A stretch of 61,702 nt of DNA from the IMG/VR virus record IMGVR_UViG_3300045919_000415, positions 1-61,702 of that record; one strand, written 5' to 3'. The stretch comes from a virus. Lineage: Duplodnaviria; Caudoviricetes. Positions 1 to 61,702 of this stretch are shown in pieces. A program made the position numbers and the translations under genes. The notes beneath the pieces were generated by a model. The model was not told the origin of the DNA. It did no database searches and saw only the letters and a list, made by a program, of their open reading frames with translations. The stretch's first letter is position 1; every line of letters starts with the position of its first letter.

Positions 1-234
1 CCACGTAGCCGCCCCGTGGTTAGCGTTGTAATCCGCGTCCGATGGTGTGGCTACCGCAACCGTTTTAACCGTTCCTAGCGCCTCTATTCCAATGCGGTAT
101 TTTCTGTCGGCAAGCCCAATCGACAGGGATTGCGCACGCGTGCTGAGGTCATGCGGGAAGGCTTGCTGATACCACACGCCATCCCCGTGATGCCCGAACT
201 CTGTTACGCCCATGCCGACTTGAATATCCATCAT
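1..234 (-). CDS. Partial (3'-truncated) divergent allele/paralog of the 60936-61526 putative beta-barrel membrane protein
   Basis: Manual translation from ATG 234: MMDIQVGMGVTEFGHHGDGVWYQQAFPHDLSTR...ATPSDADYNANHGAATW. 38 of 70 aligned residues are identical to 60936-61526. Runs off the window edge. Confidence 0.8.
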   Translation of the reverse strand, partial: MMDIQVGMGVTEFGHHGDGVWYQQAFPHDLSTRAQSLSIGLADRKYRIGIEALGTVKTVAVATPSDADYNANHGAATW

Positions 235-410
235 GTGTATGCGAACGTGATTCGCCCCGTTGATCCGTTGCCACCGTTGGCGACGCTGTAAGACGCAGCA
301 CCCCCACCGCCCGGAGCCGAACCGACACCCGAGGCCACGTCACCCCCACCGTTCGGAGCGCCCATGCCGGTTGCGATGCCACTACCAATGGAGTTGTTGC
401 CTGCGGTATT
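229..410. repeat. 182-bp direct repeat, copy 1 (copy 2 at 61521-61702)
   Basis: Identical except A283 vs C61575; covers the 3' end of the Gly-rich gene. Confidence 0.95.
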
Positions 411-818
411 GGTGTCCCCGCCAGAAGCTGCACCACCTGTTGCCGCTGTACCGGCGAGCAACCCTGCACCCCCACCACCAGCAGACAGCGCAGGGGACGT
501 TATCGTCGAAGCCGTACCAGCGAAGCCGTTGCCATCACTCGTGATGCGCCCATTTCCGCCGGGGCCTACCGCGTACGTGAAGGTGCTGCCACCAGACGTT
601 GCTTGTGTCTTGATGACCTGCGCTCCCGATGCACCGCCGGAACCTAGAGTTGAAAGAAGGTCCCGGCTGCCACCACCCCCACCTCCCCACAGCGTAATAA
701 CGACCTGCGAGGCTCCGGCAGGAACGGTTTCGGTGCCGCCCCCTGAGTTGTAGGTGTTGGTGACAGGGATGAAACTGCCGCCCGCGATCCCAACAAAAGC
801 GCACAGAATGCCGCTCAT
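231..818 (-). CDS. Glycine-rich tail fibre-associated protein
   Basis: VPAGASQVVITLWGGGGGG...GGASG...VGPGG...GxGxxGRITFAY pattern of phage Gly-rich domains; directly follows the tail fibre gene. Confidence 0.7.
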   Translation of the reverse strand: MSGILCAFVGIAGGSFIPVTNTYNSGGGTETVPAGASQVVITLWGGGGGGSRDLLSTLGSGGASGAQVIKTQATSGGSTFTYAVGPGGNGRITSDGNGFAGTASTITSPALSAGGGGAGLLAGTAATGGAASGGDTNTAGNNSIGSGIATGMGAPNGGGDVASGVGSAPGGGGAASYSVANGGNGSTGRITFAYT

Positions 819-3202
819 GTCACGTTACCTGACAAGATAAGTTCAGTCGCGCTCAGGAAGTACGCCGTACATTGCCCACGTTGCGCAAGTGTGCGAGTCG
901 TTCCGGTAGTCGCCGTGCCTGCTATACGCGTGGTAGTCGTGTTGCAAGTGAGCGTGATTGCTGCCGCTGAATTGTTGTAGATCGTGAAGCAGTCACCAGC
1001 CGCAAACGTGCTGTTAGGAATGGTGATAGTGGAGGTTGCGACAATCGACTTTCCTACGTCAGTCGTCGCGGCAAGCGTGGAGGTAGACTGCGGAAGGTTC
1101 AGGTACCCAATGGCAAACGATCCGCCTTGCTGGTTCACCAGATGCTTGTTGCCGCCTGTCGAAGGATTGAGCGTGACTTCACCTGCTGCCGCGATGTCAA
1201 TTCGAGCAGTATTGTTTGTGCGGATCGATAGAGGGTGATTCGTTGGAACACTGAACAGTGCGCCGGCCGCTCCATTTGTGTATATCGCGGTCTGGCATGT
1301 TCCATCGCTTGTCGCAATTGCAGTGTTTCCTGCCGTGTTGTTGACAACGAGCGAAGTAGCAGCAGCAGGGGCTCCCAGAGTGAGGGTGCTACCACTACTC
1401 GGCGCATTGATTGTGACTGCACCAACAGGGCTGATGGACAGCCTGACGGCCGCCGCAGTGTTTGTGCAGAGGTCGAGCGAGCCCGACGCTCCGGCTTGCA
1501 GCCGCGCTGTCTCACCGAAGCCAGTCGTGTTGAAAAACATGTACGAGGTTTGGCTTGCTGCAGACTGCGTGCTGAACCCTGCGAAACTTGTCCCTGTATT
1601 TTGGGCGACGACAACTGCGCTAGCTTGATTCCCGGTAAAAGTAGCGATAGCGCCGCTCGCCGTGCTTGCCGTGGTAATGGCTCCGTTGTCAGCGAGGGAG
1701 AACAGCACAACACTGTTTGCATTGTTGACGATCTCGTACCCACCACCGGTATTCACCCGGAACTGCTTGGAAAGACCGTTGGCAGTCATGAACATCGCGG
1801 CGTATGCACCCGCCCCTGCGTTTGTGTTCGTGATCTGCAGTCCGGTGTAGATCGAAGCAACATTCGTAGAAGTAGTAATGCCGCCCGTGCCTGTGCCACC
1901 ATTGACCGTCAGCGGAAAGCCCGTAGCCGGTGCGTTGATCGTGACGTTGCCTCCAGTACCACCACCAAGCGTCACAGCACCTGAAGTGAGTGCTTGAAGA
2001 ACCATACCACCGCTTACGTTGTTGAACACGCGAAACGCGTCGGACGGTCCGTCGTCAATTGTCCACTGCGCCGTCGTGTTTGCAGCGTTGAACAGGTTTA
2101 TCTGCCCTCCCTCAGTCCCTGCTGGGGCGCGCACGTCGACTTGTGAGCCTGTAATCGAAGCACCTCCGCCTGCAACCGTGAGACCGGTACCGCTACTCGG
2201 CGCATTGACTGTGACGTTGCCTGCTGCGGCGACGGCGATGCGAGCCGTGTTGTTTGTAGTGATATTTAACGGGTGGTTAGTTCCGACACCAATAACTACA
2301 CCAGTAGCACCATTCAGGAAACACTGTGTTGATACCGTACCATCTGATGCTGACCACGCATTATGTCCACCCGCTAGAACATTGAGTGTTAGCGTATCGC
2401 CACTACTCGGCGCATTGAGGGTGACGTTGCCTGCTGCCGCGATAGTCAACCGGGTAGTAGCCGTTGTCTGGAAGTTGATCGGGCCATATCCGCCAGTAGC
2501 GAATGATGCTGCAAGGGCCACGCCATTTCCGCCGCTTGTCGGGTCTGGGGTGACCGTCAAAACTGTTCCTGCCGCGGCAGCACCTTGGAAGTAGGTCGTG
2601 CCGATCGCGGTGAGCACTGGACCGCTCGTCGGCGCATTGATGGTCAGCCCACCAGTCGTCAGGAACGACGCCACGTTCACGCCTGCCGTATACACGTCGA
2701 GGTTTCGCTGTACCCCCGTGCCGTTCTTGCCTGTCTCGAGACGCGCCGTAGTCGCGTCAACTCTGAAGCGCAAGAAGTGGGAGTTCGCAGAGTCAGTGCC
2801 GCTGTACGCAATGACGCTCGCGGGGGAAGTCTGCATGAACAGCTCGATCGCGCTGTTCGAGAACTGCGTCGACTGCAAACCGTTCAGGCCAATCGAAATC
2901 TTGTTGGTGCCACTTAGGTACATACCGTTCGTTGGAACAGTAGCCCCTGTCGGGATGAAGGCTGCGGCCGAGGCGTTCCCGGTGAACGTGACGTTGCCGC
3001 TGATGTCAACGCTCAAGGTTGACACAACCGCTAACCCAGTACCTCCGGAGTTGACGGCGACGAAGCGTCCGCCATTGCCGGTCAAGCCCGGCAGTTTGTC
3101 GAACCCTGTCTGGATGGCATCGAGCTCAGAGCGCAGGGACGAGGACGAGCCAAAACTCCCAGTGGCCGGGTAGCCGGAGTGCGTGTAGAAGTCGTTGGCC
3201 AT
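815..3202 (-). CDS. Tail fibre protein
   Basis: 795 aa, G/T/A/N-rich, repeated RxxIxAAGNVTxNAPSSG modules; N-terminal anchor ELDAIQTGFDKL; downstream of tail genes. Confidence 0.8.
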   Translation of the reverse strand: MANDFYTHSGYPATGSFGSSSSLRSELDAIQTGFDKLPGLTGNGGRFVAVNSGGTGLAVVSTLSVDISGNVTFTGNASAAAFIPTGATVPTNGMYLSGTNKISIGLNGLQSTQFSNSAIELFMQTSPASVIAYSGTDSANSHFLRFRVDATTARLETGKNGTGVQRNLDVYTAGVNVASFLTTGGLTINAPTSGPVLTAIGTTYFQGAAAAGTVLTVTPDPTSGGNGVALAASFATGGYGPINFQTTATTRLTIAAAGNVTLNAPSSGDTLTLNVLAGGHNAWSASDGTVSTQCFLNGATGVVIGVGTNHPLNITTNNTARIAVAAAGNVTVNAPSSGTGLTVAGGGASITGSQVDVRAPAGTEGGQINLFNAANTTAQWTIDDGPSDAFRVFNNVSGGMVLQALTSGAVTLGGGTGGNVTINAPATGFPLTVNGGTGTGGITTSTNVASIYTGLQITNTNAGAGAYAAMFMTANGLSKQFRVNTGGGYEIVNNANSVVLFSLADNGAITTASTASGAIATFTGNQASAVVVAQNTGTSFAGFSTQSAASQTSYMFFNTTGFGETARLQAGASGSLDLCTNTAAAVRLSISPVGAVTINAPSSGSTLTLGAPAAATSLVVNNTAGNTAIATSDGTCQTAIYTNGAAGALFSVPTNHPLSIRTNNTARIDIAAAGEVTLNPSTGGNKHLVNQQGGSFAIGYLNLPQSTSTLAATTDVGKSIVATSTITIPNSTFAAGDCFTIYNNSAAAITLTCNTTTTRIAGTATTGTTRTLAQRGQCTAYFLSATELILSGNVT

Positions 3203-5274
3203 TACCTTAATCCTCGGCGCGGTGAGTAGTGCATCGTGATGGAGTTGATGGTGTAGGGCCCAACATAAGTGTTCGACGACGAGAATCGCAACGCGATGTT
3301 CTCGGCCGATCCCTGCACCTCAAGTTCTGTCGGCTGCAGCGTGGTGCCATCCCACACGAAGTTGTCCCACGTGAAGCTGTCCCAGTACACGCTCGAGAGC
3401 GAGGACACGTAATTCTGCAAGGGCTGCGTCTCGTGCACTGACGAGGCGTACGCCAAGTCATAGGTGAACTGAAATCCGGCGTAAGACGTACCTTGTATTT
3501 CCACGCTCGCCTTGCGCCAGCGCTTGAGCTGCCGCGCATCGCCTTTGGCATTGAATGTAAAGGTCAGGTTGGAGGAGAGCGCTGCACCGTCAAAAGAGGT
3601 GCCGGCGTCAAGCTGATACACCATGCCGTTGGTGCTGCCGAAGTACGCTTTCTCCACGCCTGTCGAGTTCAAGCCTTCAGTGACGCAGGCCACGGCGTTC
3701 GGGAACAGCACCGGCATGGATCCGAGGTATTCCCCGTTATTGATCGTCACGTACAACCCATAGCCGTCGCTGAAGAATATGCGGTACTGGGACTTCTCGC
3801 GATTGATCGAGCTGTCGACGGCCAGTGTGCGACGGTTCTGGAAGAAAGGGCGAAGGTTCAGTGTGAGCTGTGCGCTATCGAAGTTGCCGTAGTTGAGCGA
3901 CGCCTTGAGCGAGCTCACTCCACGCACGTCGCCGAAGTACGTGTCTGACATGGTCGCGGTGGTGCGAAAGTACGCCCCCGTTCCGGTGTTGTAGGGCACA
4001 AGGTTCCATGTGGTCGACGAGGTGCCGTAGAGAATGAAAACATTGTTCTGGCACATGATGACCAACGCGCCAGTCTGCTGGTTACCCGGCAGCTCGACGA
4101 TGTCGACAACGTCTTCCGGCAGTCCGCCGATTTCTCCCGCGCCCGTGATGACTTGCCACTGGTACGGCGCACCGATCGAGCTGAACTGCAGCGACTGCTT
4201 GAACGACATGAACAGGTAGTTCTTGTGCGGAGCGATCGTGCGTGGGGTGTCCGGAGAGTTGCCGGTCTTGATCGGCACGTAGGTCGTGCCATCAAATTCG
4301 AATCCACGGTTGACACCGTCAGCGCCATACGCTTTCGTCGCCTGACTGCCGCCCAGTGCCGTGGCTGTACCGCTGACCGTGCCGCGGGTGATGTAGTACG
4401 TTCCGCTAGGGAGTGGCGCAATTTGAACTTGTGCGCCAGTGTTTGTGGCGCAATTCGTCGCGCCAACCTTGATCGTTTCGCCAGCGCTGAAGGTGCCGGT
4501 AGTGGAAGACAGGATCAGTCGACCTGCGGCAGTGGTGCCCCACACGCCTGACTCCAACACCGCGCGCGCCACGACTCCAGTCGCACCCGATGTCCCGCCC
4601 GTCACTGTGACGCCGTCATTGATCTGCACCAGACCAGCGGTGAAGGCGAGCTCCTTGCCGTAGGTGACCTGAACCCAACCCGAGGTCGAGCTCTTGTACA
4701 AATTGCACACGGTCGATCCGACGTTGTCACGGAACGCGTAGATAGTGTCGTTCAAGTTCACGATGCCGCGAATCGGCCCAGAGCCCGGTACAGCCGCGAT
4801 CAAGGCACGGTAGATATCTGCGCTCGCCGCGACATAGATCGCTTGTTGTAGCGACGTCGTGACCCCGCCCAAAGCATTGATGACGGCCAGCACCGTGACG
4901 CCGCTGCGCAAATTCTCGCCGACAACGAACGTGCCGGTCAGCTTGGTATAGGCAACAATGTTGGGGATGACTGAAGTGTCGACGTAGGACACGGTCGCAG
5001 TGGCGCCGGACGTCTGCCCATTGACGACCAGACCGACAGTGATGCCAGTGGAGGTCGAGGGGGTCAGCGTGTAGGTGACGCTGTCGGAAGGGGCCGCACG
5101 GCCATCGAAGCGCTCGTAGCCGGCGATGCGCGTGTAGCCGCCAGTGATCGAGACTTCGTAATTGAGGGAGTCCCGCAGCACCCCGGGCGGCAGCTTCAGC
5201 AGCGGGGTGACGAGATCAAGACCGCCTTTGCAGTCGATGACCTCGTGACGTACCGGCGAATAGTCGCCGGCCAT
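3202..5274 (-). CDS. Tail tubular/nozzle (DNA stabilization) protein
   Basis: 690 aa beta-rich; GGLDL start and C-terminal INSITMHY motif; position after adaptor gene. Confidence 0.65.
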   Translation of the reverse strand: MAGDYSPVRHEVIDCKGGLDLVTPLLKLPPGVLRDSLNYEVSITGGYTRIAGYERFDGRAAPSDSVTYTLTPSTSTGITVGLVVNGQTSGATATVSYVDTSVIPNIVAYTKLTGTFVVGENLRSGVTVLAVINALGGVTTSLQQAIYVAASADIYRALIAAVPGSGPIRGIVNLNDTIYAFRDNVGSTVCNLYKSSTSGWVQVTYGKELAFTAGLVQINDGVTVTGGTSGATGVVARAVLESGVWGTTAAGRLILSSTTGTFSAGETIKVGATNCATNTGAQVQIAPLPSGTYYITRGTVSGTATALGGSQATKAYGADGVNRGFEFDGTTYVPIKTGNSPDTPRTIAPHKNYLFMSFKQSLQFSSIGAPYQWQVITGAGEIGGLPEDVVDIVELPGNQQTGALVIMCQNNVFILYGTSSTTWNLVPYNTGTGAYFRTTATMSDTYFGDVRGVSSLKASLNYGNFDSAQLTLNLRPFFQNRRTLAVDSSINREKSQYRIFFSDGYGLYVTINNGEYLGSMPVLFPNAVACVTEGLNSTGVEKAYFGSTNGMVYQLDAGTSFDGAALSSNLTFTFNAKGDARQLKRWRKASVEIQGTSYAGFQFTYDLAYASSVHETQPLQNYVSSLSSVYWDSFTWDNFVWDGTTLQPTELEVQGSAENIALRFSSSNTYVGPYTINSITMHYSPRRGLR

Positions 5275-5960
5275 TATGCGAGTGGCGGACCAGACACCAG
5301 AACGGGTGTTTGTTCGCGCAAGAGTTCGGCCCAGAGTTTGTTGCGGCCCTTTTGGGCGCGCGCTTCAACTTCGGGCGCAGATTCGAAAGCCGCGTACTGC
5401 AACATCGCGTCATACACGATGAGCATGTGAAAGCGGTTTGGAATTGCCGGGGCGTCCGTGTCCGCGCTCAACGTGATCGGCTGCGCGAAATACTCGCCAG
5501 TGATCACGTAAGGCACGTCCGGGATGGCTCCGAGCGCGAGATGCTTGGCGGGTGTGACAGACAACACCACCGGCCGCATGTAGTTCGTTCGCATCGGCCC
5601 GAAAAGATACAGGTCGCGGTAACGATCCCACGGTTGGAAATTCATGATCTGCTCGTCAAACAAGGATGAGCCGACCGTAGAGCAACGGAAACTGTCTACC
5701 TTGAAATTGGCGAAGTCGGCCAGTGACATTGGCGACACCGTCGGGTCGTAATCCCCGGTCAAGGCGGTGCACGTGAATTGAAGATTCTTGCGCAGGAAGA
5801 TCCAGTCTTCTCTTGCAGCTTGAATCTCAATCCACGCTTGCTGCACCCAGTTGTAGAACCGCTTTGATTCGAGCGTGGTGAGTCCAGTGAGGGTCGTGAG
5901 ATCACCGCCGGACACACCGCTCTCAGATCGAGCGCGGTTCACAAGCTGGAGGAAATTCAT
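5274..5960 (-). CDS. Head-tail adaptor / tail tubular protein A
   Basis: MNFLQLVNRAR...W.FL...P.IP.RFH.LIVY motif set typical of podovirus adaptors. Confidence 0.7.
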   Translation of the reverse strand: MNFLQLVNRARSESGVSGGDLTTLTGLTTLESKRFYNWVQQAWIEIQAAREDWIFLRKNLQFTCTALTGDYDPTVSPMSLADFANFKVDSFRCSTVGSSLFDEQIMNFQPWDRYRDLYLFGPMRTNYMRPVVLSVTPAKHLALGAIPDVPYVITGEYFAQPITLSADTDAPAIPNRFHMLIVYDAMLQYAAFESAPEVEARAQKGRNKLWAELLREQTPVLVSGPPLA

Positions 5961-6382
5961 TACGCGGGTTCAGCGAGGATGTGTGAAACCCACTCACGGC
6001 CCTTGGGGTTTTTGTCTTCGAGCACTTCGAACGGATACACGAGACCGGAGCGCGGAACCATTTCCATGCGGTCAGGTTCTGACGGATTCAACATGCGCTG
6101 GGTGTACTTCGTTTCCTTCATGCGCGCGAGGATCTCGATGAACTTGCGCTTGATGGTCACGGTCGTACCGCGGGCGACAGGCTGGTTCACACCGTTGCAA
6201 TTGAGCACAGCGACTTGTTGCAGGTTTTCGTCCGAAGTTTCATGCAGGCGGATGGTGACCGGCTCATTCATGAAGGCTTCAGAGGACACGAGGGCGCGAA
6301 GGTCCACGTTGGCGACAACAGGTTCGACGAGGGGTACGCCTTCGTCGGCAATCTGGACTGCGGGTTCATTGATCTTGGCCAC
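5960..6382 (-). CDS. Hypothetical virion-associated protein
   Basis: GTG 6382 with GGAG RBS; within structural operon. Confidence 0.55.
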   Translation of the reverse strand: MAKINEPAVQIADEGVPLVEPVVANVDLRALVSSEAFMNEPVTIRLHETSDENLQQVAVLNCNGVNQPVARGTTVTIKRKFIEILARMKETKYTQRMLNPSEPDRMEMVPRSGLVYPFEVLEDKNPKGREWVSHILAEPA

Positions 6383-6400
6383 GTACTGTCTCCGATATGA

Positions 6401-6440
6401 AAAGAAAAGGGCGGCCCCCGGGATCTCCCAGTAGCCGCCC
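6401..6440 (-). terminator. Rho-independent terminator after capsid/decoration genes
   Basis: GGGCGGC...GCCGCCC stem followed by TTTTCTTT on the minus strand. Confidence 0.7.
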
Positions 6441-6453
6441 ATACACAACAAAC

Positions 6454-6894
6454 TTACTGTGCAGTGCCCGGGAGCAGGCTGCAGTCGCGATACACCACGG
6501 TGACGCCGGCCGCGCTCAAGGCGGTCGTGCCCGGAACGAAGGTGGCGGAAGAGCTCGTCGAGATGATGATCAGGCCGATGAGGGCCACACCACCGCGAGT
6601 CGCGGGAACCGGAGCGTTGTCAGACGCGGCCACGACAGCACCGTTCGTCACGGTCAGTGCACCCGCGGTATCAACCCACACCGCCAGCGCGATCTTCTGC
6701 AGGTTGCCCAGCGACGGAATGCCGAAGCCGGTCAGGGGGTTGTTGTCAACAGCGGTACGCGACTTGAAGGCGCCATCGATCGTGTACGTCACGGTCGATG
6801 CGGTCTTGTAGGCCGTGGTCGTGGTGCCAATGGCGAGGCCACCGGCGGAGAAGGTGAAGTTGCCACCGTTTGCTTCTTCGAGGTTCTGTGCCAT
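6454..6894 (-). CDS. Putative head decoration protein
   Basis: 146 aa, A/T/G-rich, downstream of the capsid gene. Confidence 0.5.
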   Translation of the reverse strand: MAQNLEEANGGNFTFSAGGLAIGTTTTAYKTASTVTYTIDGAFKSRTAVDNNPLTGFGIPSLGNLQKIALAVWVDTAGALTVTNGAVVAASDNAPVPATRGGVALIGLIIISTSSSATFVPGTTALSAAGVTVVYRDCSLLPGTAQ

Positions 6895-6908
6895 GTTCGT
6901 GGCTCCTA

Positions 6909-7118
6909 TTAAGGTTGGGTGTTCAGCGTGGCCAGCGTGGTGGTCGGCGCAGCGGTGTTGGCACCGCCGGCAGTTACGCCACTGTGGACATGCGTGTTCA
7001 ATTGCGTTTGAAGCGCGGCCAGATCGATGCGCAGGGACTCAATCATCTGGTAGAGATGATATTGTTTCTGTCCCGGCTCAATCGAGCTGTTGATCCGCTG
7101 CTTGACTGATTCAGCCAT
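6909..7118 (-). CDS. Small virion protein
   Basis: 69 aa with GGAG RBS, NTHVHSGV motif, follows capsid gene. Confidence 0.55.
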   Translation of the reverse strand: MAESVKQRINSSIEPGQKQYHLYQMIESLRIDLAALQTQLNTHVHSGVTAGGANTAAPTTTLATLNTQP

Positions 7119-7167
7119 TTGATTCTCCGGTGAATTGAGGCCGGTGAGACTACCCGGCCTCAGTCAA

Positions 7168-8226
7168 TTACAGGGCGGTGACGGCAGCTTCGATGCGAGC
7201 CATCCACGCTTCGTTCAGGCGCACCGAGGCGAACCAGCACGAAGCACCCACGTAGCCGAACTGGCCCAGCGGGTTGGCGTGGTTGGTCTGCTTCGCGGGA
7301 AGCACAACCGGCTTGACAGCGCTCATGCCTTTCAGTGCGACTTGGCCCCATGCATCTTCACCGATGACTACGAACGGGTACACGTCCACGTTCGCGCCAC
7401 CAACGCTCAGCGAACCATTCAGCGTGGCGGAGCCAGCTGCAAGGAACGGAGCGAAGAGCGGTGAGCTGATGAAGCGGAAGTCTTCCACGGCGCCGAATTC
7501 GCGGTCATGGATGGGCTTGAACGAACCGTACTCTTCCACCTTGGTGAAGCCCGGCAGGTTGCGGCAGTCGGCCACGGCGTCCGTGTGAACGAACACGATG
7601 AAGGCGGGCTGGATCGCACGGGTGCCGAAATTCACGCCCGGGGCGAGACGTGAGGTCACGCGGCGTGCACGGTTGGCCTCGAGGGTACGCGCCGCTTTAC
7701 GCAGCGTATTCAACGAGATCACCGTATTGACGGTGGCACGGGACGAACCGTTGGTATACAGGACGGTCGAGCCGGCCTTGAGTACGCCATAACGGATCAG
7801 TTCCATCACTTCGGCCATCGTTTCGCCGGTCAGCTTTTGCATTTCACCCGGGATGTCATCTTCGTACAGCGACTCAACCTTCGAGCTGAACTTGAAGAGC
7901 AAACCGAATTGTTGCAGCGTGACGGTCACGTCTTGGAACGAAATCGTGTTGGCGGTCGGCGTGGCGCCTTCAGCGAGCACGAAGTTGTTCGCCACGATGC
8001 TGGGCGTGCCAACATAGCGCGACGTACCTTCAATCGTGGTACCGGCTGTCGAAGCACCAAACGGCAGGGTGCGGCGGAAGACCAGTGTGTCCGTCGAGTT
8101 GGTCGGCATTTCCTTCTGGGTACCGAAGTCACCCAGAACGGTGATGGGCTGCGCATGATCAAGCATGCCTTGTGCAGCGCGGATCAGGTTCCGCGATGCT
8201 TGGGTCGTATAACCTTGAAAGGCCAT
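7168..8226 (-). CDS. Major capsid protein, N4-gp56 family
   Basis: FGTQKEMPTNSTDTLVFRR, LAEGATP, EFGAVEDFRF, NPLGQFGYVG motifs. Confidence 0.88.
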   Translation of the reverse strand: MAFQGYTTQASRNLIRAAQGMLDHAQPITVLGDFGTQKEMPTNSTDTLVFRRTLPFGASTAGTTIEGTSRYVGTPSIVANNFVLAEGATPTANTISFQDVTVTLQQFGLLFKFSSKVESLYEDDIPGEMQKLTGETMAEVMELIRYGVLKAGSTVLYTNGSSRATVNTVISLNTLRKAARTLEANRARRVTSRLAPGVNFGTRAIQPAFIVFVHTDAVADCRNLPGFTKVEEYGSFKPIHDREFGAVEDFRFISSPLFAPFLAAGSATLNGSLSVGGANVDVYPFVVIGEDAWGQVALKGMSAVKPVVLPAKQTNHANPLGQFGYVGASCWFASVRLNEAWMARIEAAVTAL

Positions 8227-8243
8227 TTGAAACTCCTATTGGG

Positions 8244-9110
8244 TTAGTAGCCCCGTTGCTGCTTCAACTTTGCAGTTCGCGCAGCTTCGAGGTTCCAGAT
8301 TTCTTCAGGGGTGAGCTCTTCCTCCCCGCGAGGGGCAGGAGAGTTCGGGCGTCGTGGTGCAGCAGCAGCGGCCAGTCTTGAGTTGCGCTCCTGCTTGATC
8401 TGGGTGACAGGCTTTGCTTGCGCGGACTTGAATCCGTCAAGCAATTTGATTGCGTCCAGTGAGTCTTCGCTGGATGCCAACGCCTTCGTCCCTTCGTCTT
8501 GCACTGACATCCATGCAAGGAATTCCGGGGTGTTGACAGTTTGTTTCCAGCCAGCGTGCCTGTTTTCAACCAATACTTCCGAGACTTTGCGCATGAGTCC
8601 TGCCTCACCGCTGGCCAAGCGGGCTGCAACGAGTTCGTCGATCTTTGAAGGATCAACCTCGCCAGCGCGCACACCTTGCAGTCGTGCATCGACAAATGCT
8701 TCCATCGCTCGGCCCCACTCAGGGAAGTCCGATTTCAGCTGTGCCCATTCCTCCGGGTCGGCTGCGGCTCGCGAGATGTCCGTCTGTGTCGGAGCAACCG
8801 AAGCCGTAGCTTGGGCTTTCTTCGACTCAGTCAATTCTCGTTGGAATGCCGCAACCCGCCCTTCGGCGGATTTGAGCTGGTGCAACATTTGAGAGTTTGC
8901 ATTCGCGAGCTGGTCAATCTGTTCCAGCTTGGCGCGAACTGCGGGAGACACACCCGCGTACGGATCTTCTGCTTGCGCAGGGACCGCTTCTGGTTTTTCT
9001 TCAGGGGCTGTTTCCAGCGCCTTCTCTTCCACCACCGGCTCGCCGCTTTCGCGACTTGCCACTTCTTGGTCCCACAGTGCTTGCAGATCGTTCTCGTTTG
9101 TGTCAGCCAC
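8244..9110 (-). CDS. Capsid scaffolding protein
   Basis: Acidic, coiled-coil, H.GW...VNTPEF..W motif; immediately upstream of the capsid gene. Confidence 0.7.
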   Translation of the reverse strand: MADTNENDLQALWDQEVASRESGEPVVEEKALETAPEEKPEAVPAQAEDPYAGVSPAVRAKLEQIDQLANANSQMLHQLKSAEGRVAAFQRELTESKKAQATASVAPTQTDISRAAADPEEWAQLKSDFPEWGRAMEAFVDARLQGVRAGEVDPSKIDELVAARLASGEAGLMRKVSEVLVENRHAGWKQTVNTPEFLAWMSVQDEGTKALASSEDSLDAIKLLDGFKSAQAKPVTQIKQERNSRLAAAAAPRRPNSPAPRGEEELTPEEIWNLEAARTAKLKQQRGY

Positions 9111-9126
9111 GTACTACCCCTCAAAA

Positions 9127-9153
9127 AGAAAAAGCCGCTCGAAAGCGGCTTTC
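9127..9153 (-). terminator. Hairpin / likely terminator
   Basis: AAAGCCGC-TCGAAA-GCGGCTTT stem with U-tract on the minus strand. Confidence 0.55.
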
Positions 9154-9176
9154 AATTGCGGCAAAGCGGATCAATC

Positions 9177-9389
9177 TCAAATATCGATCGGCTTTACCCC
9201 CTCGGCTCGAGCTGCCGTGTTTGGCAGGTCAAGGAATCTTTTCAGCCACTTGATCTCGCCTCGCAGCAGAATCGTCTGTTCGAGCGTGAGCTCAACAGCG
9301 TCGTTCGCTTTGCGTTTCTTGGCGAGTTCGTCTTCAGCCCACTTGCGCAAGGCGTGCCAGGCATCGGACTGGAAAATGACTAGGTTCAT
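9177..9389 (-). CDS. Small phage protein (portal/scaffold neighbourhood)
   Basis: 70 aa, W..LRKWA...LRGEIK.L..FLDLP pattern. Confidence 0.6.
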   Translation of the reverse strand: MNLVIFQSDAWHALRKWAEDELAKKRKANDAVELTLEQTILLRGEIKWLKRFLDLPNTAARAEGVKPIDI

Positions 9390-9444
9390 ATTTTGGGCGC
9401 AATGATCCGAGGAGGAGTGTAGTAGGGATTATCGGGATACGCAA

Positions 9445-10674
9445 CTACTGTGCCCACGACACCCAGTTTTTATCTTTTACTGACAAATTGTCACGGGTGT
9501 CGTCTACATTGACGGCCATGCGGAATGTGATCCCTTGGTCTGGGTGCGTCAACCACAAGGCCTGCCGCGGCGGTTCGAACCCGAAGTTGTTCGCCATGGC
9601 GTACTCGTTGTAGCCGCAAAGGGAGCCGTTCACCACCAAGCGCTCGAGCTGGATCAGCTGGTGCCAGTGGCCCAGCAACATGGTGTCGTATGACATCCCG
9701 ATCTGGCCATTGCGGCTGCGCTTCTTGTGGTCCCCGCGAATGATCGGTCCAAGTGCGCCAATGACCCCATCACCGCCACGGAATTGATCCCCGTGCGTGA
9801 GGAGGTAGCGATAGCCGAATATGGAGAATAGGGCGTCTGTTCCGTCCGGGATGAAGAACTGCACGCGCTTGTCCTTCTCGAACCGCTTCGCGAGAAACTG
9901 GTACAGAAGCCAGTCGAAGGATGTGTAGTTGCGGCCCTTGGCACGGATCTTGTGAGTGTCGCGGCCATGATTTCCAGTGACGCAAGGAAGGAATACCTGA
10001 CCAAACTTGTCGCGAAGCGTCTCGATAACCCAGACTAGAACCCCGTACAGGTCGAGAACACACGCCATGATTTCTTTTTCATTGGTTGCCACCAGCTCTT
10101 CGTGAATATCCCCGCTCACCATGTCACCACCCAGCACCACCACGATCCCGGGGTAGTTCGGGTTCTTCAGGTGCTCGAAGCACAACGCGATAGTTTTTTC
10201 CACCAAGGTCTGGTATCGGCGGTGGGCGATCGTGATGTTGTATTCGTTCACATGGTTGATCTGGGCCGGGTCGATGATCTCGCCGTGGTGCGTGTCCGAT
10301 ATGAACAGGCACGGCACACCGGGGGACTTGCTCGACTTCGGTGTCACCAGCCATTTTGGAATTGGCTTCTCTGCGCAGTCCAATTTCAGAATGGTTTTCT
10401 TGACGTACTCATCCGACAACGTGGACTCTTTCATCATCTTGAGCGACAACTCGAGCTCATGGATGCGGTCCTGTGCTTCCGCCGAAAACTCTTCCAAAGG
10501 CTTTTTCTCAACGATCCCAAGCCGTTCACTGTTGGATCGTGCTTGGGTGTAGCGGGCGGCCATGGTGTTGCGATTCACACCGATTGCCTTGGCGGCTTGC
10601 GATACCCCGCCACACTTTTTGACCAGCTCAAGGGTTTGGCGGAGTTGACTGTCTGATAACGGCTTTGTTGCCAC
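9445..10674 (-). CDS. Calcineurin-like metallophosphoesterase with N-terminal HTH/coiled coil
   Basis: SDTHHG, GGDMVSG, GNHGR, THGD, GHWH motifs; GTG 10674 with GGGAG RBS. Confidence 0.85.
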   Translation of the reverse strand: MATKPLSDSQLRQTLELVKKCGGVSQAAKAIGVNRNTMAARYTQARSNSERLGIVEKKPLEEFSAEAQDRIHELELSLKMMKESTLSDEYVKKTILKLDCAEKPIPKWLVTPKSSKSPGVPCLFISDTHHGEIIDPAQINHVNEYNITIAHRRYQTLVEKTIALCFEHLKNPNYPGIVVVLGGDMVSGDIHEELVATNEKEIMACVLDLYGVLVWVIETLRDKFGQVFLPCVTGNHGRDTHKIRAKGRNYTSFDWLLYQFLAKRFEKDKRVQFFIPDGTDALFSIFGYRYLLTHGDQFRGGDGVIGALGPIIRGDHKKRSRNGQIGMSYDTMLLGHWHQLIQLERLVVNGSLCGYNEYAMANNFGFEPPRQALWLTHPDQGITFRMAVNVDDTRDNLSVKDKNWVSWAQ

Positions 10675-11122
10675 GGAATCTCCCAATCATCAAGGGTAAG
10701 GCACTGTTGACATCCACCTGACACGCGGCCGCAACGGCCTGTTCCGCAGGGATGCCGCAGAGGTGGCAGGCGTAGGCCGCCGAGCCACCAGTGCCAATCG
10801 CTGAAGAGTCCCCCGGGATCGGGAGAAACAACCCTTCGGTGAGCTCGAGATAAGCGATCAGGTTTCTCGAGGTGAGAAGAACGACCTGAACCTCGGCCTT
10901 CTTGCCGAGGGACTTACCATCCTTTACAACTGATCCTTTGCGGATCCAGTCCAGCACCGCTAGGATGCTTGTGTAGTTTCCAGCGAAGCCAAGAATCGTT
11001 GGCCCGAATACTGGAAGGTCAAGGGAGAAAAGTTTTATGACGGGTTCAGCGAACGAGCCAGAAGTCATGCGGGTGTCAGCGACAATCACTTTGTCGCGGG
11101 AAGACACCAGCACGGTTGTCAC
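10628..11122 (-). CDS. Ntn-hydrolase (HslV/proteasome-beta-like) peptidase
   Basis: N-terminal MTT, ADTRMT, K, GFAG, AIGTGG, AV..A..VD.NS. Confidence 0.75.
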   Translation of the reverse strand: MTTVLVSSRDKVIVADTRMTSGSFAEPVIKLFSLDLPVFGPTILGFAGNYTSILAVLDWIRKGSVVKDGKSLGKKAEVQVVLLTSRNLIAYLELTEGLFLPIPGDSSAIGTGGSAAYACHLCGIPAEQAVAAACQVDVNSALPLMIGRFRGNKAVIRQSTPPNP

Positions 11123-11355
11123 GGCTTGTCCTGTTTCGAGTCCAGTTTGTCGAGGATCCGTTCGAGTGTCCGGTTGAGACTTTGAAAGCCGTCTCTGACG
11201 TCATCCTTGCGGGCGTATGTCACGGGCAGATCGTCCTTGAGCTTCGCAAGTTCCAGTTTCACTTCCTTGCTTGATTCCCAGAGAATTTTCAATATCCACC
11301 CCATCAAGACACCGACCACGCCTATCAAGGCATCTACATATCTGATGCTGTCCAT
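11119..11355 (-). CDS. Small membrane protein (one TM plus coiled coil; holin-like)
   Basis: Hydrophobic N-terminal helix, Y.RKDD...LERI.DKLD.K tail. Confidence 0.55.
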   Translation of the reverse strand: MDSIRYVDALIGVVGVLMGWILKILWESSKEVKLELAKLKDDLPVTYARKDDVRDGFQSLNRTLERILDKLDSKQDKP

Positions 11356-14156
11356 TAAGCTGACCTCTTTCCTCTGCGGCGACTGAGTGTCAGCCAGTTT
11401 GCGTGATTGCCTTGCGGCGCGACCCCGTTGGAAAAGAACCCGCTGGATGTGTCGCTATTCTCGGTAACTGAGCCCCCAAAGTCAATGCGAACAGAAATCG
11501 CTCCCGTAGCCAAATCCGCGATTTCCAGCACACTTCCTGAGAATGTAACAACTACTTGTGAAGACCCGCTTAACAGATCCGGGTCTTCCGTAGGTGAACC
11601 GCTGACTGTTAAGGCAGGAAAGCCCACCGTGAACGTCCCTGTGCTTGTATCAAGACTCTCTGATAGTGCCCCATTCACACTGGCGATTACCCCTAGAGAT
11701 CCGGTGCTCGTGTCCACCGCCTCTAGGACCGTACCACTCGTTGCGCTGAACGACTTGAGGTACGGCGGTAAGTTCCCAATACCACCCGGATACATCCCCA
11801 ACGCTGGAGAACCTGTCGAGAAATTCGATGTGACGGTAAAGCTGCCAATCGAAACACCATCGGCATACGCCGTGACTGTCGTTCCGACCTTTTCAAGCTT
11901 TAGTGCTATGTCTGACGCTGATGTGGTTGGAAGTGAGTAGCTGGTCGTGAGCTTTAGCGCGCCGTTTTCGTACAACGTTATTGGGCTATTGTCCCCATTG
12001 CAGGCAAGCTCATACCCTGATGAAGCGCTGCCAAAAGTGCTGCTGGAACAGTGTATTGCTACTACTAGTGTTTCGCCGCCCGCACCAAACGATGTAAAGG
12101 CTAGTGGGATAACTGCGGTCGCGGTCTGATCTGCACCGATGACGCCGGTATAAATGGCCTCATTAACTGAAGAGCCGCTTTGATTCGCAATGTAGCCTGA
12201 CGAATTGACTTTTATAGTCCCCGCATCAGCGCCAACCCAAAGCGGGTTGATTGTCGATAGTGCGGTGCCGCTGGCGTAGTTCGATGCGACTACCGATAGC
12301 AATTGCGCACTGCTGAAGGTAGAGAGAACCGCGAAGCTGCCAGAGGCCGTATCGTTCCCTTCTACTGCATTTCCTGATACGGTCAAAAGCCCACCGCTCA
12401 CCGTGACGCTTCCGCTCGAGGTGTCCAGATCTTCCGTCGCGGTTCCGCTCACCGTCACCAGAACCGCAACAGTTCCGGTACTGGTGTCGACTGTCTCGGT
12501 TGGCGTGCCTGTCAGGTTCACGATCGGACCAAATGTGCCCGTGCTCGTGTCCGCGGCCTCTGTTGCCGTACCGGACAGGCTCGGCAGCGTGACCGCTACG
12601 GCGCCTGTGCTCGTGTCCGCGGCCTCAGTGGGTGTACCGGTGAGGGTCACGAGCACAGCGAGGCTGCCAGAGGCCGTATCGTTGGCCTCAATGCCGTTCC
12701 CGCTCAGCGCGACCTCAACTGCAAACGACCCGGCACTAGTATCCGGGTCTTCTGTGGCCGTTCCGGAAATGGTCAGCCCGGCGGCAGTTACGGTGAAGCT
12801 GCCGGTACTCGTGTCTGCCGACTCTGTCGCCGTGCCACTGATCACCGGCAATGTGACGGTGACCGTGCCAGACGAGGTGTCGGCGCTTTCTGTCGGTGCG
12901 CCTGAGAACGACGGCAAGGTGACCGCGAAGCTGCCGGTGCTCGTGTCAGCGGTTTCGGTTGCCGTGCCGCTGATCGCGGGCAAGGTCACCGTCACGGTGC
13001 CGCTCGAGGTATCTGCGGACTCTGTGGCCGTACCGGACAGGCTCGGCAGCGTGACGGCTACCGTGCCGGTGCTGGTGTCGACTGCTTCTGTCGGTGTACC
13101 TGTCAGGCTGACGGCTACGGCAAATGAGCCTGTCGAGGTGTCGGCGGTTTCCGTCGCGGTGCCGCTTACCGCTATCCCTCCTGCGGTGGCCTGCGTATCG
13201 CGCAGAATGATGCGATCCGTCGCCGGGACTGACCACAAATAGAGTGCCGTGTTCGTGACGTACAGCAGCGCCGATGCAGAGGTTGTCGAGCCGTTGCTGT
13301 CAGTGACGACGCATCGATATTGCTTTCCGTTCTGATTGGCGTTCAGCGCCGCAGTCGTGTAGCTGGCGCTCGTTGCTCCAGTGCCGCCAGAGACGTTGGT
13401 GAACGAACCGGTACGATTGTCCTGCCACTGGTAACCGAGTCCAGTGCCGGTTGATGTTGCTGCAACTGTAAATGTCGCGGTACTCGCTGCTGCTGCAATT
13501 GCTCCGGTTGGCTGTTGCGTGATAACCGGTGGGATTACGCCATCTTTAATCGTGACGAGTACAGCGTTCCATTGGTCACTGGCAGTGAGTGTTCCCCACG
13601 CCGCAGACTGCGTTCCGGTCGCACTCGTGACAAGGTAATCCGCCTTAAACGGTGAATTCGTCGTCAGGTTGATGATCGACGTATAGCCAGTAGTTGCAGG
13701 CGATGTGCCGCCGTTGGCTGAGGTGTCATCCGCAAACGCGGCAATGACAAGCTGCACAGCGGTCGTCGTTGCTGCTGATGTTCCGGTTGCCGGAGAATTG
13801 CTGAATGTTGGCCCGGTTGCTAGCGTTACATCAACTGTGCCAAGCGGCGTGAATTCGGCAATCGCGACAGATGTTGCATTACCCGCCTGATTCGGCGCGA
13901 TTGTGATCGATGACGCGCCGCCTGTGTTTACTGAGCACTGGTAGACCGCAATGTTGTTGTGAAAATTAGTCTGCGTTCCGGTTGAGATACGCGTCCACGT
14001 ACCACCACCTGAGACCGTTGCGAATCCAGTGAGCGCACCGCCGCCGTCAAACTCGGCAACGATGGCAATCATCGAATTGCCGGCGGTGACAGTCTTGGAA
14101 ATTACATTATTGCCAGACGCTACCGATTGACTCGTGACCGAGCCGACGATATTCAT
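11355..14156 (-). CDS. Large S/T-rich virion protein with Ig-like domain, tandem repeats and inserted beta-sandwich domain
   Basis: PVITQQP...YQWQ...YRCVVT Ig motif; many SGTxTExxDTSxGxxxV repeats. Confidence 0.7.
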   Translation of the reverse strand: MNIVGSVTSQSVASGNNVISKTVTAGNSMIAIVAEFDGGGALTGFATVSGGGTWTRISTGTQTNFHNNIAVYQCSVNTGGASSITIAPNQAGNATSVAIAEFTPLGTVDVTLATGPTFSNSPATGTSAATTTAVQLVIAAFADDTSANGGTSPATTGYTSIINLTTNSPFKADYLVTSATGTQSAAWGTLTASDQWNAVLVTIKDGVIPPVITQQPTGAIAAAASTATFTVAATSTGTGLGYQWQDNRTGSFTNVSGGTGATSASYTTAALNANQNGKQYRCVVTDSNGSTTSASALLYVTNTALYLWSVPATDRIILRDTQATAGGIAVSGTATETADTSTGSFAVAVSLTGTPTEAVDTSTGTVAVTLPSLSGTATESADTSSGTVTVTLPAISGTATETADTSTGSFAVTLPSFSGAPTESADTSSGTVTVTLPVISGTATESADTSTGSFTVTAAGLTISGTATEDPDTSAGSFAVEVALSGNGIEANDTASGSLAVLVTLTGTPTEAADTSTGAVAVTLPSLSGTATEAADTSTGTFGPIVNLTGTPTETVDTSTGTVAVLVTVSGTATEDLDTSSGSVTVSGGLLTVSGNAVEGNDTASGSFAVLSTFSSAQLLSVVASNYASGTALSTINPLWVGADAGTIKVNSSGYIANQSGSSVNEAIYTGVIGADQTATAVIPLAFTSFGAGGETLVVAIHCSSSTFGSASSGYELACNGDNSPITLYENGALKLTTSYSLPTTSASDIALKLEKVGTTVTAYADGVSIGSFTVTSNFSTGSPALGMYPGGIGNLPPYLKSFSATSGTVLEAVDTSTGSLGVIASVNGALSESLDTSTGTFTVGFPALTVSGSPTEDPDLLSGSSQVVVTFSGSVLEIADLATGAISVRIDFGGSVTENSDTSSGFFSNGVAPQGNHANWLTLSRRRGKRSA

Positions 14157-14159
14157 GGA

Positions 14160-14540
14160 CTACACCTGCGTGGCGATTAGACCCTCAGCCGATGTACCGG
14201 CAATGTCAGGAGACCCCAGCTTATATGCGAGCGTGTGAAACGGCCCAGAGCCAGGATTCCAGAATTTCACGACACCCGAAGCATCGCTGATCTGTACATC
14301 GACATTGATGTCAACGCCATCGAGAATCAGATCAACCTCGACGCCAGCAACAAGCGTCGTTCCGTCCGATGCGTAACACGTCTGCTGCAACATGCAGTTC
14401 GTATTCGCACCAAGCGGGCGGCGCACGAGTGTGCCGATCTGCCCTTGCGGTTCATCGGGTGACGACACCATGCCGCGCCATTGCGTCTTGCCACCACCCA
14501 TGCAGGCGTACGGTCTGAAGTCGGTTGTTTTGCGCGACAT
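14160..14540 (-). CDS. Hypothetical virion protein
   Basis: 126 aa, SDASG motif, translationally coupled in structural operon. Confidence 0.55.
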   Translation of the reverse strand: MSRKTTDFRPYACMGGGKTQWRGMVSSPDEPQGQIGTLVRRPLGANTNCMLQQTCYASDGTTLVAGVEVDLILDGVDINVDVQISDASGVVKFWNPGSGPFHTLAYKLGSPDIAGTSAEGLIATQV

Positions 14541-14782
14541 TACGGTTCCGGGAAATAGACATCGTCCGCGTCAATCGACATGCTCCACACGCTGAGAACG
14601 TGGTTCGCAATGGTCGATGCAATCAGTTTTTTCGCTTGCTTTTCGTTGAGAGCGAAGGGAACGTCAACCGTGATATCCCCCTCTTGATGAATTACGCCAT
14701 CGGTCGCCGCTGCATGAAGAATCACCACATAGCCAGTCGACGACGTAGAGCATTGCGATGCGGTTGCGATGGCGTAGGTCAT
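14540..14782 (-). CDS. Hypothetical protein
   Basis: ATG 14782 overlaps the upstream stop. Confidence 0.5.
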   Translation of the reverse strand: MTYAIATASQCSTSSTGYVVILHAAATDGVIHQEGDITVDVPFALNEKQAKKLIASTIANHVLSVWSMSIDADDVYFPEP

Positions 14783-15351
14783 TAGATGCTCTCCCAGATT
14801 TGGTAGTTGTGCACCGTCAACGAACCCGTTGCCACGGTCTGCGTGAAGAACACATCGACCGCGTTTGCTGCCGTGTTGTCGAAGCCGCCACCAACTGCCG
14901 GAGCGGACACAGGGCAAAGCAACACGCCGTTGCCACCAGCAGCAGGAAGCGGTGCTGCGATAACGGCTTCCGACGTGAACCGGCCCATGCCGAACAGCGT
15001 CGTCGTTGTCGTCGTACCAACAGCGCGGCAGATCAACTCAACTTCCAACTCCCACGGCACCGTGGTCTTGGCGACGATGTTCAGATTCAGCGCACCAGTG
15101 TCGAATGCGACGATGGTGCCGCTTGGCCCAGTGCGGATGTCGAAACGTGCAGTGCCGGGAGTCGTGACAGCGCACGAGATGCGGCCTTGTAATTTGACTT
15201 TCCACGCCTTGCCGACCGTCCAGTAGTTGTTCGGCAGGATGAGGCGCGATGCCACCGGGATGCATGAGGCAGCGGCGGCGGAGGCCAGTGCCGGGCCATC
15301 GGTTGTGCCGATGACGAGCGGTACATACGAGGATGGATTGGGGTATGCCAT
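14782..15351 (-). CDS. Virion structural protein
   Basis: 189 aa beta-rich, AGGAG RBS. Confidence 0.6.
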   Translation of the reverse strand: MAYPNPSSYVPLVIGTTDGPALASAAAASCIPVASRLILPNNYWTVGKAWKVKLQGRISCAVTTPGTARFDIRTGPSGTIVAFDTGALNLNIVAKTTVPWELEVELICRAVGTTTTTTLFGMGRFTSEAVIAAPLPAAGGNGVLLCPVSAPAVGGGFDNTAANAVDVFFTQTVATGSLTVHNYQIWESI

Positions 15352-15366
15352 GTGTTGCTCCTGAAA

Positions 15367-15657
15367 TTAAACAGCCGCGCCAAGAACTTTTTTCTTCTTG
15401 ACCAAGTCTTTCTCGAGTTGAACTGCGAACCTGTATCCGATGGGATACGCCATCACCGCCGTGACAGGGTCTGGGACGCCTGTGAAGAAATCGTCCCAGT
15501 CCTGCCCGGTGTATTCGATCTCGATCTTGTTCATGTCCGTACCGTCGATGTTGACCATGTACTGGGCAGTCAAGGTGTGAGTCTCGAAGTTGATGCGGAT
15601 CGCCGTCAGCGTGTACAGCGTCTGCTTCACCACCGTCAACGAGTTGGCGATCGGCAT
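15367..15657 (-). CDS. Hypothetical protein
   Basis: ORF coupled to the upstream gene. Confidence 0.5.
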   Translation of the reverse strand: MPIANSLTVVKQTLYTLTAIRINFETHTLTAQYMVNIDGTDMNKIEIEYTGQDWDDFFTGVPDPVTAVMAYPIGYRFAVQLEKDLVKKKKVLGAAV

Positions 15658-15658
15658 C

Positions 15659-16054
15659 TTATGCACCCGTTGCCGTGATCACGAGCGACGATGCGCTCAC
15701 GACTTGCGACGACGCAATCGACGTATTGTTGATGGTCAGGTCGGTGCCAGAGGTGCCGATCGTACCCTGCACAACATCGGTGCCGCCCGAGGTCGCGATG
15801 CGGAAATAGCCGGCCGTGCCAGCTGCACCCGCCGTGCCACTGGTGATGGCCGAGGCTGTCAACGCACCAGCCGATGCGCTGCCAAAGCCAGCCGCGTTAC
15901 CCGTCAAGGTCACAAGCAGCGTGCCGGTGAAGGCGGTGGCCACGTTCGATGGGGGCGAGCCGGTGTAGATCTTGATGAGCGCTGACGTACCGATATCGGT
16001 ATTGAGCTGCGTCATCGAGTTGGTACGGTGGGTCGTGCTGTACTGGATCGCCAT
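15659..16054 (-). CDS. Conserved virion structural protein
   Basis: IKIYTGSPP...GTLLVTL...GTAGYFRI...QGTIG..G.DL pattern common in phage structural genes. Confidence 0.65.
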   Translation of the reverse strand: MAIQYSTTHRTNSMTQLNTDIGTSALIKIYTGSPPSNVATAFTGTLLVTLTGNAAGFGSASAGALTASAITSGTAGAAGTAGYFRIATSGGTDVVQGTIGTSGTDLTINNTSIASSQVVSASSLVITATGA

Positions 16055-16057
16055 GGC

Positions 16058-16588
16058 TTATGCTCCTGCGAGTTTGTTGGCTTGTGCCTTGATCGCATCG
16101 ATCGCAGCTTGGGCGGTGGTCAATTCTTTCTTGGCAACTTCCACGCGTTGCAGGTAGTCCTGCAGCTCACGCAACGCAGCGTCGCGTTCCGACGTGGCAA
16201 CATCACGCTCGACTTCAACAGCTGCCAGTGCGACATGTGATTCCGCGATCGCGTCGCTCTTGGCCGCCGATGCTTCGGCTTCTGCGTCGGCAATCAGCTT
16301 GGCAGCGGATGCGGTGGCGTCTGCCACCAGCGCGTCTGCCTTGGCGTTCGCCTTGTCTAGCGTGTCCTTGGCTGCACTCTTGGCTTCCGCCACGGCCACC
16401 TTGGCAGCGGCCAAGTTTGCGAGGATGCCGTCGGCTTCGACGCGCGCCTCAACCGCTGCGGCCTTGGCTTCTGTGGCCGCTTGCTCGAGTGAGCCTATCT
16501 CGGTGAACACGTCCACCAGCTTCACCAGCCCTTGAATGCGGGCCAGTTCCGCTTTCAGCGCATTGCTTGCGCTTTGATAATCTGCCAT
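16058..16588 (-). CDS. Ala-rich coiled-coil protein
   Basis: 176 aa heptad-like; AGGAG RBS. Confidence 0.6.
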   Translation of the reverse strand: MADYQSASNALKAELARIQGLVKLVDVFTEIGSLEQAATEAKAAAVEARVEADGILANLAAAKVAVAEAKSAAKDTLDKANAKADALVADATASAAKLIADAEAEASAAKSDAIAESHVALAAVEVERDVATSERDAALRELQDYLQRVEVAKKELTTAQAAIDAIKAQANKLAGA

Positions 16589-16600
16589 GTCACATGCTCC

Positions 16601-16966
16601 TTACAGGAATTGGTAGAGGCGGCGGCACACGACGGTCGCAGCGATGTTGGTCGTACCGTCACCAGCCGACACGCGTGGGCGGATGAGCAGCGGTGCTTCG
16701 CTCATCTGGCGCAGGCCAGCAGCGGTAAGCGATAGCGCCACACCGTTGGTGTCGTTGAGCGTGGCCCAGTCGGTGCCGTTGTTCGAGCCTTCGATCAGGA
16801 TCGTTCCGCCGGCGCCGAACGTGCCGGCCACTTGAATGCAACGGTCCGCCCAGTCGGGAAACTGGAAAATGTCGCCGACGTCGCCGTTGAGCAGGCCTGT
16901 CCACGTACCACGCTTGATGGTGCTTTGTGCATCCGGTTGGTCGACGACCGGGATTCGAGTTGCCAT
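16601..16966 (-). CDS. Conserved virion protein (beta-sandwich)
   Basis: QVAGTFGAG.T..IEGSNNG.DW..L...IRP motif. Confidence 0.6.
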   Translation of the reverse strand: MATRIPVVDQPDAQSTIKRGTWTGLLNGDVGDIFQFPDWADRCIQVAGTFGAGGTILIEGSNNGTDWATLNDTNGVALSLTAAGLRQMSEAPLLIRPRVSAGDGTTNIAATVVCRRLYQFL

Positions 16967-16969
16967 GAT

Positions 16970-19228
16970 TTATACCCCTTGCTGATTGCCGGTCTGGACG
17001 GCGGATTGAAGTGCTGCATTTGCTCCCGCCAGTTCGTGGCGTGAGCGTTCCTTGATCGCGGTCTCGGCCAACGACGCCTTGATCTGTTCGATCGAAATCT
17101 TCTCTTGCAATGACAACTTCAGGATCATCAATTCCCGCTCTGCTTGCAGCTCCTGAATCCTCATCTGCTGGTTCTGTTTGGCTATTTCCAGATCGCTCTG
17201 GGCCTTCGCCTGTGCCACCTGCACCGACGCGGCATCGCGCCCCGCCTCGCTCTTGGCGCGGATGAGGGCAGCTTGCATGCGCGGGTCTTGTTGCTGCGGT
17301 TGTGCCGCGGCCTTCTGCGCGTTCGCCTCGATCTCGTCAGCAGTCAGCATGATGTCGGCCGGGTCGATGTGCTGCGCCTTGAGCGAGTTCTTGAATAGCG
17401 TCCTCAGGTTCAGCATCGGCGCAAACACCGGGTTCGACGCGAGCGTCAGCATCTGCATGTACGCTTGATTCTGGATGTCGCGGATGAGCAGCGTCGACGA
17501 GCCACGGGCGTCCACGTTGAAGTCGCCCTTGATCGACGTGTCGTCGTTGTACATCATGTTGTAGTCGTAGTAGCGACGGATGTGTGGCTTCGTGATGAAG
17601 TCATCGAACTGCTTCACGAGGCGACGCAGCACCACGTTCGCGGAGTTCATCAGCATCTGCATGCCGCCCACCGTGTCAGGGGCGTTGCCCTGCTCGCCTT
17701 GCGCCAACTGCGGCACGCCGGTCTCGTCGTCGACGAACTTCATCGCCATGTCGATGATCGCGGCCAACTCCTGTTGATACGAGGTGACTTCCACCATCGT
17801 GAAGGCCTTGCGCACGTCGTCGACTTCGTCGCTTGCGTACCAGATCTTGCGCGGTGTGATGGTCCACACGTTGTCAGCCGGGGAAATCATTCCCTGTTTC
17901 AGGATGATCTGCGGCCCACTTGACACGCCGGCGTTGTCCATCAACTGGCGCCACGCCGCATTGATCACGCTCTGTTGCCACTTCATCAGACGCGGCACGC
18001 CCCAGCCCCACACCTGACCGCTGACCTTCTCCCACGGACAGATGTCGTACGGCAGATCGCCGTTTTCCTGCGGATTCAGGTACGCCTTGACCACGGTCGA
18101 GTTGATCATGATTACGCACGCCGAGATGCTCTCCAGCGAATCGTTGTCAAGCACAGGGTCACGCACGCCGGCGGTCTTCAAGTCCTGCGGCTTCATCTCG
18201 CCCCAGTATTCCCACACCTCGAAGAGCTTGTCTTCGATGTCCTTGTTCATCTGCTCGTCGGTTTCTTCCATGAGCGCGCTACGCTGCGGCCCTTCTTCAA
18301 GCACGGCGCGAAGCGCTGCCGCGCTGTAGCCCGGTTGCTTGGCCATGTCGCGAATCAGCTTGGTCGTCTTCTTGTCCATCTCGAAGATGCCTTCGCCGTC
18401 GTGCACGTTCTCACCGCACCCCGGGTCAGGGAAAATCTTGCGCGGGTCGACGCGGTACGAGGCCGGGACCAGCTCTTCCTTGATCTCGATCACGTGCACG
18501 GTCTGGCCGCTCGCATCCTTCTGAGGCGCCCACGCACGGCGCGTGCGGTTCTCGACCACCGGCCCCTTGACCACACCCGTGCCGAGCACCGCCATGTCGT
18601 GGATGACCTTGCGCAGCTCGCCGTTGTAATCCGTCTCGCTCAGCTGGTCGTCAATGACATCCTGCATCGCTTCTGCCGCCTCGTTGCACAGGCGATGAAT
18701 CTCGGCAGCCAATGCCTTTTTAGATATGGGCTGGCCTTGCGGACTTTGCATCGGCTGACCCGTGGTCGGGTGTTGCGCGGGTGACGCGTCCTGCGCCATC
18801 TTGGTAATGGACGGCATGGGCGTTGGCTTGATGCCCCAGTTGCGATCGTCCGTCGGGAGCAAGATGTCTGCTAGGCGCGCCTCTGCGCTGTTGGTCTTCT
18901 GGCGCGTGATGCCGATGCGCACGGTCGAGCGTTGCGGCAGGGCGCCTTGGTTCGTCACCGGGTAGCCTTGTTGCACCGAATCCATCATCTGGGACACACG
19001 CCCAGACGTGTTGTCGCGCGAGTGATATTGGTCGACGTCTTCCTTCCAAAACCGGTCGATGCCTAGCGTGCGGCGCGCACGAATCCAGTCATCGCGCTTC
19101 TTGGCCAATCCTGCACCAAAGTCCTGCAGCTTCTGCATGCGCGCGTCTTCCTTGGACGCCGGGTCGGCGTCCGCAGCGGCGTTCAAGTTCGGGTCGATTT
19201 CGTTCGTCGGGAAGTCGCTTATGGCCAT
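16970..19228 (-). CDS. Portal protein (P22-like)
   Basis: 752 aa after terminase; GTGVVKGP, DP..FPDP, G.GVP, Q-rich C-terminal barrel. Confidence 0.88.
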   Translation of the reverse strand: MAISDFPTNEIDPNLNAAADADPASKEDARMQKLQDFGAGLAKKRDDWIRARRTLGIDRFWKEDVDQYHSRDNTSGRVSQMMDSVQQGYPVTNQGALPQRSTVRIGITRQKTNSAEARLADILLPTDDRNWGIKPTPMPSITKMAQDASPAQHPTTGQPMQSPQGQPISKKALAAEIHRLCNEAAEAMQDVIDDQLSETDYNGELRKVIHDMAVLGTGVVKGPVVENRTRRAWAPQKDASGQTVHVIEIKEELVPASYRVDPRKIFPDPGCGENVHDGEGIFEMDKKTTKLIRDMAKQPGYSAAALRAVLEEGPQRSALMEETDEQMNKDIEDKLFEVWEYWGEMKPQDLKTAGVRDPVLDNDSLESISACVIMINSTVVKAYLNPQENGDLPYDICPWEKVSGQVWGWGVPRLMKWQQSVINAAWRQLMDNAGVSSGPQIILKQGMISPADNVWTITPRKIWYASDEVDDVRKAFTMVEVTSYQQELAAIIDMAMKFVDDETGVPQLAQGEQGNAPDTVGGMQMLMNSANVVLRRLVKQFDDFITKPHIRRYYDYNMMYNDDTSIKGDFNVDARGSSTLLIRDIQNQAYMQMLTLASNPVFAPMLNLRTLFKNSLKAQHIDPADIMLTADEIEANAQKAAAQPQQQDPRMQAALIRAKSEAGRDAASVQVAQAKAQSDLEIAKQNQQMRIQELQAERELMILKLSLQEKISIEQIKASLAETAIKERSRHELAGANAALQSAVQTGNQQGV

Positions 19229-19230
19229 GA

Positions 19231-20697
19231 TCAGTATCCCACCTCAGTGTCCAGCACCCCGAAGCTCGGGACGGTTATGTGTCGTTGCATCTTCTGCGCC
19301 TTGACTGCGGTTGCTTCATCCTTCGTCTTCGCGAAGCGCTTCATCATGATTGCGTAGCGTGTCGCGGACAGCACGTCGTCAAATTCCTTGACCAGACGCC
19401 CATCCTTGCGGTGGTACTGCCTGAACTCATCGAACCATGGAGCGAGGTGGCTGAACACCTTGAGCCTGCCTGTCTGCATGCGGTCGAGCATCTCAGCGAT
19501 GCCGGCCTCCACGCCGTTGCTGCCGTTCTCGAACGTGGCGCGGTCCTTCAACATGTTCAAGCCTTGGTCCTTGTACAGCTGCATCAGCTGCTCACCTGAA
19601 CCCTTATCGTGTTGCAAGCCGTCGTGGGGCCATGCCACGGGATACCAGTCCCCCTTGGCACGGATCACCATCGCGTGCTCCGGGACAGATTTCTTCTTCA
19701 TCACGTACACGTCGTAGACGTACAGCGTGTCGGTGTCGCGGTCCCACGCCATCCACACGGCGGCGGTCGGGTGGTCCCACCCAAAATCGATGCCGATGAT
19801 CTTCGGCCAGTGTGCAGGGATGGCGAAGGCACCTGTCTTGATGCCCGATTCCGTCACCGGGAACACGGCGCCCTCACCCAGCATCGGCACGCCATTGGCA
19901 CGCGCTTCGCGCTCGTGCTCCGGGTATGCGGCGATGATCGATTCGCGCTGCTCCGGTGTGTAGTGCAGCGCGTCTGCAATGGTCATCTGCGTGATGTGCG
20001 TGCCGGCCGGGCGCTCCTGCATGAAGCGACGCACCACGGCCGACATGCCTAGCAGCGGCGTGAACGTCAGCGCCACGATGCCCTGCGTCGCGTTGGTCCG
20101 TGTCAGGCCTTCGGTGTACAGGTCGAGCGGCGGCTCTTCGTCGAACCACACGTAGTCCAACGTGTCCGCCTGCCACTTGGTCCTGCCTTGGTCGTACGAC
20201 TGCAACTGGATGACGCTGTCCTCGCCGCAGCTGTGGCGCACCACGATGCTGGCCACCGCGTCAGGCACGCCGGGTCGTAGCGCCGTGGACCTCAGGGCCG
20301 CCTTCGGCAGGTAGCCCGTGCCCCACTGTTCACGCTCTTCAGGTGAGCCCAGCAACAGGCGCTGAATGCCCTTCTTCGTCAGCTCGGCAGACTCTGACCC
20401 TGCCATCGACCTGATGGCGTAGGGGAAGCGTCGACCGGTCCACCACTTCGGGTACACGCCCGTGGCATGCATGGACAGCTCCGCAGCGCCGCTCACGGTC
20501 TTGCCGAGCTGATTGCCAGCGGAGAAGAGGCGCTCCCGCGCTGCTGCTCCGGCGGCATGGAACTCCACCTGCTTCGGGTAAGGCTGGTACAGCGCAAGGC
20601 GGTTCTCGCGTTGCTTCTGGTGCTTGGTCTGCAGCACCGCGAGCAGCTCGCGACGCTCAGCGGGTGTCAGGCTTGTCAGGTCAACCGACTGGCTCAC
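19231..20697 (-). CDS. terL: Terminase large subunit (P22-like)
   Basis: Walker A AGNQLGKT, Walker B VWFDEE, TFTP, nuclease GIDFG and DD.LSA.RYA. Confidence 0.95.
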   Translation of the reverse strand: MSQSVDLTSLTPAERRELLAVLQTKHQKQRENRLALYQPYPKQVEFHAAGAAARERLFSAGNQLGKTVSGAAELSMHATGVYPKWWTGRRFPYAIRSMAGSESAELTKKGIQRLLLGSPEEREQWGTGYLPKAALRSTALRPGVPDAVASIVVRHSCGEDSVIQLQSYDQGRTKWQADTLDYVWFDEEPPLDLYTEGLTRTNATQGIVALTFTPLLGMSAVVRRFMQERPAGTHITQMTIADALHYTPEQRESIIAAYPEHEREARANGVPMLGEGAVFPVTESGIKTGAFAIPAHWPKIIGIDFGWDHPTAAVWMAWDRDTDTLYVYDVYVMKKKSVPEHAMVIRAKGDWYPVAWPHDGLQHDKGSGEQLMQLYKDQGLNMLKDRATFENGSNGVEAGIAEMLDRMQTGRLKVFSHLAPWFDEFRQYHRKDGRLVKEFDDVLSATRYAIMMKRFAKTKDEATAVKAQKMQRHITVPSFGVLDTEVGY

Positions 20698-21287
20698 AGG
20701 TCCACCGTGCGGGCTTCGTCGATGATGTGCTGGTTCATCGCCTTGCCTAGCAGCTGTTGCAGCTTCAGGTCAACCTGTTCATCGGTGAGCGCCACGGTCG
20801 TGTTGACCTGCACTTCGCGTTTGGCCTTGTACACGTCGATCAGGCGCTCCACGACGAACTGCCGCGACTTGACCCGCAACGTGGCCCGCTGAATCTCGGC
20901 CATGCCTGCCTTGGCTGGCAGGTCGTCACCAATGCTGATGATTTCCTCTGCGTATGCCTGCGCACGTCGGCCCAATGCGTTGACGTAGCGGCCATACATC
21001 GCCGGGTCGGCGTCGCACATGTCGTTGAACGCATCCGCTGTGAGCCCATGCGTGCGGCACGATTCAGCCAGCGTCGCGCCCTCGCCGATGCTCTTGCACA
21101 CCTTTTCGACCCACTCGGCGCGCTCTTCCACGGCGAAGTCCATGAGGCGTGAGCGCATGCGCTCTTGCAGCGACTTGCCCACCTGTACGCGTCGTGCTTT
21201 CTTCAGCGATGGCGGCGCACCAGTGAGCGGTGACACCGTGGTGAGCGTGTCCCCTGCGTTAGCTTGGCTGTGGGCGTGCTTGGCCAT
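20694..21287 (-). CDS. terS: Terminase small subunit (Sf6 gp1-like)
   Basis: HTH plus AEEIISIGDD...IQRATLRV..RQF; immediately upstream of terL. Confidence 0.75.
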   Translation of the reverse strand: MAKHAHSQANAGDTLTTVSPLTGAPPSLKKARRVQVGKSLQERMRSRLMDFAVEERAEWVEKVCKSIGEGATLAESCRTHGLTADAFNDMCDADPAMYGRYVNALGRRAQAYAEEIISIGDDLPAKAGMAEIQRATLRVKSRQFVVERLIDVYKAKREVQVNTTVALTDEQVDLKLQQLLGKAMNQHIIDEARTVDL

Positions 21288-21297
21288 GTTGCGACGC

Positions 21298-21483
21298 TTA
21301 AATCTTCCCAGGCTTCACATCGGCCGTGAACCCGGGAATGTTTTTCAGCGCGCCGGTGCCTTTGCCTGCTTCGACGGGATAGCTGTCCGCCGGAATCTTC
21401 TGCGTGGGGATGCTGACCTTGCCGTCCACTACACCTTTGGTGCTGGGGTTGCGGCTGGCCTTGGGGCTTGAGAAGTTCTGCAT
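21298..21483 (-). CDS. Small basic hypothetical protein
   Basis: 61 aa with GAGG RBS. Confidence 0.55.
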   Translation of the reverse strand: MQNFSSPKASRNPSTKGVVDGKVSIPTQKIPADSYPVEAGKGTGALKNIPGFTADVKPGKI

Positions 21484-21510
21484 GGTTGCCTCTGTGTAGG
21501 TGTTGCGGGG

Positions 21511-21951
21511 TTAAACCTGTGAGCCCGGGGCGACGATGCTGCGTGTCTGCCCTTGGCGCTTTTTCGCTTCCTGTTGCCACATCGTGGACATGTCGGGAAT
21601 GTCAGCACTGTCACTGGCGCCTTCGCCTTGATCCTCGGCGCCGGTGTCGCCGGCTTCGGTGTCTTCGTCGGCAGCGGACTCGTTTTGCTCCGTGCCATTG
21701 ACGCACTCGGTGATTTCCTCGAGCGCCTCGTCGAGCGATGCGGCGTCTTCGTCGCAGAGCACTTGACCCTTGAGCGTGACCATGACGTGACAGCTGCCAT
21801 CGGTGCCGACGTGGATGATCGCCTTGTAGGTGCCCGGCTGCGCGCTGCCTTGGCTTTGATCTGCATCTGTCTGTGCGCCTGCACTCGGATCAGCCGGCGT
21901 AGGGGCTGCGCTGGCGGATGACTGTGCCGCTTGATCGAAGGGGCTTGACAT
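21511..21951 (-). CDS. Acidic hypothetical protein (first gene of late operon)
   Basis: ATG 21951 with AAGGA RBS. Confidence 0.55.
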   Translation of the reverse strand: MSSPFDQAAQSSASAAPTPADPSAGAQTDADQSQGSAQPGTYKAIIHVGTDGSCHVMVTLKGQVLCDEDAASLDEALEEITECVNGTEQNESAADEDTEAGDTGAEDQGEGASDSADIPDMSTMWQQEAKKRQGQTRSIVAPGSQV

Positions 21952-22072
21952 GTGGGTTCCTTGGGTTCTGTTCACGTTTGCCCGCTGTTCATGGAACGTG
22001 AACAGCGCGGGGAAGTGAACACTTTGTGAGGCGTGGAGGCTGGGAAATGCAGACGAAATTCGGGCGAGGTCG

Positions 22073-22101
22073 ATGATAGCTTGTGAGGCTAGCAAGCACA
22101 A
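22073..22101 (-). promoter_or_regulatory. Putative sigma70 late promoter
   Basis: TTGTGC-17 nt-TATCAT on the minus strand upstream of the structural operon. Confidence 0.5.
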
Positions 22102-22130
22102 GTGGGCGAAACATGCAAGGAAAATTGTAT

Positions 22131-22196
22131 TAGGGTTTACCCTTATACTGTTACAACATTTTACAATTTATTCCTGCAAAACCTAGGGTTTACCCT
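22131..22196. promoter_or_regulatory. Two TAGGGTTTACCCT dyad boxes (22131-22143, 22184-22196)
   Basis: Identical 13-mers containing AGGGT-N2-ACCCT, 53 bp apart, in the AT-rich divergent intergenic region. Confidence 0.6.
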
Positions 22197-22225
22197 GTAG
22201 ACGTCGATGTCTACACCTGTAGAAT
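22196..22225 (+). promoter_or_regulatory. Putative early promoter with overlapping operator
   Basis: TAGACG-16 nt-TAGAAT; near-perfect palindrome TGTAGACGTCGATGTCTACA at 22196-22215. Confidence 0.5.
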
Positions 22226-22240
22226 TCGAGCTTCAGTACC

Positions 22241-22423
22241 GCAGTTCAGCAACACGCAGTGACCTGATGTCGACAGGGAATTCGACAGAGTAGGTTGGCT
22301 GGTTTGTGTCAACGTACTCGACGGCTTGGACTACGAGGGATGCAGCGCCCCGTACGATGCCCGACTGGACCACCGGCTCACGCCGCCGGTGACGCATCAC
22401 TACACTGCCTGTTGCTGAGCTGC
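22241..22423 (+). ncRNA. Structured multibranch 5' leader RNA of the early operon
   Basis: 29-nt arms 22241-22269 and 22395-22423 pair (25 pairs including one G-U) and enclose several hairpins. Confidence 0.6.
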
Positions 22424-22463
22424 GTTGCTCAACACCTCCTCCCCCTACCTATGGAGCAATGCC

Positions 22464-22904
22464 ATGAACACTGTCGATATCACCGCCGCACACGTTGAAT
22501 CCCTGAAGGCCCGCCTCAAGGCTGCGAAGGACGAGCAGAAGGCTGCCGTGACTGAAGCCAAGGTGCATGCCAAGGCGCTCGCTGCAGCGAACAAAGCTGC
22601 AGACGCCGCAGGCAAGAAGGTCGGCAAGCAGGCTGTCGTGATCAGCAACCTGACCGCGCAACTCGCCGCCCTCAACAATGCCATGAACAATGCCGATATC
22701 ATCGCCGCACACATTGAATCCTTGAAGGCTTGGTGTCTTTCGAACTACGAACACGGCGCCGACGTGATGGTCGAATGCTGGGCCGATGAGGACTTCCGAT
22801 CGCTGCTCGCCTCATCAACGGACTACGCCGACGCGTTGTCCACCCTGATGGGCGTGGCTGCGGTCTACCGTGATCAGCGAGCCGACGCTCGCAACTCTTG
22901 GTAG
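22464..22904 (+). CDS. Early protein with duplicated N-terminal module
   Basis: GGAG RBS; MNTVDITAAHVESLKA repeated internally as MNNADIIAAHIESLKA. Confidence 0.7.
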   Translation: MNTVDITAAHVESLKARLKAAKDEQKAAVTEAKVHAKALAAANKAADAAGKKVGKQAVVISNLTAQLAALNNAMNNADIIAAHIESLKAWCLSNYEHGADVMVECWADEDFRSLLASSTDYADALSTLMGVAAVYRDQRADARNSW

Positions 22905-22907
22905 TCA

Positions 22908-22959
22908 GGACGAAACCGCCGGGAGGCGGTCCGCACGTGACGCGTGCGCTGATGAGTCC
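22908..22959 (+). ncRNA. Type II hammerhead ribozyme HHR1 (predicted cleavage after C22931)
   Basis: GGAC-GAAA-CCGCC(GGGA)GGCGG-TC-CGCACG(TGACG)CGTGCG-CTGATGA-GTCC. Confidence 0.93.
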
Positions 22960-22985
22960 AGCAGCACTCACTCTGGGGCAATGTC

Positions 22986-23216
22986 ATGAAATTCTGGGTC
23001 ATTCAAAACGCTCAAGGCAGCCCTTGTGGCTGCGAGCTCACGAAGGCGGCTGCAATCGAAACCGCGCGCAAAGAGGGGAACAGCGGCTTCTCGCTCCGTT
23101 GGTTGGATATCCCCGTGTCGAGCGAATCTATCCGACTCATCCTCGGAAACGGCGGTGGCTACGCCAACGAAGTGGGTAGAACGGAAGATTTCGATCCGGT
23201 GGGAGAATCAAAGTGA
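22986..23216 (+). CDS. Hypothetical early protein
   Basis: 76 aa, first gene after HHR1. Confidence 0.65.
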   Translation: MKFWVIQNAQGSPCGCELTKAAAIETARKEGNSGFSLRWLDIPVSSESIRLILGNGGGYANEVGRTEDFDPVGESK

Positions 23217-23392
23217 ACGGTTACATCTGTTTTTACAAAGACAAACGTGTTGAAGTCCACGCCGACTCAGCGTATGCGGCGCAGTGTGCGGTCGCTAAAG
23301 CTCTTCGCGTGTCCGATAAGAACCGCTGGAAAATCACCGTTTGTCTTGCCGAACGCTCAACTGGTGAGACCGTCGTGCACACTTTTCAATGA
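23213..23392 (+). CDS. Small early protein (59 aa, not in the ORF track)
   Basis: GTG start with GGGAG RBS: MNGYICFYKDKRVEVHADSAYAAQ...ETVVHTFQ. Confidence 0.7.
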   Translation: MNGYICFYKDKRVEVHADSAYAAQCAVAKALRVSDKNRWKITVCLAERSTGETVVHTFQ

Positions 23393-23401
23393 GGAACCAA
23401 A

Positions 23402-23680
23402 ATGAACGCCGTCCAATATCGTAAATATCGTAAGACGTGCATGACCCTTGCCGGCAAGATCGCCGAACAGATCGCCGCCCTCCCCGAGGCTGAGCGCTTC
23501 GGTGCGATCGTCGGAATTTTCAAGGCGGCCAGCAAGTCACCATCCCTTCGGGGTGACGTGTTCTGGACGCTCGACAACGAGCCCGGCCACTGGGATCACC
23601 TGAAGGGTTGGCACGGCGTGTTGCGCCAAGTGCGCAACACGCCGAGCGAAGGCACCAAGCTTTTCGCTCTGTTTTCGTAA
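23402..23680 (+). CDS. Hypothetical early protein
   Basis: 92 aa, GAGGA RBS; stop abuts HHR2. Confidence 0.65.
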   Translation: MNAVQYRKYRKTCMTLAGKIAEQIAALPEAERFGAIVGIFKAASKSPSLRGDVFWTLDNEPGHWDHLKGWHGVLRQVRNTPSEGTKLFALFS

Positions 23681-23683
23681 TCA

Positions 23684-23735
23684 GGACGAAACCGCCGGGA
23701 GGCGGTCCGCACGTGACGCGTGCGCTGATGAGTCC
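23684..23735 (+). ncRNA. Type II hammerhead ribozyme HHR2 (cleavage after C23707)
   Basis: Identical to HHR1. Confidence 0.93.
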
Positions 23736-23760
23736 AGAAGCACTCGCCTGGAGCAATGCC

Positions 23761-24234
23761 ATGTTTTCTTTCCCTCTTCACCCGAATGTCAGCGCTGGTG
23801 ACCTGAATGTTTTGGACCGGTTCCAAAAAAATCCGGCAGGATACAAATCCAGCACGGGCTGGTGCATTTTGTCGGCGTTTCGCAAGAGCAGCACGGGCTC
23901 GCAAAACGTGTTTGCCAGCACAGCGCTGGCGTACCTGCTGACCGCGCAGGGATACGCGTTTGATCGCACGGTCGGTGTGTACGAAGGCGAAGACCCTGAG
24001 CCCGGGTATCTGATCATTTGCGACAAGGCCAAGGCTATCTTCCTCGGTCACGGTCTCGGGCAAGAGTCGGTGTTAACGTCCGATGGGCTGGTGTATACGG
24101 ACAACAGCGGCCGAGACCCGGTGCCGTTCGACCACGGTCACACCGACCTGCTGGGCGCAGCTGCGGAGCGGGAGCCTTTTTATACCCACTTCCCGACGAC
24201 TGGGGTGTCGTGGTCTGCTCACCTGTTGTTTTAA
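23761..24234 (+). CDS. SAM lyase (T3 SAMase-like) anti-restriction protein
   Basis: ILSAFR...N...GVYEG...E...GQESVL...GLVY...FYT mirrors T3 SAMase motifs (VSAFR, GCYRE, EE, EQDCVL, GLVY). Confidence 0.72.
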   Translation: MFSFPLHPNVSAGDLNVLDRFQKNPAGYKSSTGWCILSAFRKSSTGSQNVFASTALAYLLTAQGYAFDRTVGVYEGEDPEPGYLIICDKAKAIFLGHGLGQESVLTSDGLVYTDNSGRDPVPFDHGHTDLLGAAAEREPFYTHFPTTGVSWSAHLLF

Positions 24235-24238
24235 GCAA

Positions 24239-24290
24239 GGACGAAACCGCCGCGAGGCGGTCCGCACGTAACGCGTGCGCTGATGAGTCC
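24239..24290 (+). ncRNA. Type II hammerhead ribozyme HHR3 (cleavage after C24262)
   Basis: GGAC-GAAA-CCGCC(GCGA)GGCGG-TC-CGCACG(TAACG)CGTGCG-CTGATGA-GTCC. Confidence 0.93.
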
Positions 24291-24313
24291 AGACCGACTT
24301 TAGGAGAATCAAA

Positions 24314-24601
24314 ATGCGTGGATATGAAGACATCGTGGCCGGCAACGCTCGCGCCCAATCCCTCGGGATCGAACTGCCGGCAGGCGCCATCGGCACCGAC
24401 CCCCTGCAGTCCAAGGGCCACAGCGCCGTGCAAGGCGGCCTGCGTGGCCACTCGTTGGGCCACGATTACCCGTTCACGGTCAGCAAGATCGGCGATCGCT
24501 ATCAAGCCTATCACTGCTTGCACCCGGAACAGTCGGGCCCGGCAGTCGACACCTACGCGGAGGCGAAGGCCTTCATCGCCGCCGCGCATCTGGGGCATTA
24601 A
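24314..24601 (+). CDS. Hypothetical early protein (single-gene cassette)
   Basis: 95 aa, AGGAG RBS, between HHR3 and HHR4. Confidence 0.7.
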   Translation: MRGYEDIVAGNARAQSLGIELPAGAIGTDPLQSKGHSAVQGGLRGHSLGHDYPFTVSKIGDRYQAYHCLHPEQSGPAVDTYAEAKAFIAAAHLGH

Positions 24602-24605
24602 GCAA

Positions 24606-24657
24606 GGACGAAACGCCCGCGAGGGCGTCTGCCGGTTTCGCCGGCACTGATGAGTCC
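24606..24657 (+). ncRNA. Type II hammerhead ribozyme HHR4 (cleavage after C24629)
   Basis: GGAC-GAAA-CGCCC(GCGA)GGGCG-TC-TGCCGG(TTTCG)CCGGCA-CTGATGA-GTCC; compensatory changes in stems I and III. Confidence 0.93.
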
Positions 24658-24677
24658 AGCTCGACTTTTAGGAGAGA

Positions 24678-25031
24678 ATGATGGCAAAGATTACGAACAA
24701 ACAAGTGCGCAGCGCCGTGGAGTCCCGCACGGAATTCAGCAATAAAACCGGCTCGTTGTACGGCGGCTGGCCTTACCCGGGCGTCTATGCCGTGAACAGC
24801 TACGGTCCGTGGTGGCCCCTGTTGGTGTACGTAGAGGCCGAAACCCAATGGTATGTCAACGTGACCCATCACAGCGCTACCACCAATCTGCACCGCAAGG
24901 CCGCATACCCGCGCAGCGAGAAGCCAATCATCGAGCTCACGTTGTCGGAAATCGATTCGTTGCTGGACGGCTTTCATGCGGCCGACTGTGACGCTCGCAA
25001 TGCCCGTAACGCCGCACGGGGGGAAGCATGA
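24678..25031 (+). CDS. Hypothetical early protein
   Basis: 117 aa, YAVNSYG..WPL...HSATT..H motif. Confidence 0.7.
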   Translation: MMAKITNKQVRSAVESRTEFSNKTGSLYGGWPYPGVYAVNSYGPWWPLLVYVEAETQWYVNVTHHSATTNLHRKAAYPRSEKPIIELTLSEIDSLLDGFHAADCDARNARNAARGEA

Positions 25032-25360
25032 AACTGCTCAACGCTTTTTCCCTTTCGATGCTGCCCGAATTCCGGGGCCGCGTCACCGTAGTGCGGCTCA
25101 CGCTGGAGGATGTCAAGCTCGACTTCGACGAAGAGCCGATAGAGTCTTTCGTTGGACACGCGGATACCGCCGCATTGTTTTCCGCCCTGATTGGCAAGGA
25201 AGTCGCTTGCCGTCGGGAGTCGGTCACCCTTCAGCCGGGAGAGCAGGTTTGGGTGGGCCAGTACACCGGCCCGCGTTTGCCAGAAGGCAGCAAGACGCTG
25301 CCGGAAGGCGCAAGCGTCGAATGGCTGTTTGTCACCGTCGACCGCGTCAACGAATCGTAG
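25028..25360 (+). CDS. acrIII-1: AcrIII-1-family viral ring nuclease (DUF1874, STIV B116-like)
   Basis: LLNAFSLSML, SFVGHADTA, RxxVTL.PG, GPRLPEG family motifs including the GH catalytic His. Confidence 0.85.
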   Translation: MKLLNAFSLSMLPEFRGRVTVVRLTLEDVKLDFDEEPIESFVGHADTAALFSALIGKEVACRRESVTLQPGEQVWVGQYTGPRLPEGSKTLPEGASVEWLFVTVDRVNES

Positions 25361-25369
25361 GAGATTTGA

Positions 25370-25744
25370 ATGAAAACATACATCAATTCATATTTTGGCC
25401 AGATCAAGGGTGTTTATTTGTCACCTGCTGATGCTGGATTCGGATTCGCCGAAAGGGCTATTGCGTACCTGTCCACTGATGGGACGTTTCTTGGTTACGA
25501 ATACCAGGATATAAAGAAGTACAACTCATACGAGCGTCAAATGCTCGTTGTTGGCAGGGCCCGTGTAGGAACCCAGTTGGATGATGAGCGCCGAGGAGCA
25601 GAGTTGTCTGTAGAAGTTAAGGATAAGTTGTCTTCGGCCCTCAAGGCCGCTCAAGATGAGCAACAAAGGAAGATTGCTGAAGAACTTGCGCAATTGAATG
25701 CGCAGACTTTCGATGTTTATGGCAACGAGGTTAATAATGGATGA
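25370..25744 (+). CDS. Hypothetical protein, lower GC
   Basis: 124 aa, AGGAG RBS. Confidence 0.65.
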   Translation: MKTYINSYFGQIKGVYLSPADAGFGFAERAIAYLSTDGTFLGYEYQDIKKYNSYERQMLVVGRARVGTQLDDERRGAELSVEVKDKLSSALKAAQDEQQRKIAEELAQLNAQTFDVYGNEVNNG

Positions 25745-25922
25745 ACCCATCGTTTTGCGGGCAAAGGAAGCCACTGTTTCAATGTCTCCAATGGATAATT
25801 TTGACGACACTTTTTTCGTCAGCATCGGAAATCCGGGATGTTCCATTTATTTCGGCCTGACTGAAGCGGAGTTGCGCAAGTTGCTGGACAACATCAACAA
25901 GCTGTTGGAGGTGTCGGCATGA
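25737..25922 (+). CDS. Hypothetical protein
   Basis: ATG 25737 with GAGG RBS. Confidence 0.55.
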   Translation: MDEPIVLRAKEATVSMSPMDNFDDTFFVSIGNPGCSIYFGLTEAELRKLLDNINKLLEVSA

Positions 25923-26116
25923 TTACCGACAACGACGGATACCTGTTTAGCCGTGATCCTGACGCGCCGGTCATTGCTGAGCGACTTGAACACGCGATGT
26001 GGGCATTGCAAGGGGCACTCAGCGCGATTCCTGCCGGTCATCCAGAGCGCCAGAAGATCGAGCGCGAACTCGAAATGATCGACGCCACCCTCGCCAAAGC
26101 ACGGGGGCAAGCATGA
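25919..26116 (+). CDS. Hypothetical protein
   Basis: 65 aa, GGAGG RBS, ATGA coupling. Confidence 0.6.
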   Translation: MITDNDGYLFSRDPDAPVIAERLEHAMWALQGALSAIPAGHPERQKIERELEMIDATLAKARGQA

Positions 26117-26223
26117 GACGCCTCTGGCCCGAAGTTCTCGCCTGCCTTTGCTTTGTTCTGTCGCCGATCCTGTTCGCTTGGCTGGCGATGTGCCTCGCCG
26201 AAATCGCACGCGGCACCTATTAA
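26113..26223 (+). CDS. 36-aa single-TM membrane peptide
   Basis: MRRLWPEVLACLCFVLSPILFAWLAMCLAEIARGTY; its TAA abuts HHR5. Confidence 0.55.
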   Translation: MRRLWPEVLACLCFVLSPILFAWLAMCLAEIARGTY

Positions 26224-26275
26224 GGACGAAACGCCCGCGAGGGCGTCCGCACGTGACGCGTGCGCTGATGAGTCC
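26224..26275 (+). ncRNA. Type II hammerhead ribozyme HHR5 (cleavage after C26247)
   Basis: GGAC-GAAA-CGCCC(GCGA)GGGCG-TC-CGCACG(TGACG)CGTGCG-CTGATGA-GTCC. Confidence 0.93.
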
Positions 26276-26293
26276 CACTTTTTACTGGAGGAA

Positions 26294-26743
26294 ATGATGG
26301 AACGCTATATCGACCCGGGCGTTGAACAGACGCCCGAATACTACGGCACGCTGCAAGCGATGCCTAACCCCTACTTCATCCCTGCGTGGGTGGTGCATAC
26401 CTTCACGATGTCATGCGGCGCCCCGGTGTGGATCGGGCACGCCGGCAACAAGCCGCCGCACGAAACGTACACGCTGTCCGAGGCCGAAGTGGAGCTCATG
26501 ATCGAGCACAAGGGCGACACCAACACCCTGTCCCGGTTGGTGCGTGATGGGCTCGCTCGCCGTGAACAGGCCTACAACGCCATGCAGGACGCCAAGGCGG
26601 CGTGGATGAGGGCGCCACTGGACGATGCCTCTACACGATTTTTATTGGCACGTTTCCAACAGCTCAGGGCGCTTTACTACCTCGACTTCACATCCCGCCA
26701 AAAGAACGTTTTTGTGGTTGGCGAACGGCAGACATACCCGTGA
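26294..26743 (+). CDS. Hypothetical early protein
   Basis: GGAGG RBS, first gene after HHR5. Confidence 0.65.
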   Translation: MMERYIDPGVEQTPEYYGTLQAMPNPYFIPAWVVHTFTMSCGAPVWIGHAGNKPPHETYTLSEAEVELMIEHKGDTNTLSRLVRDGLARREQAYNAMQDAKAAWMRAPLDDASTRFLLARFQQLRALYYLDFTSRQKNVFVVGERQTYP

Positions 26744-27042
26744 GAACCTACGCCCCCCGCCAACAGTCGCAGTTCGGGGCCAATGCGGCGCGTGCCCACG
26801 GTCCGCTGTACACGACCCAAGAGCTCGCGCTCGCACTGTCCAGCGTCACGCCGGGTTTGACCATGCGTGAGCTCACCTGCTTCATCATGAAACACGCCGA
26901 CACCGTGCCCGCACCGTCGACGCTTTACACCTCGCAGCGTGGCGCCGTCAAGTATTACCCGCTGCACTCATTCATTCGTTGGTACAAGGAAACCTTATGC
27001 AAATCGACCGCGCCTACAGCTGGGCACAAACCGAGCGAATAG
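26740..27042 (+). CDS. Excisionase/AlpA-like winged-HTH protein
   Basis: YTTQELA...P.P...KYYP...FIRWY pattern. Confidence 0.45.
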   Translation: MRTYAPRQQSQFGANAARAHGPLYTTQELALALSSVTPGLTMRELTCFIMKHADTVPAPSTLYTSQRGAVKYYPLHSFIRWYKETLCKSTAPTAGHKPSE

Positions 27043-27212
27043 CCCACGAGCTGCGCATCTCGAACGACAAGGCGCAAGCCCTGCACTACGAGATGGTGCG
27101 TCACGGCTACTTCGACACGACTCTCGTGCCACAACGCTTGATGGAACAGTGGCTTAAAGGGCCAAAGTACGACGTCCCCGAAAGCTTCTACACCCGTTAC
27201 AAACTCGACTAG
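26997..27212 (+). CDS. Hypothetical protein
   Basis: ATG 26997 with AAGGA RBS. Confidence 0.55.
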   Translation: MQIDRAYSWAQTERIAHELRISNDKAQALHYEMVRHGYFDTTLVPQRLMEQWLKGPKYDVPESFYTRYKLD

Positions 27213-27221
27213 GAGAGAATC

Positions 27222-27632
27222 ATGAAACTCGGTTCCCAAACCAACAGCATCGTGAATCACTTGTATGCACGCGGCACAATCGGCCAACCGGACCCGGTGG
27301 TCGGCATGGGTGTCACACTGCTCGGCTGGACTGACCGGAACGCCGGAACGATCCACGCCGTGCGCCTGTTGGCCAGCAAGCAGTGGTCGTGGGAAATCGA
27401 AGTGACCCACGACGCCTCGAAAGTCGTGTCCGGCTCCACGCTCGACGGAACGGCTGACTACGAATACACGCCGCGCCCGGACGGCGCACGCATGGTCTTT
27501 CGATTCAGCCTGAAATCAGGCATGTGGGTATGCGGAAGCATCAATCCAGACACCTCGAAATTCAATGCCAACAAACGCGGAAGTGGGTTGCGAATTGGTG
27601 AACGCGAGTCGTACTACGACCCCACGTTCTAA
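27222..27632 (+). CDS. Conserved phage hypothetical protein
   Basis: 136 aa, PVVGMGVT...WTDR...GxRESYYDPTF; TAA abuts HHR6. Confidence 0.7.
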   Translation: MKLGSQTNSIVNHLYARGTIGQPDPVVGMGVTLLGWTDRNAGTIHAVRLLASKQWSWEIEVTHDASKVVSGSTLDGTADYEYTPRPDGARMVFRFSLKSGMWVCGSINPDTSKFNANKRGSGLRIGERESYYDPTF

Positions 27633-27684
27633 GGACGAAACGCCCGCGAGGGCGTCCGCACGTAACGCGTGCGCTGATGAGTCC
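27633..27684 (+). ncRNA. Type II hammerhead ribozyme HHR6 (cleavage after C27656)
   Basis: GGAC-GAAA-CGCCC(GCGA)GGGCG-TC-CGCACG(TAACG)CGTGCG-CTGATGA-GTCC. Confidence 0.93.
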
Positions 27685-27708
27685 AGACCGACTTATAGGA
27701 GAGACAAC

Positions 27709-27960
27709 ATGATCCTCAAATACAACTCAAGCGTGAAGACGCCAGCGGGATGGCGTAATGTGGAAATCACGGCCACGGCAGAACGGGTCAGCAAGGGCAT
27801 GGCCTTGGTCACGCACATCAGTGCGATCGATGGCAAGCCGCTTGCCTACGACATGACGCGCACAGGTGCACGGCGTCAAGAGTTCAACGGCCATTTCTGG
27901 GCTGCCCGACAGGTCGGCACCATGAAGCGCATATCTGCGTGCACCGAGGTGCAGCCATGA
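27709..27960 (+). CDS. Hypothetical early protein
   Basis: AGGAG RBS after HHR6. Confidence 0.65.
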   Translation: MILKYNSSVKTPAGWRNVEITATAERVSKGMALVTHISAIDGKPLAYDMTRTGARRQEFNGHFWAARQVGTMKRISACTEVQP

Positions 27961-28196
27961 ATCACTTTCCACCCCTCTACTACGACGACCCTTACCACAG
28001 CCGGCAGTTCAACACGTGGATTCGCCTGAACTTCCTGTTGGCCTTGTTCGAGCCAGACGCCACTGTGTCGGCTATCGATGCCGGCTACTGCCTCGACGCG
28101 GTGCCGTCCATCCCGCGCGGCGGCATGCACGTCCGTCACATCAGCCGCTGGCTGCGCGCCAAGCCGACCTCGACCCTGATGCGGGACCTGCCATGA
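27957..28196 (+). CDS. Hypothetical protein
   Basis: GAGG RBS, ATGA coupling. Confidence 0.5.
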   Translation: MNHFPPLYYDDPYHSRQFNTWIRLNFLLALFEPDATVSAIDAGYCLDAVPSIPRGGMHVRHISRWLRAKPTSTLMRDLP

Positions 28197-28594
28197 GGGG
28201 CGCCATCCACCATCCGATGCTGGACAAGGCGCTCAGCTCCAAAGTGCAGAAGTTCCTCGCCATGGAGGCCACCGCCGGGATGGTGATGGGGCGCGATCGC
28301 TTCGGTGATCTCGACATCACGTTCTTCGGCCCGGCGTGGGACTTCGAGACCTTGGAACAGGCGCGATTCCATCACGACTCGAACGGCAACACGGTGCTCT
28401 CGACCTTCGAGAAACCCTCCGTCAGCCGGACCAAGGTCGCACTCGACCTGATGTCTGGCAACCCCGGCATGTCGATGCGCGAAGCGTCACGGCGTGCCGG
28501 CATCAACGTCATGGCGGTCTCACGCGCCGTGCGCAGCGCCGACAAACCGCGCTGCCCTCACTGCGGCTCAGTCATTCACCACAAGCCCAGCTGA
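28193..28594 (+). CDS. HTH DNA-binding protein with C-terminal CxxC
   Basis: MSMREASRRAGINVMAVSRAV HTH; CPHCG. Confidence 0.6.
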   Translation: MRGAIHHPMLDKALSSKVQKFLAMEATAGMVMGRDRFGDLDITFFGPAWDFETLEQARFHHDSNGNTVLSTFEKPSVSRTKVALDLMSGNPGMSMREASRRAGINVMAVSRAVRSADKPRCPHCGSVIHHKPS

Positions 28595-29094
28595 CTCGAC
28601 AGGCGTCGCCCCACGGCGGCACCTGTTTCATACTCCTTCTGGTCAATGAGCCCGCGCAACCACCGCGCCGCCTCGTCTCGTCCCGGCATCTTGGGCAGCT
28701 CACGCTGTCCCGTGCCGTGGCAGTAGCCGCAGTCCTCGTCCATGAGCGTCTGCACGTTCGTGCCCGGCAGGTGTCCCTTGCCTCCGCACGCACGACAATT
28801 CCCATCGATGTAATGATCCAGCACCTGCATCACCACCTTGCGTGCGTCCTGCCAGTTAATCACCGGCCCCCACTTGCTGCGACGCAGCTCCCCCTCCAGC
28901 ATCTGCACCACGTCGTGCGCCACGCTGCCGTCCTGCGTGAACTTCAGCCGCCACAGCGCCGCCCCGAGTGGGTTTCGCGCACCCGCCATCCCCATCGCCC
29001 GGATCACATCGATGTCCGACATGTCGTCAAGGTTATCTGACTCGCTCAGATCGCTTGATTCCATCGCGCCCACCATCCTTTCACTTCTTCCCAT
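28576..29094 (-). CDS. Antitermination protein Q-like (Zn finger)
   Basis: AMGMAG..NPLG.ALWRLK, CRACGGKG and CGYCHGTG. Confidence 0.65.
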   Translation of the reverse strand: MGRSERMVGAMESSDLSESDNLDDMSDIDVIRAMGMAGARNPLGAALWRLKFTQDGSVAHDVVQMLEGELRRSKWGPVINWQDARKVVMQVLDHYIDGNCRACGGKGHLPGTNVQTLMDEDCGYCHGTGQRELPKMPGRDEAARWLRGLIDQKEYETGAAVGRRLSSQLGLW

Positions 29095-29178
29095 CTCCTG
29101 CTCCCTCAGAATCGTTTTGGGCTGGCCAGATCGCTCCCAGTTGAACGATCGGACCCTTGTGTGTGGGTTGGGGCCTCC

Positions 29179-30609
29179 TCACCCTTTCAACGCAGCCAAG
29201 AGGCCGTTTTGCAAACTGTGCTTGCCCTGCAACAGGTCCGGCAGTGCCTCCTCCAGCGTGTCCGCCGCGCAAATGACCCGGACCACCACCTGCGCCGCCT
29301 GCGTCCCGTGGCGGTGCAGGCGATCGTTCAGCTGCTCGAAGTGGTCCAAGTCATGCGGGCAGCCGTACCAGACGACATTGTGTCCGGCGGTCTGCAGTCC
29401 GTCCAGACCGTGGCCGCCTTCCTTCGGGTGCATGACCAGCACCTGAAACTTGCCCGCGATCCAGTCCTGCAGCCGGTCAATGCGCCCGGCCCGCTTGCCG
29501 AGGCGCCGCAGAATGGCCTCCCGGTCCGCTGCGTAGCGGTACCCGACCACGATGCCGCCCGCGGTGCCGTCGACAATGTCCTCCAGCGCGTCCAGCTTCT
29601 CGTCGTGCACGTGTGCGACCTGTTTCTCCTGCCCGTGTTCGTCGTACGTGATGACCCGGCCATTGGCGATCTGCAGCAGCTTGATCATCTTGGCCGCCGC
29701 TTCGGGCGTCGCCACTTCCCGGTCACCAATCAACGTGACCAATTCGCTCTTGAGCTCGCGATACATCTCCCGCGCGTCCACGGGCAACTCCACCCACTCG
29801 GCCTTGATGATGAGTGGCGGCAGGTCCAGCCAGTCCTCCTTGCGAAACGCGAAGCAGATATCCGACACCCGCGCGCTCACCCGCGCCGCCGTGTCGTCCT
29901 TCTCCACATATACCGCACGCTGCTGCCCTTGGACCGTGATCAACTTGTCAATCGCCATGAACTGCTTGCGGAAGGCGCCAATGGTCGTGCCGAGGCGCTC
30001 ACCCCCGTCCAACAGTCCGACCGGGAAAAACACATCCTCGATGCCGTTGGCTGCCGGCGTGCCGGTCAGCTGCACCTGCCGCTTGACGAAGTCGCGAATG
30101 GACCGCGCCGCCCGGAACGCCAGACTCTTCTTGTTCTTGAGGTGACGCGCTTCGTCGAACACGACGCCGTCATACGGGAAGTTCACGCCATAGGCCCGCA
30201 CCAGATGCGGGAACTGCTCATAGCTCACCAAGTGGATGCACTCGCGCATCGCCAGCAGCGCCGCCTTGGTCCCGGCCCTGTCCTTCAACGCCAGCACTTT
30301 GCGGCTCTTGTCCTTCGGGTGCGCCACCCGCTGCAGCTGGATGTGGTCCGTGTCGATGATCCGCCAGCTCAGGTGCCGCGTGTGGTCCCACTTCGCGATC
30401 TCTTTCGGCCACGTCAGCTGCGTCACCCGCTTCGGGCTCACGATCAGCCACCGGCTCACCTCGAACCTGTCATGGGCCAGCACGTCGATCGCCGACAGTG
30501 TCGACACCGACTTGCCCAGCCCCGGCTTCGCCCACAACGCGCACGCCGGCAACTCGATCACCTTGTTCGTCATCGTCTGCTGATACGGCCTTGCCTTGTA
30601 TTGGGTCAT
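29179..30609 (-). CDS. SNF2-like DEAD/H-box helicase
   Basis: PGLGKS, FDEA, LTGTP, KLLQIANG, GGHGLDGLQ, QLNDRLHR. Confidence 0.88.
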   Translation of the reverse strand: MTQYKARPYQQTMTNKVIELPACALWAKPGLGKSVSTLSAIDVLAHDRFEVSRWLIVSPKRVTQLTWPKEIAKWDHTRHLSWRIIDTDHIQLQRVAHPKDKSRKVLALKDRAGTKAALLAMRECIHLVSYEQFPHLVRAYGVNFPYDGVVFDEARHLKNKKSLAFRAARSIRDFVKRQVQLTGTPAANGIEDVFFPVGLLDGGERLGTTIGAFRKQFMAIDKLITVQGQQRAVYVEKDDTAARVSARVSDICFAFRKEDWLDLPPLIIKAEWVELPVDAREMYRELKSELVTLIGDREVATPEAAAKMIKLLQIANGRVITYDEHGQEKQVAHVHDEKLDALEDIVDGTAGGIVVGYRYAADREAILRRLGKRAGRIDRLQDWIAGKFQVLVMHPKEGGHGLDGLQTAGHNVVWYGCPHDLDHFEQLNDRLHRHGTQAAQVVVRVICAADTLEEALPDLLQGKHSLQNGLLAALKG

Positions 30610-30908
30610 GCTTTCATCCTCACCAGAAAAAGATTCACACCCTCACGCGTGTCCGCCCATCCCGCCACACACCCCATGCGCGTCAACCGCTCAATCCACC
30701 ACCGCTGAATCCGGCTCGGCGTTTTTCCCGCCTTCTTCAATTCCAGAAACCCTATCCGGTTCCGGGGTATCACAATCAACCGGTCCGGCAATCCATCCCA
30801 TCCCAGCTTGACCGTGAACCCTTTGCGCCGCTTGACCTCCTCCCCGAGATAGTCCTCAAGGTTCAATTCTTTTGTCCCTACAAGCAGATCAAGCATTCCC
30901 TCCCCCAT
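30606..30908 (-). CDS. VRR-NUC domain nuclease
   Basis: GLPDRL...FLELK..G..PS.IQ. Confidence 0.85.
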   Translation of the reverse strand: MGEGMLDLLVGTKELNLEDYLGEEVKRRKGFTVKLGWDGLPDRLIVIPRNRIGFLELKKAGKTPSRIQRWWIERLTRMGCVAGWADTREGVNLFLVRMKA

Positions 30909-30960
30909 CCCTTGTTATCCCCCGTTGCGGCGTCCCTCCGGGAGTCTGTAACCAGTTGTG

Positions 30961-31168
30961 CAATGTCACTACTGTCACTACGCGCGCTATTACTTTATTT
31001 CTCGCGCACGTTTTACCTTTAGAAAAATGGCACGTAAGTAAGTATTCGCGTGTAGTGACAGTACCGACAGTAGCCTCAAAACGGCCAGTTTTTACCGCAT
31101 TGTGAAAAGACCCTACTAGGCTAATGTCGGTACTGTCAGCCATTGTCGCTACTGTCAGTATTGTCACT
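30961..31168. repeat. Cluster of ~9 degenerate 9-bp repeats (AHTGTCRSY) in both orientations; candidate replication origin
   Basis: aatgtcact-actgtcact, inverted pair near 31054-31071, five copies at 31123-31168; AT-rich core. Confidence 0.5.
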
Positions 31169-33709
31169 GGCATTTCCTGTTTTCCCTCTTTTTACCGCCC
31201 ACACGGCACGCGCCTGTGATCGGGCCACTTTTCGCTGCTTTGCCTCTGTTTGCTGGTCGTCGTAGTGCTCGAAAATGCGTGGATTGACGGTCCACGCGGT
31301 CGCATCCCCGAGCATGTGGCCGCGTTTTGAGCCCGGGCGCCGCCCCGCCGTGCCGAGAATCCAGCCCTTGTCGTGGAGCATGTGGATCAGGTTTTGCTGG
31401 TCGTAGGGCTTGATATCGTTCCACGCGGACACGGTTCTGGCGATCTCGCGGCGCGTGATCGTGGCCGGCGGGGTGTCCGATTCCGGGTCTTCCTGCAGCA
31501 GGATGCTGTCGCCGATCGCCTGCAGCAGTCCGGACTGGGTGGTCTTGGCGCAGGTCAGGTAGAAGGCTTCGGTGTGGTGAAACACCCAGATCATGAAGTT
31601 GATGGCTTCATTGATGGTGGTTTCCGGGATGTCTTGGCTGAGTATTTCCCCGAGGAAGTTGTCCGGGTCCGTGTCGAGCCACGCCCAGTTGGCGATGTGG
31701 AATGCCGCGGCGAGGCGCGCGAGGTTGGTGGGCCACTTCTCGAGCCACGCCTTGAGGTGACCTTGGTCGAGGCGCGCCAGTGTGTTGGCTTCCTTGCACG
31801 ACTGGTTGAATCGTTGCTGGGCCTGCGGGTCGAACCTGAGCGTCTGCTCGGACAGGTGGTTGATGCGCTTGAAGAGCGCGTTGTAGCGCTGCTGCAGGTC
31901 CGGGTCGACTTGCAGGTCTTCGTTGGTGGGCAGGCGGTTCGCGTCGGTCAGGACGATGCTCAGGAAGCGCGCCATCATGCCGTCTTCACTGCCGGGCATG
32001 AGCACGGTCTTCGCACGTTCGGGCTGGATGCCGCCGGCGATGGTGAGCGCGAAGCAGGGGACCATGGTGTCCCCGCCCTTGCGCGCCACCTTGTAGAACT
32101 TGCCGTTGTAGGCCTCCAACATGTTGGCGCGGTCGGAGCCTTCGCCGCCCTTGTACTGGTTCATGCCTTTGATGAGGCCAGCCAGCTCGTCCACACCCAT
32201 GGTGACTGAGCGTGCAGGGTAGGCCTGCTCGCAGGCTTGGAAGATGGCTTCGGTCGTGGAGTTGCTGATCAGGCGGTGTTGTGCTTTTGGGCGCGTGGCC
32301 AGCATTGCCTTGCGCTCCTGCGGGGTGGCGGCGTCGTAGTCACACTGCCAGTCGGCGAGCTTGAGCTTGTACATGTTGTAGTCGTGCAGGTCCGCGTCCT
32401 CGATCGGCTTGAAGGCGGCCTGATACATGGGCGTCTTGCCGGAGCCTGAGTCACCCACGACCACCCCCCAGAGAATCACGGGCTCGGTCCAGCGGGTGTC
32501 GTTGCGCTTCGGGTTGATCTTGACGTGCATGGGGACTTGGCCGGTGATGGCGAGCACGCTGAACAGCAGATAGCCGGCCGGGTCTTGGCCCGCCATCAGG
32601 GCGTTCTGGTTGGCGTAGTCAATCAGGAAGGAAGGCGCCGCGGTGTCAGGCAGCGGCGGGATGTCGGACATCGTCCACAAGTCCATGGGCTCCGGGATCT
32701 CTTCGATCGGCGTGAAGCGGTCGACGATCGCCGTGAACTCGTCAATGGCCGACGGTCCCCAGCCCGCTTTTCTCGCGCGCCAGAAGATGCTCGCGGCGGT
32801 GGTCAGCTTGCGGTCCGGCGTGAGGGAACCGTCGCCAATGTAGGCCCAGATGCGGTTCTCGAAAAAGGCTTCGTCGAACTTGTCGCTTCGGACACTGAAG
32901 GCGGTGGCAATCTGCTTGCCCTCGTCGCTGCCCCCCGTGGCGTGGTGAATCCCGAAGATGCACTCGAGCCACGCGTGGTAATCAAGGCCGTCGCCGTCAT
33001 TCGGGATGGCAGCGAGTGCATCCTGCAGCTGGTGTATATCCTCGGACGTGAGCTCGAGTTGAGGGAGGTTTTCTACCACCTTGGCCACCGGGTATGGTTT
33101 CACCGGCGCACTGAATCGGAATTCGAAGTAGTCTGTTCTGGCGAGCGGTTCGAACGTGAAGGGGTCAAGGGGCACGGACTTGCCCGCGAGCGGCAGGATG
33201 AACATGTTGCCCCACTCACCGGCGCCTACCTTGTCCTGCTTCGGGAATATCTCGACCTGACCCTGCACCAAACCCTTGGCGCCGTTCTTCAGCCCGGCCT
33301 TGGCGAGCAGGTCAGCCATGAGCAGGCGCACGTCGCGCGCGGCTTGGGGTTTGTCCCAGAGGATGTAGAGGTGGGCGCCGTTGCCGCCACTCGAGCGAAA
33401 GCAGGTGGGCTTGAGGCCCATCTCGTAGGCGTATCCGGTGACCTGCTCAAGGGTTTCGCATACACCCTCGAAACTGATCTCACCCCTGTGGGAGTCGAAG
33501 TCCAGAAGCGCTACGGATGTGACATTGGCGCCCGATTCCATGGGGTAGGCACCATAGGTGTTGCTGCCGTGCACGTGATTGTGCAGGGCTTCGGCGTCCA
33601 GTCGCAGTTTCTGCGCCCGTGGGCCGTCTTGAAATTTCTCCGCCCGCACGTCGCGACGCACGCGGTCGGTGAGCGGGGACAGGCGGGTCAACAGGTCTTG
33701 CGTCGTCAT
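31136..33709 (-). CDS. Primase (AEP-like plus PriCT-2) fused to DUF3987/YfjI-like P-loop helicase domain
   Basis: LLDFD, SSGGNGAHLY, EIFPKQ; LDY..W...FGIH; GDSGSGKT, DEL, GGIQP, DGMMARFL. Confidence 0.82.
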   Translation of the reverse strand: MTTQDLLTRLSPLTDRVRRDVRAEKFQDGPRAQKLRLDAEALHNHVHGSNTYGAYPMESGANVTSVALLDFDSHRGEISFEGVCETLEQVTGYAYEMGLKPTCFRSSGGNGAHLYILWDKPQAARDVRLLMADLLAKAGLKNGAKGLVQGQVEIFPKQDKVGAGEWGNMFILPLAGKSVPLDPFTFEPLARTDYFEFRFSAPVKPYPVAKVVENLPQLELTSEDIHQLQDALAAIPNDGDGLDYHAWLECIFGIHHATGGSDEGKQIATAFSVRSDKFDEAFFENRIWAYIGDGSLTPDRKLTTAASIFWRARKAGWGPSAIDEFTAIVDRFTPIEEIPEPMDLWTMSDIPPLPDTAAPSFLIDYANQNALMAGQDPAGYLLFSVLAITGQVPMHVKINPKRNDTRWTEPVILWGVVVGDSGSGKTPMYQAAFKPIEDADLHDYNMYKLKLADWQCDYDAATPQERKAMLATRPKAQHRLISNSTTEAIFQACEQAYPARSVTMGVDELAGLIKGMNQYKGGEGSDRANMLEAYNGKFYKVARKGGDTMVPCFALTIAGGIQPERAKTVLMPGSEDGMMARFLSIVLTDANRLPTNEDLQVDPDLQQRYNALFKRINHLSEQTLRFDPQAQQRFNQSCKEANTLARLDQGHLKAWLEKWPTNLARLAAAFHIANWAWLDTDPDNFLGEILSQDIPETTINEAINFMIWVFHHTEAFYLTCAKTTQSGLLQAIGDSILLQEDPESDTPPATITRREIARTVSAWNDIKPYDQQNLIHMLHDKGWILGTAGRRPGSKRGHMLGDATAWTVNPRIFEHYDDQQTEAKQRKVARSQARAVWAVKRGKTGNASDNTDSSDNG

Positions 33710-33727
33710 ATGTTGGCTCTCGGGTTG

Positions 33728-33757
33728 AAAAGAAAAACAGGGGGCACAGGGCCCCCT
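33728..33757 (-). terminator. Rho-independent terminator
   Basis: AGGGGGC-CCTGT-GCCCCCT followed by GTTTTTCTTTT on the minus strand. Confidence 0.65.
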
Positions 33758-33770
33758 TGGTCAGGCGGAA

Positions 33771-34862
33771 TTACCAGAACTTTTTGAAGATGCCGACCGC
33801 CTTCTGCCGCGCTGTTTCTTCCGGGATGTACAGCACGCGCGAGGGCACGAGCGTTCCATTGAAATCAGGGTGCAGTTCCGGGTGCAGGGCTTCTGGCGGC
33901 AGGTGATGGTCGACTTCCTCGGGCGCGCAGACCTTGATCGCGGCGGTGGTCAGGTCGACAACGGCGTCGTTCAAGTGACGGACCATTTCCGCAGTCATGG
34001 CATGTTGTCTGGCCTTGCAGGCGTCTTGGTCTGCCAGCGATACACCCCAGCGCTGCTCACCATTTGTGTAAATGGTGAGGTCGGGCAGTCGTCCAGCGGC
34101 GAACTCGTAGGTGATGGTGTTGAGGTGACCGCCGGACGCAGGCAGTTCAATCTTCACGAGCGCATACTTGTCACGCTTGACCTGATATTCGACCTGCGCC
34201 ACCAGCTTCTGGTACATGAACCTGTTGTGATCGGGAACATCGATGGTCTTGGCCAGTTGCTTCGTGAGCGCATTGATCTGGTGCGCTTGGTTGTCGATCA
34301 CGTGTTGCTCTTGCTCCGCCCGGTTCTTCGAGTGGTCTGCGGCGGCATGCAAGCGCTTGATCTCGGCATGCTGAGCTTTGATCTCGTCATGCATCTTGGA
34401 AATTTGATCAAGGTACTCGTCACGCGCCGCGGCGACGTTCGCGGTCGCCCCGCGCGACGAGTCGTAGCAGCGCAGCAGGTTCGCTTTGGCTTGTTTCAGC
34501 TCATCAATCTCAAGGTTCAACTTCTTGTTGCGTTGAATCTCGTCGTGAATCCGCTTGGCTTGGTAATCCACGCGCGCTTGGAGCTCCGGCACGGTCTTGC
34601 TGCCGGTGGCGACATGGTCGGCGTGCTGCGTGCACAACGTGGCGTGCTTGTCCAGCAGCGCCTTGTGATCTTTCTTCAGTTTGGCGTGAGCGGCTCTCAA
34701 GGCAACCGTCTCGTTTTTGTCGGCCACCGCCTCGCGCTGCTGCCACAATTGCAGTGCGGCACAGCGGCGAGCGAGCTGGTCCCGTTCCTTCCGGGCGTCA
34801 ACAAGCTGGTCGCTCAACGTATTGATGTGCTGCAGCAGGGTATTTATCATTTCGTAAGTCAT
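33771..34862 (-). CDS. Long coiled-coil hypothetical protein
   Basis: ATG 34862 (MTYEMINT), heptad-rich. Confidence 0.65.
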   Translation of the reverse strand: MTYEMINTLLQHINTLSDQLVDARKERDQLARRCAALQLWQQREAVADKNETVALRAAHAKLKKDHKALLDKHATLCTQHADHVATGSKTVPELQARVDYQAKRIHDEIQRNKKLNLEIDELKQAKANLLRCYDSSRGATANVAAARDEYLDQISKMHDEIKAQHAEIKRLHAAADHSKNRAEQEQHVIDNQAHQINALTKQLAKTIDVPDHNRFMYQKLVAQVEYQVKRDKYALVKIELPASGGHLNTITYEFAAGRLPDLTIYTNGEQRWGVSLADQDACKARQHAMTAEMVRHLNDAVVDLTTAAIKVCAPEEVDHHLPPEALHPELHPDFNGTLVPSRVLYIPEETARQKAVGIFKKFW

Positions 34863-35064
34863 GATCGATCTCTCTTGAAAGTGGGTAGTGAAATAAGTGG
34901 CCGTAGCTTTCCGGCCTGTCATGTGGACTTCGGCACCTTTGCGCCCACCAGCGCATTGAAAGCGAATGGCCAGCTGGAGAGCCTGACCACCCACCCGAGA
35001 GACCCCCGGCAAACCCGAGGCGGCAGGTGCCATACCGGACGCTATCGACCCTCAACGTCGCAAC

Positions 35065-35274
35065 CTATTGAATGACTGGCGGCCCTTGTCTGATCGACCA
35101 GTCAATCGAATCCTTCAAGCATTCCAGCCCGTCCTCATCAAACGTGGCGTGCGGGTGCAGCTCAATCCTCAAGTCCGCCGACAGCTCAATCACCACGGTC
35201 TCACCCTCGAGCACGTGCTCAATCATCTCGGGGTACAAAAACAAGGCGATAGTTGTGGGCTTGGGCATGCACAC
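35065..35274 (-). CDS. Small acidic hypothetical protein
   Basis: 69-aa ORF next to the divergent control region. Confidence 0.4.
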   Translation of the reverse strand: MCMPKPTTIALFLYPEMIEHVLEGETVVIELSADLRIELHPHATFDEDGLECLKDSIDWSIRQGPPVIQ

Positions 35275-35470
35275 ACTATAGCGCGCTGTGCGCCATAACG
35301 CATAGCTGTTTCAATTGTTAACACAAATTGAATTGCGTGGTTTGGTGTGGTGGCGCACATTAGCACACAGCGGCATTGAAACCGCACGTACATCTCCGAT
35401 GACGCCGCGTCACGGAGACCGGTGTCACCTACCGTCCAAAGAAGTGGTGAGTCTTCCGGCGCTGGCCGGA

Positions 35471-35574
35471 GCCTTCAAGGAACGGATCTGGGCGCTCATG
35501 ACGAGCGGTCCTAGTCCGGCGAAGGGGTAATCAGCAGACTACTGGCCCCGGACCCAGTGAAGTTCCTTGAAGGC
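35471..35574 (+). ncRNA. Structured leader upstream of HicA-like gene
   Basis: Perfect 13-bp inverted repeat GCCTTCAAGGAAC/GTTCCTTGAAGGC enclosing further stems. Confidence 0.45.
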
Positions 35575-35599
35575 AAACCAGACAGGCCGGGAGCCAACC

Positions 35600-35812
35600 A
35601 TGCAGACCGTGAGCAGCAACAAGGACATTCAGAAGATCGTTCGGCAACTCGTAGGCGAGGGTTGGTCGACCGAGTGGGTGGGCAAGCACGCCAAGCTGTA
35701 CACCCCCGATCGGACGTGTTGGATCACAGTGTCGTGTAGCCCGAGTGACCGCAACGCGGCCAATCAATTCAAGCGGCAAGTCCGCAAACTCCAGAAGGAA
35801 AAGGAAATCTGA
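35600..35812 (+). CDS. HicA-like (dsRBD-fold) mRNA interferase-like protein
   Basis: GW.....GKH.KL..P....ITV..SPSD.N pattern; 70 aa, basic. Confidence 0.62.
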   Translation: MQTVSSNKDIQKIVRQLVGEGWSTEWVGKHAKLYTPDRTCWITVSCSPSDRNAANQFKRQVRKLQKEKEI

Positions 35813-36024
35813 TGTTTACCATTCTTGGCTTGTTGATATTTGCGTTGTCCGTGCTCATCGCGCAACGCTTTCCGCTGTCGTACTGGGTCAACCATGACCG
35901 CAAGGGTTTTCATGCAGACGACTGGCGCGACTGGGTCATCCTCTTCGGTGTGTGGGGTATCACACTCTCAGCAATCCTGATCACTTACACCTTTGTCACA
36001 CTTATCTGGACCTCGCTGCCGTGA
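35812..36024 (+). CDS. Small two-TM membrane protein
   Basis: Two hydrophobic helices. Confidence 0.55.
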   Translation: MFTILGLLIFALSVLIAQRFPLSYWVNHDRKGFHADDWRDWVILFGVWGITLSAILITYTFVTLIWTSLP

Positions 36025-36341
36025 GTGGAAAACGCTGGTCTGATGCCGAGACGCAGGCGCTGTATGACCTGCTCAAGGTGCCCCTGACGCACAAGAAGAT
36101 TTCACAAAGTATTGGCCGGTCGATGGGAGCGATCGCTCGCAAGATGGAGCGCGAGGGGTGGGTGTTCCACCGCAAGGACCGCTGGGATCCGGAAGATGTA
36201 GTGTTCATGCAGACGCACTATGAGGAAAAAGGCTATCGCTGGATGGCCGACATGCTGGGCCGGTCCCCTTTTGGGATCGAGTACATGGCCCGGAAACTGA
36301 AACTCAAACGCAGGTTGCCAATGGCAGAGGTGGGCTCATGA
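36021..36341 (+). CDS. Tandem Myb/GcrA-like HTH protein
   Basis: RWSDAE...IGRS..AI and RWDPED...LGRS..GI repeats. Confidence 0.6.
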   Translation: MSGKRWSDAETQALYDLLKVPLTHKKISQSIGRSMGAIARKMEREGWVFHRKDRWDPEDVVFMQTHYEEKGYRWMADMLGRSPFGIEYMARKLKLKRRLPMAEVGS

Positions 36342-36565
36342 ACCAGAAACAATGCAAGAAGCTGCGCCAACAGGCGCGCGGGTACACCCTCGGCAAGCCG
36401 TGGGTCGATTACATGGCGCCGCGGATTCTCTCGAAGCCAGTGCAGATGCCGGTGCCGGGGAAGCTTGAGCCGGAACTCCAAGTTTTCCGCTACGCCGGGA
36501 CGGTCCGCCTGCACCCGATGTGCGGACGTGCGCAGTACAAAGCGCTCAAGCGGGAGGCAGCATGA
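36338..36565 (+). CDS. Basic hypothetical protein
   Basis: MN.K.CKKLR...R..YK.LK. Confidence 0.6.
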   Translation: MNQKQCKKLRQQARGYTLGKPWVDYMAPRILSKPVQMPVPGKLEPELQVFRYAGTVRLHPMCGRAQYKALKREAA

Positions 36566-36759
36566 CTTATTTCTGGATGCTGTGTCAGATCATCGGCGCC
36601 ACGGTTCTGCTTGGGGCTTTTGTATACAACGTGGCGTGGATCACGGTGCACCTTCTGGAATGGCGCGACCGACGCAAAGCCCGCAAGCTGCGGGCGTTGA
36701 AGACGGCCATGTGGGACGCGGATTTCGGAGGAGACAGCGATGAACATCGACGATTTTGA
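36562..36759 (+). CDS. Small membrane protein
   Basis: ATG 36562 with GGAGG RBS; one TM. Confidence 0.5.
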   Translation: MTYFWMLCQIIGATVLLGAFVYNVAWITVHLLEWRDRRKARKLRALKTAMWDADFGGDSDEHRRF

Positions 36760-37426
36760 AAAGTGGTACGCGGAGCGCCAAGGACAGCTTGGTGAGCCGC
36801 CATTCTCGTGCTCGCATGATGCAGCGCAGGCAGCGTGGAATGCAGCGCAAGAGCAACACGCTGCACCTGCTTTGCTGACTATTGGGCGCACCTGTGTGAT
36901 GTGCGGGCACATGAACGTGTGGGATGTAGAGCAACCCGCGCCTGCTTTACAGATTAAGGGCCGCACTTGTGTGACATGCGGCCACATGAAAGTGTGGGAT
37001 GTAAGGCAAGCCGAGCCACGTGCGCCTGCGTGCAGACACTCGCTCCTGACAATCGTTAAAGATACGGAAACAGGCTATTGCATGAACTGCAAAGCCACTG
37101 GACGCATGAAATTCGTAGTAGACGCAGAGCCTTCCGAGCAACCCGCCGCGCCTGCTACTTACACCGACATTCTGCGCGACGGCGGATTAGACCCACGATG
37201 CCACTCTGATGCGCAATCCGCCGCGCCCTGTGCGCGGCCCGAAGACACAACGGTGAAGCTTGCCGGTGCTGATTACCTAGACATGCTGGTGGACTTGGAT
37301 GAACTCAGAGAGTTGCTGAAAGAGGTTGCAATCGCATACGCACAAGAGATCGGACTGCCGTTCGAGGAGTGCAACAACGAACTGTTCAGGCGCGTGAAGA
37401 AGGCTCTGGAAGCGAGGGAAGCATGA
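36740..37426 (+). CDS. Modular hypothetical protein with repeated CxxC Zn-ribbon units
   Basis: Two GRTCVxCGHMxVWDV repeats separated by EQPAP linkers. Confidence 0.6.
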   Translation: MNIDDFEKWYAERQGQLGEPPFSCSHDAAQAAWNAAQEQHAAPALLTIGRTCVMCGHMNVWDVEQPAPALQIKGRTCVTCGHMKVWDVRQAEPRAPACRHSLLTIVKDTETGYCMNCKATGRMKFVVDAEPSEQPAAPATYTDILRDGGLDPRCHSDAQSAAPCARPEDTTVKLAGADYLDMLVDLDELRELLKEVAIAYAQEIGLPFEECNNELFRRVKKALEAREA

Positions 37427-37644
37427 AAGGCCGAACAAAATGGTTCAAGACTCGCGTCACATACCCAGTGCGACCCGGCTGGTATGAGTGCGCAGTGATG
37501 CTTACATCAATGCAGCGCAACCTGTTTTCATGGATGCTTTTTTATGACGGAAAAGGATTCTTGTGCGAAGTACCGATGCGTGTTGTTGTGTGGCGCGGAA
37601 TGACAAAGAAAGCACACGCCGTCATCGGCAAGGGGAAAGAATGA
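37423..37644 (+). CDS. Hypothetical protein
   Basis: P.RPGWYE...WRG motif; ATGA coupling. Confidence 0.55.
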   Translation: MKGRTKWFKTRVTYPVRPGWYECAVMLTSMQRNLFSWMLFYDGKGFLCEVPMRVVVWRGMTKKAHAVIGKGKE

Positions 37645-37853
37645 GCCAACTGCCAGACCTTCCGCCGTTGCCTGATACTTGTGGGAACCCGCTTAGCGAT
37701 TGTGACGTGTACGACTACGCCAAGCAGTACGCCGCACTCGCGGTTGCTGCTGAACGTGAGCGGTGCGCGAAGATTTGTGAAGATTTAGGAAGTGATGGTA
37801 TGTCTTGGCTTGAAGCAGGAACGTGTGCAGCAGCAATCAGGAGCCAACCATGA
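37641..37853 (+). CDS. Hypothetical protein
   Basis: AERERCAKICE...CAAAIRS motif. Confidence 0.55.
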   Translation: MSQLPDLPPLPDTCGNPLSDCDVYDYAKQYAALAVAAERERCAKICEDLGSDGMSWLEAGTCAAAIRSQP

Positions 37854-38242
37854 AGACTTGTGGAACGTGCGCGCACTTTGAACGGCACACTCTTTACAGT
37901 TTTGGATGGTGCCGATTTCCCGGTAAGTTCAAAACGGGCGTTGAGAAGCCTTCAAAAGTGGAATCTGATGAGGTTGTTATATGTGGCGAGTGGAAGCCTG
38001 TTGTTTCATCTATAGACAATGTGGAGATAGACAAACTCCGCGCACGAGTGGCGGAGCTTGAGGCGGATGCAAGACGCTGGCGTGAGGATTGTGCGGCGTA
38101 TGAAGAAAGCGGACTTGGTGTTGCTGTCTACTGGAAACGGGGCTACCGCACAAAAGAAGAACAGGACACGGAGCATGACGCCGCCATCAACGCAGCAGCA
38201 CAGGAAGAGAGGTGTGGGGTCATAGGCAGGGATGAAAAGTGA
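37850..38242 (+). CDS. Hypothetical Cys-containing protein
   Basis: TCGTCAHF...C...C; LEADARR. Confidence 0.5.
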   Translation: MKTCGTCAHFERHTLYSFGWCRFPGKFKTGVEKPSKVESDEVVICGEWKPVVSSIDNVEIDKLRARVAELEADARRWREDCAAYEESGLGVAVYWKRGYRTKEEQDTEHDAAINAAAQEERCGVIGRDEK

Positions 38243-38460
38243 AAACGATCCTCCACGTCAACCAGCACGTGATCAAGAAGAACCGCATCACCGGTGCACG
38301 TGACCCGGTCCTCACGATCAAGACGTACAAGAGCAACACCTATGCCCATGAAGTCGAGATTCAAGGGCCAAGCAAAGTTGTGTACTCGCCAGACAAGCCT
38401 CTTTCCTGCGGCGCGCAGGTCTGGATTGAAACTGAAGCCGCAGTTCTCATCAAGGAGTAG
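38239..38460 (+). CDS. Conserved phage hypothetical protein
   Basis: IHVNQH.I..N...PV.TIK...YSPDKPLSCGA.VWIET-type motif. Confidence 0.7.
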   Translation: MKTILHVNQHVIKKNRITGARDPVLTIKTYKSNTYAHEVEIQGPSKVVYSPDKPLSCGAQVWIETEAAVLIKE

Positions 38461-38463
38461 AGC

Positions 38464-38685
38464 GTGGCGCCGATATTCATCCGCTTGGATCTTGCGGAAC
38501 CTGAAGAGGGACAACCGAAGGACTTGTACGTGCAGGTGGCTCATATAGTGGGCTTCTACCATGATCCACTAGGCAAGGCGGGTGCCTGCATCACAGCCAG
38601 CGGTTATGACGGGGTTGTTGCTGTGATACAAACCGTTGACCAGATCCGCATCCTGATTTACAACGAAATCCTTCGTTACAAATAA
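38464..38685 (+). CDS. Hypothetical protein
   Basis: GTG start with AGGAG RBS. Confidence 0.5.
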   Translation: MAPIFIRLDLAEPEEGQPKDLYVQVAHIVGFYHDPLGKAGACITASGYDGVVAVIQTVDQIRILIYNEILRYK

Positions 38686-38758
38686 TCGCGTGCAATGTGT
38701 GCCAGCGAACGGCACACTGCATGTATCCAAGCTAGCTCAACAACCGCCAGAGACGACC

Positions 38759-39220
38759 ATGAATTTGACAATCAGTGCCTATGAATCCGCAGCAGTCCTG
38801 CGGGCAACCAGTGCCCTTCTCCTGGATTTGGCTCGCATCCGTGAGGATGAAGAAGCCACCGCAGCATTCAACCTCAAAGGCAAGGCAGCCCCCGCCGAGA
38901 AGATCCAAGACCCGGTCGAGGTGACCAAGACAAAAAAGTCGAAGCCTGCACCTACCCCCGCTGCGGAGGCGCCGGTTGCGACACCCGAACCTGCTGCGGA
39001 ATCCCCTTCTGAAGAACCACCGTTCGAGGGGGGCACCGAGGTTGAAGGTCCGACGCTTGAAGAAGTACGTGCGGTGCTGGTGCAGTTGTCTGAATCCGGC
39101 AAGAGCGAGCGCTGCAAGGCGCTCATCCAAGGCCAAGGCGTCAAGTCCTTGAGCGAACTCAAGGACCAGCCGAAGAAGTTGGCCGACCTCCTGAGAGCTG
39201 CAAAGGAACAATTGGTATGA
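38759..39220 (+). CDS. Replication-module protein (Pro/Ala linker plus TLEEVRA..L domain) typically preceding DUF2800
   Basis: PTLEEVRAVL...KALI...GVKSLSEL. Confidence 0.6.
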   Translation: MNLTISAYESAAVLRATSALLLDLARIREDEEATAAFNLKGKAAPAEKIQDPVEVTKTKKSKPAPTPAAEAPVATPEPAAESPSEEPPFEGGTEVEGPTLEEVRAVLVQLSESGKSERCKALIQGQGVKSLSELKDQPKKLADLLRAAKEQLV

Positions 39221-39558
39221 GCGAAATAGCCTTCATCATTTCGGATGTCACCCTGCCTTCCGGCGAACTCGGGTTGACGTTCGAGCTGCGTGTTAACGCG
39301 GACAACTCCGCCGAGTACGACCCCTTCAGCCCTGCGAGCTGCTTGGGCGCGTATTTGGCTGCATCAGCGGATCGCGGGATTCTGGGTTCTGCTGCCCACA
39401 GTTTGTGGAAAGAAACCCAGAAGCGCCGGGAGCAGCTGATCACCGAAGTGCAAGAGGTTGTGAGCGCCGGCGAGCAGGCCGAGAACGCGATTCACATCGC
39501 GAAGAGCGAACCCAAAATCCTTGGCGCCGATGGCGGCGCCATCTCCTCGAAAGAGTGA
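39217..39558 (+). CDS. Hypothetical protein
   Basis: 113-aa coupled ORF. Confidence 0.55.
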   Translation: MSEIAFIISDVTLPSGELGLTFELRVNADNSAEYDPFSPASCLGAYLAASADRGILGSAAHSLWKETQKRREQLITEVQEVVSAGEQAENAIHIAKSEPKILGADGGAISSKE

Positions 39559-39559
39559 A

Positions 39560-39823
39560 ATGAAGCTGGAGTTTCTCGAACGCGGAAGCATGTACGTTCT
39601 GCCGTCTGGCCGATTGGCCGTGTTTCTCGGGCGCATGGAAACCTTGGTTTCCGACGTCGCACCCAAACCCGGAGCGGTGGTCCAGCAGATCACGGAGAAA
39701 GTGGTCTCGTTCAAGTATGTCGATGCGAAGACCCGCGTGCTCACCAAGGAAGAGGTGAGTTTCAGTTTCGCGGGATTCCGGCTGATCGAGAAATCTGTAA
39801 ACCAAGGCTACCTTCATGATTGA
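39560..39823 (+). CDS. Hypothetical protein
   Basis: 87-aa coupled ORF. Confidence 0.5.
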   Translation: MKLEFLERGSMYVLPSGRLAVFLGRMETLVSDVAPKPGAVVQQITEKVVSFKYVDAKTRVLTKEEVSFSFAGFRLIEKSVNQGYLHD

Positions 39824-40997
39824 AGCTCCGATAGTTTTTCGCGACATCTCCGAGATCCGCGCGCACGCAATTCTCAGTGCGTCGGGTTCCAAGATGTGGC
39901 TGAACTGTCCGCCCTCGGCGCGCCTCAACGAATTCGAAGTGGATGTCGAGACGTCGTACAGCGCCGAAGGCACTAGCGCCCACGACATCGCCGCGCGGTG
40001 GATCAATGACCGCCTGCAACGCGAACTCGTGGACGCGTGGAGCGAGGATGAGCACAAGGTGATCGAGGAGCTGCAGCCGTTCCTCGACTTGTGCTGGGAC
40101 CGCATCACGGCCGCGTACGCGCGGTGCAAGGATCCGGTGATTTATGTCGAGACCAAGCTGGACTACAGCCGTTTCGTCCCCGAGGGTTTCGGCACGCTTG
40201 ACCTCGGCATCATCACGGATGGAACGGCCGAGATTGTCGACTTGAAGTTCGGCAAGGGTGAGGTAGTCGAGTCGTACGAGAACAGCCAGCTGAAGCTGTA
40301 TGCGCTTGGCATGTGCGAGGTTCTCGGGCACCTGTACGACTTGACGGAAGTGACGTATTACATCAGTCAGCCGCGCTTGTTCGAAGATGCAATTCCGCAG
40401 ACCATCAGCGTGGTTGAGCTGTACACGTGGGCTGAAGAAGTGGTAGCACCCACGGCGCAGGTGGCGTGGGCGGGTGGCGGAGAATTCAATCCGAGTCGCG
40501 GTACCTGCCGGTGGTGCAAAGTTGCACCGCGCTGCCGGGCCAATGCCGAGTACCACATGGCGTTGGCGAGACACGAGGCCAAAAGCCCCGATCTCCTGAC
40601 GGATGAAGAAGTCTCGGATGTGCTTGCAAAGGCGGACAGCATCAAGTTGTGGGCGGGCAAGGTCGAGAAATATGCCCAACTACGTGCTGAGCAAGGGCAC
40701 AAGATCCCGGGATGGAAGTTGGTAGAAGGGCGGAGTAACCGCTATCTAACGGATCCCGAAGCCGTGGCGAAGATCTTGATCAGCAACGGGGTTGATAAGG
40801 CGGCGTTGTACGAACGCAGTTTGCTTGGTTTGACTGCGTTGGAAGGTGTTGTTGGCAAGAAGACTTTCGGTGAGCTGGCCAAGGATTACATCGGCAAACC
40901 GAAGGGCAAACCTACGTTGGTCCCTGAAAGCGACAAGCGTGAGGTCTACGTGTTCGAGGCCATTTCGGCCAAGGACGAATTCAAAATTGAAGGCTAG
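39816..40997 (+). CDS. DUF2800 PD-(D/E)XK (Cas4-like) nuclease
   Basis: HAILSAS...W.NCP, EGT.AH, FGT.D, DLKFGKG, NSQLKLYA, CRWC...C, GWKLVEGRS.R. Confidence 0.88.
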   Translation: MIEAPIVFRDISEIRAHAILSASGSKMWLNCPPSARLNEFEVDVETSYSAEGTSAHDIAARWINDRLQRELVDAWSEDEHKVIEELQPFLDLCWDRITAAYARCKDPVIYVETKLDYSRFVPEGFGTLDLGIITDGTAEIVDLKFGKGEVVESYENSQLKLYALGMCEVLGHLYDLTEVTYYISQPRLFEDAIPQTISVVELYTWAEEVVAPTAQVAWAGGGEFNPSRGTCRWCKVAPRCRANAEYHMALARHEAKSPDLLTDEEVSDVLAKADSIKLWAGKVEKYAQLRAEQGHKIPGWKLVEGRSNRYLTDPEAVAKILISNGVDKAALYERSLLGLTALEGVVGKKTFGELAKDYIGKPKGKPTLVPESDKREVYVFEAISAKDEFKIEG

Positions 40998-41006
40998 GAG
41001 CCGAGC

Positions 41007-41552
41007 ATGTCCGAATTGACAACGAAGTTCATTACCCCCACCGCACGCTTGAGTTACGTGTACGTGGTGACCCCCCGCAAGAGCGACGATGGCAGCGAAC
41101 GCTACCAGTGCACCGTCCTGATCCCAAAGGCGGACACCGGCACGATCGCCAAGATCAAGGGCTTGGTGGATAACGCCAAGAAGAAGGACGCCGCAAAGAT
41201 CGCCGGTAACGGCGGTGTCAAGAACCCGTTGCTGGATGGTGACGCCAAGATTGATGGTGAATTCCAGTACAGCGACGAGTCCGTGCGTGGCCACTTCTTC
41301 CTGCGTTGCGCCAGCCCGAAGAAGCCCGAGATCGTCGACAAGAACCTCGACGAAATCATCGACCCCCGCGAAATTTACAGCGGCATGTGGGGCAAGGTGA
41401 GCATCAACTTCTATGGCTGGAAGAACAGTACCGGCCGTGGAATTGGTGCAGGACTGGGCAACATCCAGAAAGTCAAGGATGGTGAAGCATTCTCCGGCGG
41501 CGCACGCGCCAAGGACGAATTCTCAGCCGTCGAAGACGACTTCCTGAGCTGA
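41007..41552 (+). CDS. ssDNA-binding protein (DUF2815, T7 gp2.5-like)
   Basis: RLSY, LIPK, PLLDGD, IYSG, GLGNIQK..DGE, acidic tail ending DDFLS. Confidence 0.88.
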   Translation: MSELTTKFITPTARLSYVYVVTPRKSDDGSERYQCTVLIPKADTGTIAKIKGLVDNAKKKDAAKIAGNGGVKNPLLDGDAKIDGEFQYSDESVRGHFFLRCASPKKPEIVDKNLDEIIDPREIYSGMWGKVSINFYGWKNSTGRGIGAGLGNIQKVKDGEAFSGGARAKDEFSAVEDDFLS

Positions 41553-41568
41553 TCGATGTGAAGTACAG

Positions 41569-41601
41569 GGGCAGAACTTGTACAGTTTTGCCCTTTTTTT
41601 T
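41569..41601 (+). terminator. Rho-independent terminator after SSB
   Basis: GGGCAGAACT-loop-AGTTTTGCCC plus T8. Confidence 0.75.
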
Positions 41602-41619
41602 ATACACAGAAGGAGTGAC

Positions 41620-41859
41620 ATGCCAGCCCCCGAATATGCCTTGACCGGCCTTACCGTTGAGCAGATCAATGATCTGATTTTCGCAATCACCAACGCACCG
41701 ATGCCGCTGGTGCGCTCTTCCCCTTTGCTCCAGAACTTCGAGGGTCAGATCCAGGCACAAACCGACGCGTACAACGCATCCCTGCAACAACCCACGCCTG
41801 AACCGTTGCCCACCTTGCCGGAAAGCATTGCACCCCCGGCGCCTGTCTCCCCGGAGTAA
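41620..41859 (+). CDS. Hypothetical protein
   Basis: AAGGAG RBS; Pro-rich tail. Confidence 0.55.
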   Translation: MPAPEYALTGLTVEQINDLIFAITNAPMPLVRSSPLLQNFEGQIQAQTDAYNASLQQPTPEPLPTLPESIAPPAPVSPE

Positions 41860-41861
41860 CC

Positions 41862-42266
41862 ATGAAAACCTTCCTGCTCGCCATCGTTCTGGGATTGTCA
41901 GCTGCTGCATCGATCGCTGATGTCGAAGATCCCGTCATTGTTTCTGAGGATCGCCTGACATCGATCATCATCCTGCCGAAATCACTCACCTTCGCGGCCG
42001 ACTCGCAGAAGAAGCAGGTCGAGGGACAGTTGCTTCTCAAGCACGAGGGGCAGGAGGCCCAGTACCACGTCATGGTCAACGGATGCTATACCGGAACCGG
42101 CATGCTTGTCCTGACCAACAGCAAGGCCGAGGTGGTTGGCCATGGCCAGTGGCGCATGGGTGACACGCACCTGTACGACACGCTCGCCATGAAGTTGTGC
42201 AGCCGCTTCCTTGAGTTTGTGGCCCCCAGCAAGCCCAGCCCAACCAAAGCAGGGAAGACGGCATGA
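41862..42266 (+). CDS. Secreted/periplasmic protein
   Basis: Signal peptide MKTFLLAIVLGLSAAASIA; two Cys. Confidence 0.65.
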   Translation: MKTFLLAIVLGLSAAASIADVEDPVIVSEDRLTSIIILPKSLTFAADSQKKQVEGQLLLKHEGQEAQYHVMVNGCYTGTGMLVLTNSKAEVVGHGQWRMGDTHLYDTLAMKLCSRFLEFVAPSKPSPTKAGKTA

Positions 42267-42820
42267 GTGAAGTCAACATGAACTACATCATCACGTTCAC
42301 CGGAAAGAAGGTGTGTCTCGGTGGTCCTTCGAGAGACTCGTTGGATATCGATGACATCGCGCATGCACTGGCCAACATCCCGAGATTCAATGGGCATTTG
42401 GACACGCGCTACAGCGTGGCTGAGCACAGCTTGTTCGTGATGAAGCTCGTGCGCAAGTACACCTCTTCAATACGTGTATTGCGTGCGGCTCTGATGCATG
42501 ATGCCAGCGAAGCCTATCTCGGTGACATGTCGACCCCGCTCAAGCTGATGTGTCCTGACTACCGCACCATCGAGAAGAACTTCGAGGAGCAGTTGGCCAT
42601 CAAGTTTAACTACAACGGCTTGCCGGAAGAGCACCTGCAGACTATCAAAATGTGCGACTTTCAGGCGCTTCAAATCGAGGCGGAGTGTTATCACTACCAC
42701 CTGCATAACCAAGAGAGGTGGGCGTGGGCAGACCAGCAGGTGCCAACCCCCCAACCATTCAGCACCGCTGAAGATGCGGGAGAAGCGTTCCTTCAAGCCT
42801 ATGATCTGATGAAGCTGTGA
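42263..42820 (+). CDS. HD-domain nucleotide phosphohydrolase (YfbR/YfdR-like)
   Basis: DIAHALA...RFNGH...YSVAEHS...LMHDASEAY.GD..TPLK. Confidence 0.85.
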   Translation: MSEVNMNYIITFTGKKVCLGGPSRDSLDIDDIAHALANIPRFNGHLDTRYSVAEHSLFVMKLVRKYTSSIRVLRAALMHDASEAYLGDMSTPLKLMCPDYRTIEKNFEEQLAIKFNYNGLPEEHLQTIKMCDFQALQIEAECYHYHLHNQERWAWADQQVPTPQPFSTAEDAGEAFLQAYDLMKL

Positions 42821-44811
42821 GTCTGCTGCGAGTCGACATTGAGACGTACAGTGGCGCCGACCTCTTGAAGGTCGGCGTCTACAAGTACACGGAGCACCCT
42901 GACTTTCAGGTCATGTTGTTCAGCTATCAGCTGGATGACGCCCCGGTGTTCAATGTCGACCTGATGGAGGAGTCGCTGTCGGCCGATATCGTCGACATGC
43001 TGCAGGATCCGACCATCATCAAGACCGCGTGGAACGCCAACTTCGAAATCACCTGCCTATCTAAACATCTGGGCGTTAAGCTCGATGCGGCCCAGTGGCG
43101 TTGCACAATGGTGCACGCTCTGTCGCTGGGCTTCCCGGGCAGCCTTGCTGCTGCTGGCAAGGTGGCCAAGTTGCCGATAGGCAAGGCCAAGATGGGTGTG
43201 GGCAAGAGCCTGATCTTCTATTTTTGCAAACCCTGCAAGCCGACGAAAGCGAACGGCAAGCGCACGAGGAATCTCCCCCATCATGATCCAGAAAAGTGGC
43301 AGCTGTTCCGAGAGTATTGCAACCGCGACGTCGAGGCCGAGGCCGCGATGGCTGCAAAACTCGATCGATTCCCGTTCCCGGAGATTGAGCATGCTGCGTG
43401 GGTTCTGGATCAGCGTATTAACGATCGTGGCATTCTGGTCGATCGCAATCTGGTACGCCGCGCGATAGAACTCGACGCGTTATACGCGGAGCGTTGCATC
43501 AACGAAGCAATTTTACTCACAGGACTGAGTAATCCGAATAGTGTGAAACAGCTGAAAGATTGGCTGAAGGTCGAAGAGGATCTGGACCTTGAGAAGTTGA
43601 ACAAGGAAACCGTGCCGGAGGCTATCGAGGCGGCCGTGCCCGGGAGCCGGTTGCACCGTGTCCTCGAGCTGCGTCTCGAGATGGCCAAGTCAAGCGTGAA
43701 GAAGTACGCCGCAATGGAGCGCGCCGCTTGCGAGGATGACCGTGTGCGTGGCGCGGCGCAATTCTGTGGCGCCAACCGCACGTGGCGCTGGGCCGGGCGC
43801 ATCGTGCAATACCAGAACATGTCCAAGAACACATGGCTGCACCTGCAAGCCTTGCGTGCAGCTCTCGTCAACGGTGACTTTGAGTTGTTGGAAATGTTGT
43901 GGGGCGCACCCCCGGCGGCGCTGTCGCAGCTGGTGCGAACAGCCACGGTTCCACCGCCCGGAAAGAAGCTGTGGGTTGCCGACTTCAATTCGATCGAAGC
44001 CCGGCTGATTGCGTGGGCGGCGCAGGTGCCGTGGCGCCTCGAGGTGTTCGCGACTCACGGCAAGATCTACGAGACATCAGCCGAGCAGATGTTTCACTTG
44101 TCGCCCGGCAGTGTCGATAAGAAAAGTCCGTATCGTCAGAAAGGCAAAGTGGCGGAGCTGGCGTTGGGCTTCGGTGGGGGTGTCAATGCTTTGATCCGCA
44201 TGGGCGCGCTGAAGGGTGGAATTCTGGAAGATGAATTGCCGAGCATCCGCGACGCGTGGCGCTTGGCTTCGCTGGAACTCACGGACTGGAACACCGGGTT
44301 GTGGGCGCGCATGGGTAACGCCGCAGTCGAAGCCGTGAAGGATCGCTGCACGCGCAAGGTTCGCATCGGCCCGGTGGGCGAGGGGATCTTCGTCACGTTC
44401 GAGTACAAGAACGGCTTCTTGTTCATGCATCTGCCGTGCGGGTTCAGCTTGTCCTACATCAAGCCAGCCGTGATCATCGGCAAGTATGGCAGCGAGCAGG
44501 TCAGCTACGAAGGACAGGACCAAGTCACGAAGCAGTGGATTCGCACCGAGACCTACGGGGCTCAGCTGTTCCAGAACATGATTCAAGCAATGGCCCGGGC
44601 CTGTCTGCGGGACGCTCTATTCAATCTGGAAGACGCCGACATTCCGGTCATCTTCCATGTGCATGATGAGGCGATTGGAGAATTTGACCCGAAGGACACG
44701 ACAGTCCTGCCGATGGTCAGCCGCATCATGTCGATTACACCCCCATGGGCGCCGGGCTTGTTGCTCAAGGGGGAGCCTGAAGTTCTTGATTTCTACATGA
44801 AGGGGGAGTGA
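42817..44811 (+). CDS. DNA polymerase family A (phage)
   Basis: Exo DIET, AWNANFE, YC.RDV; motif A ADFNSIEAR, motif B RQKGK.AELALG, motif C HVHDE. Confidence 0.93.
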   Translation: MSLLRVDIETYSGADLLKVGVYKYTEHPDFQVMLFSYQLDDAPVFNVDLMEESLSADIVDMLQDPTIIKTAWNANFEITCLSKHLGVKLDAAQWRCTMVHALSLGFPGSLAAAGKVAKLPIGKAKMGVGKSLIFYFCKPCKPTKANGKRTRNLPHHDPEKWQLFREYCNRDVEAEAAMAAKLDRFPFPEIEHAAWVLDQRINDRGILVDRNLVRRAIELDALYAERCINEAILLTGLSNPNSVKQLKDWLKVEEDLDLEKLNKETVPEAIEAAVPGSRLHRVLELRLEMAKSSVKKYAAMERAACEDDRVRGAAQFCGANRTWRWAGRIVQYQNMSKNTWLHLQALRAALVNGDFELLEMLWGAPPAALSQLVRTATVPPPGKKLWVADFNSIEARLIAWAAQVPWRLEVFATHGKIYETSAEQMFHLSPGSVDKKSPYRQKGKVAELALGFGGGVNALIRMGALKGGILEDELPSIRDAWRLASLELTDWNTGLWARMGNAAVEAVKDRCTRKVRIGPVGEGIFVTFEYKNGFLFMHLPCGFSLSYIKPAVIIGKYGSEQVSYEGQDQVTKQWIRTETYGAQLFQNMIQAMARACLRDALFNLEDADIPVIFHVHDEAIGEFDPKDTTVLPMVSRIMSITPPWAPGLLLKGEPEVLDFYMKGE

Positions 44812-45353
44812 TGCTTATCGGAATCAGCGGTTACGCAGGAGCAGGGAAGTCTGAAGCGGCAAAGATCTTGTGGAAGAAGGCCGACAAAGATGATGAGAAG
44901 GTGGTGATACTGAAGTTTGCGTCGGGACTGAAAAACATGCTCGCGTCGCTGGGTTTGACGCGTGATGAAATTGAGGGAGCGCTCAAGGAAAAACCCCGCT
45001 CAATGCTTAACGGCAAGACCCCGCGCTTCGCCATGCAGACGCTTGGAACGGAGTGGGGTCGCAAGATTATGGGCGAGGACTTCTGGGTGAACTTGTGGAT
45101 CGAAAGAGCCCACGAGTACCTGGAAGAGGGATATCTGGTGATTGTCGACGATGTCCGGTTTGACAATGAGCTCAAGGCAATCTTCAATCTCGGCGGGCAT
45201 GTCCTGCGCATCAACGGTGTAACGGCCTGCGGTACAGCTCCAATGCACGAGTCGGAGCGCTTGCCGCAAGACCCGCGTATTGTCGACGTATACAACTCCC
45301 ACGACGAGGAGTTTGCGAACAATGTCATCCGCGCGGTGCAGGCTCTGGGATGA
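44808..45353 (+). CDS. Deoxynucleoside monophosphate kinase
   Basis: GYAGAGKS, FA..LK, PR..MQTLGTEWGR, DDVRFDNE, H.SE. Confidence 0.88.
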   Translation: MMLIGISGYAGAGKSEAAKILWKKADKDDEKVVILKFASGLKNMLASLGLTRDEIEGALKEKPRSMLNGKTPRFAMQTLGTEWGRKIMGEDFWVNLWIERAHEYLEEGYLVIVDDVRFDNELKAIFNLGGHVLRINGVTACGTAPMHESERLPQDPRIVDVYNSHDEEFANNVIRAVQALG

Positions 45354-45529
45354 TCTGGTCCGCGCTCTTCTGGCTGATCGTTGCGATGGCGGCGGCTATT
45401 GCCCACATGACGACGCGAGTGGAGCGCGGAGACTTCGCGTTCTGGTTGGTGGTGGGGTGTAGCGTGCTGGGGTTGGCCGGGTTCATCACGGAGTGTGTGA
45501 ACGCCGGCCGTATCCCGTTTACATGGTAG
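45350..45529 (+). CDS. 59-aa two-TM membrane protein
   Basis: ATGA-coupled: MIWSALFWLIVAMAAAIAH...FWLVVGCSVLGLAGF. Confidence 0.45.
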   Translation: MIWSALFWLIVAMAAAIAHMTTRVERGDFAFWLVVGCSVLGLAGFITECVNAGRIPFTW

Positions 45530-48500
45530 CGAAAACCTTCGCGCCTTCCGCTATTTTGTCGCGTTGCTGGTAGAGCTTGTCCAGCATGGCGCGTTTTGTG
45601 GCGCCGGATAGGCTCTTCGATGCATCCACTTGACGGATCATCGTGTTGACAGCGGCCAGCTCTTTCGACACCTTGGCTTCTGCCTTCTCGGCCCCGATCA
45701 GTGGGCCGACTTCTTTCGCCAGCTTGGTCGCCTGCTCCACATCCCCGCGTTGAACCGCGGCGTGGTACGACTGGTAGGCCTGCGTGATCTTCTGCGCCGC
45801 CTGATAGTACGAATCCACGTAGCGGCTGTTCTGGGCTGGCAGCGACTCCGCGAAATCACCGGCCAAGAACACATCCTTCAACCGCATGTCGGGACGCGCG
45901 CCTTGACCACTCAGCGGACGCAGGCCATAGTCCATCGCCGTGACGCTCATGGCGCCCACACCACCGAGGTAGCCTTTGATCAGGAAGTCGATCTGCTTCG
46001 GGCTGAGTCCGGTGTATTGACCCTTCGCCAGTTCCACCGGGTTCGGCAAGCCGATCTGCCCGAGCGCGCGAGCGAGCATGGATGTGTTGTTGTCGAAGCG
46101 ATCCTGCGGGCGTTCTTGCTGCTCTTTCGTCGACTCTATCTGGCGTCCTGTGAAGCTGTCCTTGTTGGCGTACACATCCACCAACGGCTTCACGATCTGC
46201 GGCGTCGGGTCCATGCTGAACGTCTGGAACATGGCGTTGGAAATGCGCTGGCTGTAACGGCTGCCCGTCATCTCCGGGTCCACGGCGAGCTCCCATGTGC
46301 GCTCGGCCATTGTCCCGATCGTGCCCAGTTCGAACGGCTTCGGGATGCGGAACGACGTATCACCCACCTTGAACCACCAGTAGGTGTCGCGGTCCCAGTC
46401 CGGGCGCTTCTTCCAGTCCTCGTCGTCCTTGTACGCCAGCATCAAGCCGAGGCTGGCCATTGACACCGCGCCGGCCATCGCTGCGAAGCGCGCCGCCTGT
46501 TGCGGATTCTCGGACGCGAACTTGCCCATCTTGTACAAACCTTGGATCCGGGCGTTCAAAAAGGGCACGGACTGCACGAGGAAGCGCACCAGTGGCCAGC
46601 GTCCGCTCATCGTGAAGTCGAGCAGGTCACGGCTCATGAAGCTCGCTTCGGCGTGCGTCTTGCCGCGGGCGATCAGTTGCTCATAGAGCGCCGCGCGGTT
46701 GATGTTCTCACTGCGGTCACCCAGTTCGGCGTATGCGTCGTACAGCTCGCGCACTTTTCCAGTGATCTCTTGCCAGCCTTTGCGATCGAGCAGCGTGCCG
46801 CCGGCTTTCTCCACCATGTCTTCGGCATAGCGGCTCATGCCGTCACGGCCAGTGCCGAAGCGGATAATGCCGCCAGAGGCCAACATGCTGGCCCGGGTCT
46901 GGCTATCGTGCGCGGTAGCCTTCCAGCCTTGCGCGAGGTTCTTGGCGAAGTTGGCATCGATGTCGCTGACACCAACCGTGGTCAGTGTGTCGCGGATCAA
47001 GTTGCGGATCTTGAACACTGGCGTCGCTGTCGCACCGAACGTCAGCAGGTGCTTGAACGTCGCGAAGGGTTTGGCCCATTCCGGGTTCACGTAGTTGATG
47101 GCACCGATCGCTTCATGCAGGTACGGATCCATCACCTGGAAGTGCTCTTTCGAGCCATCACGCATGATCGAGATCGAACCCTTGGTGGCGGTCGGCAGCT
47201 TGTAGGCCACACCCAGTTGCTCGGCAGAGTCCATGGTCTCGCGCGCCGCACGGTTCTTGGCGGACGCATCGAATAGGTGGCCCCAGTTCATCATGACGTT
47301 GGACAGTAAGTCACTATTGAGTTGGTCGGTGCCGCCCTTGAGTTTCTTCCACGCGTACTGGTTGGTCAGCCCGGAAGAGAACTTCGGCCCTTGCGTGTTC
47401 TCGTCCGCGGCAACCCTGTAGAACGGCACGTAGGGTTGGTCCTTGTACAGGTCGAGCGCGGCTTGGTCGATCAGGCCGCTGTCCTTGGCGATCTTCAGGA
47501 CAGCGTTGTTGTACTCCTGCAGCTTCGACTCGAAGTCGGCGTAAGCCTTGGCCCGGGGGGTACCGTCTGGGAGCGTATCTTGGTCCAACGTCTTGAGTGA
47601 CTGAATATCGGTGTCGGTGAACAGGTTCTCGCGTCCCAGCTTCTTCAGCTCGGCGGCACGCTTGGCCGCAATCCAGAGCAGGGCGCGCTGGTGCTCGCCT
47701 TGCAGCGGCTTGAGCGCGTCGACGAATCCACCATTGCCAATCTTCACGTCCGGGAGATCCCCGTTCATGGTGGGCGTGCCATACAGCAGGGTGGCTTCCA
47801 GTGTGCCGTCAGTACCTTTGCTCATGCGGGCGAGCAGGTAGGCTTTCTGGCTGACGTCCTTGATCGCGGCAAACTGGTCGACAAGGCCTTGTTTGATTTT
47901 GAGGCCTAGGTTCGCTTTGAATTTGTCGATCGACTGTTGGATCGTCATGTGCTGCTTGAGGCCAACCACGGCCCGCATGGCGGCTTCTTGGGCAGGATTC
48001 AGGTCACCGAATACTTCCCGGGTGCGGCTGCGTTCAACTTCGTCAGCTTTGGTGAACTTGCCGGATTCATCACGGACGTCGTGGCGCGTTGCCGACTTGT
48101 CGATGCGAGGGTTGCTCGGGTCGAAGTTACCGTTGTTGCCGATGGCTGATTTCACTTGTGAAGGATCAAATGGAACGACTTCAAAAGGTTTCCCTCGGGA
48201 AGTGATGATCACGCCATCGTAGCCTTTGTCCCGCATTGCTTTTTGCAGGCTGCGATCATCCATGCCCAACGTGTCATGGGTTCCAAAAACGTCAGGATAC
48301 TTTTGACCCATGACTTCTTGAGCCAGTCCGTCTTCAAGTCGCAGGACCATGGGTTTTTGAATGGACACATACAGGGGCATCGTGCGTTGACCATCATTCC
48401 TGCCCCACAGCTCTGCATAACCGGGGTCAGCGGCGGTGTAAATTCCCGGCCCCGCTTTTCCCCACTCTGAAGGTTTGAACTCGGTGAAATCTTTGTCAGA

Positions 48501-51500
48501 AGAGTGATACAAGACGAGAGGGTTTCCCGCCTCATCAAGCACTTTGCTTTTCTTGAACCACCCTTTGAACTCAGGCGTGTCAGTTTGGGGGTTGCGCTCA
48601 CGCGAATACAGCGCCTTGTCTAGCGCAGCACTCCCAACCCGTAACTCTGTGCCATCGCCTGCAGATGCGTGTCGGAGCATGGTGCCAACGACGGCAGCTC
48701 TCTTAAGCGTTGAAACTCCTGCGCGACCAGCTGCAACCTTTCCTGATTCCAAGCCGTCAGTTCCGGGTCCGCTCTTATCTCGTCCAGCCAGTTTTGCGAA
48801 ATCTGGGTCGGTGACAAGTTCGCCTTTTCCATTGATGAAATCTCCGTGTTCCGTCGCCGTGATGTCCTTGATCTCAGGAACCTCTTTCACGGTTTTGTTG
48901 TACGAAGCGCGCAGCATTTCCCCGAGGTTATGGTCCGTGCGTTCGACCCCCCATTGTATATCTTGGCCAGACTTCTGGTCTGGGTGCAAACGCAAATGAT
49001 CCGTTGAATCGTGACGGATTGCACTGCTGATCATGTTCTCAGTGCGGCGGCTCATGCCGGCCGGGCTGATGCCTTTCGGGTCACCTTCGAAGATGTAGCC
49101 GTTGGCGTGCGCCCAGCTGGACACGGCTTGATAGATCGCGCTACCACGGGACTTGCCCGACTCGAGGCTTGACAGGTCGATGAAAACGTCCTTGCCCTTG
49201 CGCTCAAGGTAGGCCGGCTTGCCATCCGCACCGCGAATGATCCACGCTTGATCATTGATCTGGTTGTCTTCCTCGACCACCTTGAAAGGCAATCCGGTCT
49301 GGCGCAGGGTGGTCGACAGATCCTTGTCACCCTTCAGGCGTGGATATTGGAACGCTTCGTCGCCGATGTCCTTGGCCAGACCCTTGAACTTGCGGCCCAG
49401 ATCCTCGGACTCACGCTCACGCGATTGCGTGGCACCGGCCGCCTCTTCGTCGTTCTTTGTCATGTACTTGCCGTTGGGCTCGAGGAAGAAGCCGGGGTTG
49501 AAGTCGCCCCAGTTTTTCTTCTCCGGCCCTTCAAGCATGCCTTCCTTGCCGGTCCACTGGGCAATGGCTTCCTGCTTCAGGTCGACCGACAAGCTGTGAA
49601 GATCGGCGGCCGAGAGCGGTTTGTCCAGCGTGGCGATGAGTGTGGACTCAGAATGCGATTGAGCCACCTTGCCTGATACGACCTTGACCCCGTACTTGTC
49701 CAGTGCGTCACGGGCCTCCTGCTCGCTCAGCTTGCCGCCACCCGGGATGTCGAGACCGATGTTGACCACTGGCTCTTTGCGCTCTACCGAGCGGTCGATG
49801 CGGGGGTTGCGCACATCGAACTCACCGTTGTTGCCAATGGCAGACTTGATCTGTTCCGGCTTGAAGGCGACGTATACCACGTCCTTGCCTTTACCGAAGA
49901 TCACGCCGTCATACCCTTCCCAGCGCAGCTTCTCGAATAACAACGCCTGTGCGCGCTTGTAGTTCTCGACAACGCCGATGGCATCCCTCTGGGTATCGTA
50001 CTGCTTCGGGTTCTTGATCGACAGGTAGGCCGGAATCACACGGTCTGCCGTATTCACATCCTCGAAGCGCCATTCGCCCGGGACATACCTGCGGTTCTTG
50101 CTATCGTTTTCCCGGGCGTAGCTGGAAGCGTCTTCCGTGGAAGGGGTGAACCAGATGCCGTTCTTCGCGGCCTTGAACGATTTGAAGTCCACATCCTTCG
50201 AGGTTCCGGTGTACACCCGCAGCGGTTCACCTTGTTCGTCGGTGACCTTGCTGCCTTCAAAGAACTTCTTGAACTGCGGCGTGTCGATTTGAGGATTACG
50301 TTCCCGGCTGAACGGTGCGTCGACGGTGTCCGTGTTCGTCTTTTCAAACAGCGGTTTTTCCTTCTTCGCTGCCGCGCGCTTGGCCTTCGGCGCGGGCTCT
50401 TCGTCCGAGATTACCTTGCCGGTGGCTCGTCGTTGGTCAAGTCGCTTGGCTGCGGCGAGCTCGTACTTGAGCTGAGCATTTTCATCAAACGGCGCTGCTT
50501 TTCCAACAGTTGCGGATTCGGTGAAAGTGCGGCCGCTTGAATCTGATTCAGATCGGAGATGATCGAGTCCTTCACCGTGACCGGCGCGGCGAAGGTGGGG
50601 TTCAATGTCTTTGTCATGAAGTAGTGTCCTGAAGTCTGGGGTGGAGCGGATCATGTCGTCCGTGATGCCGCGCTCTTTCACGAGTTCTCGCGTGGACTTC
50701 GACGCATTGCCCGCTTCGAACGCCGTCTTGGTCCATGACCAGATTGTCTCCTGCACCTCGGCAGGGGTCCATATTTCCCCGGTCTTTTTTGTAAGGAATT
50801 CTGCAGCTTGGCGAATCCGCGTGCTCATCGCGGTATAACCCGGCGACTTGCCCGGATCCATCTTCGCTTCGTTGAATCCGCTGCCAGCGAACAGCTTCTG
50901 GGGCACCGCTGCCCACGCCGCCATCCACGCATCATTCGTCACTTCGTGCGTCACGTCGCGCAGGTTCAGCATGAAGCTGTTGACCTTCGGTCCGCTGATC
51001 AGGATCTTGCCCGGGTCTTCGTGGCTGAGCGCGCGAACCGAGTTGTTCACCCACGCATCGAGTACGCTGTCGGTCAGGTTGTTGCCCTGCACGTTCTCAC
51101 CCATGATGCGGTAGATCTCGTCGCGGTCAGTCGGGCGACCCGCCTCAACCCAGCCGCGCCATGTGCGCACCGTGTTGACGAGGTTGTCCTTGACCGAAGT
51201 TTGCGGGCTCATCGCCGCAAGAAGTGCGGCGAATCGGGGCGCATCTGCGCCAAACACTTCAAGCAGCGCCTGCGCACTGTGGTGGTACCACCCACGCTTA
51301 GCGCGTCCAGCGTACGCAATGGCTGCGCCTTCCTTCGCGGAAGGGAAGCGCTCGAGCAGCTGGGCCACGACCTTGGAGGATCCGCGGTTCAGCTTCTCGC
51401 GCTCACGGGGGGTCATGGCACCCCATGCCTTCTTGCCGATGGTGTTCTTCACATCTTCCGCAACGGTCGGCTTCGCGGGCTTCGGCTCCTTGCGCGCGCG

Positions 51501-54500
51501 GCTGGCCTGCACATCGTCTCGTGGCGCGCGTGCACCCATGCCTTTGTACTCGACCGGGATCTTGTGGTCACCCAGCATCACCGCGGCGCCATGCGTGCCA
51601 AAAGCCTTTGGCGCGTAATAGCCTTTGAAGCCGTTGTCCAACACGCCTTGCTCGAGCGCCGTACCACCTTTTCCCGCCAAGCCAAGGTGATCTGTTCCGG
51701 TGTCGTACAGGTCGTCAAGCCGGGCTTCGTGCGCGTGGTAGCCAACGCCAGCTTCGGGCTTGATGCCCTTGCCCTCGTTGACGTAGAAGTAGGTCCGCTT
51801 TTTCAGGCGAGCGTCTCCCGAATCAGCGATTCGTTTCGCTGCGGCGTCGCGTTCACCAGTACCATATACGTTACTATCCAGCTCGTCGCGTTTGCTCTGC
51901 GAGTAGTGGGTGCCGATCACGCTGCGGGTAGGTGACTGGGTGGTGCCGGCGTCGCGCGCTTCCTTGTATTTCTCGAACGGCGTCTTGGCGATGTCGACTT
52001 TCTCGCGACCGAGCACCGTCGGGTCACGGGTCTGCTTCGCGTACTCCACCATCGCGGCGTGCACGGCGTCGCTGATCTCACCCATGTTCTTCACGAAGCG
52101 CTCGGACTTGAAGCCTTCGCCACCGACGAGCTTCATCACGCGATCGACGGTGTCGCGCAGCATGCGGCCCAAGTGAGAGATGATCTGGCGGGCTTCGCTT
52201 GACTCGTGATCATGCGCAATCTGGGTAAATACCTTGTTCCAGAATTCTGGCTTCACGAAGTGGTTGCCCACGAGGTCGCCTGTCAATTCCTCGACATGGT
52301 CCTTGGCCTCGCCGTTGTAATACTTTTGGAAGTCTTCCATCCCCTTCGCATCGACGTTCTTGGCCACTACCGCCTTGAGCGCTTCGAAAGCCTTCGGGCT
52401 TTCGCGGCGCATCATGTGGGTGAGTTCATGGCCGAGAACGGCGAGATGTGCTTCGCCAGAATTGACGTTCAGGTAGATCTTGTTCGGGGTGTCGCTATGG
52501 ACGAAGCCACCTTCGCGGCTGCCATCGGCGGCGCGGTAGAGCACGACTTCCTTGTTGAAGATTCGGGCCACGGCAGCCACCAACTTATGGCCGCGCTGTG
52601 TCATGCCGTCCTGCCCGGGTCCGGCTGCCTTCGGCAGCGAGTCAGGGGCGACCTTGTCGATTGTGTCGGGGTGCAGTTCTGCCTGCTTCTCTTCGATCGG
52701 CTTGCCTTCTTCACGCTCACCAGAGCGCAAGGCAATGCCGCCCTCACTCACTGCAGGCTTGGCCGCTTCGGCCTCCTCGCGCGCCTTGGCGGCGTCAGCC
52801 AGAACGTCACGCGGCTTGTTCGCCTCCGCGATCTTCGCGGCGCGCTCGAGGCGCACCTGCGGATTGATCTCGGTGGGCTTCATTGCGTGCTGACCCTGCA
52901 TCTCAGGCGTCAACGGGGGCGACTGATCAGGTGTCTTGGCGCGATCGGTTTCGTAGCGGCCCGCGTGGTTCAGAATCTGTTGATCCGTGAGTGCGCCGTC
53001 ACGATAGCCAACCTTGTTCTGGTCGCGGAAGTCTTGATGAAACTGTTGTGCGTAGGGGGAGGTGCCCTCGGCGATGTCGGCCTTGACATCCGCCAAGCGT
53101 GTACCGACATCGGAGCCCGGGCGCGGCTGCGTCTCTGGGCGCGGTGGGATCGCAAGAGTTTGATCGACGGAATCGTAGTTGCGCTGGCCCGGCATCACCG
53201 AGTCCAGATGCGCGGCTTCTTCAGGGGATGCGATGCCGCCACGGCCTTCGATCGAGCGAAGCGCTGCGTCGGTGGTGGGGTTTGACGGCTGGCCAGTCGG
53301 TCCAAGGATCGCGGCTAGCTTCTGGTTTGCATCGGCGATGTTCTGGTCAGCGCTGGCGGATTCTTGGCTCAACCCAAGGTTCGGGTCTTTCCATGCGTCG
53401 ATCGCTTGATTGGTCATGCCAAGGTGCGCGTCAGCCGCTTGCTCTTGGGCTACAACGTCCGGGTGTCGTGCGGCATCATCAGCAGCACTTATTGCGGTGT
53501 CAACATCAGGGGTGGACATGACGCGGTCGAGGATCTCGCGGGCGGTGCTTCCCGTCGGACGGGGACCAGCTACTGCGCCGCCAACGGCGCCCACGCCGAG
53601 GCCGGGCAATGCGCCCATACCGGCAGCGTTGATGTAGGCATTGGTTGCTTCATCGCCTGTGAGATCCTTTCCGGCACCATAGCGAACAGCCGCGGTCATG
53701 CCGGTCATGCCTGCGGCACCAGCCGCGGCGCCTTGTGCGGCTCCGGCAGCTGTGCGGCCCAGCGTCGTAGCGCCCGGCATCGGGATCTTTCCGGCTAGGG
53801 TATTGACGCCGGTGCTGGCTAGGATCTCGTGGATCTTGCCTGCGACGACACCGCCCGCCCAGACCTTCATGAGGTCTGTTCCGCTCAGTTCTTGGCCTTC
53901 TTTCTCCGCGCGCTCAGCAGCATCACCATAGGTCATGCCGAGGGTCTGCCCGACGTTGAGCACATTGCTCGCCGCCGAACGTCCAAGGTTGGCACCTACA
54001 GCTTTTACCGCAGCGGCGCGAACAGCTTCATCCGCCATCATCGCGGTGGCTTGCTGTTTGATGACTGCGTCAGGTACACCTTTCACCGCCAGTTTCGCAG
54101 TTTGTGTAGCTACGATATTTGCAGTCTCTTCTGCGATCGCCTTGTCTGCCAATCCAGCGACGAACTTTTTCAAGGCTGACTTGGCAACAAGGCCGGCGCC
54201 AGCTCCCGCCACGGTGCCTTCAGGACCGACGGTTGATCCCACCAATCCACCAAGGAGTGTGGCAGCGATCTGCTCGCCAGTCGCGCCGAGAAACATGCCG
54301 AGGGCGTCACCCATCCAGTCGACCAGACCTTGCCCGTCACCTTGTTTGACGCGATCCATGGCGGTAGACAGGTCGACGTTGTATTGGGTTTCTTTTTTTG
54401 CTTCGGCTTGGTGGGCCTTGTAGTAGCCGAGACCCAAGTCCGCCAGCTGGGTGGCATACCCGCCAGATCCGACGATGTCCTCTGCTGTCTTGCCAAGGAG

Positions 54501-55277
54501 GCCAGCAACTGCAGCCCCGAGGGCCGGCAAGGCGGTGACCATGTCTTTGGCGCCAGAGACAATGTGCTTCACGAAACCATGGGACTGTGATTCTTGGATT
54601 TTGGCCAGTCTGGGATCGATCTCGTTTGGGTCTTCTGATTCAGGGATCCCGAATGTGCGCATGTAGGCCGCTACCGGGTCTTCTGCTGGAGCTCCAGCAT
54701 CCATACGCAAGTTCTGTAGCCCTGAGTCAGAAGACTCGAGCGTGCGCAGGCGAGCCGCGAGAGGGTCTTCTGCTCGGGTCGTTGCGTCAGCGGCAGAAGA
54801 TTTCTGGGAGGTGGAGCTGTTGAGCGCTCGACTCACGGCTCCTGACACTTGCTCCGGGGAATATGGTTGCTTGCCGTTCTCTTTTTTGACGATGGCGACA
54901 GTCAGCTTGGCCAGTGTCTGGGGGTCTGACAAATCCAAAGGCTGATCAGGGGCAACGCCCAACGATCGCGCAACATCATTCACATAGGAAGCAGTATCGT
55001 TTTCGTGAGGCGGAGCCCAGCGGTTGATGATGGCTTCGGGAGTTGTGTACCCTTGCTTGGCGTAGTTCAACAGGTTTTTCGAGATGGCGGCCAAACCGTT
55101 GTCGGCACTATCGTAAGCGCCGAAACGACCATCATCCCCAACCTGACCGTCAAACTTCGCAGCCGACACAAGGTTCCCCGGGTTGTTGTTCCGGATTCCG
55201 CGCGGCTCAGGTTGGTTTGTCGAAGATTGACCACCGCTATTAAGCGAGGAGTAGATGTCGTCGAATGCTGTTGGCAT
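45519..55277 (-). CDS. Giant polyvalent ejected virion protein (lysozyme-like, HExxH peptidase, ART-like, glycosylase-like, GNAT-like, LPD38-like domains)
   Basis: 3252 aa; RGIRNNNPGNL, GHELTH, two DTP.FK..F..SKV.DE.G.PL..Y...Q.KSAIGNNG.FD units, RIPKPFELG C-terminus. Confidence 0.82.
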   Translation of the reverse strand: MPTAFDDIYSSLNSGGQSSTNQPEPRGIRNNNPGNLVSAAKFDGQVGDDGRFGAYDSADNGLAAISKNLLNYAKQGYTTPEAIINRWAPPHENDTASYVNDVARSLGVAPDQPLDLSDPQTLAKLTVAIVKKENGKQPYSPEQVSGAVSRALNSSTSQKSSAADATTRAEDPLAARLRTLESSDSGLQNLRMDAGAPAEDPVAAYMRTFGIPESEDPNEIDPRLAKIQESQSHGFVKHIVSGAKDMVTALPALGAAVAGLLGKTAEDIVGSGGYATQLADLGLGYYKAHQAEAKKETQYNVDLSTAMDRVKQGDGQGLVDWMGDALGMFLGATGEQIAATLLGGLVGSTVGPEGTVAGAGAGLVAKSALKKFVAGLADKAIAEETANIVATQTAKLAVKGVPDAVIKQQATAMMADEAVRAAAVKAVGANLGRSAASNVLNVGQTLGMTYGDAAERAEKEGQELSGTDLMKVWAGGVVAGKIHEILASTGVNTLAGKIPMPGATTLGRTAAGAAQGAAAGAAGMTGMTAAVRYGAGKDLTGDEATNAYINAAGMGALPGLGVGAVGGAVAGPRPTGSTAREILDRVMSTPDVDTAISAADDAARHPDVVAQEQAADAHLGMTNQAIDAWKDPNLGLSQESASADQNIADANQKLAAILGPTGQPSNPTTDAALRSIEGRGGIASPEEAAHLDSVMPGQRNYDSVDQTLAIPPRPETQPRPGSDVGTRLADVKADIAEGTSPYAQQFHQDFRDQNKVGYRDGALTDQQILNHAGRYETDRAKTPDQSPPLTPEMQGQHAMKPTEINPQVRLERAAKIAEANKPRDVLADAAKAREEAEAAKPAVSEGGIALRSGEREEGKPIEEKQAELHPDTIDKVAPDSLPKAAGPGQDGMTQRGHKLVAAVARIFNKEVVLYRAADGSREGGFVHSDTPNKIYLNVNSGEAHLAVLGHELTHMMRRESPKAFEALKAVVAKNVDAKGMEDFQKYYNGEAKDHVEELTGDLVGNHFVKPEFWNKVFTQIAHDHESSEARQIISHLGRMLRDTVDRVMKLVGGEGFKSERFVKNMGEISDAVHAAMVEYAKQTRDPTVLGREKVDIAKTPFEKYKEARDAGTTQSPTRSVIGTHYSQSKRDELDSNVYGTGERDAAAKRIADSGDARLKKRTYFYVNEGKGIKPEAGVGYHAHEARLDDLYDTGTDHLGLAGKGGTALEQGVLDNGFKGYYAPKAFGTHGAAVMLGDHKIPVEYKGMGARAPRDDVQASRARKEPKPAKPTVAEDVKNTIGKKAWGAMTPREREKLNRGSSKVVAQLLERFPSAKEGAAIAYAGRAKRGWYHHSAQALLEVFGADAPRFAALLAAMSPQTSVKDNLVNTVRTWRGWVEAGRPTDRDEIYRIMGENVQGNNLTDSVLDAWVNNSVRALSHEDPGKILISGPKVNSFMLNLRDVTHEVTNDAWMAAWAAVPQKLFAGSGFNEAKMDPGKSPGYTAMSTRIRQAAEFLTKKTGEIWTPAEVQETIWSWTKTAFEAGNASKSTRELVKERGITDDMIRSTPDFRTLLHDKDIEPHLRRAGHGEGLDHLRSESDSSGRTFTESATVGKAAPFDENAQLKYELAAAKRLDQRRATGKVISDEEPAPKAKRAAAKKEKPLFEKTNTDTVDAPFSRERNPQIDTPQFKKFFEGSKVTDEQGEPLRVYTGTSKDVDFKSFKAAKNGIWFTPSTEDASSYARENDSKNRRYVPGEWRFEDVNTADRVIPAYLSIKNPKQYDTQRDAIGVVENYKRAQALLFEKLRWEGYDGVIFGKGKDVVYVAFKPEQIKSAIGNNGEFDVRNPRIDRSVERKEPVVNIGLDIPGGGKLSEQEARDALDKYGVKVVSGKVAQSHSESTLIATLDKPLSAADLHSLSVDLKQEAIAQWTGKEGMLEGPEKKNWGDFNPGFFLEPNGKYMTKNDEEAAGATQSRERESEDLGRKFKGLAKDIGDEAFQYPRLKGDKDLSTTLRQTGLPFKVVEEDNQINDQAWIIRGADGKPAYLERKGKDVFIDLSSLESGKSRGSAIYQAVSSWAHANGYIFEGDPKGISPAGMSRRTENMISSAIRHDSTDHLRLHPDQKSGQDIQWGVERTDHNLGEMLRASYNKTVKEVPEIKDITATEHGDFINGKGELVTDPDFAKLAGRDKSGPGTDGLESGKVAAGRAGVSTLKRAAVVGTMLRHASAGDGTELRVGSAALDKALYSRERNPQTDTPEFKGWFKKSKVLDEAGNPLVLYHSSDKDFTEFKPSEWGKAGPGIYTAADPGYAELWGRNDGQRTMPLYVSIQKPMVLRLEDGLAQEVMGQKYPDVFGTHDTLGMDDRSLQKAMRDKGYDGVIITSRGKPFEVVPFDPSQVKSAIGNNGNFDPSNPRIDKSATRHDVRDESGKFTKADEVERSRTREVFGDLNPAQEAAMRAVVGLKQHMTIQQSIDKFKANLGLKIKQGLVDQFAAIKDVSQKAYLLARMSKGTDGTLEATLLYGTPTMNGDLPDVKIGNGGFVDALKPLQGEHQRALLWIAAKRAAELKKLGRENLFTDTDIQSLKTLDQDTLPDGTPRAKAYADFESKLQEYNNAVLKIAKDSGLIDQAALDLYKDQPYVPFYRVAADENTQGPKFSSGLTNQYAWKKLKGGTDQLNSDLLSNVMMNWGHLFDASAKNRAARETMDSAEQLGVAYKLPTATKGSISIMRDGSKEHFQVMDPYLHEAIGAINYVNPEWAKPFATFKHLLTFGATATPVFKIRNLIRDTLTTVGVSDIDANFAKNLAQGWKATAHDSQTRASMLASGGIIRFGTGRDGMSRYAEDMVEKAGGTLLDRKGWQEITGKVRELYDAYAELGDRSENINRAALYEQLIARGKTHAEASFMSRDLLDFTMSGRWPLVRFLVQSVPFLNARIQGLYKMGKFASENPQQAARFAAMAGAVSMASLGLMLAYKDDEDWKKRPDWDRDTYWWFKVGDTSFRIPKPFELGTIGTMAERTWELAVDPEMTGSRYSQRISNAMFQTFSMDPTPQIVKPLVDVYANKDSFTGRQIESTKEQQERPQDRFDNNTSMLARALGQIGLPNPVELAKGQYTGLSPKQIDFLIKGYLGGVGAMSVTAMDYGLRPLSGQGARPDMRLKDVFLAGDFAESLPAQNSRYVDSYYQAAQKITQAYQSYHAAVQRGDVEQATKLAKEVGPLIGAEKAEAKVSKELAAVNTMIRQVDASKSLSGATKRAMLDKLYQQRDKIAEGAKVFATM

Positions 55278-55284
55278 TGGCTTC

Positions 55285-56517
55285 TCAGTTTGACTTTTTA
55301 GGTTTTCCAGAGTTGTTCCACGCGTCCTTAATCAATCCGGTGGCAACTTTTACTGCTCCCGGATTGAGCGCCGAGTGATCCATTTGCCGCAATTCTTCCG
55401 ACTCTGCGTCAGATAATCCCTCAGCCGAATTCTGCTTCTTTTGCAAGAAGGCAAGTCGATCACGAGCTGTTGAGCTGATGTGCTCGTCCATCGTTCCGGT
55501 TATGGACGCGGTGGCTGGGTCAGGTTTTGGCTTGGTCTCGGTTTTTGGCTTGGTCTCGGTTTTTGACTCTGTGGGGGCGGGCGAAGACCCCGCAGTCGCA
55601 GGAGCCCCAGAACCCAGCGTTCGTACGCCGCCTTGAACACCGGCGATGAACGCGGCGCGCTTGAAGGTATTGATATCCGCAAAATCTGCAGGGAGGACAC
55701 CCCACACTTTGGCGAGATTCTTCGCGTCCTCTGGCTTGACAGACCCGTTCTTGAATAACTTGTCCGCGTTATCTGTTACCCGGGCGTCCACCTGCTGCAC
55801 CAACGAATCGTACTTTTGGTTCGCCGCGTCTGCTTCCGCGTAAGGGTCCACCACCTCGCCATTGCGAATCTTGTTGGCAAGACCAGCGGTCGCAAGTCGA
55901 GCCACAGCATTCTTGTGCATCGGATCGTTGCCGGTCATGTCACCAACCGGACGTGCGTAGTCCGGGAGCGAGGAGATTGGGGTAACACTTTCCACAGCTT
56001 TCGTAACCCCAGCCAAGGCCGTGTTGAGTTCCTTCTGCACCTGCTCATTGGACTTCGGCGCGCGCCCGCCACGCAACGCCGCGATGTCTTTTTTGTCTTG
56101 CGAATTGTTCAAGACCTCGGAACCAGAGGAGTTGTCGAACACGCTTCCGCCCAACGGCAACGACTTGTAGTTCTTGTCCCGGATCGTGGCCTCGTGATCC
56201 GCCGCAGCCAGATCACCGTTGTCGCGGAAGGCCTTCTCACGTGCAAGAGATTGTTGGGCGTAGTTCATGTCAGGTGTGATCTTTGCCGAGTTACCTACCC
56301 CAGCAATACGCGTGCGCTCATCAGAAGCGGCTTGCACACCTGCGGCGCGGGTGTTCTCATCGATGCGCTTCTGCTTCTCAACATCGAGGTCGGCCATGGT
56401 CTGGGCGAGTTTCTGTTTGTTGCTGATATCGATGTCTTTGTCTGCGATCTCTTCGGCTGCACCTGCGGCACCACCGATGCCGCCAGCAACAGCGCGGCCA
56501 ATGAGTCCCCAATCCAT
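55285..56517 (-). CDS. Internal virion/ejection protein
   Basis: 410 aa, Gly/Ala N-terminus, helical; in ejection cluster. Confidence 0.55.
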   Translation of the reverse strand: MDWGLIGRAVAGGIGGAAGAAEEIADKDIDISNKQKLAQTMADLDVEKQKRIDENTRAAGVQAASDERTRIAGVGNSAKITPDMNYAQQSLAREKAFRDNGDLAAADHEATIRDKNYKSLPLGGSVFDNSSGSEVLNNSQDKKDIAALRGGRAPKSNEQVQKELNTALAGVTKAVESVTPISSLPDYARPVGDMTGNDPMHKNAVARLATAGLANKIRNGEVVDPYAEADAANQKYDSLVQQVDARVTDNADKLFKNGSVKPEDAKNLAKVWGVLPADFADINTFKRAAFIAGVQGGVRTLGSGAPATAGSSPAPTESKTETKPKTETKPKPDPATASITGTMDEHISSTARDRLAFLQKKQNSAEGLSDAESEELRQMDHSALNPGAVKVATGLIKDAWNNSGKPKKSN

Positions 56518-56519
56518 GC

Positions 56520-57017
56520 TTATACTCCTACAGGTGCAGCAGCTGGCTTCTTGCCCGCCATCGGCGGTTTCCCGCCGTGCTGATCAATGGTCGACAGCAT
56601 CTTGTCCGGGTCGATGTGAAATTTCTGCAGTACGATGCCGAGCATGGCCTGCATCGCCTTGCCTTCATCTTGCGGTGTGACGGGGAGCGAGTTGGTCTTC
56701 TTCACGTAGTCGAGCGCTTGGGCGACCAAATACAAGCCGGCGGGCACGAGCACTTGGGGTGGCAGTGTCTGGTTGCTTTGCTTGTAGACGTAGAGCACCA
56801 CGCTGGCGATACCCGAGCCGATCTTCATTCCTGTGTCGCCGGGCTTCTGGAGATACTGCGCCACCATGTCGTGGGTGTTCTTGTCGAACAGAATCTTCAT
56901 GCCTGCCGCACAGGTGCGGGTGTAAGCCTCGTGGAATTGCGGAGGAACCTTGAAGTGTTGTTGCAGCCCTTGCGGAGTGATCTGACCGCCACCAGCTTGT
57001 TGAACGATGCCTGACAT
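56520..57017 (-). CDS. Hypothetical virion protein
   Basis: 165 aa, AGMKILF...PPQVLVPAG. Confidence 0.55.
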   Translation of the reverse strand: MSGIVQQAGGGQITPQGLQQHFKVPPQFHEAYTRTCAAGMKILFDKNTHDMVAQYLQKPGDTGMKIGSGIASVVLYVYKQSNQTLPPQVLVPAGLYLVAQALDYVKKTNSLPVTPQDEGKAMQAMLGIVLQKFHIDPDKMLSTIDQHGGKPPMAGKKPAAAPVGV

Positions 57018-57029
57018 GTCGATCTCCCC

Positions 57030-58169
57030 TTAACCTTGTGAACCGTTGATCAAGCCGGGTGTCGGCTGATTCGGTTGCCATTGCTGGCCAATTTGAAGCT
57101 GTGCCGAATTCGGTACGAAACGCGTCGGATCTTGTGGTCCGCCTGCGAACGGTTGAGCGTTCGGATTGTACCCAATGCTCGTGCCACTTGCACCTATCAC
57201 ACTGTTGTTGTAGTTCGCCATGCGCTGCTTCTCATAGTTGAACTTGTCACGCGCGAGCTGCGCCTCCATCAAGGCTGCACGGTCCTTGCCGCTGGGGGCG
57301 AATTGCTGCATGGCGGCTTGCACCAAGCCCCCACCCATCTTGACCATTGTCTGGTTCTTGTCAATCCACTTGCCGGGGTCAGCTGTAAAGTTCTTCCAGA
57401 ATCCACCGCCACCGGGTTGGGGCGCTGCGGTATCCCACGGACCTGCCTGTGCCGCCGGCATCTGCGTGGTGCCTGCGCCTGAGCCAGTGTTGACGTTGGC
57501 ACCGGCAGGTGTGTTCGGTGCAGATACGTTGGCATCAGGCGCCGGAGTTGCGGCGCTTGACCCGGAGATCGGCGCGGTAGGTTGCGCGGCCAGATCTGCA
57601 GCGCCTGACGAACTCACCAAGTTAGGATCATTCGTCACGTTGTGGGCCGCGCCACTGAACTCGCTCCCCGGGGTTGTAGGCAAGGATGCCGTGCCTGTAG
57701 GGGCGTTGAGCGCCGTGTCCACCGTGGTGGAATTCGCTACGTTTCCAGTTGCGTCGACGGGGGTGTTCAAGTCCGACAAAGCCGTGTTGCCGATAGACTG
57801 ATCCGCCGCGGCATTCGTCACCGGCTTGGCTATGACATCGGGGGTGTTTGCGACAATTGAGTCTGGAGCATTGGCCAGCGTGGTGGAGGAGGTTGCCAAA
57901 TCTTTTGCAACTGCAATCCCCATGTTGGCGACACCTGCCGCCAATCCGAGGTAACCGCCAATTTTCTCAAGCGACTTGTTTTGAGTGATACCGCCGACAA
58001 TACTCAAAGCCCCAGCGGCGTACATCATCCCGGCTACTACAGCATCGGCAGCGCCCGTCGCGGCAACCACCTCCATCACCCCGACGACAATCGTGATGGG
58101 GTCTGCGAAGGCTGAGCTGCAGGTGGTCAGCAGTGCCAAGCCAAGCATGAACATTCCGAATCGTTTCAT
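57030..58169 (-). CDS. DNA-transfer/ejection protein with hydrophobic N-terminus
   Basis: ATG 58169 with AAGGA RBS; Gly/Ala-rich TM-like segments. Confidence 0.55.
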   Translation of the reverse strand: MKRFGMFMLGLALLTTCSSAFADPITIVVGVMEVVAATGAADAVVAGMMYAAGALSIVGGITQNKSLEKIGGYLGLAAGVANMGIAVAKDLATSSTTLANAPDSIVANTPDVIAKPVTNAAADQSIGNTALSDLNTPVDATGNVANSTTVDTALNAPTGTASLPTTPGSEFSGAAHNVTNDPNLVSSSGAADLAAQPTAPISGSSAATPAPDANVSAPNTPAGANVNTGSGAGTTQMPAAQAGPWDTAAPQPGGGGFWKNFTADPGKWIDKNQTMVKMGGGLVQAAMQQFAPSGKDRAALMEAQLARDKFNYEKQRMANYNNSVIGASGTSIGYNPNAQPFAGGPQDPTRFVPNSAQLQIGQQWQPNQPTPGLINGSQG

Positions 58170-58540
58170 GTCTTCTTCCTTTGAATCCAAGGTGGCAGAT
58201 CCGCCATCATGTAATAAGTGAAGGTCGAGTCCGACCACGTTTCTTGAAACCCAATGCGCCGTACAAAATCGTTATTTTCGCTGCCCAGCAAAATTCGTGT
58301 CGTCAGATAAGGGAAGTGAGCCAGCAGCGGCTCAAAGAATTCCCGCGCAATGCGACGATTGATTACGCGATGACGGTACTCCGGCAACACAGCGAAGTGA
58401 ATCTCCGTACCCAACATGAACCCACACGCCGCCAATTCGCCGTCGACCAAAATCGGCACCGGCGTCCAGCGGTACAGCTCCTCTGCTACCTCCGAAGAAA
58501 AGGTGCCGCGCTCGAGGAAAGGCGAGATGTAGGGTGACAT
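58166..58540 (-). CDS. GNAT-fold internal virion protein
   Basis: EIHFAVLPEYR...FVRRIGF; position typical of T7 gp13-like genes. Confidence 0.6.
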   Translation of the reverse strand: MSPYISPFLERGTFSSEVAEELYRWTPVPILVDGELAACGFMLGTEIHFAVLPEYRHRVINRRIAREFFEPLLAHFPYLTTRILLGSENNDFVRRIGFQETWSDSTFTYYMMADLPPWIQRKKT

Positions 58541-60243
58541 CAGAAGGTGTTACCGCCGACATACGTTTTCATGGTCTTGGGATTGATCCACGTTTTTGTG
58601 CGGGCATTGTAGGTGTAGCCGTTTTGCTGAAGCGTTGCATCAGGGGCAAAATAGCCTGTCCCGTTCGGGTCTGACGATTGAGCCCCGGGAGGTGAGCCAC
58701 TGCCGGGAGGTGAGCCACTGCCGGGAGTCGAGCCGTCTCCAGCCGCCGGGGTTGCGCCACCAGCCGAGCCTCCGGCATTGGTGTTGAATTCAGATCCAAG
58801 AATTCCTGACAAGTCCAGATTGTCCAGTTTGCCAAGGTAGCCCAGTGACGAGTGCAGGTTGTTCAGCAGTTGGTTGATGTTGGCTGTTTTCGCTGCGGCC
58901 CCTAGATCCTTGTCATTCATGATCGATGCCATCTGCGCCATGGTCTGGCTGTACAGCTGCGCACCGGAACTGTTCGCCTGCATCAGCACCTGATAGTTCG
59001 CTTGGATGTTGGCCAGCGAGTTCTTGGTGGCGCTGTCGAGGTTGGCCAACTGCAACTGGTCCTGCGCCGAAGCGTTCGCCATCGATGCCTTGAGACCTGC
59101 GTCGTATTGCGCCATCGAAGCTTGGTTCGCTGCGTTCGTGTTCTGCTGCGCTGTCGACACGCCCGCTTGGAACTTGGCAGCTTCGGCCTGATTCTTCGCC
59201 GCAGCAGTCTGCAGCGCAGCCTGCGAATCTGCTGCGAACTTCGTCTGCTGCGCGGTGTTTGCGGCTCCGGCGTTCTGTGATGCGGCTTGCTGCTCGGCAC
59301 TGTACTTCTGCGCGGTGGCCGTATTGTCGGCATTTGCGTTGAGCTCATTGACCTGCGTCTCAGCGCCAGCCTTCGTGAGGTTGAGTGTGTTGGCCGCGCC
59401 TGCGTTCACTTGTGCGTTGCTCGTATCGGCGCTGAACTGCGCACCCGTCTTGGTGTTGTCTGCCGCAGCGTTGAACTGCCCAGCCGACGCGTTGGTGCTC
59501 GCATCTTGCTGCGCGATCGGAAGCGCGCTCTGGTACATTGCGGCTTGCCCGGCCTGCTGAGCCATGCTTGAATTCACCAACCCGCGCGTGCTCATGTCTT
59601 CGAGCGCTTTGGTTTGGGCCATCTGCATCAAAGGGCTGTTATCAGCAATGAGGCCTTTCATCTGGCCAGCTACGGTCGATTTGTCGTCGATGTTCCACTT
59701 CGAGACGTCACCGTAGGTTGCCCCTTTGACATCTGTTGCCGGGTTGTATGTACCGGTTTTAGCCTTGGTCACATCCCCGTATGAAACATTCTTCACATCG
59801 GTGGTGGGAGCGTAGTCGGGCGCGTTCGTGCTCGTCACAGGGCCGTAGTCGGGATTGACTGTTTTTGTCATGTCAGGAGCCGAACCGGCACTGACCTTTG
59901 ACGCGGCAGCGTACGGATTGGTGGCCGGATCCCCGACAGGTGGTGTATCGGCGTGCGGCGGGTTGGCACTTCCATCTGTCGCCGTGGCACCCGTGTTTTC
60001 ATTGAAGTTCGGGTTACCACCTGCGTACTTCGTTCCGTCACCCATCGCCGCGGTGTTCTGCAAAGTATTGTCCCAAGTGTTTCCTTGGGTGTCCGTAAAT
60101 GTTCCAGTGGGAGGTGGCGGCGTCTGCGAACCCGCAACCAGACCCGAGTTTGAAGCAGGCGGAGCGATTCCTGTACCCGTCTTGCCACCAGTCGTCAGGT
60201 TGGTGATCGCGGTGTCCACAATACCGGAGTTTGCTGTTGCCAT
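58540..60243 (-). CDS. Ejection/pilot-like protein with Q/A/N-rich repeats
   Basis: RGLVNSSMA..AG..A...ALPIAQQDA; NAxAxN repeats. Confidence 0.6.
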   Translation of the reverse strand: MATANSGIVDTAITNLTTGGKTGTGIAPPASNSGLVAGSQTPPPPTGTFTDTQGNTWDNTLQNTAAMGDGTKYAGGNPNFNENTGATATDGSANPPHADTPPVGDPATNPYAAASKVSAGSAPDMTKTVNPDYGPVTSTNAPDYAPTTDVKNVSYGDVTKAKTGTYNPATDVKGATYGDVSKWNIDDKSTVAGQMKGLIADNSPLMQMAQTKALEDMSTRGLVNSSMAQQAGQAAMYQSALPIAQQDASTNASAGQFNAAADNTKTGAQFSADTSNAQVNAGAANTLNLTKAGAETQVNELNANADNTATAQKYSAEQQAASQNAGAANTAQQTKFAADSQAALQTAAAKNQAEAAKFQAGVSTAQQNTNAANQASMAQYDAGLKASMANASAQDQLQLANLDSATKNSLANIQANYQVLMQANSSGAQLYSQTMAQMASIMNDKDLGAAAKTANINQLLNNLHSSLGYLGKLDNLDLSGILGSEFNTNAGGSAGGATPAAGDGSTPGSGSPPGSGSPPGAQSSDPNGTGYFAPDATLQQNGYTYNARTKTWINPKTMKTYVGGNTF

Positions 60244-60246
60244 TGC

Positions 60247-60783
60247 TTAACCTCGATTGTCAGTCTTGATGTTAGGGTCTGCCTGCATCTTGCCGCGGAA
60301 CCACGATGCGATTCCCAAGATCGGCAGCACGGTCCCGTTGATGGCGGCCAAAGATCCAAGCACCATCGGGAGTTGCGCAATCGCAACCGTGGCTTGCGGC
60401 ACGCCGTAGATCGTGGCCCCGAACACGCCGAGCACCAGCACGCTCGCCGCAGCCGTATTGAATCCCACGCACAAACCGATGATGGGACGCCATGAATAGG
60501 TCGGCCAGTGCTCGCTCTTGTCCTCCACTTGCATCGTCGCGTTGATGTCTGTCGCGTTCTGAACTGCAAGTTTTTGAAACTCCACTTCCTGATCCAGCAC
60601 GGCTTGGCGATACTTGAGCACCAGATTCGGATCAGCTTTCAGCGCGGCCAATGCCGCATCGCCCGATCCAGTGGTGCCCGTCACGGTGTTCGCAATGTCG
60701 ATGGCTTTCTGGGCCATACCTGCAGCCTTGTCACTACCAGTGATCCAGCGGGTAAGTTGCGGCACGAACTGGGCCAGACCCAT
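60247..60783 (-). CDS. Holin-like membrane protein (3TM/GTA-holin type)
   Basis: WRPIIG plus hydrophobic helices and ILG.ASW.RG..Q; possible ATC start at 60804. Confidence 0.65.
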   Translation of the reverse strand: MGLAQFVPQLTRWITGSDKAAGMAQKAIDIANTVTGTTGSGDAALAALKADPNLVLKYRQAVLDQEVEFQKLAVQNATDINATMQVEDKSEHWPTYSWRPIIGLCVGFNTAAASVLVLGVFGATIYGVPQATVAIAQLPMVLGSLAAINGTVLPILGIASWFRGKMQADPNIKTDNRG

Positions 60784-60935
60784 CGCAATGGTTATCGGGT
60801 CGATGCTATTTCTCCTGAAAGTGGACGCAACTGTCCGTGCTTCATTGTAAGGGCTTCAAGGGTTTGGCACCAGCCTTGAGGAGCTGGTCGCGTCCCTGTT
60901 CCATGTCTTCGTCGCTTGTCGGCATTTGACGACCA

Positions 60936-61526
60936 TCAATACCGGCGACGATATTGGACTTGTGTACTGACACCGGAATAAAACGCAGGCCACTGATCTC
61001 CACGCGTTTGCGTCTGTCGAATGTTGACCGTGAAGACATTCCCTTTGGACATGTACCCGATTCCGAGAATCGGCGACGCGTTGAATTTCGGATCATGGGT
61101 GACGTGCAAGTGTTGGGCGGGACATGATTCACACGGCCGCCAGTCTGGAACTGTCATGCTCCACGTTGGCCGATACACGTACACCCCGGTTTCCAAGAAA
61201 AAGTTTCCATCGCTCCAAAGCTTGGAAACATAGAGTCCTTCGACCTTGCCTTCACCGTACCAGTGGGACAGTGGCCATTTTGCGTTTGCGCCGTTGAGGT
61301 TGTAATCCGCATCACTGGGTGTGGCCAGTGCGCTTGTCGTGACCCGGCCAAAATACTCGTAGCCGAATCGGTAATCTTTCGAGGCAGCACCGATCGCAAA
61401 GTTCGGGGAACGCGTGTTCAGTACGTGAGGGAACGGCTCCTGATACCAGACCCCGTCGGGCTGGTGGCTGAAGTTGCTATAACCAACGGCGAGCTCGAGG
61501 CTCAGCAGGGCGGCGATCATCATCAT
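60936..61526 (-). CDS. Putative outer-membrane beta-barrel protein
   Basis: Hydrophobic N-terminus, alternating aromatic beta-strands, C-terminal QVQYRRRY. Confidence 0.5.
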   Translation of the reverse strand: MMMIAALLSLELAVGYSNFSHQPDGVWYQEPFPHVLNTRSPNFAIGAASKDYRFGYEYFGRVTTSALATPSDADYNLNGANAKWPLSHWYGEGKVEGLYVSKLWSDGNFFLETGVYVYRPTWSMTVPDWRPCESCPAQHLHVTHDPKFNASPILGIGYMSKGNVFTVNIRQTQTRGDQWPAFYSGVSTQVQYRRRY

Positions 61527-61702
61527 GTGTATGCGAACGTGATTCGCCCCGTTGATCCGTTGCCACCGTTGGCGCCGCTGTAAGACGCAGCACCCCCACC
61601 GCCCGGAGCCGAACCGACACCCGAGGCCACGTCACCCCCACCGTTCGGAGCGCCCATGCCGGTTGCGATGCCACTACCAATGGAGTTGTTGCCTGCGGTA
61701 TT
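61521..61702. repeat. 182-bp direct repeat, copy 2 (3' part of Gly-rich tail gene; circular junction)
   Basis: Matches 229-410 with one substitution. Confidence 0.95.

Follow-up and report, generated by a model that had tools for sequence, protein, structure and literature searches.

Type II hammerhead ribozyme repeats between the early genes of a wetland phage are patchworks of one another

Phage hammerhead arrays have been known since 2011, but, going by the main text of the report that described them, only as RNA-processing sites. Perreault et al. (2011; PMC3088659) found clustered hammerheads on either side of single genes, or of short blocks of genes, in phages and prophages, remarked that the flanked genes vary in identity, and proposed that long transcripts are processed to gene-length mRNAs; in vitro cleavage was reported for three tandem arrangements. 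The word 'recombination' is not used in that main text, nor are hairpin sharing, within-genome concerted evolution or an excess of synteny breaks described in it. The promoter-early stem-loop (PeSL) repeats of T4-type phages (Arbiol et al. 2010, PMC2839356; Comeau et al. 2014, PMC4122927) are proposed as homologous recombination sites at which segments are inserted, deleted or replaced without recourse to a dedicated integrase, and mini-circles are reported.

We analysed a 61,702-nucleotide stretch of DNA (the window; positions 1 to 61,702 of IMG/VR record IMGVR_UViG_3300045919_000415, Caudoviricetes) in which six 52-nt type II hammerheads (HHR1–6) lie on the plus strand between early genes of an uncultured wetland phage. 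As in the arrays of PMC3088659, so far as its main text describes them, the ribozymes are of type II, share one orientation and sit between genes of a phage operon. The likeness to PeSLs, as these are presented in the two reports, lies in small repeated regulatory motifs with a role in expression, placed among genes of a variable phage region, the PeSL genes being non-essential. Whereas a PeSL is a DNA-level promoter-plus-terminator unit, the repeats of the window are predicted self-cleaving RNAs; and whereas indels between 96%-identical phages map to PeSLs and circles have been detected, the indels separating the window from its nearest relative have their borders mostly elsewhere (1/7 at a ribozyme). 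An earlier, sequence-only reading had described the locus as an integrase-free, integron-like cassette array. Its first term is borne out, since no tyrosine or serine recombinase was found in six-frame searches of the whole record with PF00589 and PF00239. Integron arrays and the window have in common a one-directional series of small, mostly orphan genes, a structured repeat between them and a content that varies among relatives. Unlike an integron, the window has no integrase and an RBS for each unit, and any exchange would be general homologous rather than site-specific recombination. 'Integron-like' was overstated, and PeSL-mediated shuffling in T4-type phages, as published, is the closer analogue.

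The assignment of the repeats is supported by several searches. An exact pattern search returned six matches, all on the plus strand, against none in 100 shuffles, and a purpose-built model (R1) run over both strands of the 61.7-kb record found the same six copies and no others. Rfam model RF02276 (Hammerhead_II) matches all six, HHR4 above the gathering score (38.4 bits versus 37) and the other five below it (28–33.1 bits, E 0.007–0.15). The core is in register in every copy (CUGAUGA, GAAA and the cleavage triplet GUC); around it stem II is open and stems I and III are closed by loops, which is the type II layout. All 16 modelled base pairs are 100% paired in the 8 distinct alignment rows (19–52% in slid controls), and 6 of the 16 show compensatory change (covariation). 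We conclude that the six repeats are, by their sequence, intact type II hammerhead ribozymes, with cleavage predicted. Each stands between a stop codon and the next RBS and, by analogy with the family, would cut a long early transcript into messages of one to six genes. The hammerhead is the only repeat family seen between the operon genes by sequence reading and by pattern and model searches; no attC or attI site was seen among them.

All features of the operon are on the plus strand. A promoter-like site upstream of the small genes (22198..22225; consensus scan, 9/12 matches) is the sole match in 21200–31200, but is a weak candidate, as shuffles give as many. Translation of the listed ORFs places gA at 22464..22904; it is coiled-coil-like, has no Pfam or PHROG match and no family, and 3 nt separate its TAG stop from HHR1 (22908..22959; predicted cut after C22931). 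Cassette 1 (22986..23680; g1a, g1b and g1c of 76, 59 and 92 aa) is followed by HHR2 (23684..23735), which is the same as HHR1 over the 52 nt plus TCA and whose 3' leader also resembles that of HHR1 up to the ATG; the two are direct-orientation repeats with 52–58 identical nt. Cassette 2 (g2, 157 aa; 23761..24234) separates HHR2 from HHR3 (24239..24290), and cassette 3 (g3, 95 aa; 24314..24601) separates HHR3 from HHR4 (24606..24657). HHR4 is 92.9% identical over 56 nt to a ribozyme that precedes another gene in the distant relatives L034/L104. Cassette 4 comprises six genes, g4a to g4f (24678..26223), the TAA stop of the last being abutted by HHR5 (26224..26275), which is identical at 51/52 positions to a ribozyme among unrelated genes in contig L207/L208. 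Cassette 5 (g5a to g5d; 26297..27632) leads to HHR6 (27633..27684) and to g6a and g6b (27709..28196), the first genes 3' of it. A homologue of g6a (about 37–40% aa) adjoins a ribozyme in L104 and L011, after or before it. In all, 21 small genes host the six repeats.

Alignment and direct reading confirm the six positions, stem types and flanks given by the sequence-only reading. Stem III is of type A in HHR1 and HHR2, of type A' in HHR3 (the A stem with a GCGA loop) and of type B in HHR4–6, B differing from A by two flipped base pairs (four positions). Stem I is of type x (loop TGACG) in HHR1, HHR2 and HHR5, and y (TAACG) in HHR3 and HHR6; that of HHR4, type z, is a different 6-bp stem. The 5' flanks pair off as TAG/TAA+TCA (HHR1, HHR2), TAA+GCAA (HHR3, HHR4) and a directly abutting TAA (HHR5, HHR6), and a 10-nt 3' flank, AGACCGACTT..TAGGAGA, is common to HHR3 and HHR6. 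HHR6 thus equals HHR5 in its left part and HHR3 in its right part and 10 nt of leader. Two splits of the copies result: {1,2,3|4,5,6}, from four stem III positions, and {1,2,5|3,6}, from the stem I loop and the HHR3/HHR6 flank. Together they yield all four combinations, so a single tree cannot explain both halves; this shows that the copies exchange whole hairpins and are hence patchworks of one another. With six copies, the hybrids fit patches and crossovers alike, HHR3 (A'+y) and HHR5 (B+x) resembling the reciprocal products of A+x and B+y. The caution that the window holds few informative sites was well placed, and the weight of the argument therefore rests on other arrays.

Reassortment of left and right halves is general in phage hammerhead arrays. 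We compared 23 other non-redundant arrays with at least three ribozymes. Eight of them contain copies with one hairpin identical and the other clearly different, and three contain both kinds of hairpin sharing. Stem III is identical in 17/223 within-locus pairs, compared with 37/15964 pairs of unrelated loci (~30-fold), and stem I in 20/223 compared with 5/15964 (~290-fold). Identity over 24 nt of 5' flank stays at background (0.52–0.53) whether stem III is shared or not, and that of the 3' flank is raised only slightly (0.70 versus 0.65). In the array flank comparison, copies with a common stem III never had the upstream gene end in common, and there were no paralogues among the 17 window proteins compared (best E-value 0.034; two were translated in the wrong frame and g5b was left out). 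With upstream flanks not shared and cassette genes not paralogous, exchange, as judged from these sequences, appears to stay inside the ribozyme.

When gene conversion makes dispersed repeats evolve in concert, copies are more alike within a genome than positional orthologues are, and form short-tract mosaics. The nearest relative, L127 (terminase 83% aa), has an identical gene order, is collinear over 11 shared operon genes and carries only three ribozymes, at the places of HHR3–5. These are identical to each other at 51–52 of 52 positions, and the window copies at 46 of 52 on average; the three pairs of positional orthologues agree at only 37–42 of 52 despite collinear flanking genes. Likeness within a genome thus exceeds likeness between positional orthologues, pointing to concerted evolution of the copies. 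The L127 ribozymes carry CUGACGA, a change at position 7 of the hammerhead core, a position described as tolerating any base. Nine of the 21 small genes lack a counterpart in L127; gA is missing there. Homologues were found for g1c alone in cassette 1 (72% aa), for g2 (45%) and g3 (78%), for g4a and g4f, with one unrelated gene in the place of g4b–g4e, and for g5a–c (38–66%) but not g5d. Gain and loss of cassettes with breakpoints in the repeat, looked for in this relative, were largely wanting: the order is the same and a ribozyme is touched by 1/7 well-defined indel borders. L127 has no ribozyme at the HHR2 junction, HHR2 being singly present or absent, and HHR6 lies in the middle of a window-only block, g5d-HHR6-g6a-g6b.

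More distant relatives present another picture. Among members of the wider family to which the window belongs, genes X and Y, both delimited by ribozymes, are arranged X-ribozyme-Y-ribozyme in L104 and L046 and ribozyme-Y-ribozyme-X-ribozyme in L011, with nucleotide homology beginning or ending at the ribozyme edge. Cassette reordering among relatives, as the sequence-only reading anticipated, is thereby found in the wider family, and patch conversion alone does not explain this swap. From L011 to L104, stem types do not follow genes X and Y. The L046 ribozyme that occupies the position of ribozyme b of L104 retains the flanks and the stem II (AGAC/GTCA) of b, and its stem I is b-like, but it has the stem III of L104 ribozyme c; replacement of stem III alone with both flanks retained indicates a patch and not a crossover. 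Between L050 and L057, the common block spans exactly one ribozyme to the next.

With partner-contig ends excluded, 54/63 ribozyme junctions are broken at the nucleotide level, versus 151/367 other predicted junctions, and 77/97 at the protein level, versus 215/490 predicted controls in 13 phage families, the controls coming from a crude gene tiling (about 3–4 of 20 stops in the window are wrong) and related junctions being non-independent. The broken fraction at the protein level is higher at ribozyme junctions in 12/13 families. The test is a correlation between ribozymes and synteny breaks. Homology confined to the downstream side starts at the ribozyme 5' edge in 26/37 junctions, and homology confined to the upstream side continues to the ribozyme 3' edge or leader in 13/22. 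One-sided homology hence ends at the outer edge of the ribozyme, and not near the cleavage site, where crossovers had been placed. The repeats behave as cassette borders, gene content changing there between related phages.

We favour short-patch gene conversion among the dispersed ribozyme repeats as the best reading, with a probability of roughly 60%. Whole hairpins would be copied between ribozymes of one genome, giving patchwork copies, the unit being stem III or stem I, at times with a short 3' leader. Homologous sequence would be transferred non-reciprocally over short tracts, by gene conversion or template switching, with the invariant core blocks GGACGAAAC, GUC and CUGAUGAGUCC as anchors; a patch that takes in a hairpin alone would have only short homology arms, made up of core stretches of 9, 3 and 11 nt and whatever stem the two copies share. 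Since in the type II form each variable stem is a closed local hairpin with core on both sides, an exchange ending in the core would, we propose, always give a paired, working ribozyme, whereas exchanges ending within a stem would be lost to selection. The copies of a genome would thereby evolve in concert. Unlike concerted evolution in general, surviving tract borders would here be set by RNA function, only whole-hairpin swaps between core blocks keeping the pairing.

Along the lines of the sequence-only reading, gene blocks could instead be moved, deleted, duplicated or reordered by crossovers from one ribozyme copy to another, whether in a single genome or between phages that infect the same cell. 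The ribozyme would then be an RNA-processing site and a PeSL-like recombination handle, with the mosaic copies as hybrid junctions that such crossovers leave behind. Such a process would find direct repeats in HHR1 and HHR2, and is consistent with the X/Y swap, the L050/L057 block, the enrichment of synteny breaks at ribozyme junctions, the coincidence of homology edges with ribozyme edges and the near-copy of HHR5 in L207/L208. The phage moreover encodes a PD-(D/E)XK nuclease (DUF2800) and an Enc34-type ssDNA-binding protein, and the PeSL proposal (PMC2839356, PMC4122927) offers a precedent. Against it stand the collinearity of L127 and its indel borders, the mid-block position of HHR6 and the presence or absence of HHR2 alone, as well as stem III sharing that never reaches the upstream gene, the lack of duplicated cassette genes, the L046 patch and stem types that fail to travel with X and Y. 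Population variants in three wetland runs begin inside cassette 4 at ribozyme-free places (25086, 25344–25347 and 25923), and the junction enrichment is a correlation subject to the limits of its controls. The claim that crossovers exchange cassettes is accordingly supported in part, by the swap and the junctions across families, and finds little support in L127; the crossover model as a whole we consider possible but rather unlikely. Patch conversion and crossover are not mutually exclusive, and cassette exchange at these repeats in this phage is plausible.

Gene blocks might also have come from different donor phages, each bringing its own ribozyme in a [ribozyme-leader-gene] unit, so that the types record origins and breaks fall where each imported unit begins, at its 5'-terminal ribozyme. 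Downstream-only homology from the exact 5' edge (26/37) fits this, as do the frequent pairing of stem I type with 3' leader (HHR1/2, HHR3/6, L050, and L007 copies 3 and 4), the HHR5-like ribozyme in an unrelated context and the sporadic occurrence of hammerheads among terminase relatives (3/79 loci searched). We nevertheless regard it as improbable, for it leaves unexplained the greater likeness within a genome than between positional orthologues, the replacement of stem III alone at an orthologous site and stem III sharing despite a different stem I and leader. Most improbable is that no exchange took place, the pattern arising because point mutations recur where sequence space is small and constrained, or by chimeric metagenome assembly at repeats. 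It is true that x and y differ by one transition, that short GC-rich GNRA-loop hairpins recur across unrelated loci (stem III, 37/15964 pairs) and that the public contigs (short word length) break within every ribozyme, so that block order is not confirmable from them. However, turning A into B takes two compensated base-pair changes, HHR3 and HHR6 share 10 more flanking nt, and within-locus sharing exceeds that between loci ~30-fold and ~290-fold for stems III and I. Moreover, in contigs of three DNA runs, single pieces bear A'+y (nearly all of HHR3) and B+z (the whole of HHR4) with no differences, A'+y on pieces 23708–24289 of X1 and X2, which stop one base short of the HHR3 end, and single reads span the 52-nt element.

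The present data add to the description of phage hammerhead arrays the concerted evolution of their copies by hairpin swapping, a type II layout that would make every core-anchored swap functional, and gene-content differences that are commoner at ribozyme junctions than at other predicted junctions. More tentatively, the elements may have a dual use: as RNA, hammerheads would cut the transcript; as DNA, they would be portable homology linkers, kept alike by hairpin-wise gene conversion, through which general recombination gains, loses, replaces and permutes cassettes without an integrase, a ribozyme counterpart of PeSLs widespread in unrelated phage families. Phage early regions are thought to be where anti-defence genes sit. 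If the ribozymes are a recombination substrate, they would provide a simple mechanism for accessory-gene turnover in these regions and would account for flanked genes being 'not constant', as the main text of PMC3088659 puts it. If they are not, the arrays would still illustrate cleanly how RNA structure can shape concerted evolution.

All six 52-nt type II hammerhead ribozymes of the early small-gene operon (HHR1 to HHR6; 22908–22959, 23684–23735, 24239–24290, 24606–24657, 26224–26275 and 27633–27684) were recovered by an exact ribozyme pattern, which matched the window six times, always on the plus strand, and not once in 100 shuffles. The Rfam type II hammerhead model also matched all six, one above its gathering score and five at 28–33 bits, and a model built from the window copies and those of relatives found no seventh hammerhead anywhere in the record. 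Each of the 16 modelled base pairs is intact across the copies and six covary; hence, judged by sequence, HHR1–6 are real hammerheads. Every copy begins 0–4 nt after a stop codon and is followed ~20–26 nt downstream by a ribosome-binding site and start codon, within an operon of ~21 small genes, nearly all without a family. The predicted cleavage positions, from HHR1 to HHR6, come directly after C22931, C23707, C24262, C24629, C26247 and C27656. Inspection by eye for pseudoknot pairing of loop I with the flanks gave just 3-nt complements, and the idea was dropped.

The IMG/VR virus record, analysed whole (61,702 bp), has a CheckV completeness of 100% and contains no integrase, as the sequence-only reading had supposed. 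It encodes the terminase small and large subunits and an SU10-type portal (16970–21287, minus strand), a primase-helicase, a family A DNA polymerase, a DUF2800 PD-(D/E)XK nuclease and an Enc34-type ssDNA-binding protein. The last two adjoin one another (39816–41552) and possibly form a phage recombination module, a candidate without any tie to the ribozyme repeats. One 3252-aa open reading frame occupies 45519–55277 on the minus strand. By terminase, the nearest cultured phages are those of Rhizobium, Xylella and Achromobacter, all at <60% amino-acid identity, and megablast of 20000–32000 against cultured phages gave no match.

Alignment and flank reading showed the earlier typing of the ribozymes to be right throughout, for both flanks as well as for stem III (A in HHR1 and HHR2, A' in HHR3, B in HHR4–6) and stem I (x in HHR1, HHR2 and HHR5, y in HHR3 and HHR6, z in HHR4). 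Two flipped base pairs separate the stem III of HHR1–3 from that of HHR4–6, and the stem I loop divides HHR1, HHR2 and HHR5 from HHR3 and HHR6, with a 10-nt leader adding support for the last pair. All four stem III/stem I combinations are found among the window copies. The accompanying caution that informative sites are few holds for the window alone. In viral contigs the core pattern matched at least 120 stretches, and of 23 non-redundant arrays of ≥3 ribozymes, 8 contain pairs in which one hairpin is identical and the other clearly different; both kinds of sharing occur in 3 of the 23. Identical stem III was seen in 17/223 pairs within a locus versus 37/15964 between unrelated loci, and identical stem I in 20/223 versus 5/15964. 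Since identity within loci exceeds that between loci, convergent mutation is excluded as the general cause of sharing, and the reassortment of ribozyme halves proposed earlier is borne out both by the window combinations and by these other arrays. Elsewhere, one viral contig (L089) carries eleven hammerheads in ~5 kb (2224–7239), ahead of nearly every small gene; no hairpin is identical between any two of its copies.

The exchanged tracts lie mostly within the ribozyme. Across arrays, pairs with a common stem III have 5' flank identity at background (0.52–0.53), and for pairs with a common stem I the gain in 3' flank identity is slight (0.70 versus 0.65), the leader being shared in some of them (HHR3/HHR6 and one pair in contig L050). 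Among 17 translated window proteins there are no paralogues, g4d and g6a having been translated in the wrong frame in that set and g5b left out. The halves do not appear to travel with flanking gene units, contrary to what had been suggested.

The nearest relative is represented by two contigs, L127 and L128, which no comparison made could tell apart, with a terminase 83% identical to that of the window at the amino-acid level (next relatives, ≤70%). The exact stem I x/y pattern had no match in viral_contigs or genome_contigs, and the g3 protein of the operon retrieved no contigs beyond the two already known, so that comparison is limited to relatives no closer than this. The whole L127 genome (60.5 kb) has exactly three hammerheads, at the HHR3, HHR4 and HHR5 junctions. 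These agree with one another at 51–52 of 52 positions but with the window copies at the corresponding junctions at only 37–42; the window copies among themselves average 46/52. Closer likeness within a genome than to positional partners is a signature of concerted evolution.

The two operons are collinear gene by gene, with 11 genes in common at 38–78% amino-acid identity and nine window genes missing from L127. The block gA-HHR1-g1a-g1b is present in the window only and ends at the g1b/g1c junction, and HHR2 differs in presence by itself. Genes g4b–g4e, inside cassette 4 (the gene block between HHR4 and HHR5), correspond to one unrelated gene in L127, the right border falling inside g4e, at most 50 nt from its end. 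An extra L127 gene adjoins HHR5's partner, on one side only, and g5d-HHR6-g6a-g6b is again confined to the window, with the ribozyme in the middle of the block. Only one of seven well-defined indel borders is therefore at a ribozyme. Content differs and order does not, and the placing of cassette breakpoints in the repeat is not supported by this comparison.

More distant relatives (L104, the same as L034; L011, to which L042 is 96% identical; and L046) match the window terminase and portal at ~62–64% amino-acid or ~68–70% nucleotide identity. Mosaic ribozymes recur in this group. Copy b of L011 unites the stem III of copy c with the stem I of copy a; in L046, the ribozyme occupying the position of L104 copy b retains the flanks and stem II of b and has a stem I resembling b's, yet its stem III is that of copy c in L104, a patch restricted to one hairpin. 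Two ribozyme-delimited genes, X and Y, are arranged X-ribozyme-Y-ribozyme in L104 and L046 versus ribozyme-Y-ribozyme-X-ribozyme in L011, and homology edges among the three contigs are at the ribozyme 5' edge. A changed order of ribozyme-delimited genes, such as the suggested reordering of cassettes would give, is seen among these relatives but not between the window and L127. Ahead of the L104 homologue of g6a stands a ribozyme with 92.9% identity to HHR4 (B, z); g6a itself comes after HHR6 (B, y) in the window. In L011 the g6a homologue runs into a ribozyme (4631–4681) and stops at the TAA in the GTAA loop of stem III, its stop codon thus lying inside the hammerhead. In metagenome_contigs, the exact stem I x/y pattern matched only the unrelated L207 (451–502) and L208 (1073–1124), where a hammerhead 51/52 identical to HHR5 has its stem I and the stem of its stem III, with a GCAA loop instead of GCGA. 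This ribozyme sits in a GC-rich, 2.6-kb contig whose genes have no tblastx similarity to the window, and, as HHR5 does, it directly abuts a TAA stop with a ribosome-binding site downstream.

We scored homology across each junction in 111 related pairs from 110 loci with crude gene tiling, excluding junctions where the partner contig ends. At the nucleotide level, synteny breaks at 54/63 ribozyme junctions versus 151/367 predicted other junctions within 2.5 kb, and at the protein level at 77/97 versus 215/490, with control stops partly wrong and orthologous junctions counted in several loci. The ribozyme fraction is the higher in 12 of 13 families (protein level), and controls limited to 40–150-nt gaps gave the same picture in a version that still counted partner-contig ends as breaks. 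Of 37 junctions with homology downstream only, 26 have its start at the 5' edge of the ribozyme; of 22 with homology upstream only, 13 have it extending as far as the 3' edge or the leader. The enrichment of breaks is a correlation, compatible with ribozymes causing the breaks, arriving with imported genes or marking module borders.

Contigs from three wetland metagenome runs (X1–X3) contain the window stretch. They break inside every ribozyme, the repeat exceeding the assembly word in length; no joint linking two ribozymes is among those listed, nor could one be seen in such contigs. HHR3, up to one base short of its end, and HHR4 are each borne out by single pieces. Among the pieces listed for X3, of which ~71% was read, cassette 1 (22935–23707) and most of cassette 5 (26251–27664) are uncovered at a flank depth of 4.6–9; such holes prove nothing and carry no weight here. 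Strain variants in the three runs begin at 25086, 25344–25347 and 25923–25924, places in cassette 4 without a ribozyme. The g4d segment (peak 25717–25917) stands at three to four times its neighbours' depth, which suggests that several co-occurring relatives have g4d in common but differ around it. One X1 contig of depth 2 connects 22973 with 23201, leaving out 22974–23200, most of g1a, with neither end in a ribozyme. In X2, one contig matches the window, over a short overlap, from 24627, the start of stem I z of HHR4; upstream it has another, longer stem III (~8 bp, GTAA loop) and 255 letters that are unrelated. It may come from a strain, or from a different phage, with only the right half in common.

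Perreault et al. 2011 (PMC3088659) describe such arrays and note the flanked genes as variable; the word 'recombination' is absent from the text. In the literature searched, neither hammerheads acting as recombination repeats nor the concerted evolution of hammerheads was the subject of any paper listed. In T4-type phages, published accounts (PMC2839356, PMC4122927) describe modular shuffling mediated by regulatory repeats, the PeSL repeats, for which mini-circles have been sought by outward-facing PCR. Short-patch gene conversion among the copies, with ribozyme function as the filter, is the best explanation of the mosaic. The variable stems of a type II hammerhead are two local hairpins, each bracketed by invariant core, so that a core-anchored patch should always yield a paired ribozyme. 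For this phage, exchange of cassettes at the ribozymes is plausible, its comparative support coming from other genomes.

What the first reader, a model, noticed from the sequence alone, without database searches (positions are those of the whole stretch)
22908..27684. Six type II hammerhead ribozymes punctuate the phage early operon
Seen: six 52-nt elements (starts 22908, 23684, 24239, 24606, 26224, 27633) reading GGAC-GAAA-[stem III + GNRA loop]-TC-[6-bp stem I]-CTGATGA-GTCC, all sense to the operon. The core is invariant. Stems covary: CCGCC/GGCGG vs CGCCC/GGGCG, and CGCACG/CGTGCG vs TGCCGG/CCGGCA. Every copy is intergenic, 0-4 nt after a stop and 18-26 nt before the next start. Established: this is the hammerhead consensus (CUGANGA, GAAA, GUC cleavage triplet) opened at stem II, and cleavage gives 5'-OH and 2',3'-cyclic phosphate ends. 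Inference: the early transcript self-cleaves into units of 776, 555, 367, 1618 and 1409 nt. Each would start with a 5'-OH hairpin and end in a GC hairpin, a protein-independent analogue of RNase III processing of T7/T3 early mRNA and a natural version of ribozyme insulators. Isolated phage hammerheads are known; I am not aware of a described gene-by-gene array like this, but could not search.
Basis: partly seen in the sequence, partly recalled or inferred. Interest (0 to 1): 0.95.

Follow-up and report, generated by a model that had tools for sequence, protein, structure and literature searches.

The report
Six hammerhead ribozymes in phage operon
Six well-formed self-cutting hammerhead RNAs sit between gene blocks of one operon in an uncultured 62-kb phage and probably chop its long message into separate pieces; this layout has been known in phages since 2011, so it is a clean but ordinary example.

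Summary
Six 52-nt elements start at 22908, 23684, 24239, 24606, 26224 and 27633, all on the + strand. All have the full hammerhead core in type II topology. Rfam Hammerhead_II (RF02276) matches all six, but only one passes the curated cut-off: 38.4 bits against 37, the others 28.0-33.1. My own descriptor finds exactly six and none in 20 shuffled windows. A covariance model finds no seventh or degenerate copy.

The nearest relative phage has three hammerheads at syntenic junctions, with the same core and compensatory stem changes.

Self-cleavage and transcription were not testable, because no RNA run holds the stretch.

The novelty claim fails. Perreault et al. 2011 (PMC3088659, section 6 read) described multiple hammerheads flanking single genes or short gene blocks in prophages. 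They showed cleavage of three such arrangements in vitro and of one in E. coli. In 120 public viral stretches I counted arrays of up to 11 copies. This scan has also noted such arrays before on other DNA: 140 notes in at least 125 genomes.

The array is not gene-by-gene. The five ribozyme-bounded units hold 3, 1, 1, 6 and 4 genes.

Verdict: real, a new member of a known kind, low interest.

The parts
22198..22225 (+). Only sigma-70-like promoter match on the + strand upstream of the cluster (TAGACG-16-TAGAAT)
   Evidence: It is a consensus match only: 1 site found in 21500-31500 against a mean of 3.0 in shuffles, so it is weak evidence.
22425..22904 (+). First ORF of the + strand cluster (up to 159 aa, start uncertain). 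Its stop lies 3 nt before HH1.
   Evidence: only sub-threshold Pfam hits.
22908..22959 (+). HH1, type II hammerhead. Predicted cleavage after C22931.
   Evidence: Rfam RF02276 32.1 bits, below the cut-off of 37. Descriptor hit. Model R1 84.3 bits (R1 was built from this copy, among others).
22986..23680 (+). Unit 1: three small ORFs (22986-23216, 23213-23392, 23402-23680) joined by a 4-nt overlap and a 9-nt gap
   Evidence: No Pfam or PHROG family. The 23402 ORF has a 72% identical homologue in L127.
23684..23735 (+). HH2, identical in sequence to HH1. Predicted cleavage after C23707.
   Evidence: Rfam 30.2 bits. The relative L127 has a plain 35-nt spacer with no ribozyme at this junction.
23761..24234 (+). 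Unit 2: a single 157-aa ORF with a weak resemblance to SAM lyase
   Evidence: PF23780 18.1 bits, below the cut-off of 28, E 0.0027. No related solved structure by sequence. No PHROG family.
24239..24290 (+). HH3. Predicted cleavage after C24262.
   Evidence: Rfam 32.4 bits. A syntenic hammerhead stands in L127 between homologues of the same two genes.
24314..24601 (+). Unit 3: a single 95-aa ORF of unknown function
   Evidence: 78% identical homologue in L127.
24606..24657 (+). HH4, with variant stem I UGCCGG/CCGGCA. Predicted cleavage after C24629.
   Evidence: Rfam 38.4 bits, the only copy over the gathering score of 37. Syntenic hammerhead in L127.
24678..26223 (+). Unit 4: six ORFs joined by overlaps or a 9-nt gap. 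ORF 25028-25360 is a DUF1874 / STIV B116-like protein; I recall, from no call, that the AcrIII-1 ring nucleases belong to this family.
   Evidence: PF08960 31.4 bits, over the cut-off of 26. PDB sequence matches 2x4i, 2j85, 2j6b and 6scf.
26224..26275 (+). HH5. It abuts the TAA stop directly. Predicted cleavage after C26247.
   Evidence: Rfam 28.0 bits, a partial match to model positions 4-56. In L127 a hammerhead precedes the homologue of the same downstream gene.
26294..27632 (+). Unit 5: four ORFs (26294-26743, 26740-27042, 26997-27212, 27222-27632)
   Evidence: No Pfam family. Three of the four have homologues in L127.
27633..27684 (+). HH6. It abuts the TAA stop directly. Predicted cleavage after C27656.
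   Evidence: Rfam 33.1 bits.
27709..30721 (+). Last unit: an 83-aa ORF (27709-27960) and further + strand ORFs up to the 515-aa ORF 29161-30708. A terminator-like hairpin with a T run follows at 30703-30721.
   Evidence: Homologues of the 83-aa ORF lie beside hammerheads in L034, L011, L043 and L112.

Best explanation
These are six genuine cis-acting type II hammerhead ribozymes, transcribed as part of one plus-strand operon of small accessory genes in a complete 61.7-kb tailed phage.

Each copy folds as stem III hairpin, GUC, stem I hairpin and a 4-bp open stem II. It cuts itself after C17, which severs the polycistronic RNA at six places.
- Each upstream piece ends, just after its last stop codon, in GGAC-GAAA plus the GC-rich stem III hairpin with a 2',3'-cyclic phosphate.
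- Each downstream piece begins with a 5'-OH at the foot of the stem I hairpin, followed by CUGAUGAGUCC and a spacer of about 20 nt with a Shine-Dalgarno site before the next start.

The ribozymes therefore bound blocks of translationally coupled genes. They give each block its own hairpin-capped ends and a leader that does not depend on what lies upstream.

Shown here: sequence, fold, covariation, synteny and layout. Established for the family: the cleavage chemistry. Inferred: cutting by these particular copies, transcription of the strand, and any effect on mRNA stability or translation.
For: - Core: C3-A9, G12-A14, A15.1-U16.1 and C17 are invariant in 6 of 6, with no mispair next to the core. 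These are the acceptance criteria in the Methods passage of PMC3088659.
- Rfam: RF02276 matches all six and no other family comes near.
- Covariation with the syntenic L127 copies: 144 of 144 cells paired, 6 of 16 pairs changed on both sides, 0 one-sided changes, and 0 of 500 shuffles reach the score.
- Covariation on the 150 best model hits in viral contigs: 100% of cells paired, 13 of 16 pairs with double changes (that alignment was fitted to the model).
- Synteny: the L127 hammerheads sit at the junctions matching HH3, HH4 and HH5, with different stems and N7 = C.
- Layout: all six junctions of 70-81 nt between 22904 and 27709 hold a hammerhead. The other 10 junctions are overlaps or 9-nt gaps.
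- The same layout across the family: an upstream stop within 5 nt in 148 of the 186 copies that have an upstream ORF stop within 40 nt (19 more of the 205 have none). A ribosome-binding site and start within 35 nt in 151 of 205. All copies on one strand in 46 of 47 loci with several copies.
- Precedent: three clustered arrangements cleaved in vitro and one in E. coli (PMC3088659 section 6). Three type II hammerheads near phage genes cleave in vivo in D. vulgaris (PMC8782182 passages).
Against: - No cleavage or expression data exist for these copies; no RNA run holds the stretch.
- Five of the six fall below Rfam's gathering score.
- The loop I / 3'-tail pseudoknot that most type II hammerheads use as tertiary brace is absent. 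The best complement is 2-3 bp, so speed at cellular Mg2+ is uncertain.
- In minimum-energy folds with flanks, stems I and III form in 6 of 6 but the 4-bp stem II forms in only 2 of 6. Competing pairings with the flanks appear in HH1, HH2, HH5 and HH6.
- The promoter match is weak.
- The purpose of such processing is called unresolved in the reviews (PMC6765202 section 13 passage and PMC6155905 passage).
Confidence: 0.75

Rival explanations
1. The unit of ribozyme plus Shine-Dalgarno leader is first of all a repeated junction element. It spreads and is homogenised by recombination, and it serves as a crossover point for swapping gene cassettes between phages. RNA cleavage would be secondary.
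For: - Copies within the window resemble each other more than they resemble their syntenic partners in L127.
- Across 29 arrays of three or more copies, identical hairpins occur in 18 of 287 within-array pairs against 12 of 8359 between-array pairs.
- Left halves (stem III) and right halves (stem I loop plus spacer) occur in incompatible combinations. HH3 and HH6 share the right half and differ in the left.
- HH2's junction has no ribozyme in L127.
- Only 4 of 80 terminase-relative loci carry hits.
Against: - A pure recombination site would not need 13 invariant catalytic nucleotides together with compensatory stem changes.
- Large arrays such as L095 have 11 copies, all with different stems, so each copy is kept under selection for its fold.
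- The strict sense orientation (46 of 47 loci with several copies) points to function at the RNA level.
Confidence: 0.1
2. Cleavage is gated by translation. The ribozyme starts 0-4 nt after the stop codon, so a terminating ribosome covers the GGAC strand and part of stem III. The ribozyme could then fold and cut only once the ribosome has left, or only on untranslated RNA.
For: The stop-to-ribozyme gap is 0-4 nt in 6 of 6 copies here. Across the family it is 5 nt or less in 148 of 186 copies, with the stop overlapping or abutting the ribozyme in 89.
Against: Tight spacing is equally expected from genome compaction, or from the stop codon supplying the conserved A before GGAC (187 of 205). No kinetic or ribosome data exist. 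The ribosome footprint is recalled, not computed.
Confidence: 0.08
3. Excised units are re-ligated into circular or spliced RNAs. The 3' half of one ribozyme and the 5' half of the next share the same stem II (GGAC/GUCC), so they can rebuild a nicked hammerhead.
For: Stem II is invariant in 6 of 6, and stems I and III are self-contained hairpins, so any two halves are compatible. Reversible ligation by hammerheads is recalled knowledge.
Against: Perreault et al. raised this possibility and state that they could detect neither spliced nor circular products, data not shown (PMC3088659 section 6). A 4-bp stem II is a weak clamp across 367-1618 nt. Nothing here tests it.
Confidence: 0.04
4. The repeats are not catalytic. 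They would be paired GC hairpins acting as terminators, attenuators, RNase III sites or protein-binding sites.
For: Stems I and III are stable hairpins in every fold. Five of the six fall below Rfam's cut-off.
Against: The unpaired core nucleotides are invariant while the stems vary, here and in 140 distinct relatives. None of the six ribozymes was among the 14 terminator-like sites.
Confidence: 0.03

Closest known systems
Clustered hammerhead ribozymes flanking single genes or short gene blocks in prophages (Perreault et al. 2011, PMC3088659; section 6 and passages read)
   Same: Several sense-oriented hammerheads, including type II, lie in intergenic gaps of phage operons of small, mostly unknown genes. 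[quoted passage not shown] There is an association with anti-restriction genes (ardA there). Here one cargo gene belongs to the DUF1874 family, and ArdA and ArdC-N appear in my census of downstream genes.
   Different: The three arrangements they tested are called tandem or triple; here there are six in 4.8 kb. This one lies in a complete phage genome and not in a prophage. The loop I / tail pseudoknot they describe for most type II copies is absent here. Their Figure 3 and supplements could not be seen, so larger arrays may already be drawn there.
Rfam RF02276 Hammerhead_II
   Same: Core, topology and helices match over the full model length in 5 of 6 copies (model positions 1-66).
   Different: Only 1 of 6 reaches the gathering score. 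Loop I is 5 nt against about 10 in the model, and the 3' tail does not match the consensus (alignments).
Type II hammerheads of Desulfovibrio vulgaris shown active in vivo by cyPhyRNA-seq (Olzog et al. 2021, PMC8782182; passages read)
   Same: Type II hammerheads near hypothetical and phage-like genes, two of them close together. They show that such copies cleave in cells.
   Different: Those lie in a bacterial chromosome, at most two adjacent. No sequence comparison with them was made here.
RNase III processing of T7/T3 early mRNA, and synthetic ribozyme insulators such as RiboJ (both recalled, no call)
   Same: They work alike: a polycistronic message is cut between cistrons, leaving hairpin-capped ends and a leader that does not depend on upstream context.
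   Different: RNase III is a host protein that cuts double-stranded sites. RiboJ is an engineered type III-derived part. There is no family relationship to either.

Membership tests
Hammerhead ribozyme (any type) | Conserved core: C3 U4 G5 A6 N7 G8 A9, G12 A13 A14, A15.1-U16.1, H17 | tested here: met
   CUGAUGA, GAAA, A-U and C17 are present in 6 of 6. The criteria come from the Methods passage of PMC3088659.
Hammerhead ribozyme (any type) | No mispair next to the core in stems I, II and III | tested here: met
   G10.1-C11.1, C1.1-G2.1 (U-A in HH4) and A15.1-U16.1 in 6 of 6. All 144 cells are paired in the nine-sequence alignment.
Hammerhead ribozyme (any type) | Three helices supported by covariation | tested here: met
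   Stems I and III each have 3 of 6 pairs changed on both sides across the window and L127. Stem II never varies in those nine sequences, but 3 of its 4 pairs vary on both sides among 140 distinct relatives.
Hammerhead type II (RF02276) | Stems I and III closed by loops, stem II open | tested here: met
   Direct reading and the descriptor.
Hammerhead type II (RF02276) | Score at or above Rfam's gathering cut-off (37 bits) | tested here: inconclusive
   1 of 6 passes (38.4 bits). The other five score 33.1, 32.4, 32.1, 30.2 and 28.0 bits.
Hammerhead type II (RF02276) | Pseudoknot of 4 or more bp between loop I and the 3' tail (present in a majority of type II copies, not in all) | tested here: not met
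   The best complement is 2-3 bp in 6 of 6. In 205 relatives with the same stem II it is no more frequent than in shuffles (11.7% against 10.3%). Conserved instead are A before GGAC (187 of 205) and U at stem I position 7 (186 of 205); both hold in 6 of 6 here.
Hammerhead ribozyme (any type) | Site-specific self-cleavage giving 2',3'-cyclic phosphate and 5'-OH ends | not testable with these tools
   No RNA run holds the stretch.
Clustered phage hammerheads (Perreault et al. 2011) | Several hammerheads in one orientation flanking genes of a phage operon | tested here: met
   Six copies, all on the + strand, at all six long intergenic gaps of the cluster.

The most novel reading that the evidence does not exclude
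In this subfamily the ribozyme is fused to the upstream stop codon and, on its other side, to a standard Shine-Dalgarno leader. It would then work as a translation-gated cutter. It stays unfolded while a ribosome terminates on the stop 0-4 nt away and cuts only after release, so severing of each message block would be timed by translation of the block before it. The conserved A before GGAC and U at stem I position 7 would replace the usual pseudoknot as tertiary brace.
Probability: 0.1. Interest if true: 0.6.

Novelty: new member of a known kind. Interest (0 to 1): 0.25.

Why it matters
Its value is as a tidy test case, not as a discovery. It is a complete phage genome in which every long intergenic gap of one operon holds a canonical hammerhead. 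A close relative keeps three of them at the same junctions with compensatory changes and lacks one.

What bacterial and phage hammerheads are for is still called an open question in reviews (PMC6155905 and PMC6765202, passages read). A small, regular array like this one, with one recognisable anti-defence-type gene among its cargo, would suit experiments that compare active and inactive ribozymes for their effect on mRNA stability and on expression of the flanked genes.

It does not change what is known about the arrangement.

Tried and rejected
- my first full-length pattern had a spacer one base too long and found nothing. This was my slip. I replaced it, the gapped pattern and the descriptor.
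- megablast of 20000-32000 against the phage collection gave no match, so no annotated relative was available.
- no RNA holder is listed. Three DNA runs (wetland metagenomes) hold the stretch.
- laying their contigs showed only that contigs break at the ribozyme repeats, as repeats do in assemblies. It says nothing about cleavage.
- the 149-aa ORF 26294-26743 gave no relative in viral contigs. One search returned only the two contigs I already had.
- the pseudoknot search was negative.
- the SAM lyase reading of ORF 23761-24234 stays unsupported. Pfam is below the cut-off and there is no match among solved structures.
- the PHROG scans covered 20 of the larger ORFs. No RNA polymerase family turned up among them, so which polymerase reads the operon is unknown.
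- five literature searches turned up no paper that defines the function of phage hammerhead arrays, and none that reports arrays of six or more. This rests on listings and on passages of five papers. Figures and supplements of PMC3088659, which hold the alignments and gene maps, could not be seen.
- Weinberg et al. 2015 is not held.
- Not run: structure prediction, complex prediction, the search for homologous proteins and the search of protein representatives. No protein question was decisive for this finding.

Full report
**What is there.** Reading 22800-27800 and aligning the six sites confirms six 52-nt elements at 22908, 23684, 24239, 24606, 26224 and 27633, all on the + strand. Each reads GGAC, GAAA, a 5-bp stem with a GGGA or GCGA loop, UC, a 6-bp stem with a 5-nt loop, CUGAUGA, GUCC. 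In hammerhead numbering:
- GGAC/GUCC is an open 4-bp stem II.
- GAA is G12-A14.
- The next A pairs with the U before C17, which gives a 6-bp stem III.
- Cleavage would follow C17.
- The second hairpin is stem I.
- CUGAUGA is C3-A9.

This is the type II topology. The core and stem II are invariant in 6 of 6.

**Is it more than chance?**
- CTGATGAGTCC occurs six times exactly. With two one-mismatch sites that makes 8, against 1.12 expected, and 0 of 100 shuffles reach 8.
- Rfam's Hammerhead_II model (RF02276) matches all six. Only 24606 passes the gathering score (38.4 bits against 37). The others score 33.1, 32.4, 32.1, 30.2 and 28.0 bits.
- A type II descriptor that I wrote (core motifs plus three helices, any stem sequence) finds exactly these six, all on the + strand, and nothing in 20 shuffled windows.
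- A covariance model built from these six and three relatives (R1), run without filters, scores them at 81-86 bits and the next best place at 12.4 bits. There is no seventh or decayed copy. The six match R1 by construction; the informative result is the gap to the next place.

**Context.** The window is a whole IMG/VR virus record of 61,702 bases, rated 100% complete. It encodes:
- large terminase (19231-20697, - strand) and a portal/adaptor protein (16970-19228, -);
- major head protein (7168-8226, -);
- family A DNA polymerase (42817-44811, +) and a primase-helicase (31136-33709, -);
- exonucleases and a Gp2.5-like single-strand DNA-binding protein;
- a 3252-aa protein with an N-terminal transglycosylase.

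Megablast found nothing in the phage collection. The hammerheads lie in a + strand cluster that starts next to the divergently oriented packaging genes. The only sigma-70-like match upstream is at 22198-22225. A terminator-like hairpin follows the last large ORF at 30703-30721. Both are consensus matches only.

**Gene layout (my own ORF and ribosome-binding-site reading).** There are 16 gene junctions between 22425 and 27709. Six are gaps of 70-81 nt, and each of these holds a hammerhead. The other ten are overlaps (seven) or 9-nt gaps (three). The ribozymes therefore bound blocks of tightly coupled genes: 3, 1, 1, 6 and 4 genes between successive cleavage sites. The gaps from stop to ribozyme are 3, 3, 4, 4, 0 and 0 nt. 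The spacers from ribozyme to start are 26, 25, 23, 20, 18 and 24 nt. 'Gene-by-gene' is only partly right.

**Cargo.** ORF 25028-25360 matches Pfam STIV_B116-like (DUF1874) above the cut-off, 31.4 bits against 26. It also matches the solved proteins 2x4i, 2j85, 2j6b and 6scf. I recall, from no call, that the AcrIII-1 ring nucleases belong to this family. ORF 23761-24234 hits the SAM lyase family only below the cut-off, 18.1 bits against 28, and has no related solved structure. The rest have no family.

**Relatives.** Of 313 viral stretches encoding a terminase relative, the best 80 were fetched. Only four carry type II hammerheads by descriptor and by model R1: L127 and L128, and L192 and L193. 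Each pair gave the same hit positions and scores. Many of the 80 loci are short, so absence is weak evidence.

L127 has 83% terminase identity and comes from a 60,476-bp contig. It has three hammerheads, and tblastn places them as follows:
- between the homologues of ORFs 23761 and 24314 (the HH3 junction);
- between the homologues of 24314 and 24678 (the HH4 junction);
- just before the homologue of 26294 (the HH5 junction).

Their core is the same except N7 = C, which is a free position. Their stems differ from the window's copies in a compensatory way: stem III CCGGC/GCCGG and stem I UGCAGG/CCUGCA. On the nine sequences, 144 of 144 cells pair, 6 of 16 pairs change on both sides, none changes on one side only, and 0 of 500 shuffles reach the covariation score. 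Slid controls drop to 21-50% paired.

At the HH2 junction L127 has a plain 35-nt spacer. The genes next to HH1 and HH6 are absent from L127. Ribozymes therefore come and go as discrete units. Homologues of the 83-aa ORF after HH6 lie beside hammerheads in four loci whose terminase is about 61% identical.

**The wider family.** In these my descriptor counts 233 hammerheads.
- Copies per stretch: 0 in 3, 1 in 70, 2 in 20, 3 in 10, 4 in 8, 5 in 3, 6 in 1, 7 in 3, 8 in 1 and 11 in 1.
- 46 of the 47 stretches with several copies have them all on one strand.
- Model R1 over the window and 99 of these stretches gave 216 hits and confirms the large arrays. By my count of its rows: L095 10, L082 9, L092 8, L102 7, L075 7.

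The stretches are at most about 15 kb, and they were chosen for one stem II sequence. The counts are therefore lower bounds from a biased sample. Even so, six copies is not unusual in public data.

On the 150 best hits (140 distinct), all helices covary strongly. That alignment was fitted to the model, which favours the structure.

Among 205 unique copies:
- an upstream ORF stops within 40 nt in 186, and within 5 nt in 148 of those;
- a ribosome-binding site and start follow within 35 nt in 151, at a median of 22 nt.

The layout stop - ribozyme - leader - start is a trait of the family, not of this phage.

A Pfam census covered 150 ORFs directly downstream of such ribozymes, the first 150 of 173 non-redundant ones. 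It found mostly no family. The commonest is DUF932 (7 of 150). ArdA and the ArdC N-terminal domain appear once each.

**Tertiary brace.** Perreault et al. report that most type II hammerheads can form a pseudoknot of 4 or more bp between loop I and the 3' tail (section 6). The six copies manage only 2-3 bp. In the 205 relatives such pairing is no commoner than in shuffled tails, 11.7% against 10.3%. What is conserved instead:
- A directly before GGAC (187 of 205);
- U at the seventh position of stem I (186 of 205);
- a 17-nt stem I hairpin (129 of 205).

All three hold in 6 of 6 copies here. None of these positions was part of the search pattern. A loop-to-flank contact like the Hoogsteen pair of type I and III hammerheads (PMC6155905 passage) is a fair guess but is not shown.

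In minimum-energy folds with flanks, stems I and III form in 6 of 6. The short stem II forms in only 2 of 6, and competing pairings with the flanks appear in HH1, HH2, HH5 and HH6. This is the main in-silico reservation about how fast these copies cut.

**Mechanism.** The best reading is co-transcriptional self-cleavage after C22931, C23707, C24262, C24629, C26247 and C27656. Upstream pieces would end in the stem III hairpin with a cyclic phosphate. Downstream pieces would start with a 5'-OH stem I hairpin and a short standard leader.

The chemistry is established for the family. Clustered phage copies have been shown to cut in vitro and in E. coli, and type II copies cut in D. vulgaris cells. 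That these six cut, that the strand is transcribed as one RNA, and that the products differ in stability or translation are inferences. No RNA run holds the stretch.

**Comparison with what is known.** Perreault et al. [quoted passage not shown] Later reviews repeat the observation and call the function open. Five searches turned up no paper that settles the function. The figures and supplements of the 2011 paper were not visible to me.

This scan has itself noted such arrays many times on other DNA: 140 notes in at least 125 genomes, some with 10-33 copies. I did not check those notes.

**Verdict.** The processing model is plausible but unproven for these copies, and the novelty claim is not supported. 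This is a new member of a known kind, with interest 0.25.

Noticed in passing
window 22908-27708: The six copies are mosaics. Stem III hairpins fall into {HH1, HH2, HH3} and {HH4, HH5, HH6}. The stem I loop and the 3' spacer group HH3 with HH6, and HH1 with HH2. The two groupings are incompatible, which suggests exchange between copies near the cleavage site. HH1 and HH2 are identical, and their similarity runs on through the spacer to the start codon.
   Followed up: partly
loci L007-L126 (205 unique hammerheads) and window copies: In this stem II subfamily the usual loop I / tail pseudoknot is not enriched. A before GGAC and U at stem I position 7 are each about 91% conserved, which may mark a different tertiary contact.
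   Followed up: partly
loci L007-L126: The commonest 3' tail is AUCAG (27 of 205). It is complementary to the core's CUGAU. In the window, the CGACUU tails of HH3, HH4 and HH6 can pair with GAGUC of the core and stem II; the HH6 fold shows this. These may be alternative or post-cleavage hairpins.
   Followed up: no
L095:2224-7240, also L092, L082, L102, L075: Other viral contigs carry 7-11 type II hammerheads within 3-6 kb. In L095 all 11 have different stems.
   Followed up: partly
alignment A5 (150 ORFs downstream of hammerheads): DUF932 is the commonest family directly after a hammerhead (7 of 150). ArdA, ArdC-N, a PolyVal metallopeptidase and an Ltp lipoprotein each appear once.
   Followed up: no
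window 28016-29040: Two long + strand ORFs (28016-28594 and 28336-29040) overlap by about 260 nt in different frames. Both have homologues that overlap in the same way in L127. This could be a frameshift or a mis-set start.
   Followed up: no
window 25013-26017: In the three DNA runs this part has several times the summed contig depth of its surroundings, many variant letters, and contigs that run off into unlike sequence at about 25923. The small genes here seem to be shared with other genomes in the same samples.
   Followed up: no
window 45519-55277 (-): A 3252-aa protein with an N-terminal transglycosylase and a C-terminal part matching phrog_18222. It is probably an ejected internal virion protein.
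   Followed up: no

Follow-up and report, generated by a model that had tools for sequence, protein, structure and literature searches.

Does the array of hammerhead ribozymes in this phage genome delimit an anti-defence island, and can the hammerhead motif be used to find counter-defence genes elsewhere? The sequence-only reading of the window (the whole stretch of DNA analysed, 61,702 nt) had proposed both. The best overall explanation, to which we give a probability of about 0.65, is a hammerhead-cut accessory operon that carries two counter-defence families and in which the hammerheads are general processing modules and not markers.

A single plus-strand unit (22425-28594) was found, consisting of 17 small genes, or 18 counting a possible gene at 26863-27042, with six type II hammerheads interspersed, which agrees with the earlier estimate of about 18 small genes in and just after the array. 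All genes of the unit lie on one strand with positive coding scores from our own, crude, codon-usage gene caller. The caller recovered each of the nine ORFs named earlier as candidates (22986, 23213, 23402, 24314, 24678, 25370, 26294, 27222 and 27709) and further recovered 22425-22904, 23761-24234, 25028-25360, 25719/25737-25922, 25919-26116, 26979-27212 and 27939-28196; Shine-Dalgarno sequences precede most starts. The unit is flanked by TerL on one side and an SNF2 helicase on the other, between divergent terminase/structural genes and convergent replication genes, and would represent a single accessory operon in a tailed-phage genome, complete at 61.7 kb and of wetland-metagenome origin. 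The features of the unit, in order, are:

22131-22143 and 22184-22196, plus strand: palindrome pair TAGGGTTTACCCT, two exact copies, probable operators immediately ahead of the promoter
22198-22225, plus strand: predicted sigma-70-like promoter TAGACG-16-TAGAAT (consensus match) heading the unit
22425-22904, plus strand: gene, 159 aa, coding score 45.8, ending 3 nt before HHR1
22908-22967, plus strand: HHR1, 32.1 bits, structure and covariation
22986-23216, plus strand: gene, 76 aa, coding score 11.5
23213-23392, plus strand: gene, 59 aa, the weakest gene call, coding score 2.2
23402-23680, plus strand: gene, 92 aa, basic, 72% identical homologue in relatives L128/L129
23684-23743, plus strand: HHR2, 30.2 bits, structure and covariation
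23761-24234, plus strand: SAM lyase family protein, 157 aa, from AF2 fold, Foldseek, family profile and motifs
24239-24298, plus strand: HHR3, 32.4 bits, kept in L129 at 15005-15064
24314-24601, plus strand: gene, 95 aa, coding score 25.3, lone gene between HHR3 and HHR4
24606-24665, plus strand: HHR4, 38.4 bits, over the gathering score, kept in L129 at 14634-14693
24678-25031, plus strand: gene, 117 aa, 42% identical homologue in L128/L129
25028-25360, plus strand: AcrIII-1/DUF1874 ring nuclease homologue, 110 aa, from Pfam, PHROGs, PDB and catalytic His
25370-25744, plus strand: gene, 124 aa, acidic, coding score 15.9
25737-25922, plus strand: gene, 61-67 aa (start 25719 or 25737), acidic, coding score 7.3
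25919-26116, plus strand: gene, 65 aa, acidic, coding score 9.3, followed by a 107-nt gap and HHR5
26224-26275, plus strand: HHR5, 28.0 bits over 26227-26271, kept in L129 at 13336-13395
26294-26743, plus strand: gene, 149 aa, 66% identical homologue in L128/L129
26863-27042, plus strand: possible small gene, 59 aa, uncertain, within a 235-nt gap
26979-27212, plus strand: gene, 77 aa, 61% identical homologue in L128/L129
27222-27632, plus strand: gene, 136 aa, all-beta fold (AF2 pLDDT 87.1), large phage-only family
27633-27692, plus strand: HHR6, 33.1 bits, beginning directly after the stop of 27222-27632
27709-27960, plus strand: gene, 83 aa, basic (pI 10.1), family recurring beside hammerheads
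27939-28196, plus strand: gene, 85 aa, coding score 12.1, phrog_15172 at 8e-4
28193-28594, plus strand: last gene, 133 aa, coding score 24.7 (scored by hand), weak winged-HTH and C-terminal zinc ribbon

The operon would extend from the palindrome-guarded promoter (about 22131-22225) to 28594, with transcription from this single promoter. The palindrome TAGGGTTTACCCT matched twice in the whole window, both times at the promoter (chance mean 0.21), and the relative L129 has one exact copy at the same position, followed by the same promoter hexamers. The promoter was the sole promoter-like site within 21400-29300, a count no higher than in shuffles, and no convincing internal terminator was found in the unit. 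At 28193-28594 the gene caller placed a weak minus-strand ORF (28372-28545; score 5.6).

The hammerhead array is real, as had been proposed, with six type II copies on the plus strand between 22908 and 27692. Only HHR4 clears the gathering score (37) of the family model, Rfam RF02276, with the other five below it; the GAAA/GUC/CUGAUGA core is intact in all six and the full stems of HHR5 were recovered by our own stem check. When the six were aligned with three hammerheads of a relative, all 144 of 144 cells paired and 6 of the 16 pairs displayed compensatory changes; the covariation score was reached by none of 500 shuffles. With the exception of HHR5 (107 nt), the hammerheads begin 0-4 nt past a stop codon, and 18-26 nt beyond the end of each lies a start codon with a Shine-Dalgarno sequence.

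This spacing is shared by 152 hammerheads in other viral contigs, which begin a median of 0 nt (quartiles 0-3) past the preceding stop and are followed by the next start after a median of 25 nt (quartiles 17-28). Gaps between successive hammerheads ranged from 187 to 2180 nt (n=58) and no locus examined had hammerheads on both strands. The spacing fits generic intercistronic processing, which was already described for phage hammerheads in 2011: Perreault et al. (2011; PMC3088659) report that prophage hammerhead arrays cleave in vitro, propose their processing into gene-length mRNAs and place hammerheads on the flanks of Agrobacterium ardA. Given the placement in the window, cleavage should leave a hairpin at both new message ends. 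Self-cleavage at all six sites would cut the polycistronic RNA into seven pieces. After cleavage behind GUC the stem III hairpin, carrying a 2',3'-cyclic phosphate, would terminate the upstream message; the stem I hairpin, preceded by a 5'-OH, would open the downstream one, and the products may be separately stable and separately translated mRNAs. The hammerheads would act as modules for general intercistronic processing in phage operons of small genes and would not mark counter-defence cargo.

Two of the 17-18 genes are predicted to encode counter-defence enzymes on the basis of their families. The Pfam SAM lyase score of 23761-24234 was under the cut-off (18.1 < 28 bits), and the identification required a check of fold and motifs. 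With the AF2 model (pLDDT 92.7) Foldseek returned SAM lyases at PDB ranks 1-7, the best being T3 8bb1_E (E 1.1e-5; TM 0.57/0.61), with further matches to 7ock and Svi3-3 (6znb/6zm9), and the family profile had 7ock as its top PDB match (E 0.0014). PF23780 was matched by 10 of 19 family members and DUF3293 by 14 of 19. G72/Y74 are invariant in the family and Q101/S103 nearly so, retaining the G-x-Y and Q-E-S motifs whose residues bind the methionine end of SAM (PMC7877911); the Glu69 equivalent (E80) lies where the alignment is variable and has gaps. By modelled fold and motifs the protein is thus a member of the SAM lyase family, and its gene is the sole one between HHR2 and HHR3, as the sequence-only reading had it. 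The protein would deplete SAM, leaving SAM-dependent type I restriction and BREX disarmed, or alternatively would cleave the SAM-AMP signal.

The second gene (25028-25360), separated from the first by 794 nt, matched PF08960 (31.4 bits, cut-off 26), phrog_5063 (1.3e-14) and the PDB entries 2x4i, 2j85, 2j6b and 6scf, with 44% identity to the DUF1874 protein of phage THSA-485A. His44 aligned with the catalytic His47, and two cA4-contact positions are altered (Ser49 to Asp, Asn13 to Ser); bioRxiv 10.1101/778746 is the source for what the residues do and for the THSA-485A assay. This AcrIII-1 ring nuclease homologue would break down cA4, the signal of type III CRISPR. According to a preprint, a viral DUF1874 protein was no anti-CRISPR in its native infection, owing to late expression. 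The earlier identification stands and its position is corrected: AcrIII-1 is the second gene after HHR4, behind 24678-25031 with a 4-nt overlap.

The relatives L128/L129, whose helicase is 66% identical to that of the window, keep seven island genes (42-78% identity) and three hammerheads. A homologue of 23402-23680 opens their operon directly behind the promoter and a homologue of 28193-28594 (60% identical) closes it. They are without 22425, 22986, 23213, AcrIII-1, 25370, 25737, 25919, 27222, HHR6, 27709 and 27939, and no HHR2 counterpart was found at the matching place in L129. Where the window has AcrIII-1, they have a NinX gene (PF10765, 9.7e-12) together with a gene for a 99-aa protein. 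The region is a variable accessory unit, since close relatives keep the operon yet lack the AcrIII-1 block and other genes.

A further reading, compatible with processing but somewhat unlikely in our judgement, is that the hammerhead repeats double as recombination handles, with hammerhead, leader, Shine-Dalgarno and gene forming a portable cassette and the island built up as DNA is exchanged at the 52-72-nt repeats or close to them. Over 72 nt the copies share 67-96% identity, with differently combined halves (HHR4/5/6 share stem III, HHR3/6 share stem I and the 3' leader), and the block that is extra compared to L129 (27222, HHR6, 27709, 27939) comes with its own hammerhead. The 27709 family, which had no match in the ESM Atlas, has homologues in five other viral contigs, and two Vibrio-phage records with Shewanella hosts were also matched; in four of the five contigs the homologue is within 30 nt of a hammerhead, twice just downstream (L030, L087) and twice just upstream (L036, L011). 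However, the AcrIII-1/NinX swap lies within a single segment between two hammerheads, downstream of the 24678 homologue that the relatives keep, and not at a hammerhead boundary, and hammerheads accompany the 27222 family in 0 of 80 other loci.

The anti-defence island holds in part: the two counter-defence families and the variable accessory unit support it, but the other 15-16 genes had no named-family match above cut-off. These genes were searched against Pfam and PHROGs (26863-27042 against Pfam only), with narrower searches of NCBIfam (ten genes), PDB sequences (four), the ESM Atlas (two) and folds (one), so that the proposed profile and structure check, which detects already-known families only, named none. 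No match was found for 22986-23216, 23402-23680, 25370-25744 and 26979-27212 in Pfam, PHROGs and NCBIfam, for 24678-25031 and 26294-26743 in these and PDB sequences, for 25737-25922 in Pfam and PHROGs, and for 26863-27042 in Pfam; the last frame has a positive coding score over 26743-26979 and a weak tblastn match in the relatives (E 9e-4). The internally duplicated 22425-22904 (54-nt direct repeat, 91% identical) had sub-threshold Pfam matches and no PHROG, 23213-23392 was DpnD/PcfM-like at E 0.036 only, and 25919-26116 matched DUF5955 under cut-off (E 0.0046). The lone gene 24314-24601, a single-gene cassette as previously described, had a weak phrog_29226 match (1.2e-5), none in PDB, and two homologues only (92% and 78% identical) in a word-index search of 5.8 billion proteins, the 78% one in L129 likewise the sole gene between two hammerheads. 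The 27222 family (33 homologues; 210 viral loci) occurs in Burkholderia, Variovorax, Synechococcus and Streptomyces phages; its fold matched none in PDB at E<=0.001 (best VIA Z 4.6), and its structural look-alikes were uncharacterised viral proteins only. The last gene is a candidate regulator by sequence (HTH_24, E 0.0017, 18.3 bits against a 21.9 cut-off).

A full island, with most of these ORFs encoding novel counter-defence proteins and the last one an Aca-like repressor that targets the promoter palindromes, is unlikely. It would draw together two family-level counter-defence genes 794 nt apart in one operon, genes that are small, fast-evolving or orphan, variable between relatives and in several cases acidic (pI 4.3-5.0 for the products of 25028, 25370, 25737 and 25919), a conserved HTH-like last gene with a conserved promoter palindrome, and the ardA precedent in PMC3088659. 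Yet no other gene matched a known anti-defence family or fold in the searches made, the HTH match is under cut-off, the NinX that replaces the AcrIII-1 block carries a Pfam name after phage P22 NinX and no anti-defence label, and the 27222 family was never within 5 kb of an AcrIII-1 or SAM-lyase-like gene (80 + 80 + 42 loci).

As guilt-by-association markers, hammerheads failed in both directions when tested on other viral contigs. Virome mining by an exact-pattern hammerhead search, with our own crude gene caller, covered at least 120 loci, and a known anti-defence Pfam family was present in one of 230 non-redundant hammerhead-adjacent genes, where Pfam takes in just part of the known anti-defence repertoire and the test detects already-known families only. 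This was an AcrF31 homologue of another phage (L078), with a hammerhead immediately behind it, a point for the full island. In the opposite direction, none of 80 AcrIII-1 loci had a type II hammerhead within 5 kb; of 42 SAM-lyase-like loci 2 had one, and both are closely related to the window. Hammerhead neighbours were Pfam-annotated about half as often as controls (20 + 12 families in 230 genes vs 49 in 150), the expected look of an undiscovered accessory or counter-defence gene pool; those annotated were mostly DNA-metabolism genes (helicase, HNH, RusA, processivity factor, polymerase, integrase), which counts against the full island. Hammerheads seem to serve message processing in general rather than to flag counter-defence genes, and the remaining genes of the accessory operon would be fast-evolving accessory genes, some of which may be counter-defence.

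It is also unlikely that 23761-24234 is a SAM-AMP lyase, with both recognisable genes then directed at type III CRISPR signalling (SAM-AMP and cA4) and not at restriction. Phage proteins of the same PII-like lyase fold cleave SAM-AMP, with AcrIIIB4 as their tentative name in PMC12255297, and the gene is two genes upstream of AcrIII-1. Its closest structures in the Foldseek search of PDB, however, are true SAM lyases (T3 SAM lyase and Svi3-3), and the conserved G-x-Y and Q-E-S residues do not discriminate SAM from SAM-AMP.

It is very improbable that most of the small ORFs are spurious, or that the hammerheads are decayed repeats with no activity, for while five of six hammerheads score under the Rfam threshold, 23213-23392 has a low coding score and many ORFs have no homologue, the cores are intact with fully paired, compensating stems, the relatives conserve seven genes, most starts have a Shine-Dalgarno sequence and the tight stop-hammerhead-start spacing is common to the 152 hammerheads elsewhere.

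The stretch makes up an entire virus record of 61,702 bp, complete as it stands. It is also present in three wetland-metagenome DNA runs, one of which may be its source, and no RNA was listed among the sequencing runs containing it. DNA relatives among annotated phages were limited to a single 145-bp match in Burkholderia phage CSP3. A plus-strand unit (approximately 22200-28594) sits between divergent packaging genes and convergent replication genes, with the following main features:

19231-20697, minus strand, TerL
22131-22143 and 22184-22196, two copies of a 13-nt palindrome
22425-22904, plus strand, first gene of the unit
22908-27692, plus strand, six type II hammerheads (HHR1 to HHR6)
23761-24234, plus strand, SAM lyase homologue (157 aa)
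25028-25360, plus strand, AcrIII-1 homologue (110 aa)
28193-28594, plus strand, last gene of the unit
29179-30609, minus strand, SNF2 helicase

Genes were called with a codon-usage caller written for this analysis and trained on the window itself, which placed 16 plus-strand genes in the unit. The last gene (28193-28594; score 24.7) was added by hand at a position where the caller itself had a weak minus-strand ORF, resulting in 17 genes plus a possible 59-aa gene (26863-27042). GGAG-type Shine-Dalgarno sequences precede most starts. An earlier, sequence-only reading of this DNA had counted about 18 small genes, which agrees with this total, and every ORF that it listed was recovered. The otherwise tightly packed operon has two gene-poor gaps, one of 107 nt (26117-26223) before HHR5 and one of 235 nt (26744-26978) after gene 26294-26743 that may hold the 59-aa gene; neither gap matched Rfam at E ≤ 1. 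Gene 22425-22904 contains a 54-nt direct repeat (22457-22510 and 22676-22729; 91% identical) and its protein is therefore internally duplicated.

The Rfam type II hammerhead model (RF02276) matched six plus-strand sites in the window, all within 4.8 kb. One of the six (24606-24665; 38.4 bits) passed the gathering cut-off of 37 and the other five scored 28.0-33.1 bits (E 0.001-0.02 for the 8.5-kb stretch searched). The GAAA, GUC and CUGA(U/C)GA core was intact in all six copies and in three further copies from L129, a related viral contig. Alignment of these nine copies gave standard pairs in 144 of 144 pair cells with compensatory changes in 6 of 16 pairs, a covariation score reached by none of 500 shuffles, and slid-partner controls paired at only 21-50%. 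Covariation thereby supports the three-helix architecture of a type II hammerhead with its open end at stem II; the covariation events were few because the nine aligned hammerheads are related copies. In unrelated viral loci totalling 830 kb, a pattern-plus-stem rule gave no match. By motif, structure and covariation the six hammerheads of the window are genuine, and cleavage is predicted. Each lies 0-4 nt past a stop codon (107 nt in one case) and 18-26 nt ahead of the next start. The three L129 copies (15005-15064, 14634-14693, 13336-13395) all carry CUGACGA and not CUGAUGA with all stems kept, a core variant common to the whole L129 array.

Two genes of the unit were assigned to counter-defence families. 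The first, 23761-24234, matched the Pfam S-AdoMet_lyase family (PF23780) under the cut-off (18.1 bits against 28; E 0.0027). A word-index homologue search returned the protein itself alone, and a single-sequence phmmer search against the PDB found no SAM lyase. Family, fold and motifs became recognisable only once 1.8 billion representatives had been searched exhaustively with phmmer, which yielded 105 relatives. The profile of an alignment of 18 stand-alone relatives (133-220 aa) and the query (A4; 19 sequences) had the T3 SAM lyase 7ock as its top PDB match (E 0.0014), and PF23780 matched 10 of the 19 members (E ≤ 0.01, best 1.6e-7) and DUF3293 14 of them. The AlphaFold model (pLDDT 92.7) displayed the PII-like ferredoxin fold, and its Foldseek ranks 1-7 were exclusively SAM lyases: the best match was T3 8bb1_E (E 1.1e-5; TM 0.57/0.61; rmsd 3.8 over 142 columns), followed by the 7ock chains, with weaker matches to Svi3-3 (6znb, 6zm9; E 0.056-0.059; TM 0.23-0.29). 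Guo et al. (PMC7877911) name Gly56, Tyr58, Glu69 and Gln104, with Glu105 and Ser106, as conserved substrate-binding residues in Svi3-3 numbering. In A4, G72 and Y74 did not vary at all, and Q101 and S103 hardly did. Mapped via motif and profile alignment to T3 and not via an inspected structural superposition, G72/Y74 correspond to Gly56/Tyr58 and Q101-E102-S103 to the Q-E-S motif of Gln104-Glu105-Ser106, with E80 the likely equivalent of Glu69 at a place where the alignment is gapped. The modelled fold and the motifs place 23761-24234 in the SAM lyase family, and enzyme activity is predicted. In SAM lyases this activity splits SAM into MTA and homoserine lactone, in a trimer whose active sites lie between the subunits. 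Phage enzymes with a PII-like lyase fold that cleave the type III CRISPR signal SAM-AMP exist (PMC12255297), and SAM and SAM-AMP are indistinguishable here as the putative substrate.

The second gene, 25028-25360, passed the Pfam cut-off for PF08960 (31.4 bits against 26; E 2.2e-7) and matched phrog_5063 (1.3e-14). Its PDB matches (2x4i at 5.7e-6, 2j85, 2j6b, 6scf) include SIRV1 ORF114, STIV B116, AFV3-109 and the cA4 complex entry 6scf. The protein is 44% identical to its DUF1874 counterpart in phage THSA-485A, the gene for which abolished cA4-based type III immunity (10.1101/778746). In that study His47 of SIRV1 gp29 is the catalytic, 'absolutely conserved' residue, and the cA4-contact residues N8, S11, N13, S49, T50, R66, Q81 and R85 are 'semi or fully conserved' (10.1101/778746). 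H44 of the window protein aligns with His47 and was invariant across a five-sequence alignment; Asn8, Ser11, Thr50, Arg66, Gln81 and Arg85 are kept, with Ser49 replaced by Asp and Asn13 by Ser. Assignment to AcrIII-1/DUF1874 is solid at the family level, and cA4 ring nuclease activity is predicted. The sequence-only reading had put AcrIII-1 after HHR4; family and location past HHR4 were as described, but the gene is the second after this hammerhead and not the first. According to one preprint, a viral DUF1874 protein did not work as an anti-CRISPR when the virus infected its native host, owing to late expression (10.1101/2023.01.10.523387). Another viral contig (L237; 306 kb) has a group I intron (75 bits; 5906-6274) approximately 600 nt downstream of its AcrIII-1 homologue.

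No other island gene gave a match above cut-off to Pfam or PHROGs (26863 to Pfam only), NCBIfam returned nothing meaningful for ten island ORFs, and a PDB sequence search with 24314, 24678, 26294 and 27222 found no match at E < 0.1. An HMM search of the ORFs, proposed for novel counter-defence factors by the sequence-only reading, revealed no counter-defence family beyond SAM lyase and AcrIII-1 in Pfam, PHROGs, NCBIfam (ten ORFs) and PDB sequences (four ORFs). The anti-defence island which it described is backed by two counter-defence families 794 nt apart in a variable region, but no other gene matches a known anti-defence family. The orphan genes may still be counter-defence genes, since these searches recognise families that are already known. 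Gene 24314-24601 had 2 homologues in 5.8 billion proteins (word-index search). Gene 27222-27632 is one of a large family confined to phages (33 homologues, 210 viral loci), with members in phages of Burkholderia, Variovorax, Synechococcus and Streptomyces. Its model is all-beta (pLDDT 87.1) with no fold match in the PDB at E ≤ 0.001; the best VIA Z, to Tudor/SH3-like barrels, was 4.6, within the range that the tool calls common, the BFVD look-alikes were uncharacterised viral proteins alone, and the ESM Atlas placed it in unnamed viral clusters. In Burkholderia phage CSP3 the 27222 homologue is placed between two terminase genes, being the first of 14 small genes (L127, 886-5523) that separate the small terminase gene from the large one, of which 13 are annotated as hypothetical and one as an ASCH-domain protein; no type II hammerhead was found there by pattern. 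The small, basic protein of 27709-27960 had a best ESM Atlas score of 0.75, a lead only, and in four of five other contigs a member of its family is found no more than 30 nt from a hammerhead (two just downstream, two just upstream). The last gene, 28193-28594, combines a zinc ribbon with a winged-HTH match (HTH_24) of 18.3 bits, below the cut-off of 21.9.

Comparison with the related viral contigs L128 and L129, which carry a helicase 66% identical to that of the window and an operon in the matching position, separated kept from variable genes. The genes kept were 23402 (72%), SAM lyase (45%), 24314 (78%), 24678 (42%), 26294 (66%), 26979 (61%) and 28193 (60%), and the operon retains three hammerheads, with the 24314 homologue again the sole gene between two of them. 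Absent were 22425, HHR1, 22986, 23213 and HHR2, as well as the AcrIII-1 block (25028-26116), 27222, HHR6, 27709 and 27939. The AcrIII-1 position is occupied by a 99-aa protein of no named family and a NinX homologue (PF10765; 9.7e-12). The operon is a variable accessory unit with head and tail conserved. At its head, the exact palindrome TAGGGTTTACCCT occurs at 22131-22143 and 22184-22196, 53 nt apart and nowhere else in the window, and the pair precedes TAGACG-16-TAGAAT. L129 has TAGGGTTTACCCT at 15943-15955 with the same hexamers, ahead of its first gene. The palindrome pair looks like an operator for a candidate repressor, and given the conservation of palindrome and hexamers in L129, a single regulated promoter probably drives the whole unit. 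With its HTH match below the cut-off and the palindrome pair conserved, 28193-28594 as an Aca-like regulator is a candidate pairing only. In the window approximately 200 nt (22226-22424) separate promoter and first gene; in L129 the 23402 homologue follows after approximately 55 nt. The leader, together with 22425-22904, HHR1, 22986 and 23213, therefore has the appearance of an insertion into the operon head.

The sequence-only reading had further proposed the hammerhead as a guilt-by-association marker for anti-defence genes. Forward sampling consisted of an exact-pattern scan of viral contigs that covered at least 120 loci and was biased to one stem II sequence; a stem rule stricter than the pattern left 19 of 120 loci without a hammerhead. 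Among the matches listed, this rule gave 159 hammerheads in 101 loci, never on both strands of one locus, with 58 neighbour gaps of 187-2180 nt. For the gene caller 10 of 121 records were too short. In the usable records 152 hammerheads, among the matches listed, had a median stop-to-hammerhead distance of 0 nt (quartiles 0-3) and a median hammerhead-to-next-start distance of 25 nt (quartiles 17-28), a geometry matched by the spacing in the window. The 281 genes adjoining or between hammerheads, among the matches listed, reduced to 230 at 90% identity and 197 families. Controls were same-strand genes no longer than 330 aa, situated 1 kb or more from any hammerhead and with a coding score above 5, of which 150 were drawn at random from 500.

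Pfam assigned 20 families in the first 115 flanking genes and 12 in the second 115, compared to 49 in the 150 controls. A known anti-defence family was matched in one of the 230 flanking genes, an AcrF31 homologue that immediately precedes a hammerhead in the complete 34-kb phage L078, and in none of the 25 of 49 control families listed. ArdA, SAM lyase and DUF1874 were not found by Pfam among the 230. The PHROGs of flanking genes (25 of 33 and 25 of 29 families listed) were mostly unnamed, and none of those listed was labelled as anti-restriction or Acr; those with a name comprised DNA helicase, HNH endonuclease, ATPases, invertase, integrase, RusA, processivity factor, DNA polymerase, repair protein and NUDIX. 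Pfam and PHROGs cover part of the known anti-defence repertoire. ArdA was detected in 0 of 48 hammerhead-bearing records searched whole, which makes the ArdA test uninformative on position. The commonest flanking family was DUF932 (approximately 316 aa), found in 9 of 230 flanking genes compared to 1 of 150 controls (one-sided Fisher P = 0.047); among the matches listed, 26 of 34 copies stood immediately downstream of a type II hammerhead and two between hammerheads (examples: L088, 11283-12233; L094, 1258-2226; L108, 2457-3404). One preprint ties a plasmid DUF932 gene to phage resistance, and our literature search on DUF932 found no link to ribozymes or counter-defence.

The reverse test used a pattern that detects type II hammerheads with perfect cores. 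With the five-sequence DUF1874 alignment, none of 80 AcrIII-1 loci (the best 80 of 102 viral loci) had a type II hammerhead within 5 kb, and Rfam at the gathering score found no ribozyme in 17 of those loci. Hammerheads were present at 2 of 42 SAM-lyase-like viral loci, both close relatives of the window, and at 0 of 80 loci of the 27222 family. Searching all island proteins by tblastn against the AcrIII-1, 27222 and SAM-lyase-like loci and the rest of the window revealed no co-occurrence beyond the close relatives. The hammerhead flag fails with the families known today, in the forward and the reverse direction, and hammerheads mark tightly packed small-gene operons generally.

Our proposal for how the operon works starts from what was computed: the hammerhead motifs with their spacing, membership in two enzyme families, a promoter and palindrome conserved in L129, and gene content that differs between relatives. 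From these we infer the remaining steps. A single transcript would be cut after each GUC, leaving an upstream piece whose 3' end would be the stem III hairpin bearing a cyclic phosphate and a downstream piece that would carry a 5'-OH on its leading 6-bp stem I hairpin, approximately 20 nt before the ribosome-binding site. Seven messages would result, each stable independently of the others. The SAM lyase homologue would remove SAM (or SAM-AMP) and AcrIII-1 would remove cA4, and the other genes would be accessory genes of mixed or unassigned role.

A further-reaching proposal would make hammerhead, 20-nt leader and Shine-Dalgarno sequence a portable expression adaptor for captured counter-defence genes, with inserted genes becoming self-contained, nuclease-protected mRNAs within the operon and 24314-24601 and the 27709 family as new counter-defence proteins. 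It draws on the hammerhead-gene-hammerhead arrangement of 24314 in two phages 22% diverged and on the 27709 family beside hammerheads in four of five contigs, and we consider it unlikely. If the orphan genes were counter-defence factors, the operon would be a compact source of inhibitors and hammerheads a cheap sequence flag; the orphans make up a short list open to testing.

Clustered type II hammerheads in prophages flank single genes or short blocks, and processing of a long phage transcript into gene-length mRNAs was proposed for them by Perreault et al. (2011; PMC3088659). The same paper describes one array flanking the anti-restriction gene ardA, which follows a hammerhead in three Legionella strains (PMC3088659). 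The window array resembles those described there in having several one-strand type II hammerheads around single genes or short gene blocks whose identity varies, and differs from them in having six copies in 4.8 kb and a cargo of SAM lyase and AcrIII-1, not ArdA. The stop-hammerhead-start spacing is quantified here on 152 copies, among the matches listed, and gives a positional rule for phage type II hammerheads (0-3 nt past the stop, approximately 25 nt before the next start). Our literature search for natural hammerheads and counter-defence found Perreault et al. (2011) and no later paper linking the two; the hammerhead of the Racr paper is engineered, not natural. Since arrays and the processing idea have been known since 2011 (PMC3088659), neither the element nor the role it probably plays is new here. 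The recognisable cargo is new for a hammerhead array, and it provides a natural example of two enzymes predicted to degrade a signal or cofactor in counter-defence on one transcript with putative ribozyme processing.

The T3 early transcript is processed by RNase III. Like the T3 SAMase gene, 23761-24234 would be carried on a multigene transcript, with processing predicted here. The protein is similar to the T3 SAMase and Svi3-3 in fold, Gly-x-Tyr and Gln-Glu-Ser motifs and size (PMC7877911; 8bb1, 7ock, 6zm9, 6znb); unlike these SAM lyases it falls under the Pfam cut-off, with only 14-21% identity to them. The AcrIII-1 homologue resembles SIRV1 gp29 and the THSA-485A protein in passing the Pfam cut-off and in keeping catalytic His47 and six contacts. 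It differs from known AcrIII-1 in the Ser49 to Asp and Asn13 to Ser replacements and in its hammerheads, the other 80 loci (best 80 of 102) having none within 5 kb.

Anti-CRISPR and anti-defence clusters consist of small variable genes, including counter-defence genes, with an Aca-type HTH repressor and an inverted repeat at the promoter. The window unit likewise has small variable genes, a conserved HTH-like last gene and a promoter inverted repeat; unlike in Aca-type clusters, 2 of its 17-18 genes are recognisable, the HTH match is below the cut-off and the regulator role is a candidate one. In the lambdoid nin region, small non-essential genes of mixed function lie between regulatory/replication and late genes and vary among relatives. 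The window unit is similarly a variable run of small genes, and NinX (PF10765) occurs in its relative, but it is a separate, divergent, ribozyme-punctuated operon beside the terminase genes.

In most cases the SAM-lyase-like/DUF3293 domain occurs as a module within giant polyvalent proteins of phages (relatives of 23761-24234, P0003-P0104; viral contigs L304-L342), and recognising this is of value in its own right. Among the 105 representative homologues 74 exceed 1000 aa and 64 exceed 2000 aa, and 35 of 42 SAM-lyase-like copies in viral contigs lie inside open frames of at least 1016 aa. The adaptor logic would also account for the module being part of injected giant polyvalent proteins in most phages, yet a ribozyme-bounded gene here. 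A term search of Iyer et al. (2017; PMC5512222) found no mention of a SAM-lyase-like domain. The window encodes a polyvalent protein of its own (45519-55277, minus strand; 3252 aa) with ART-PolyVal, LPD37, LPD38 and DUF7178 domains and, by BLASTP, no SAM-lyase-like domain. Stand-alone DUF7178 genes adjoin hammerheads in 2 of the 230 flanking genes of other viral contigs, among the matches listed.
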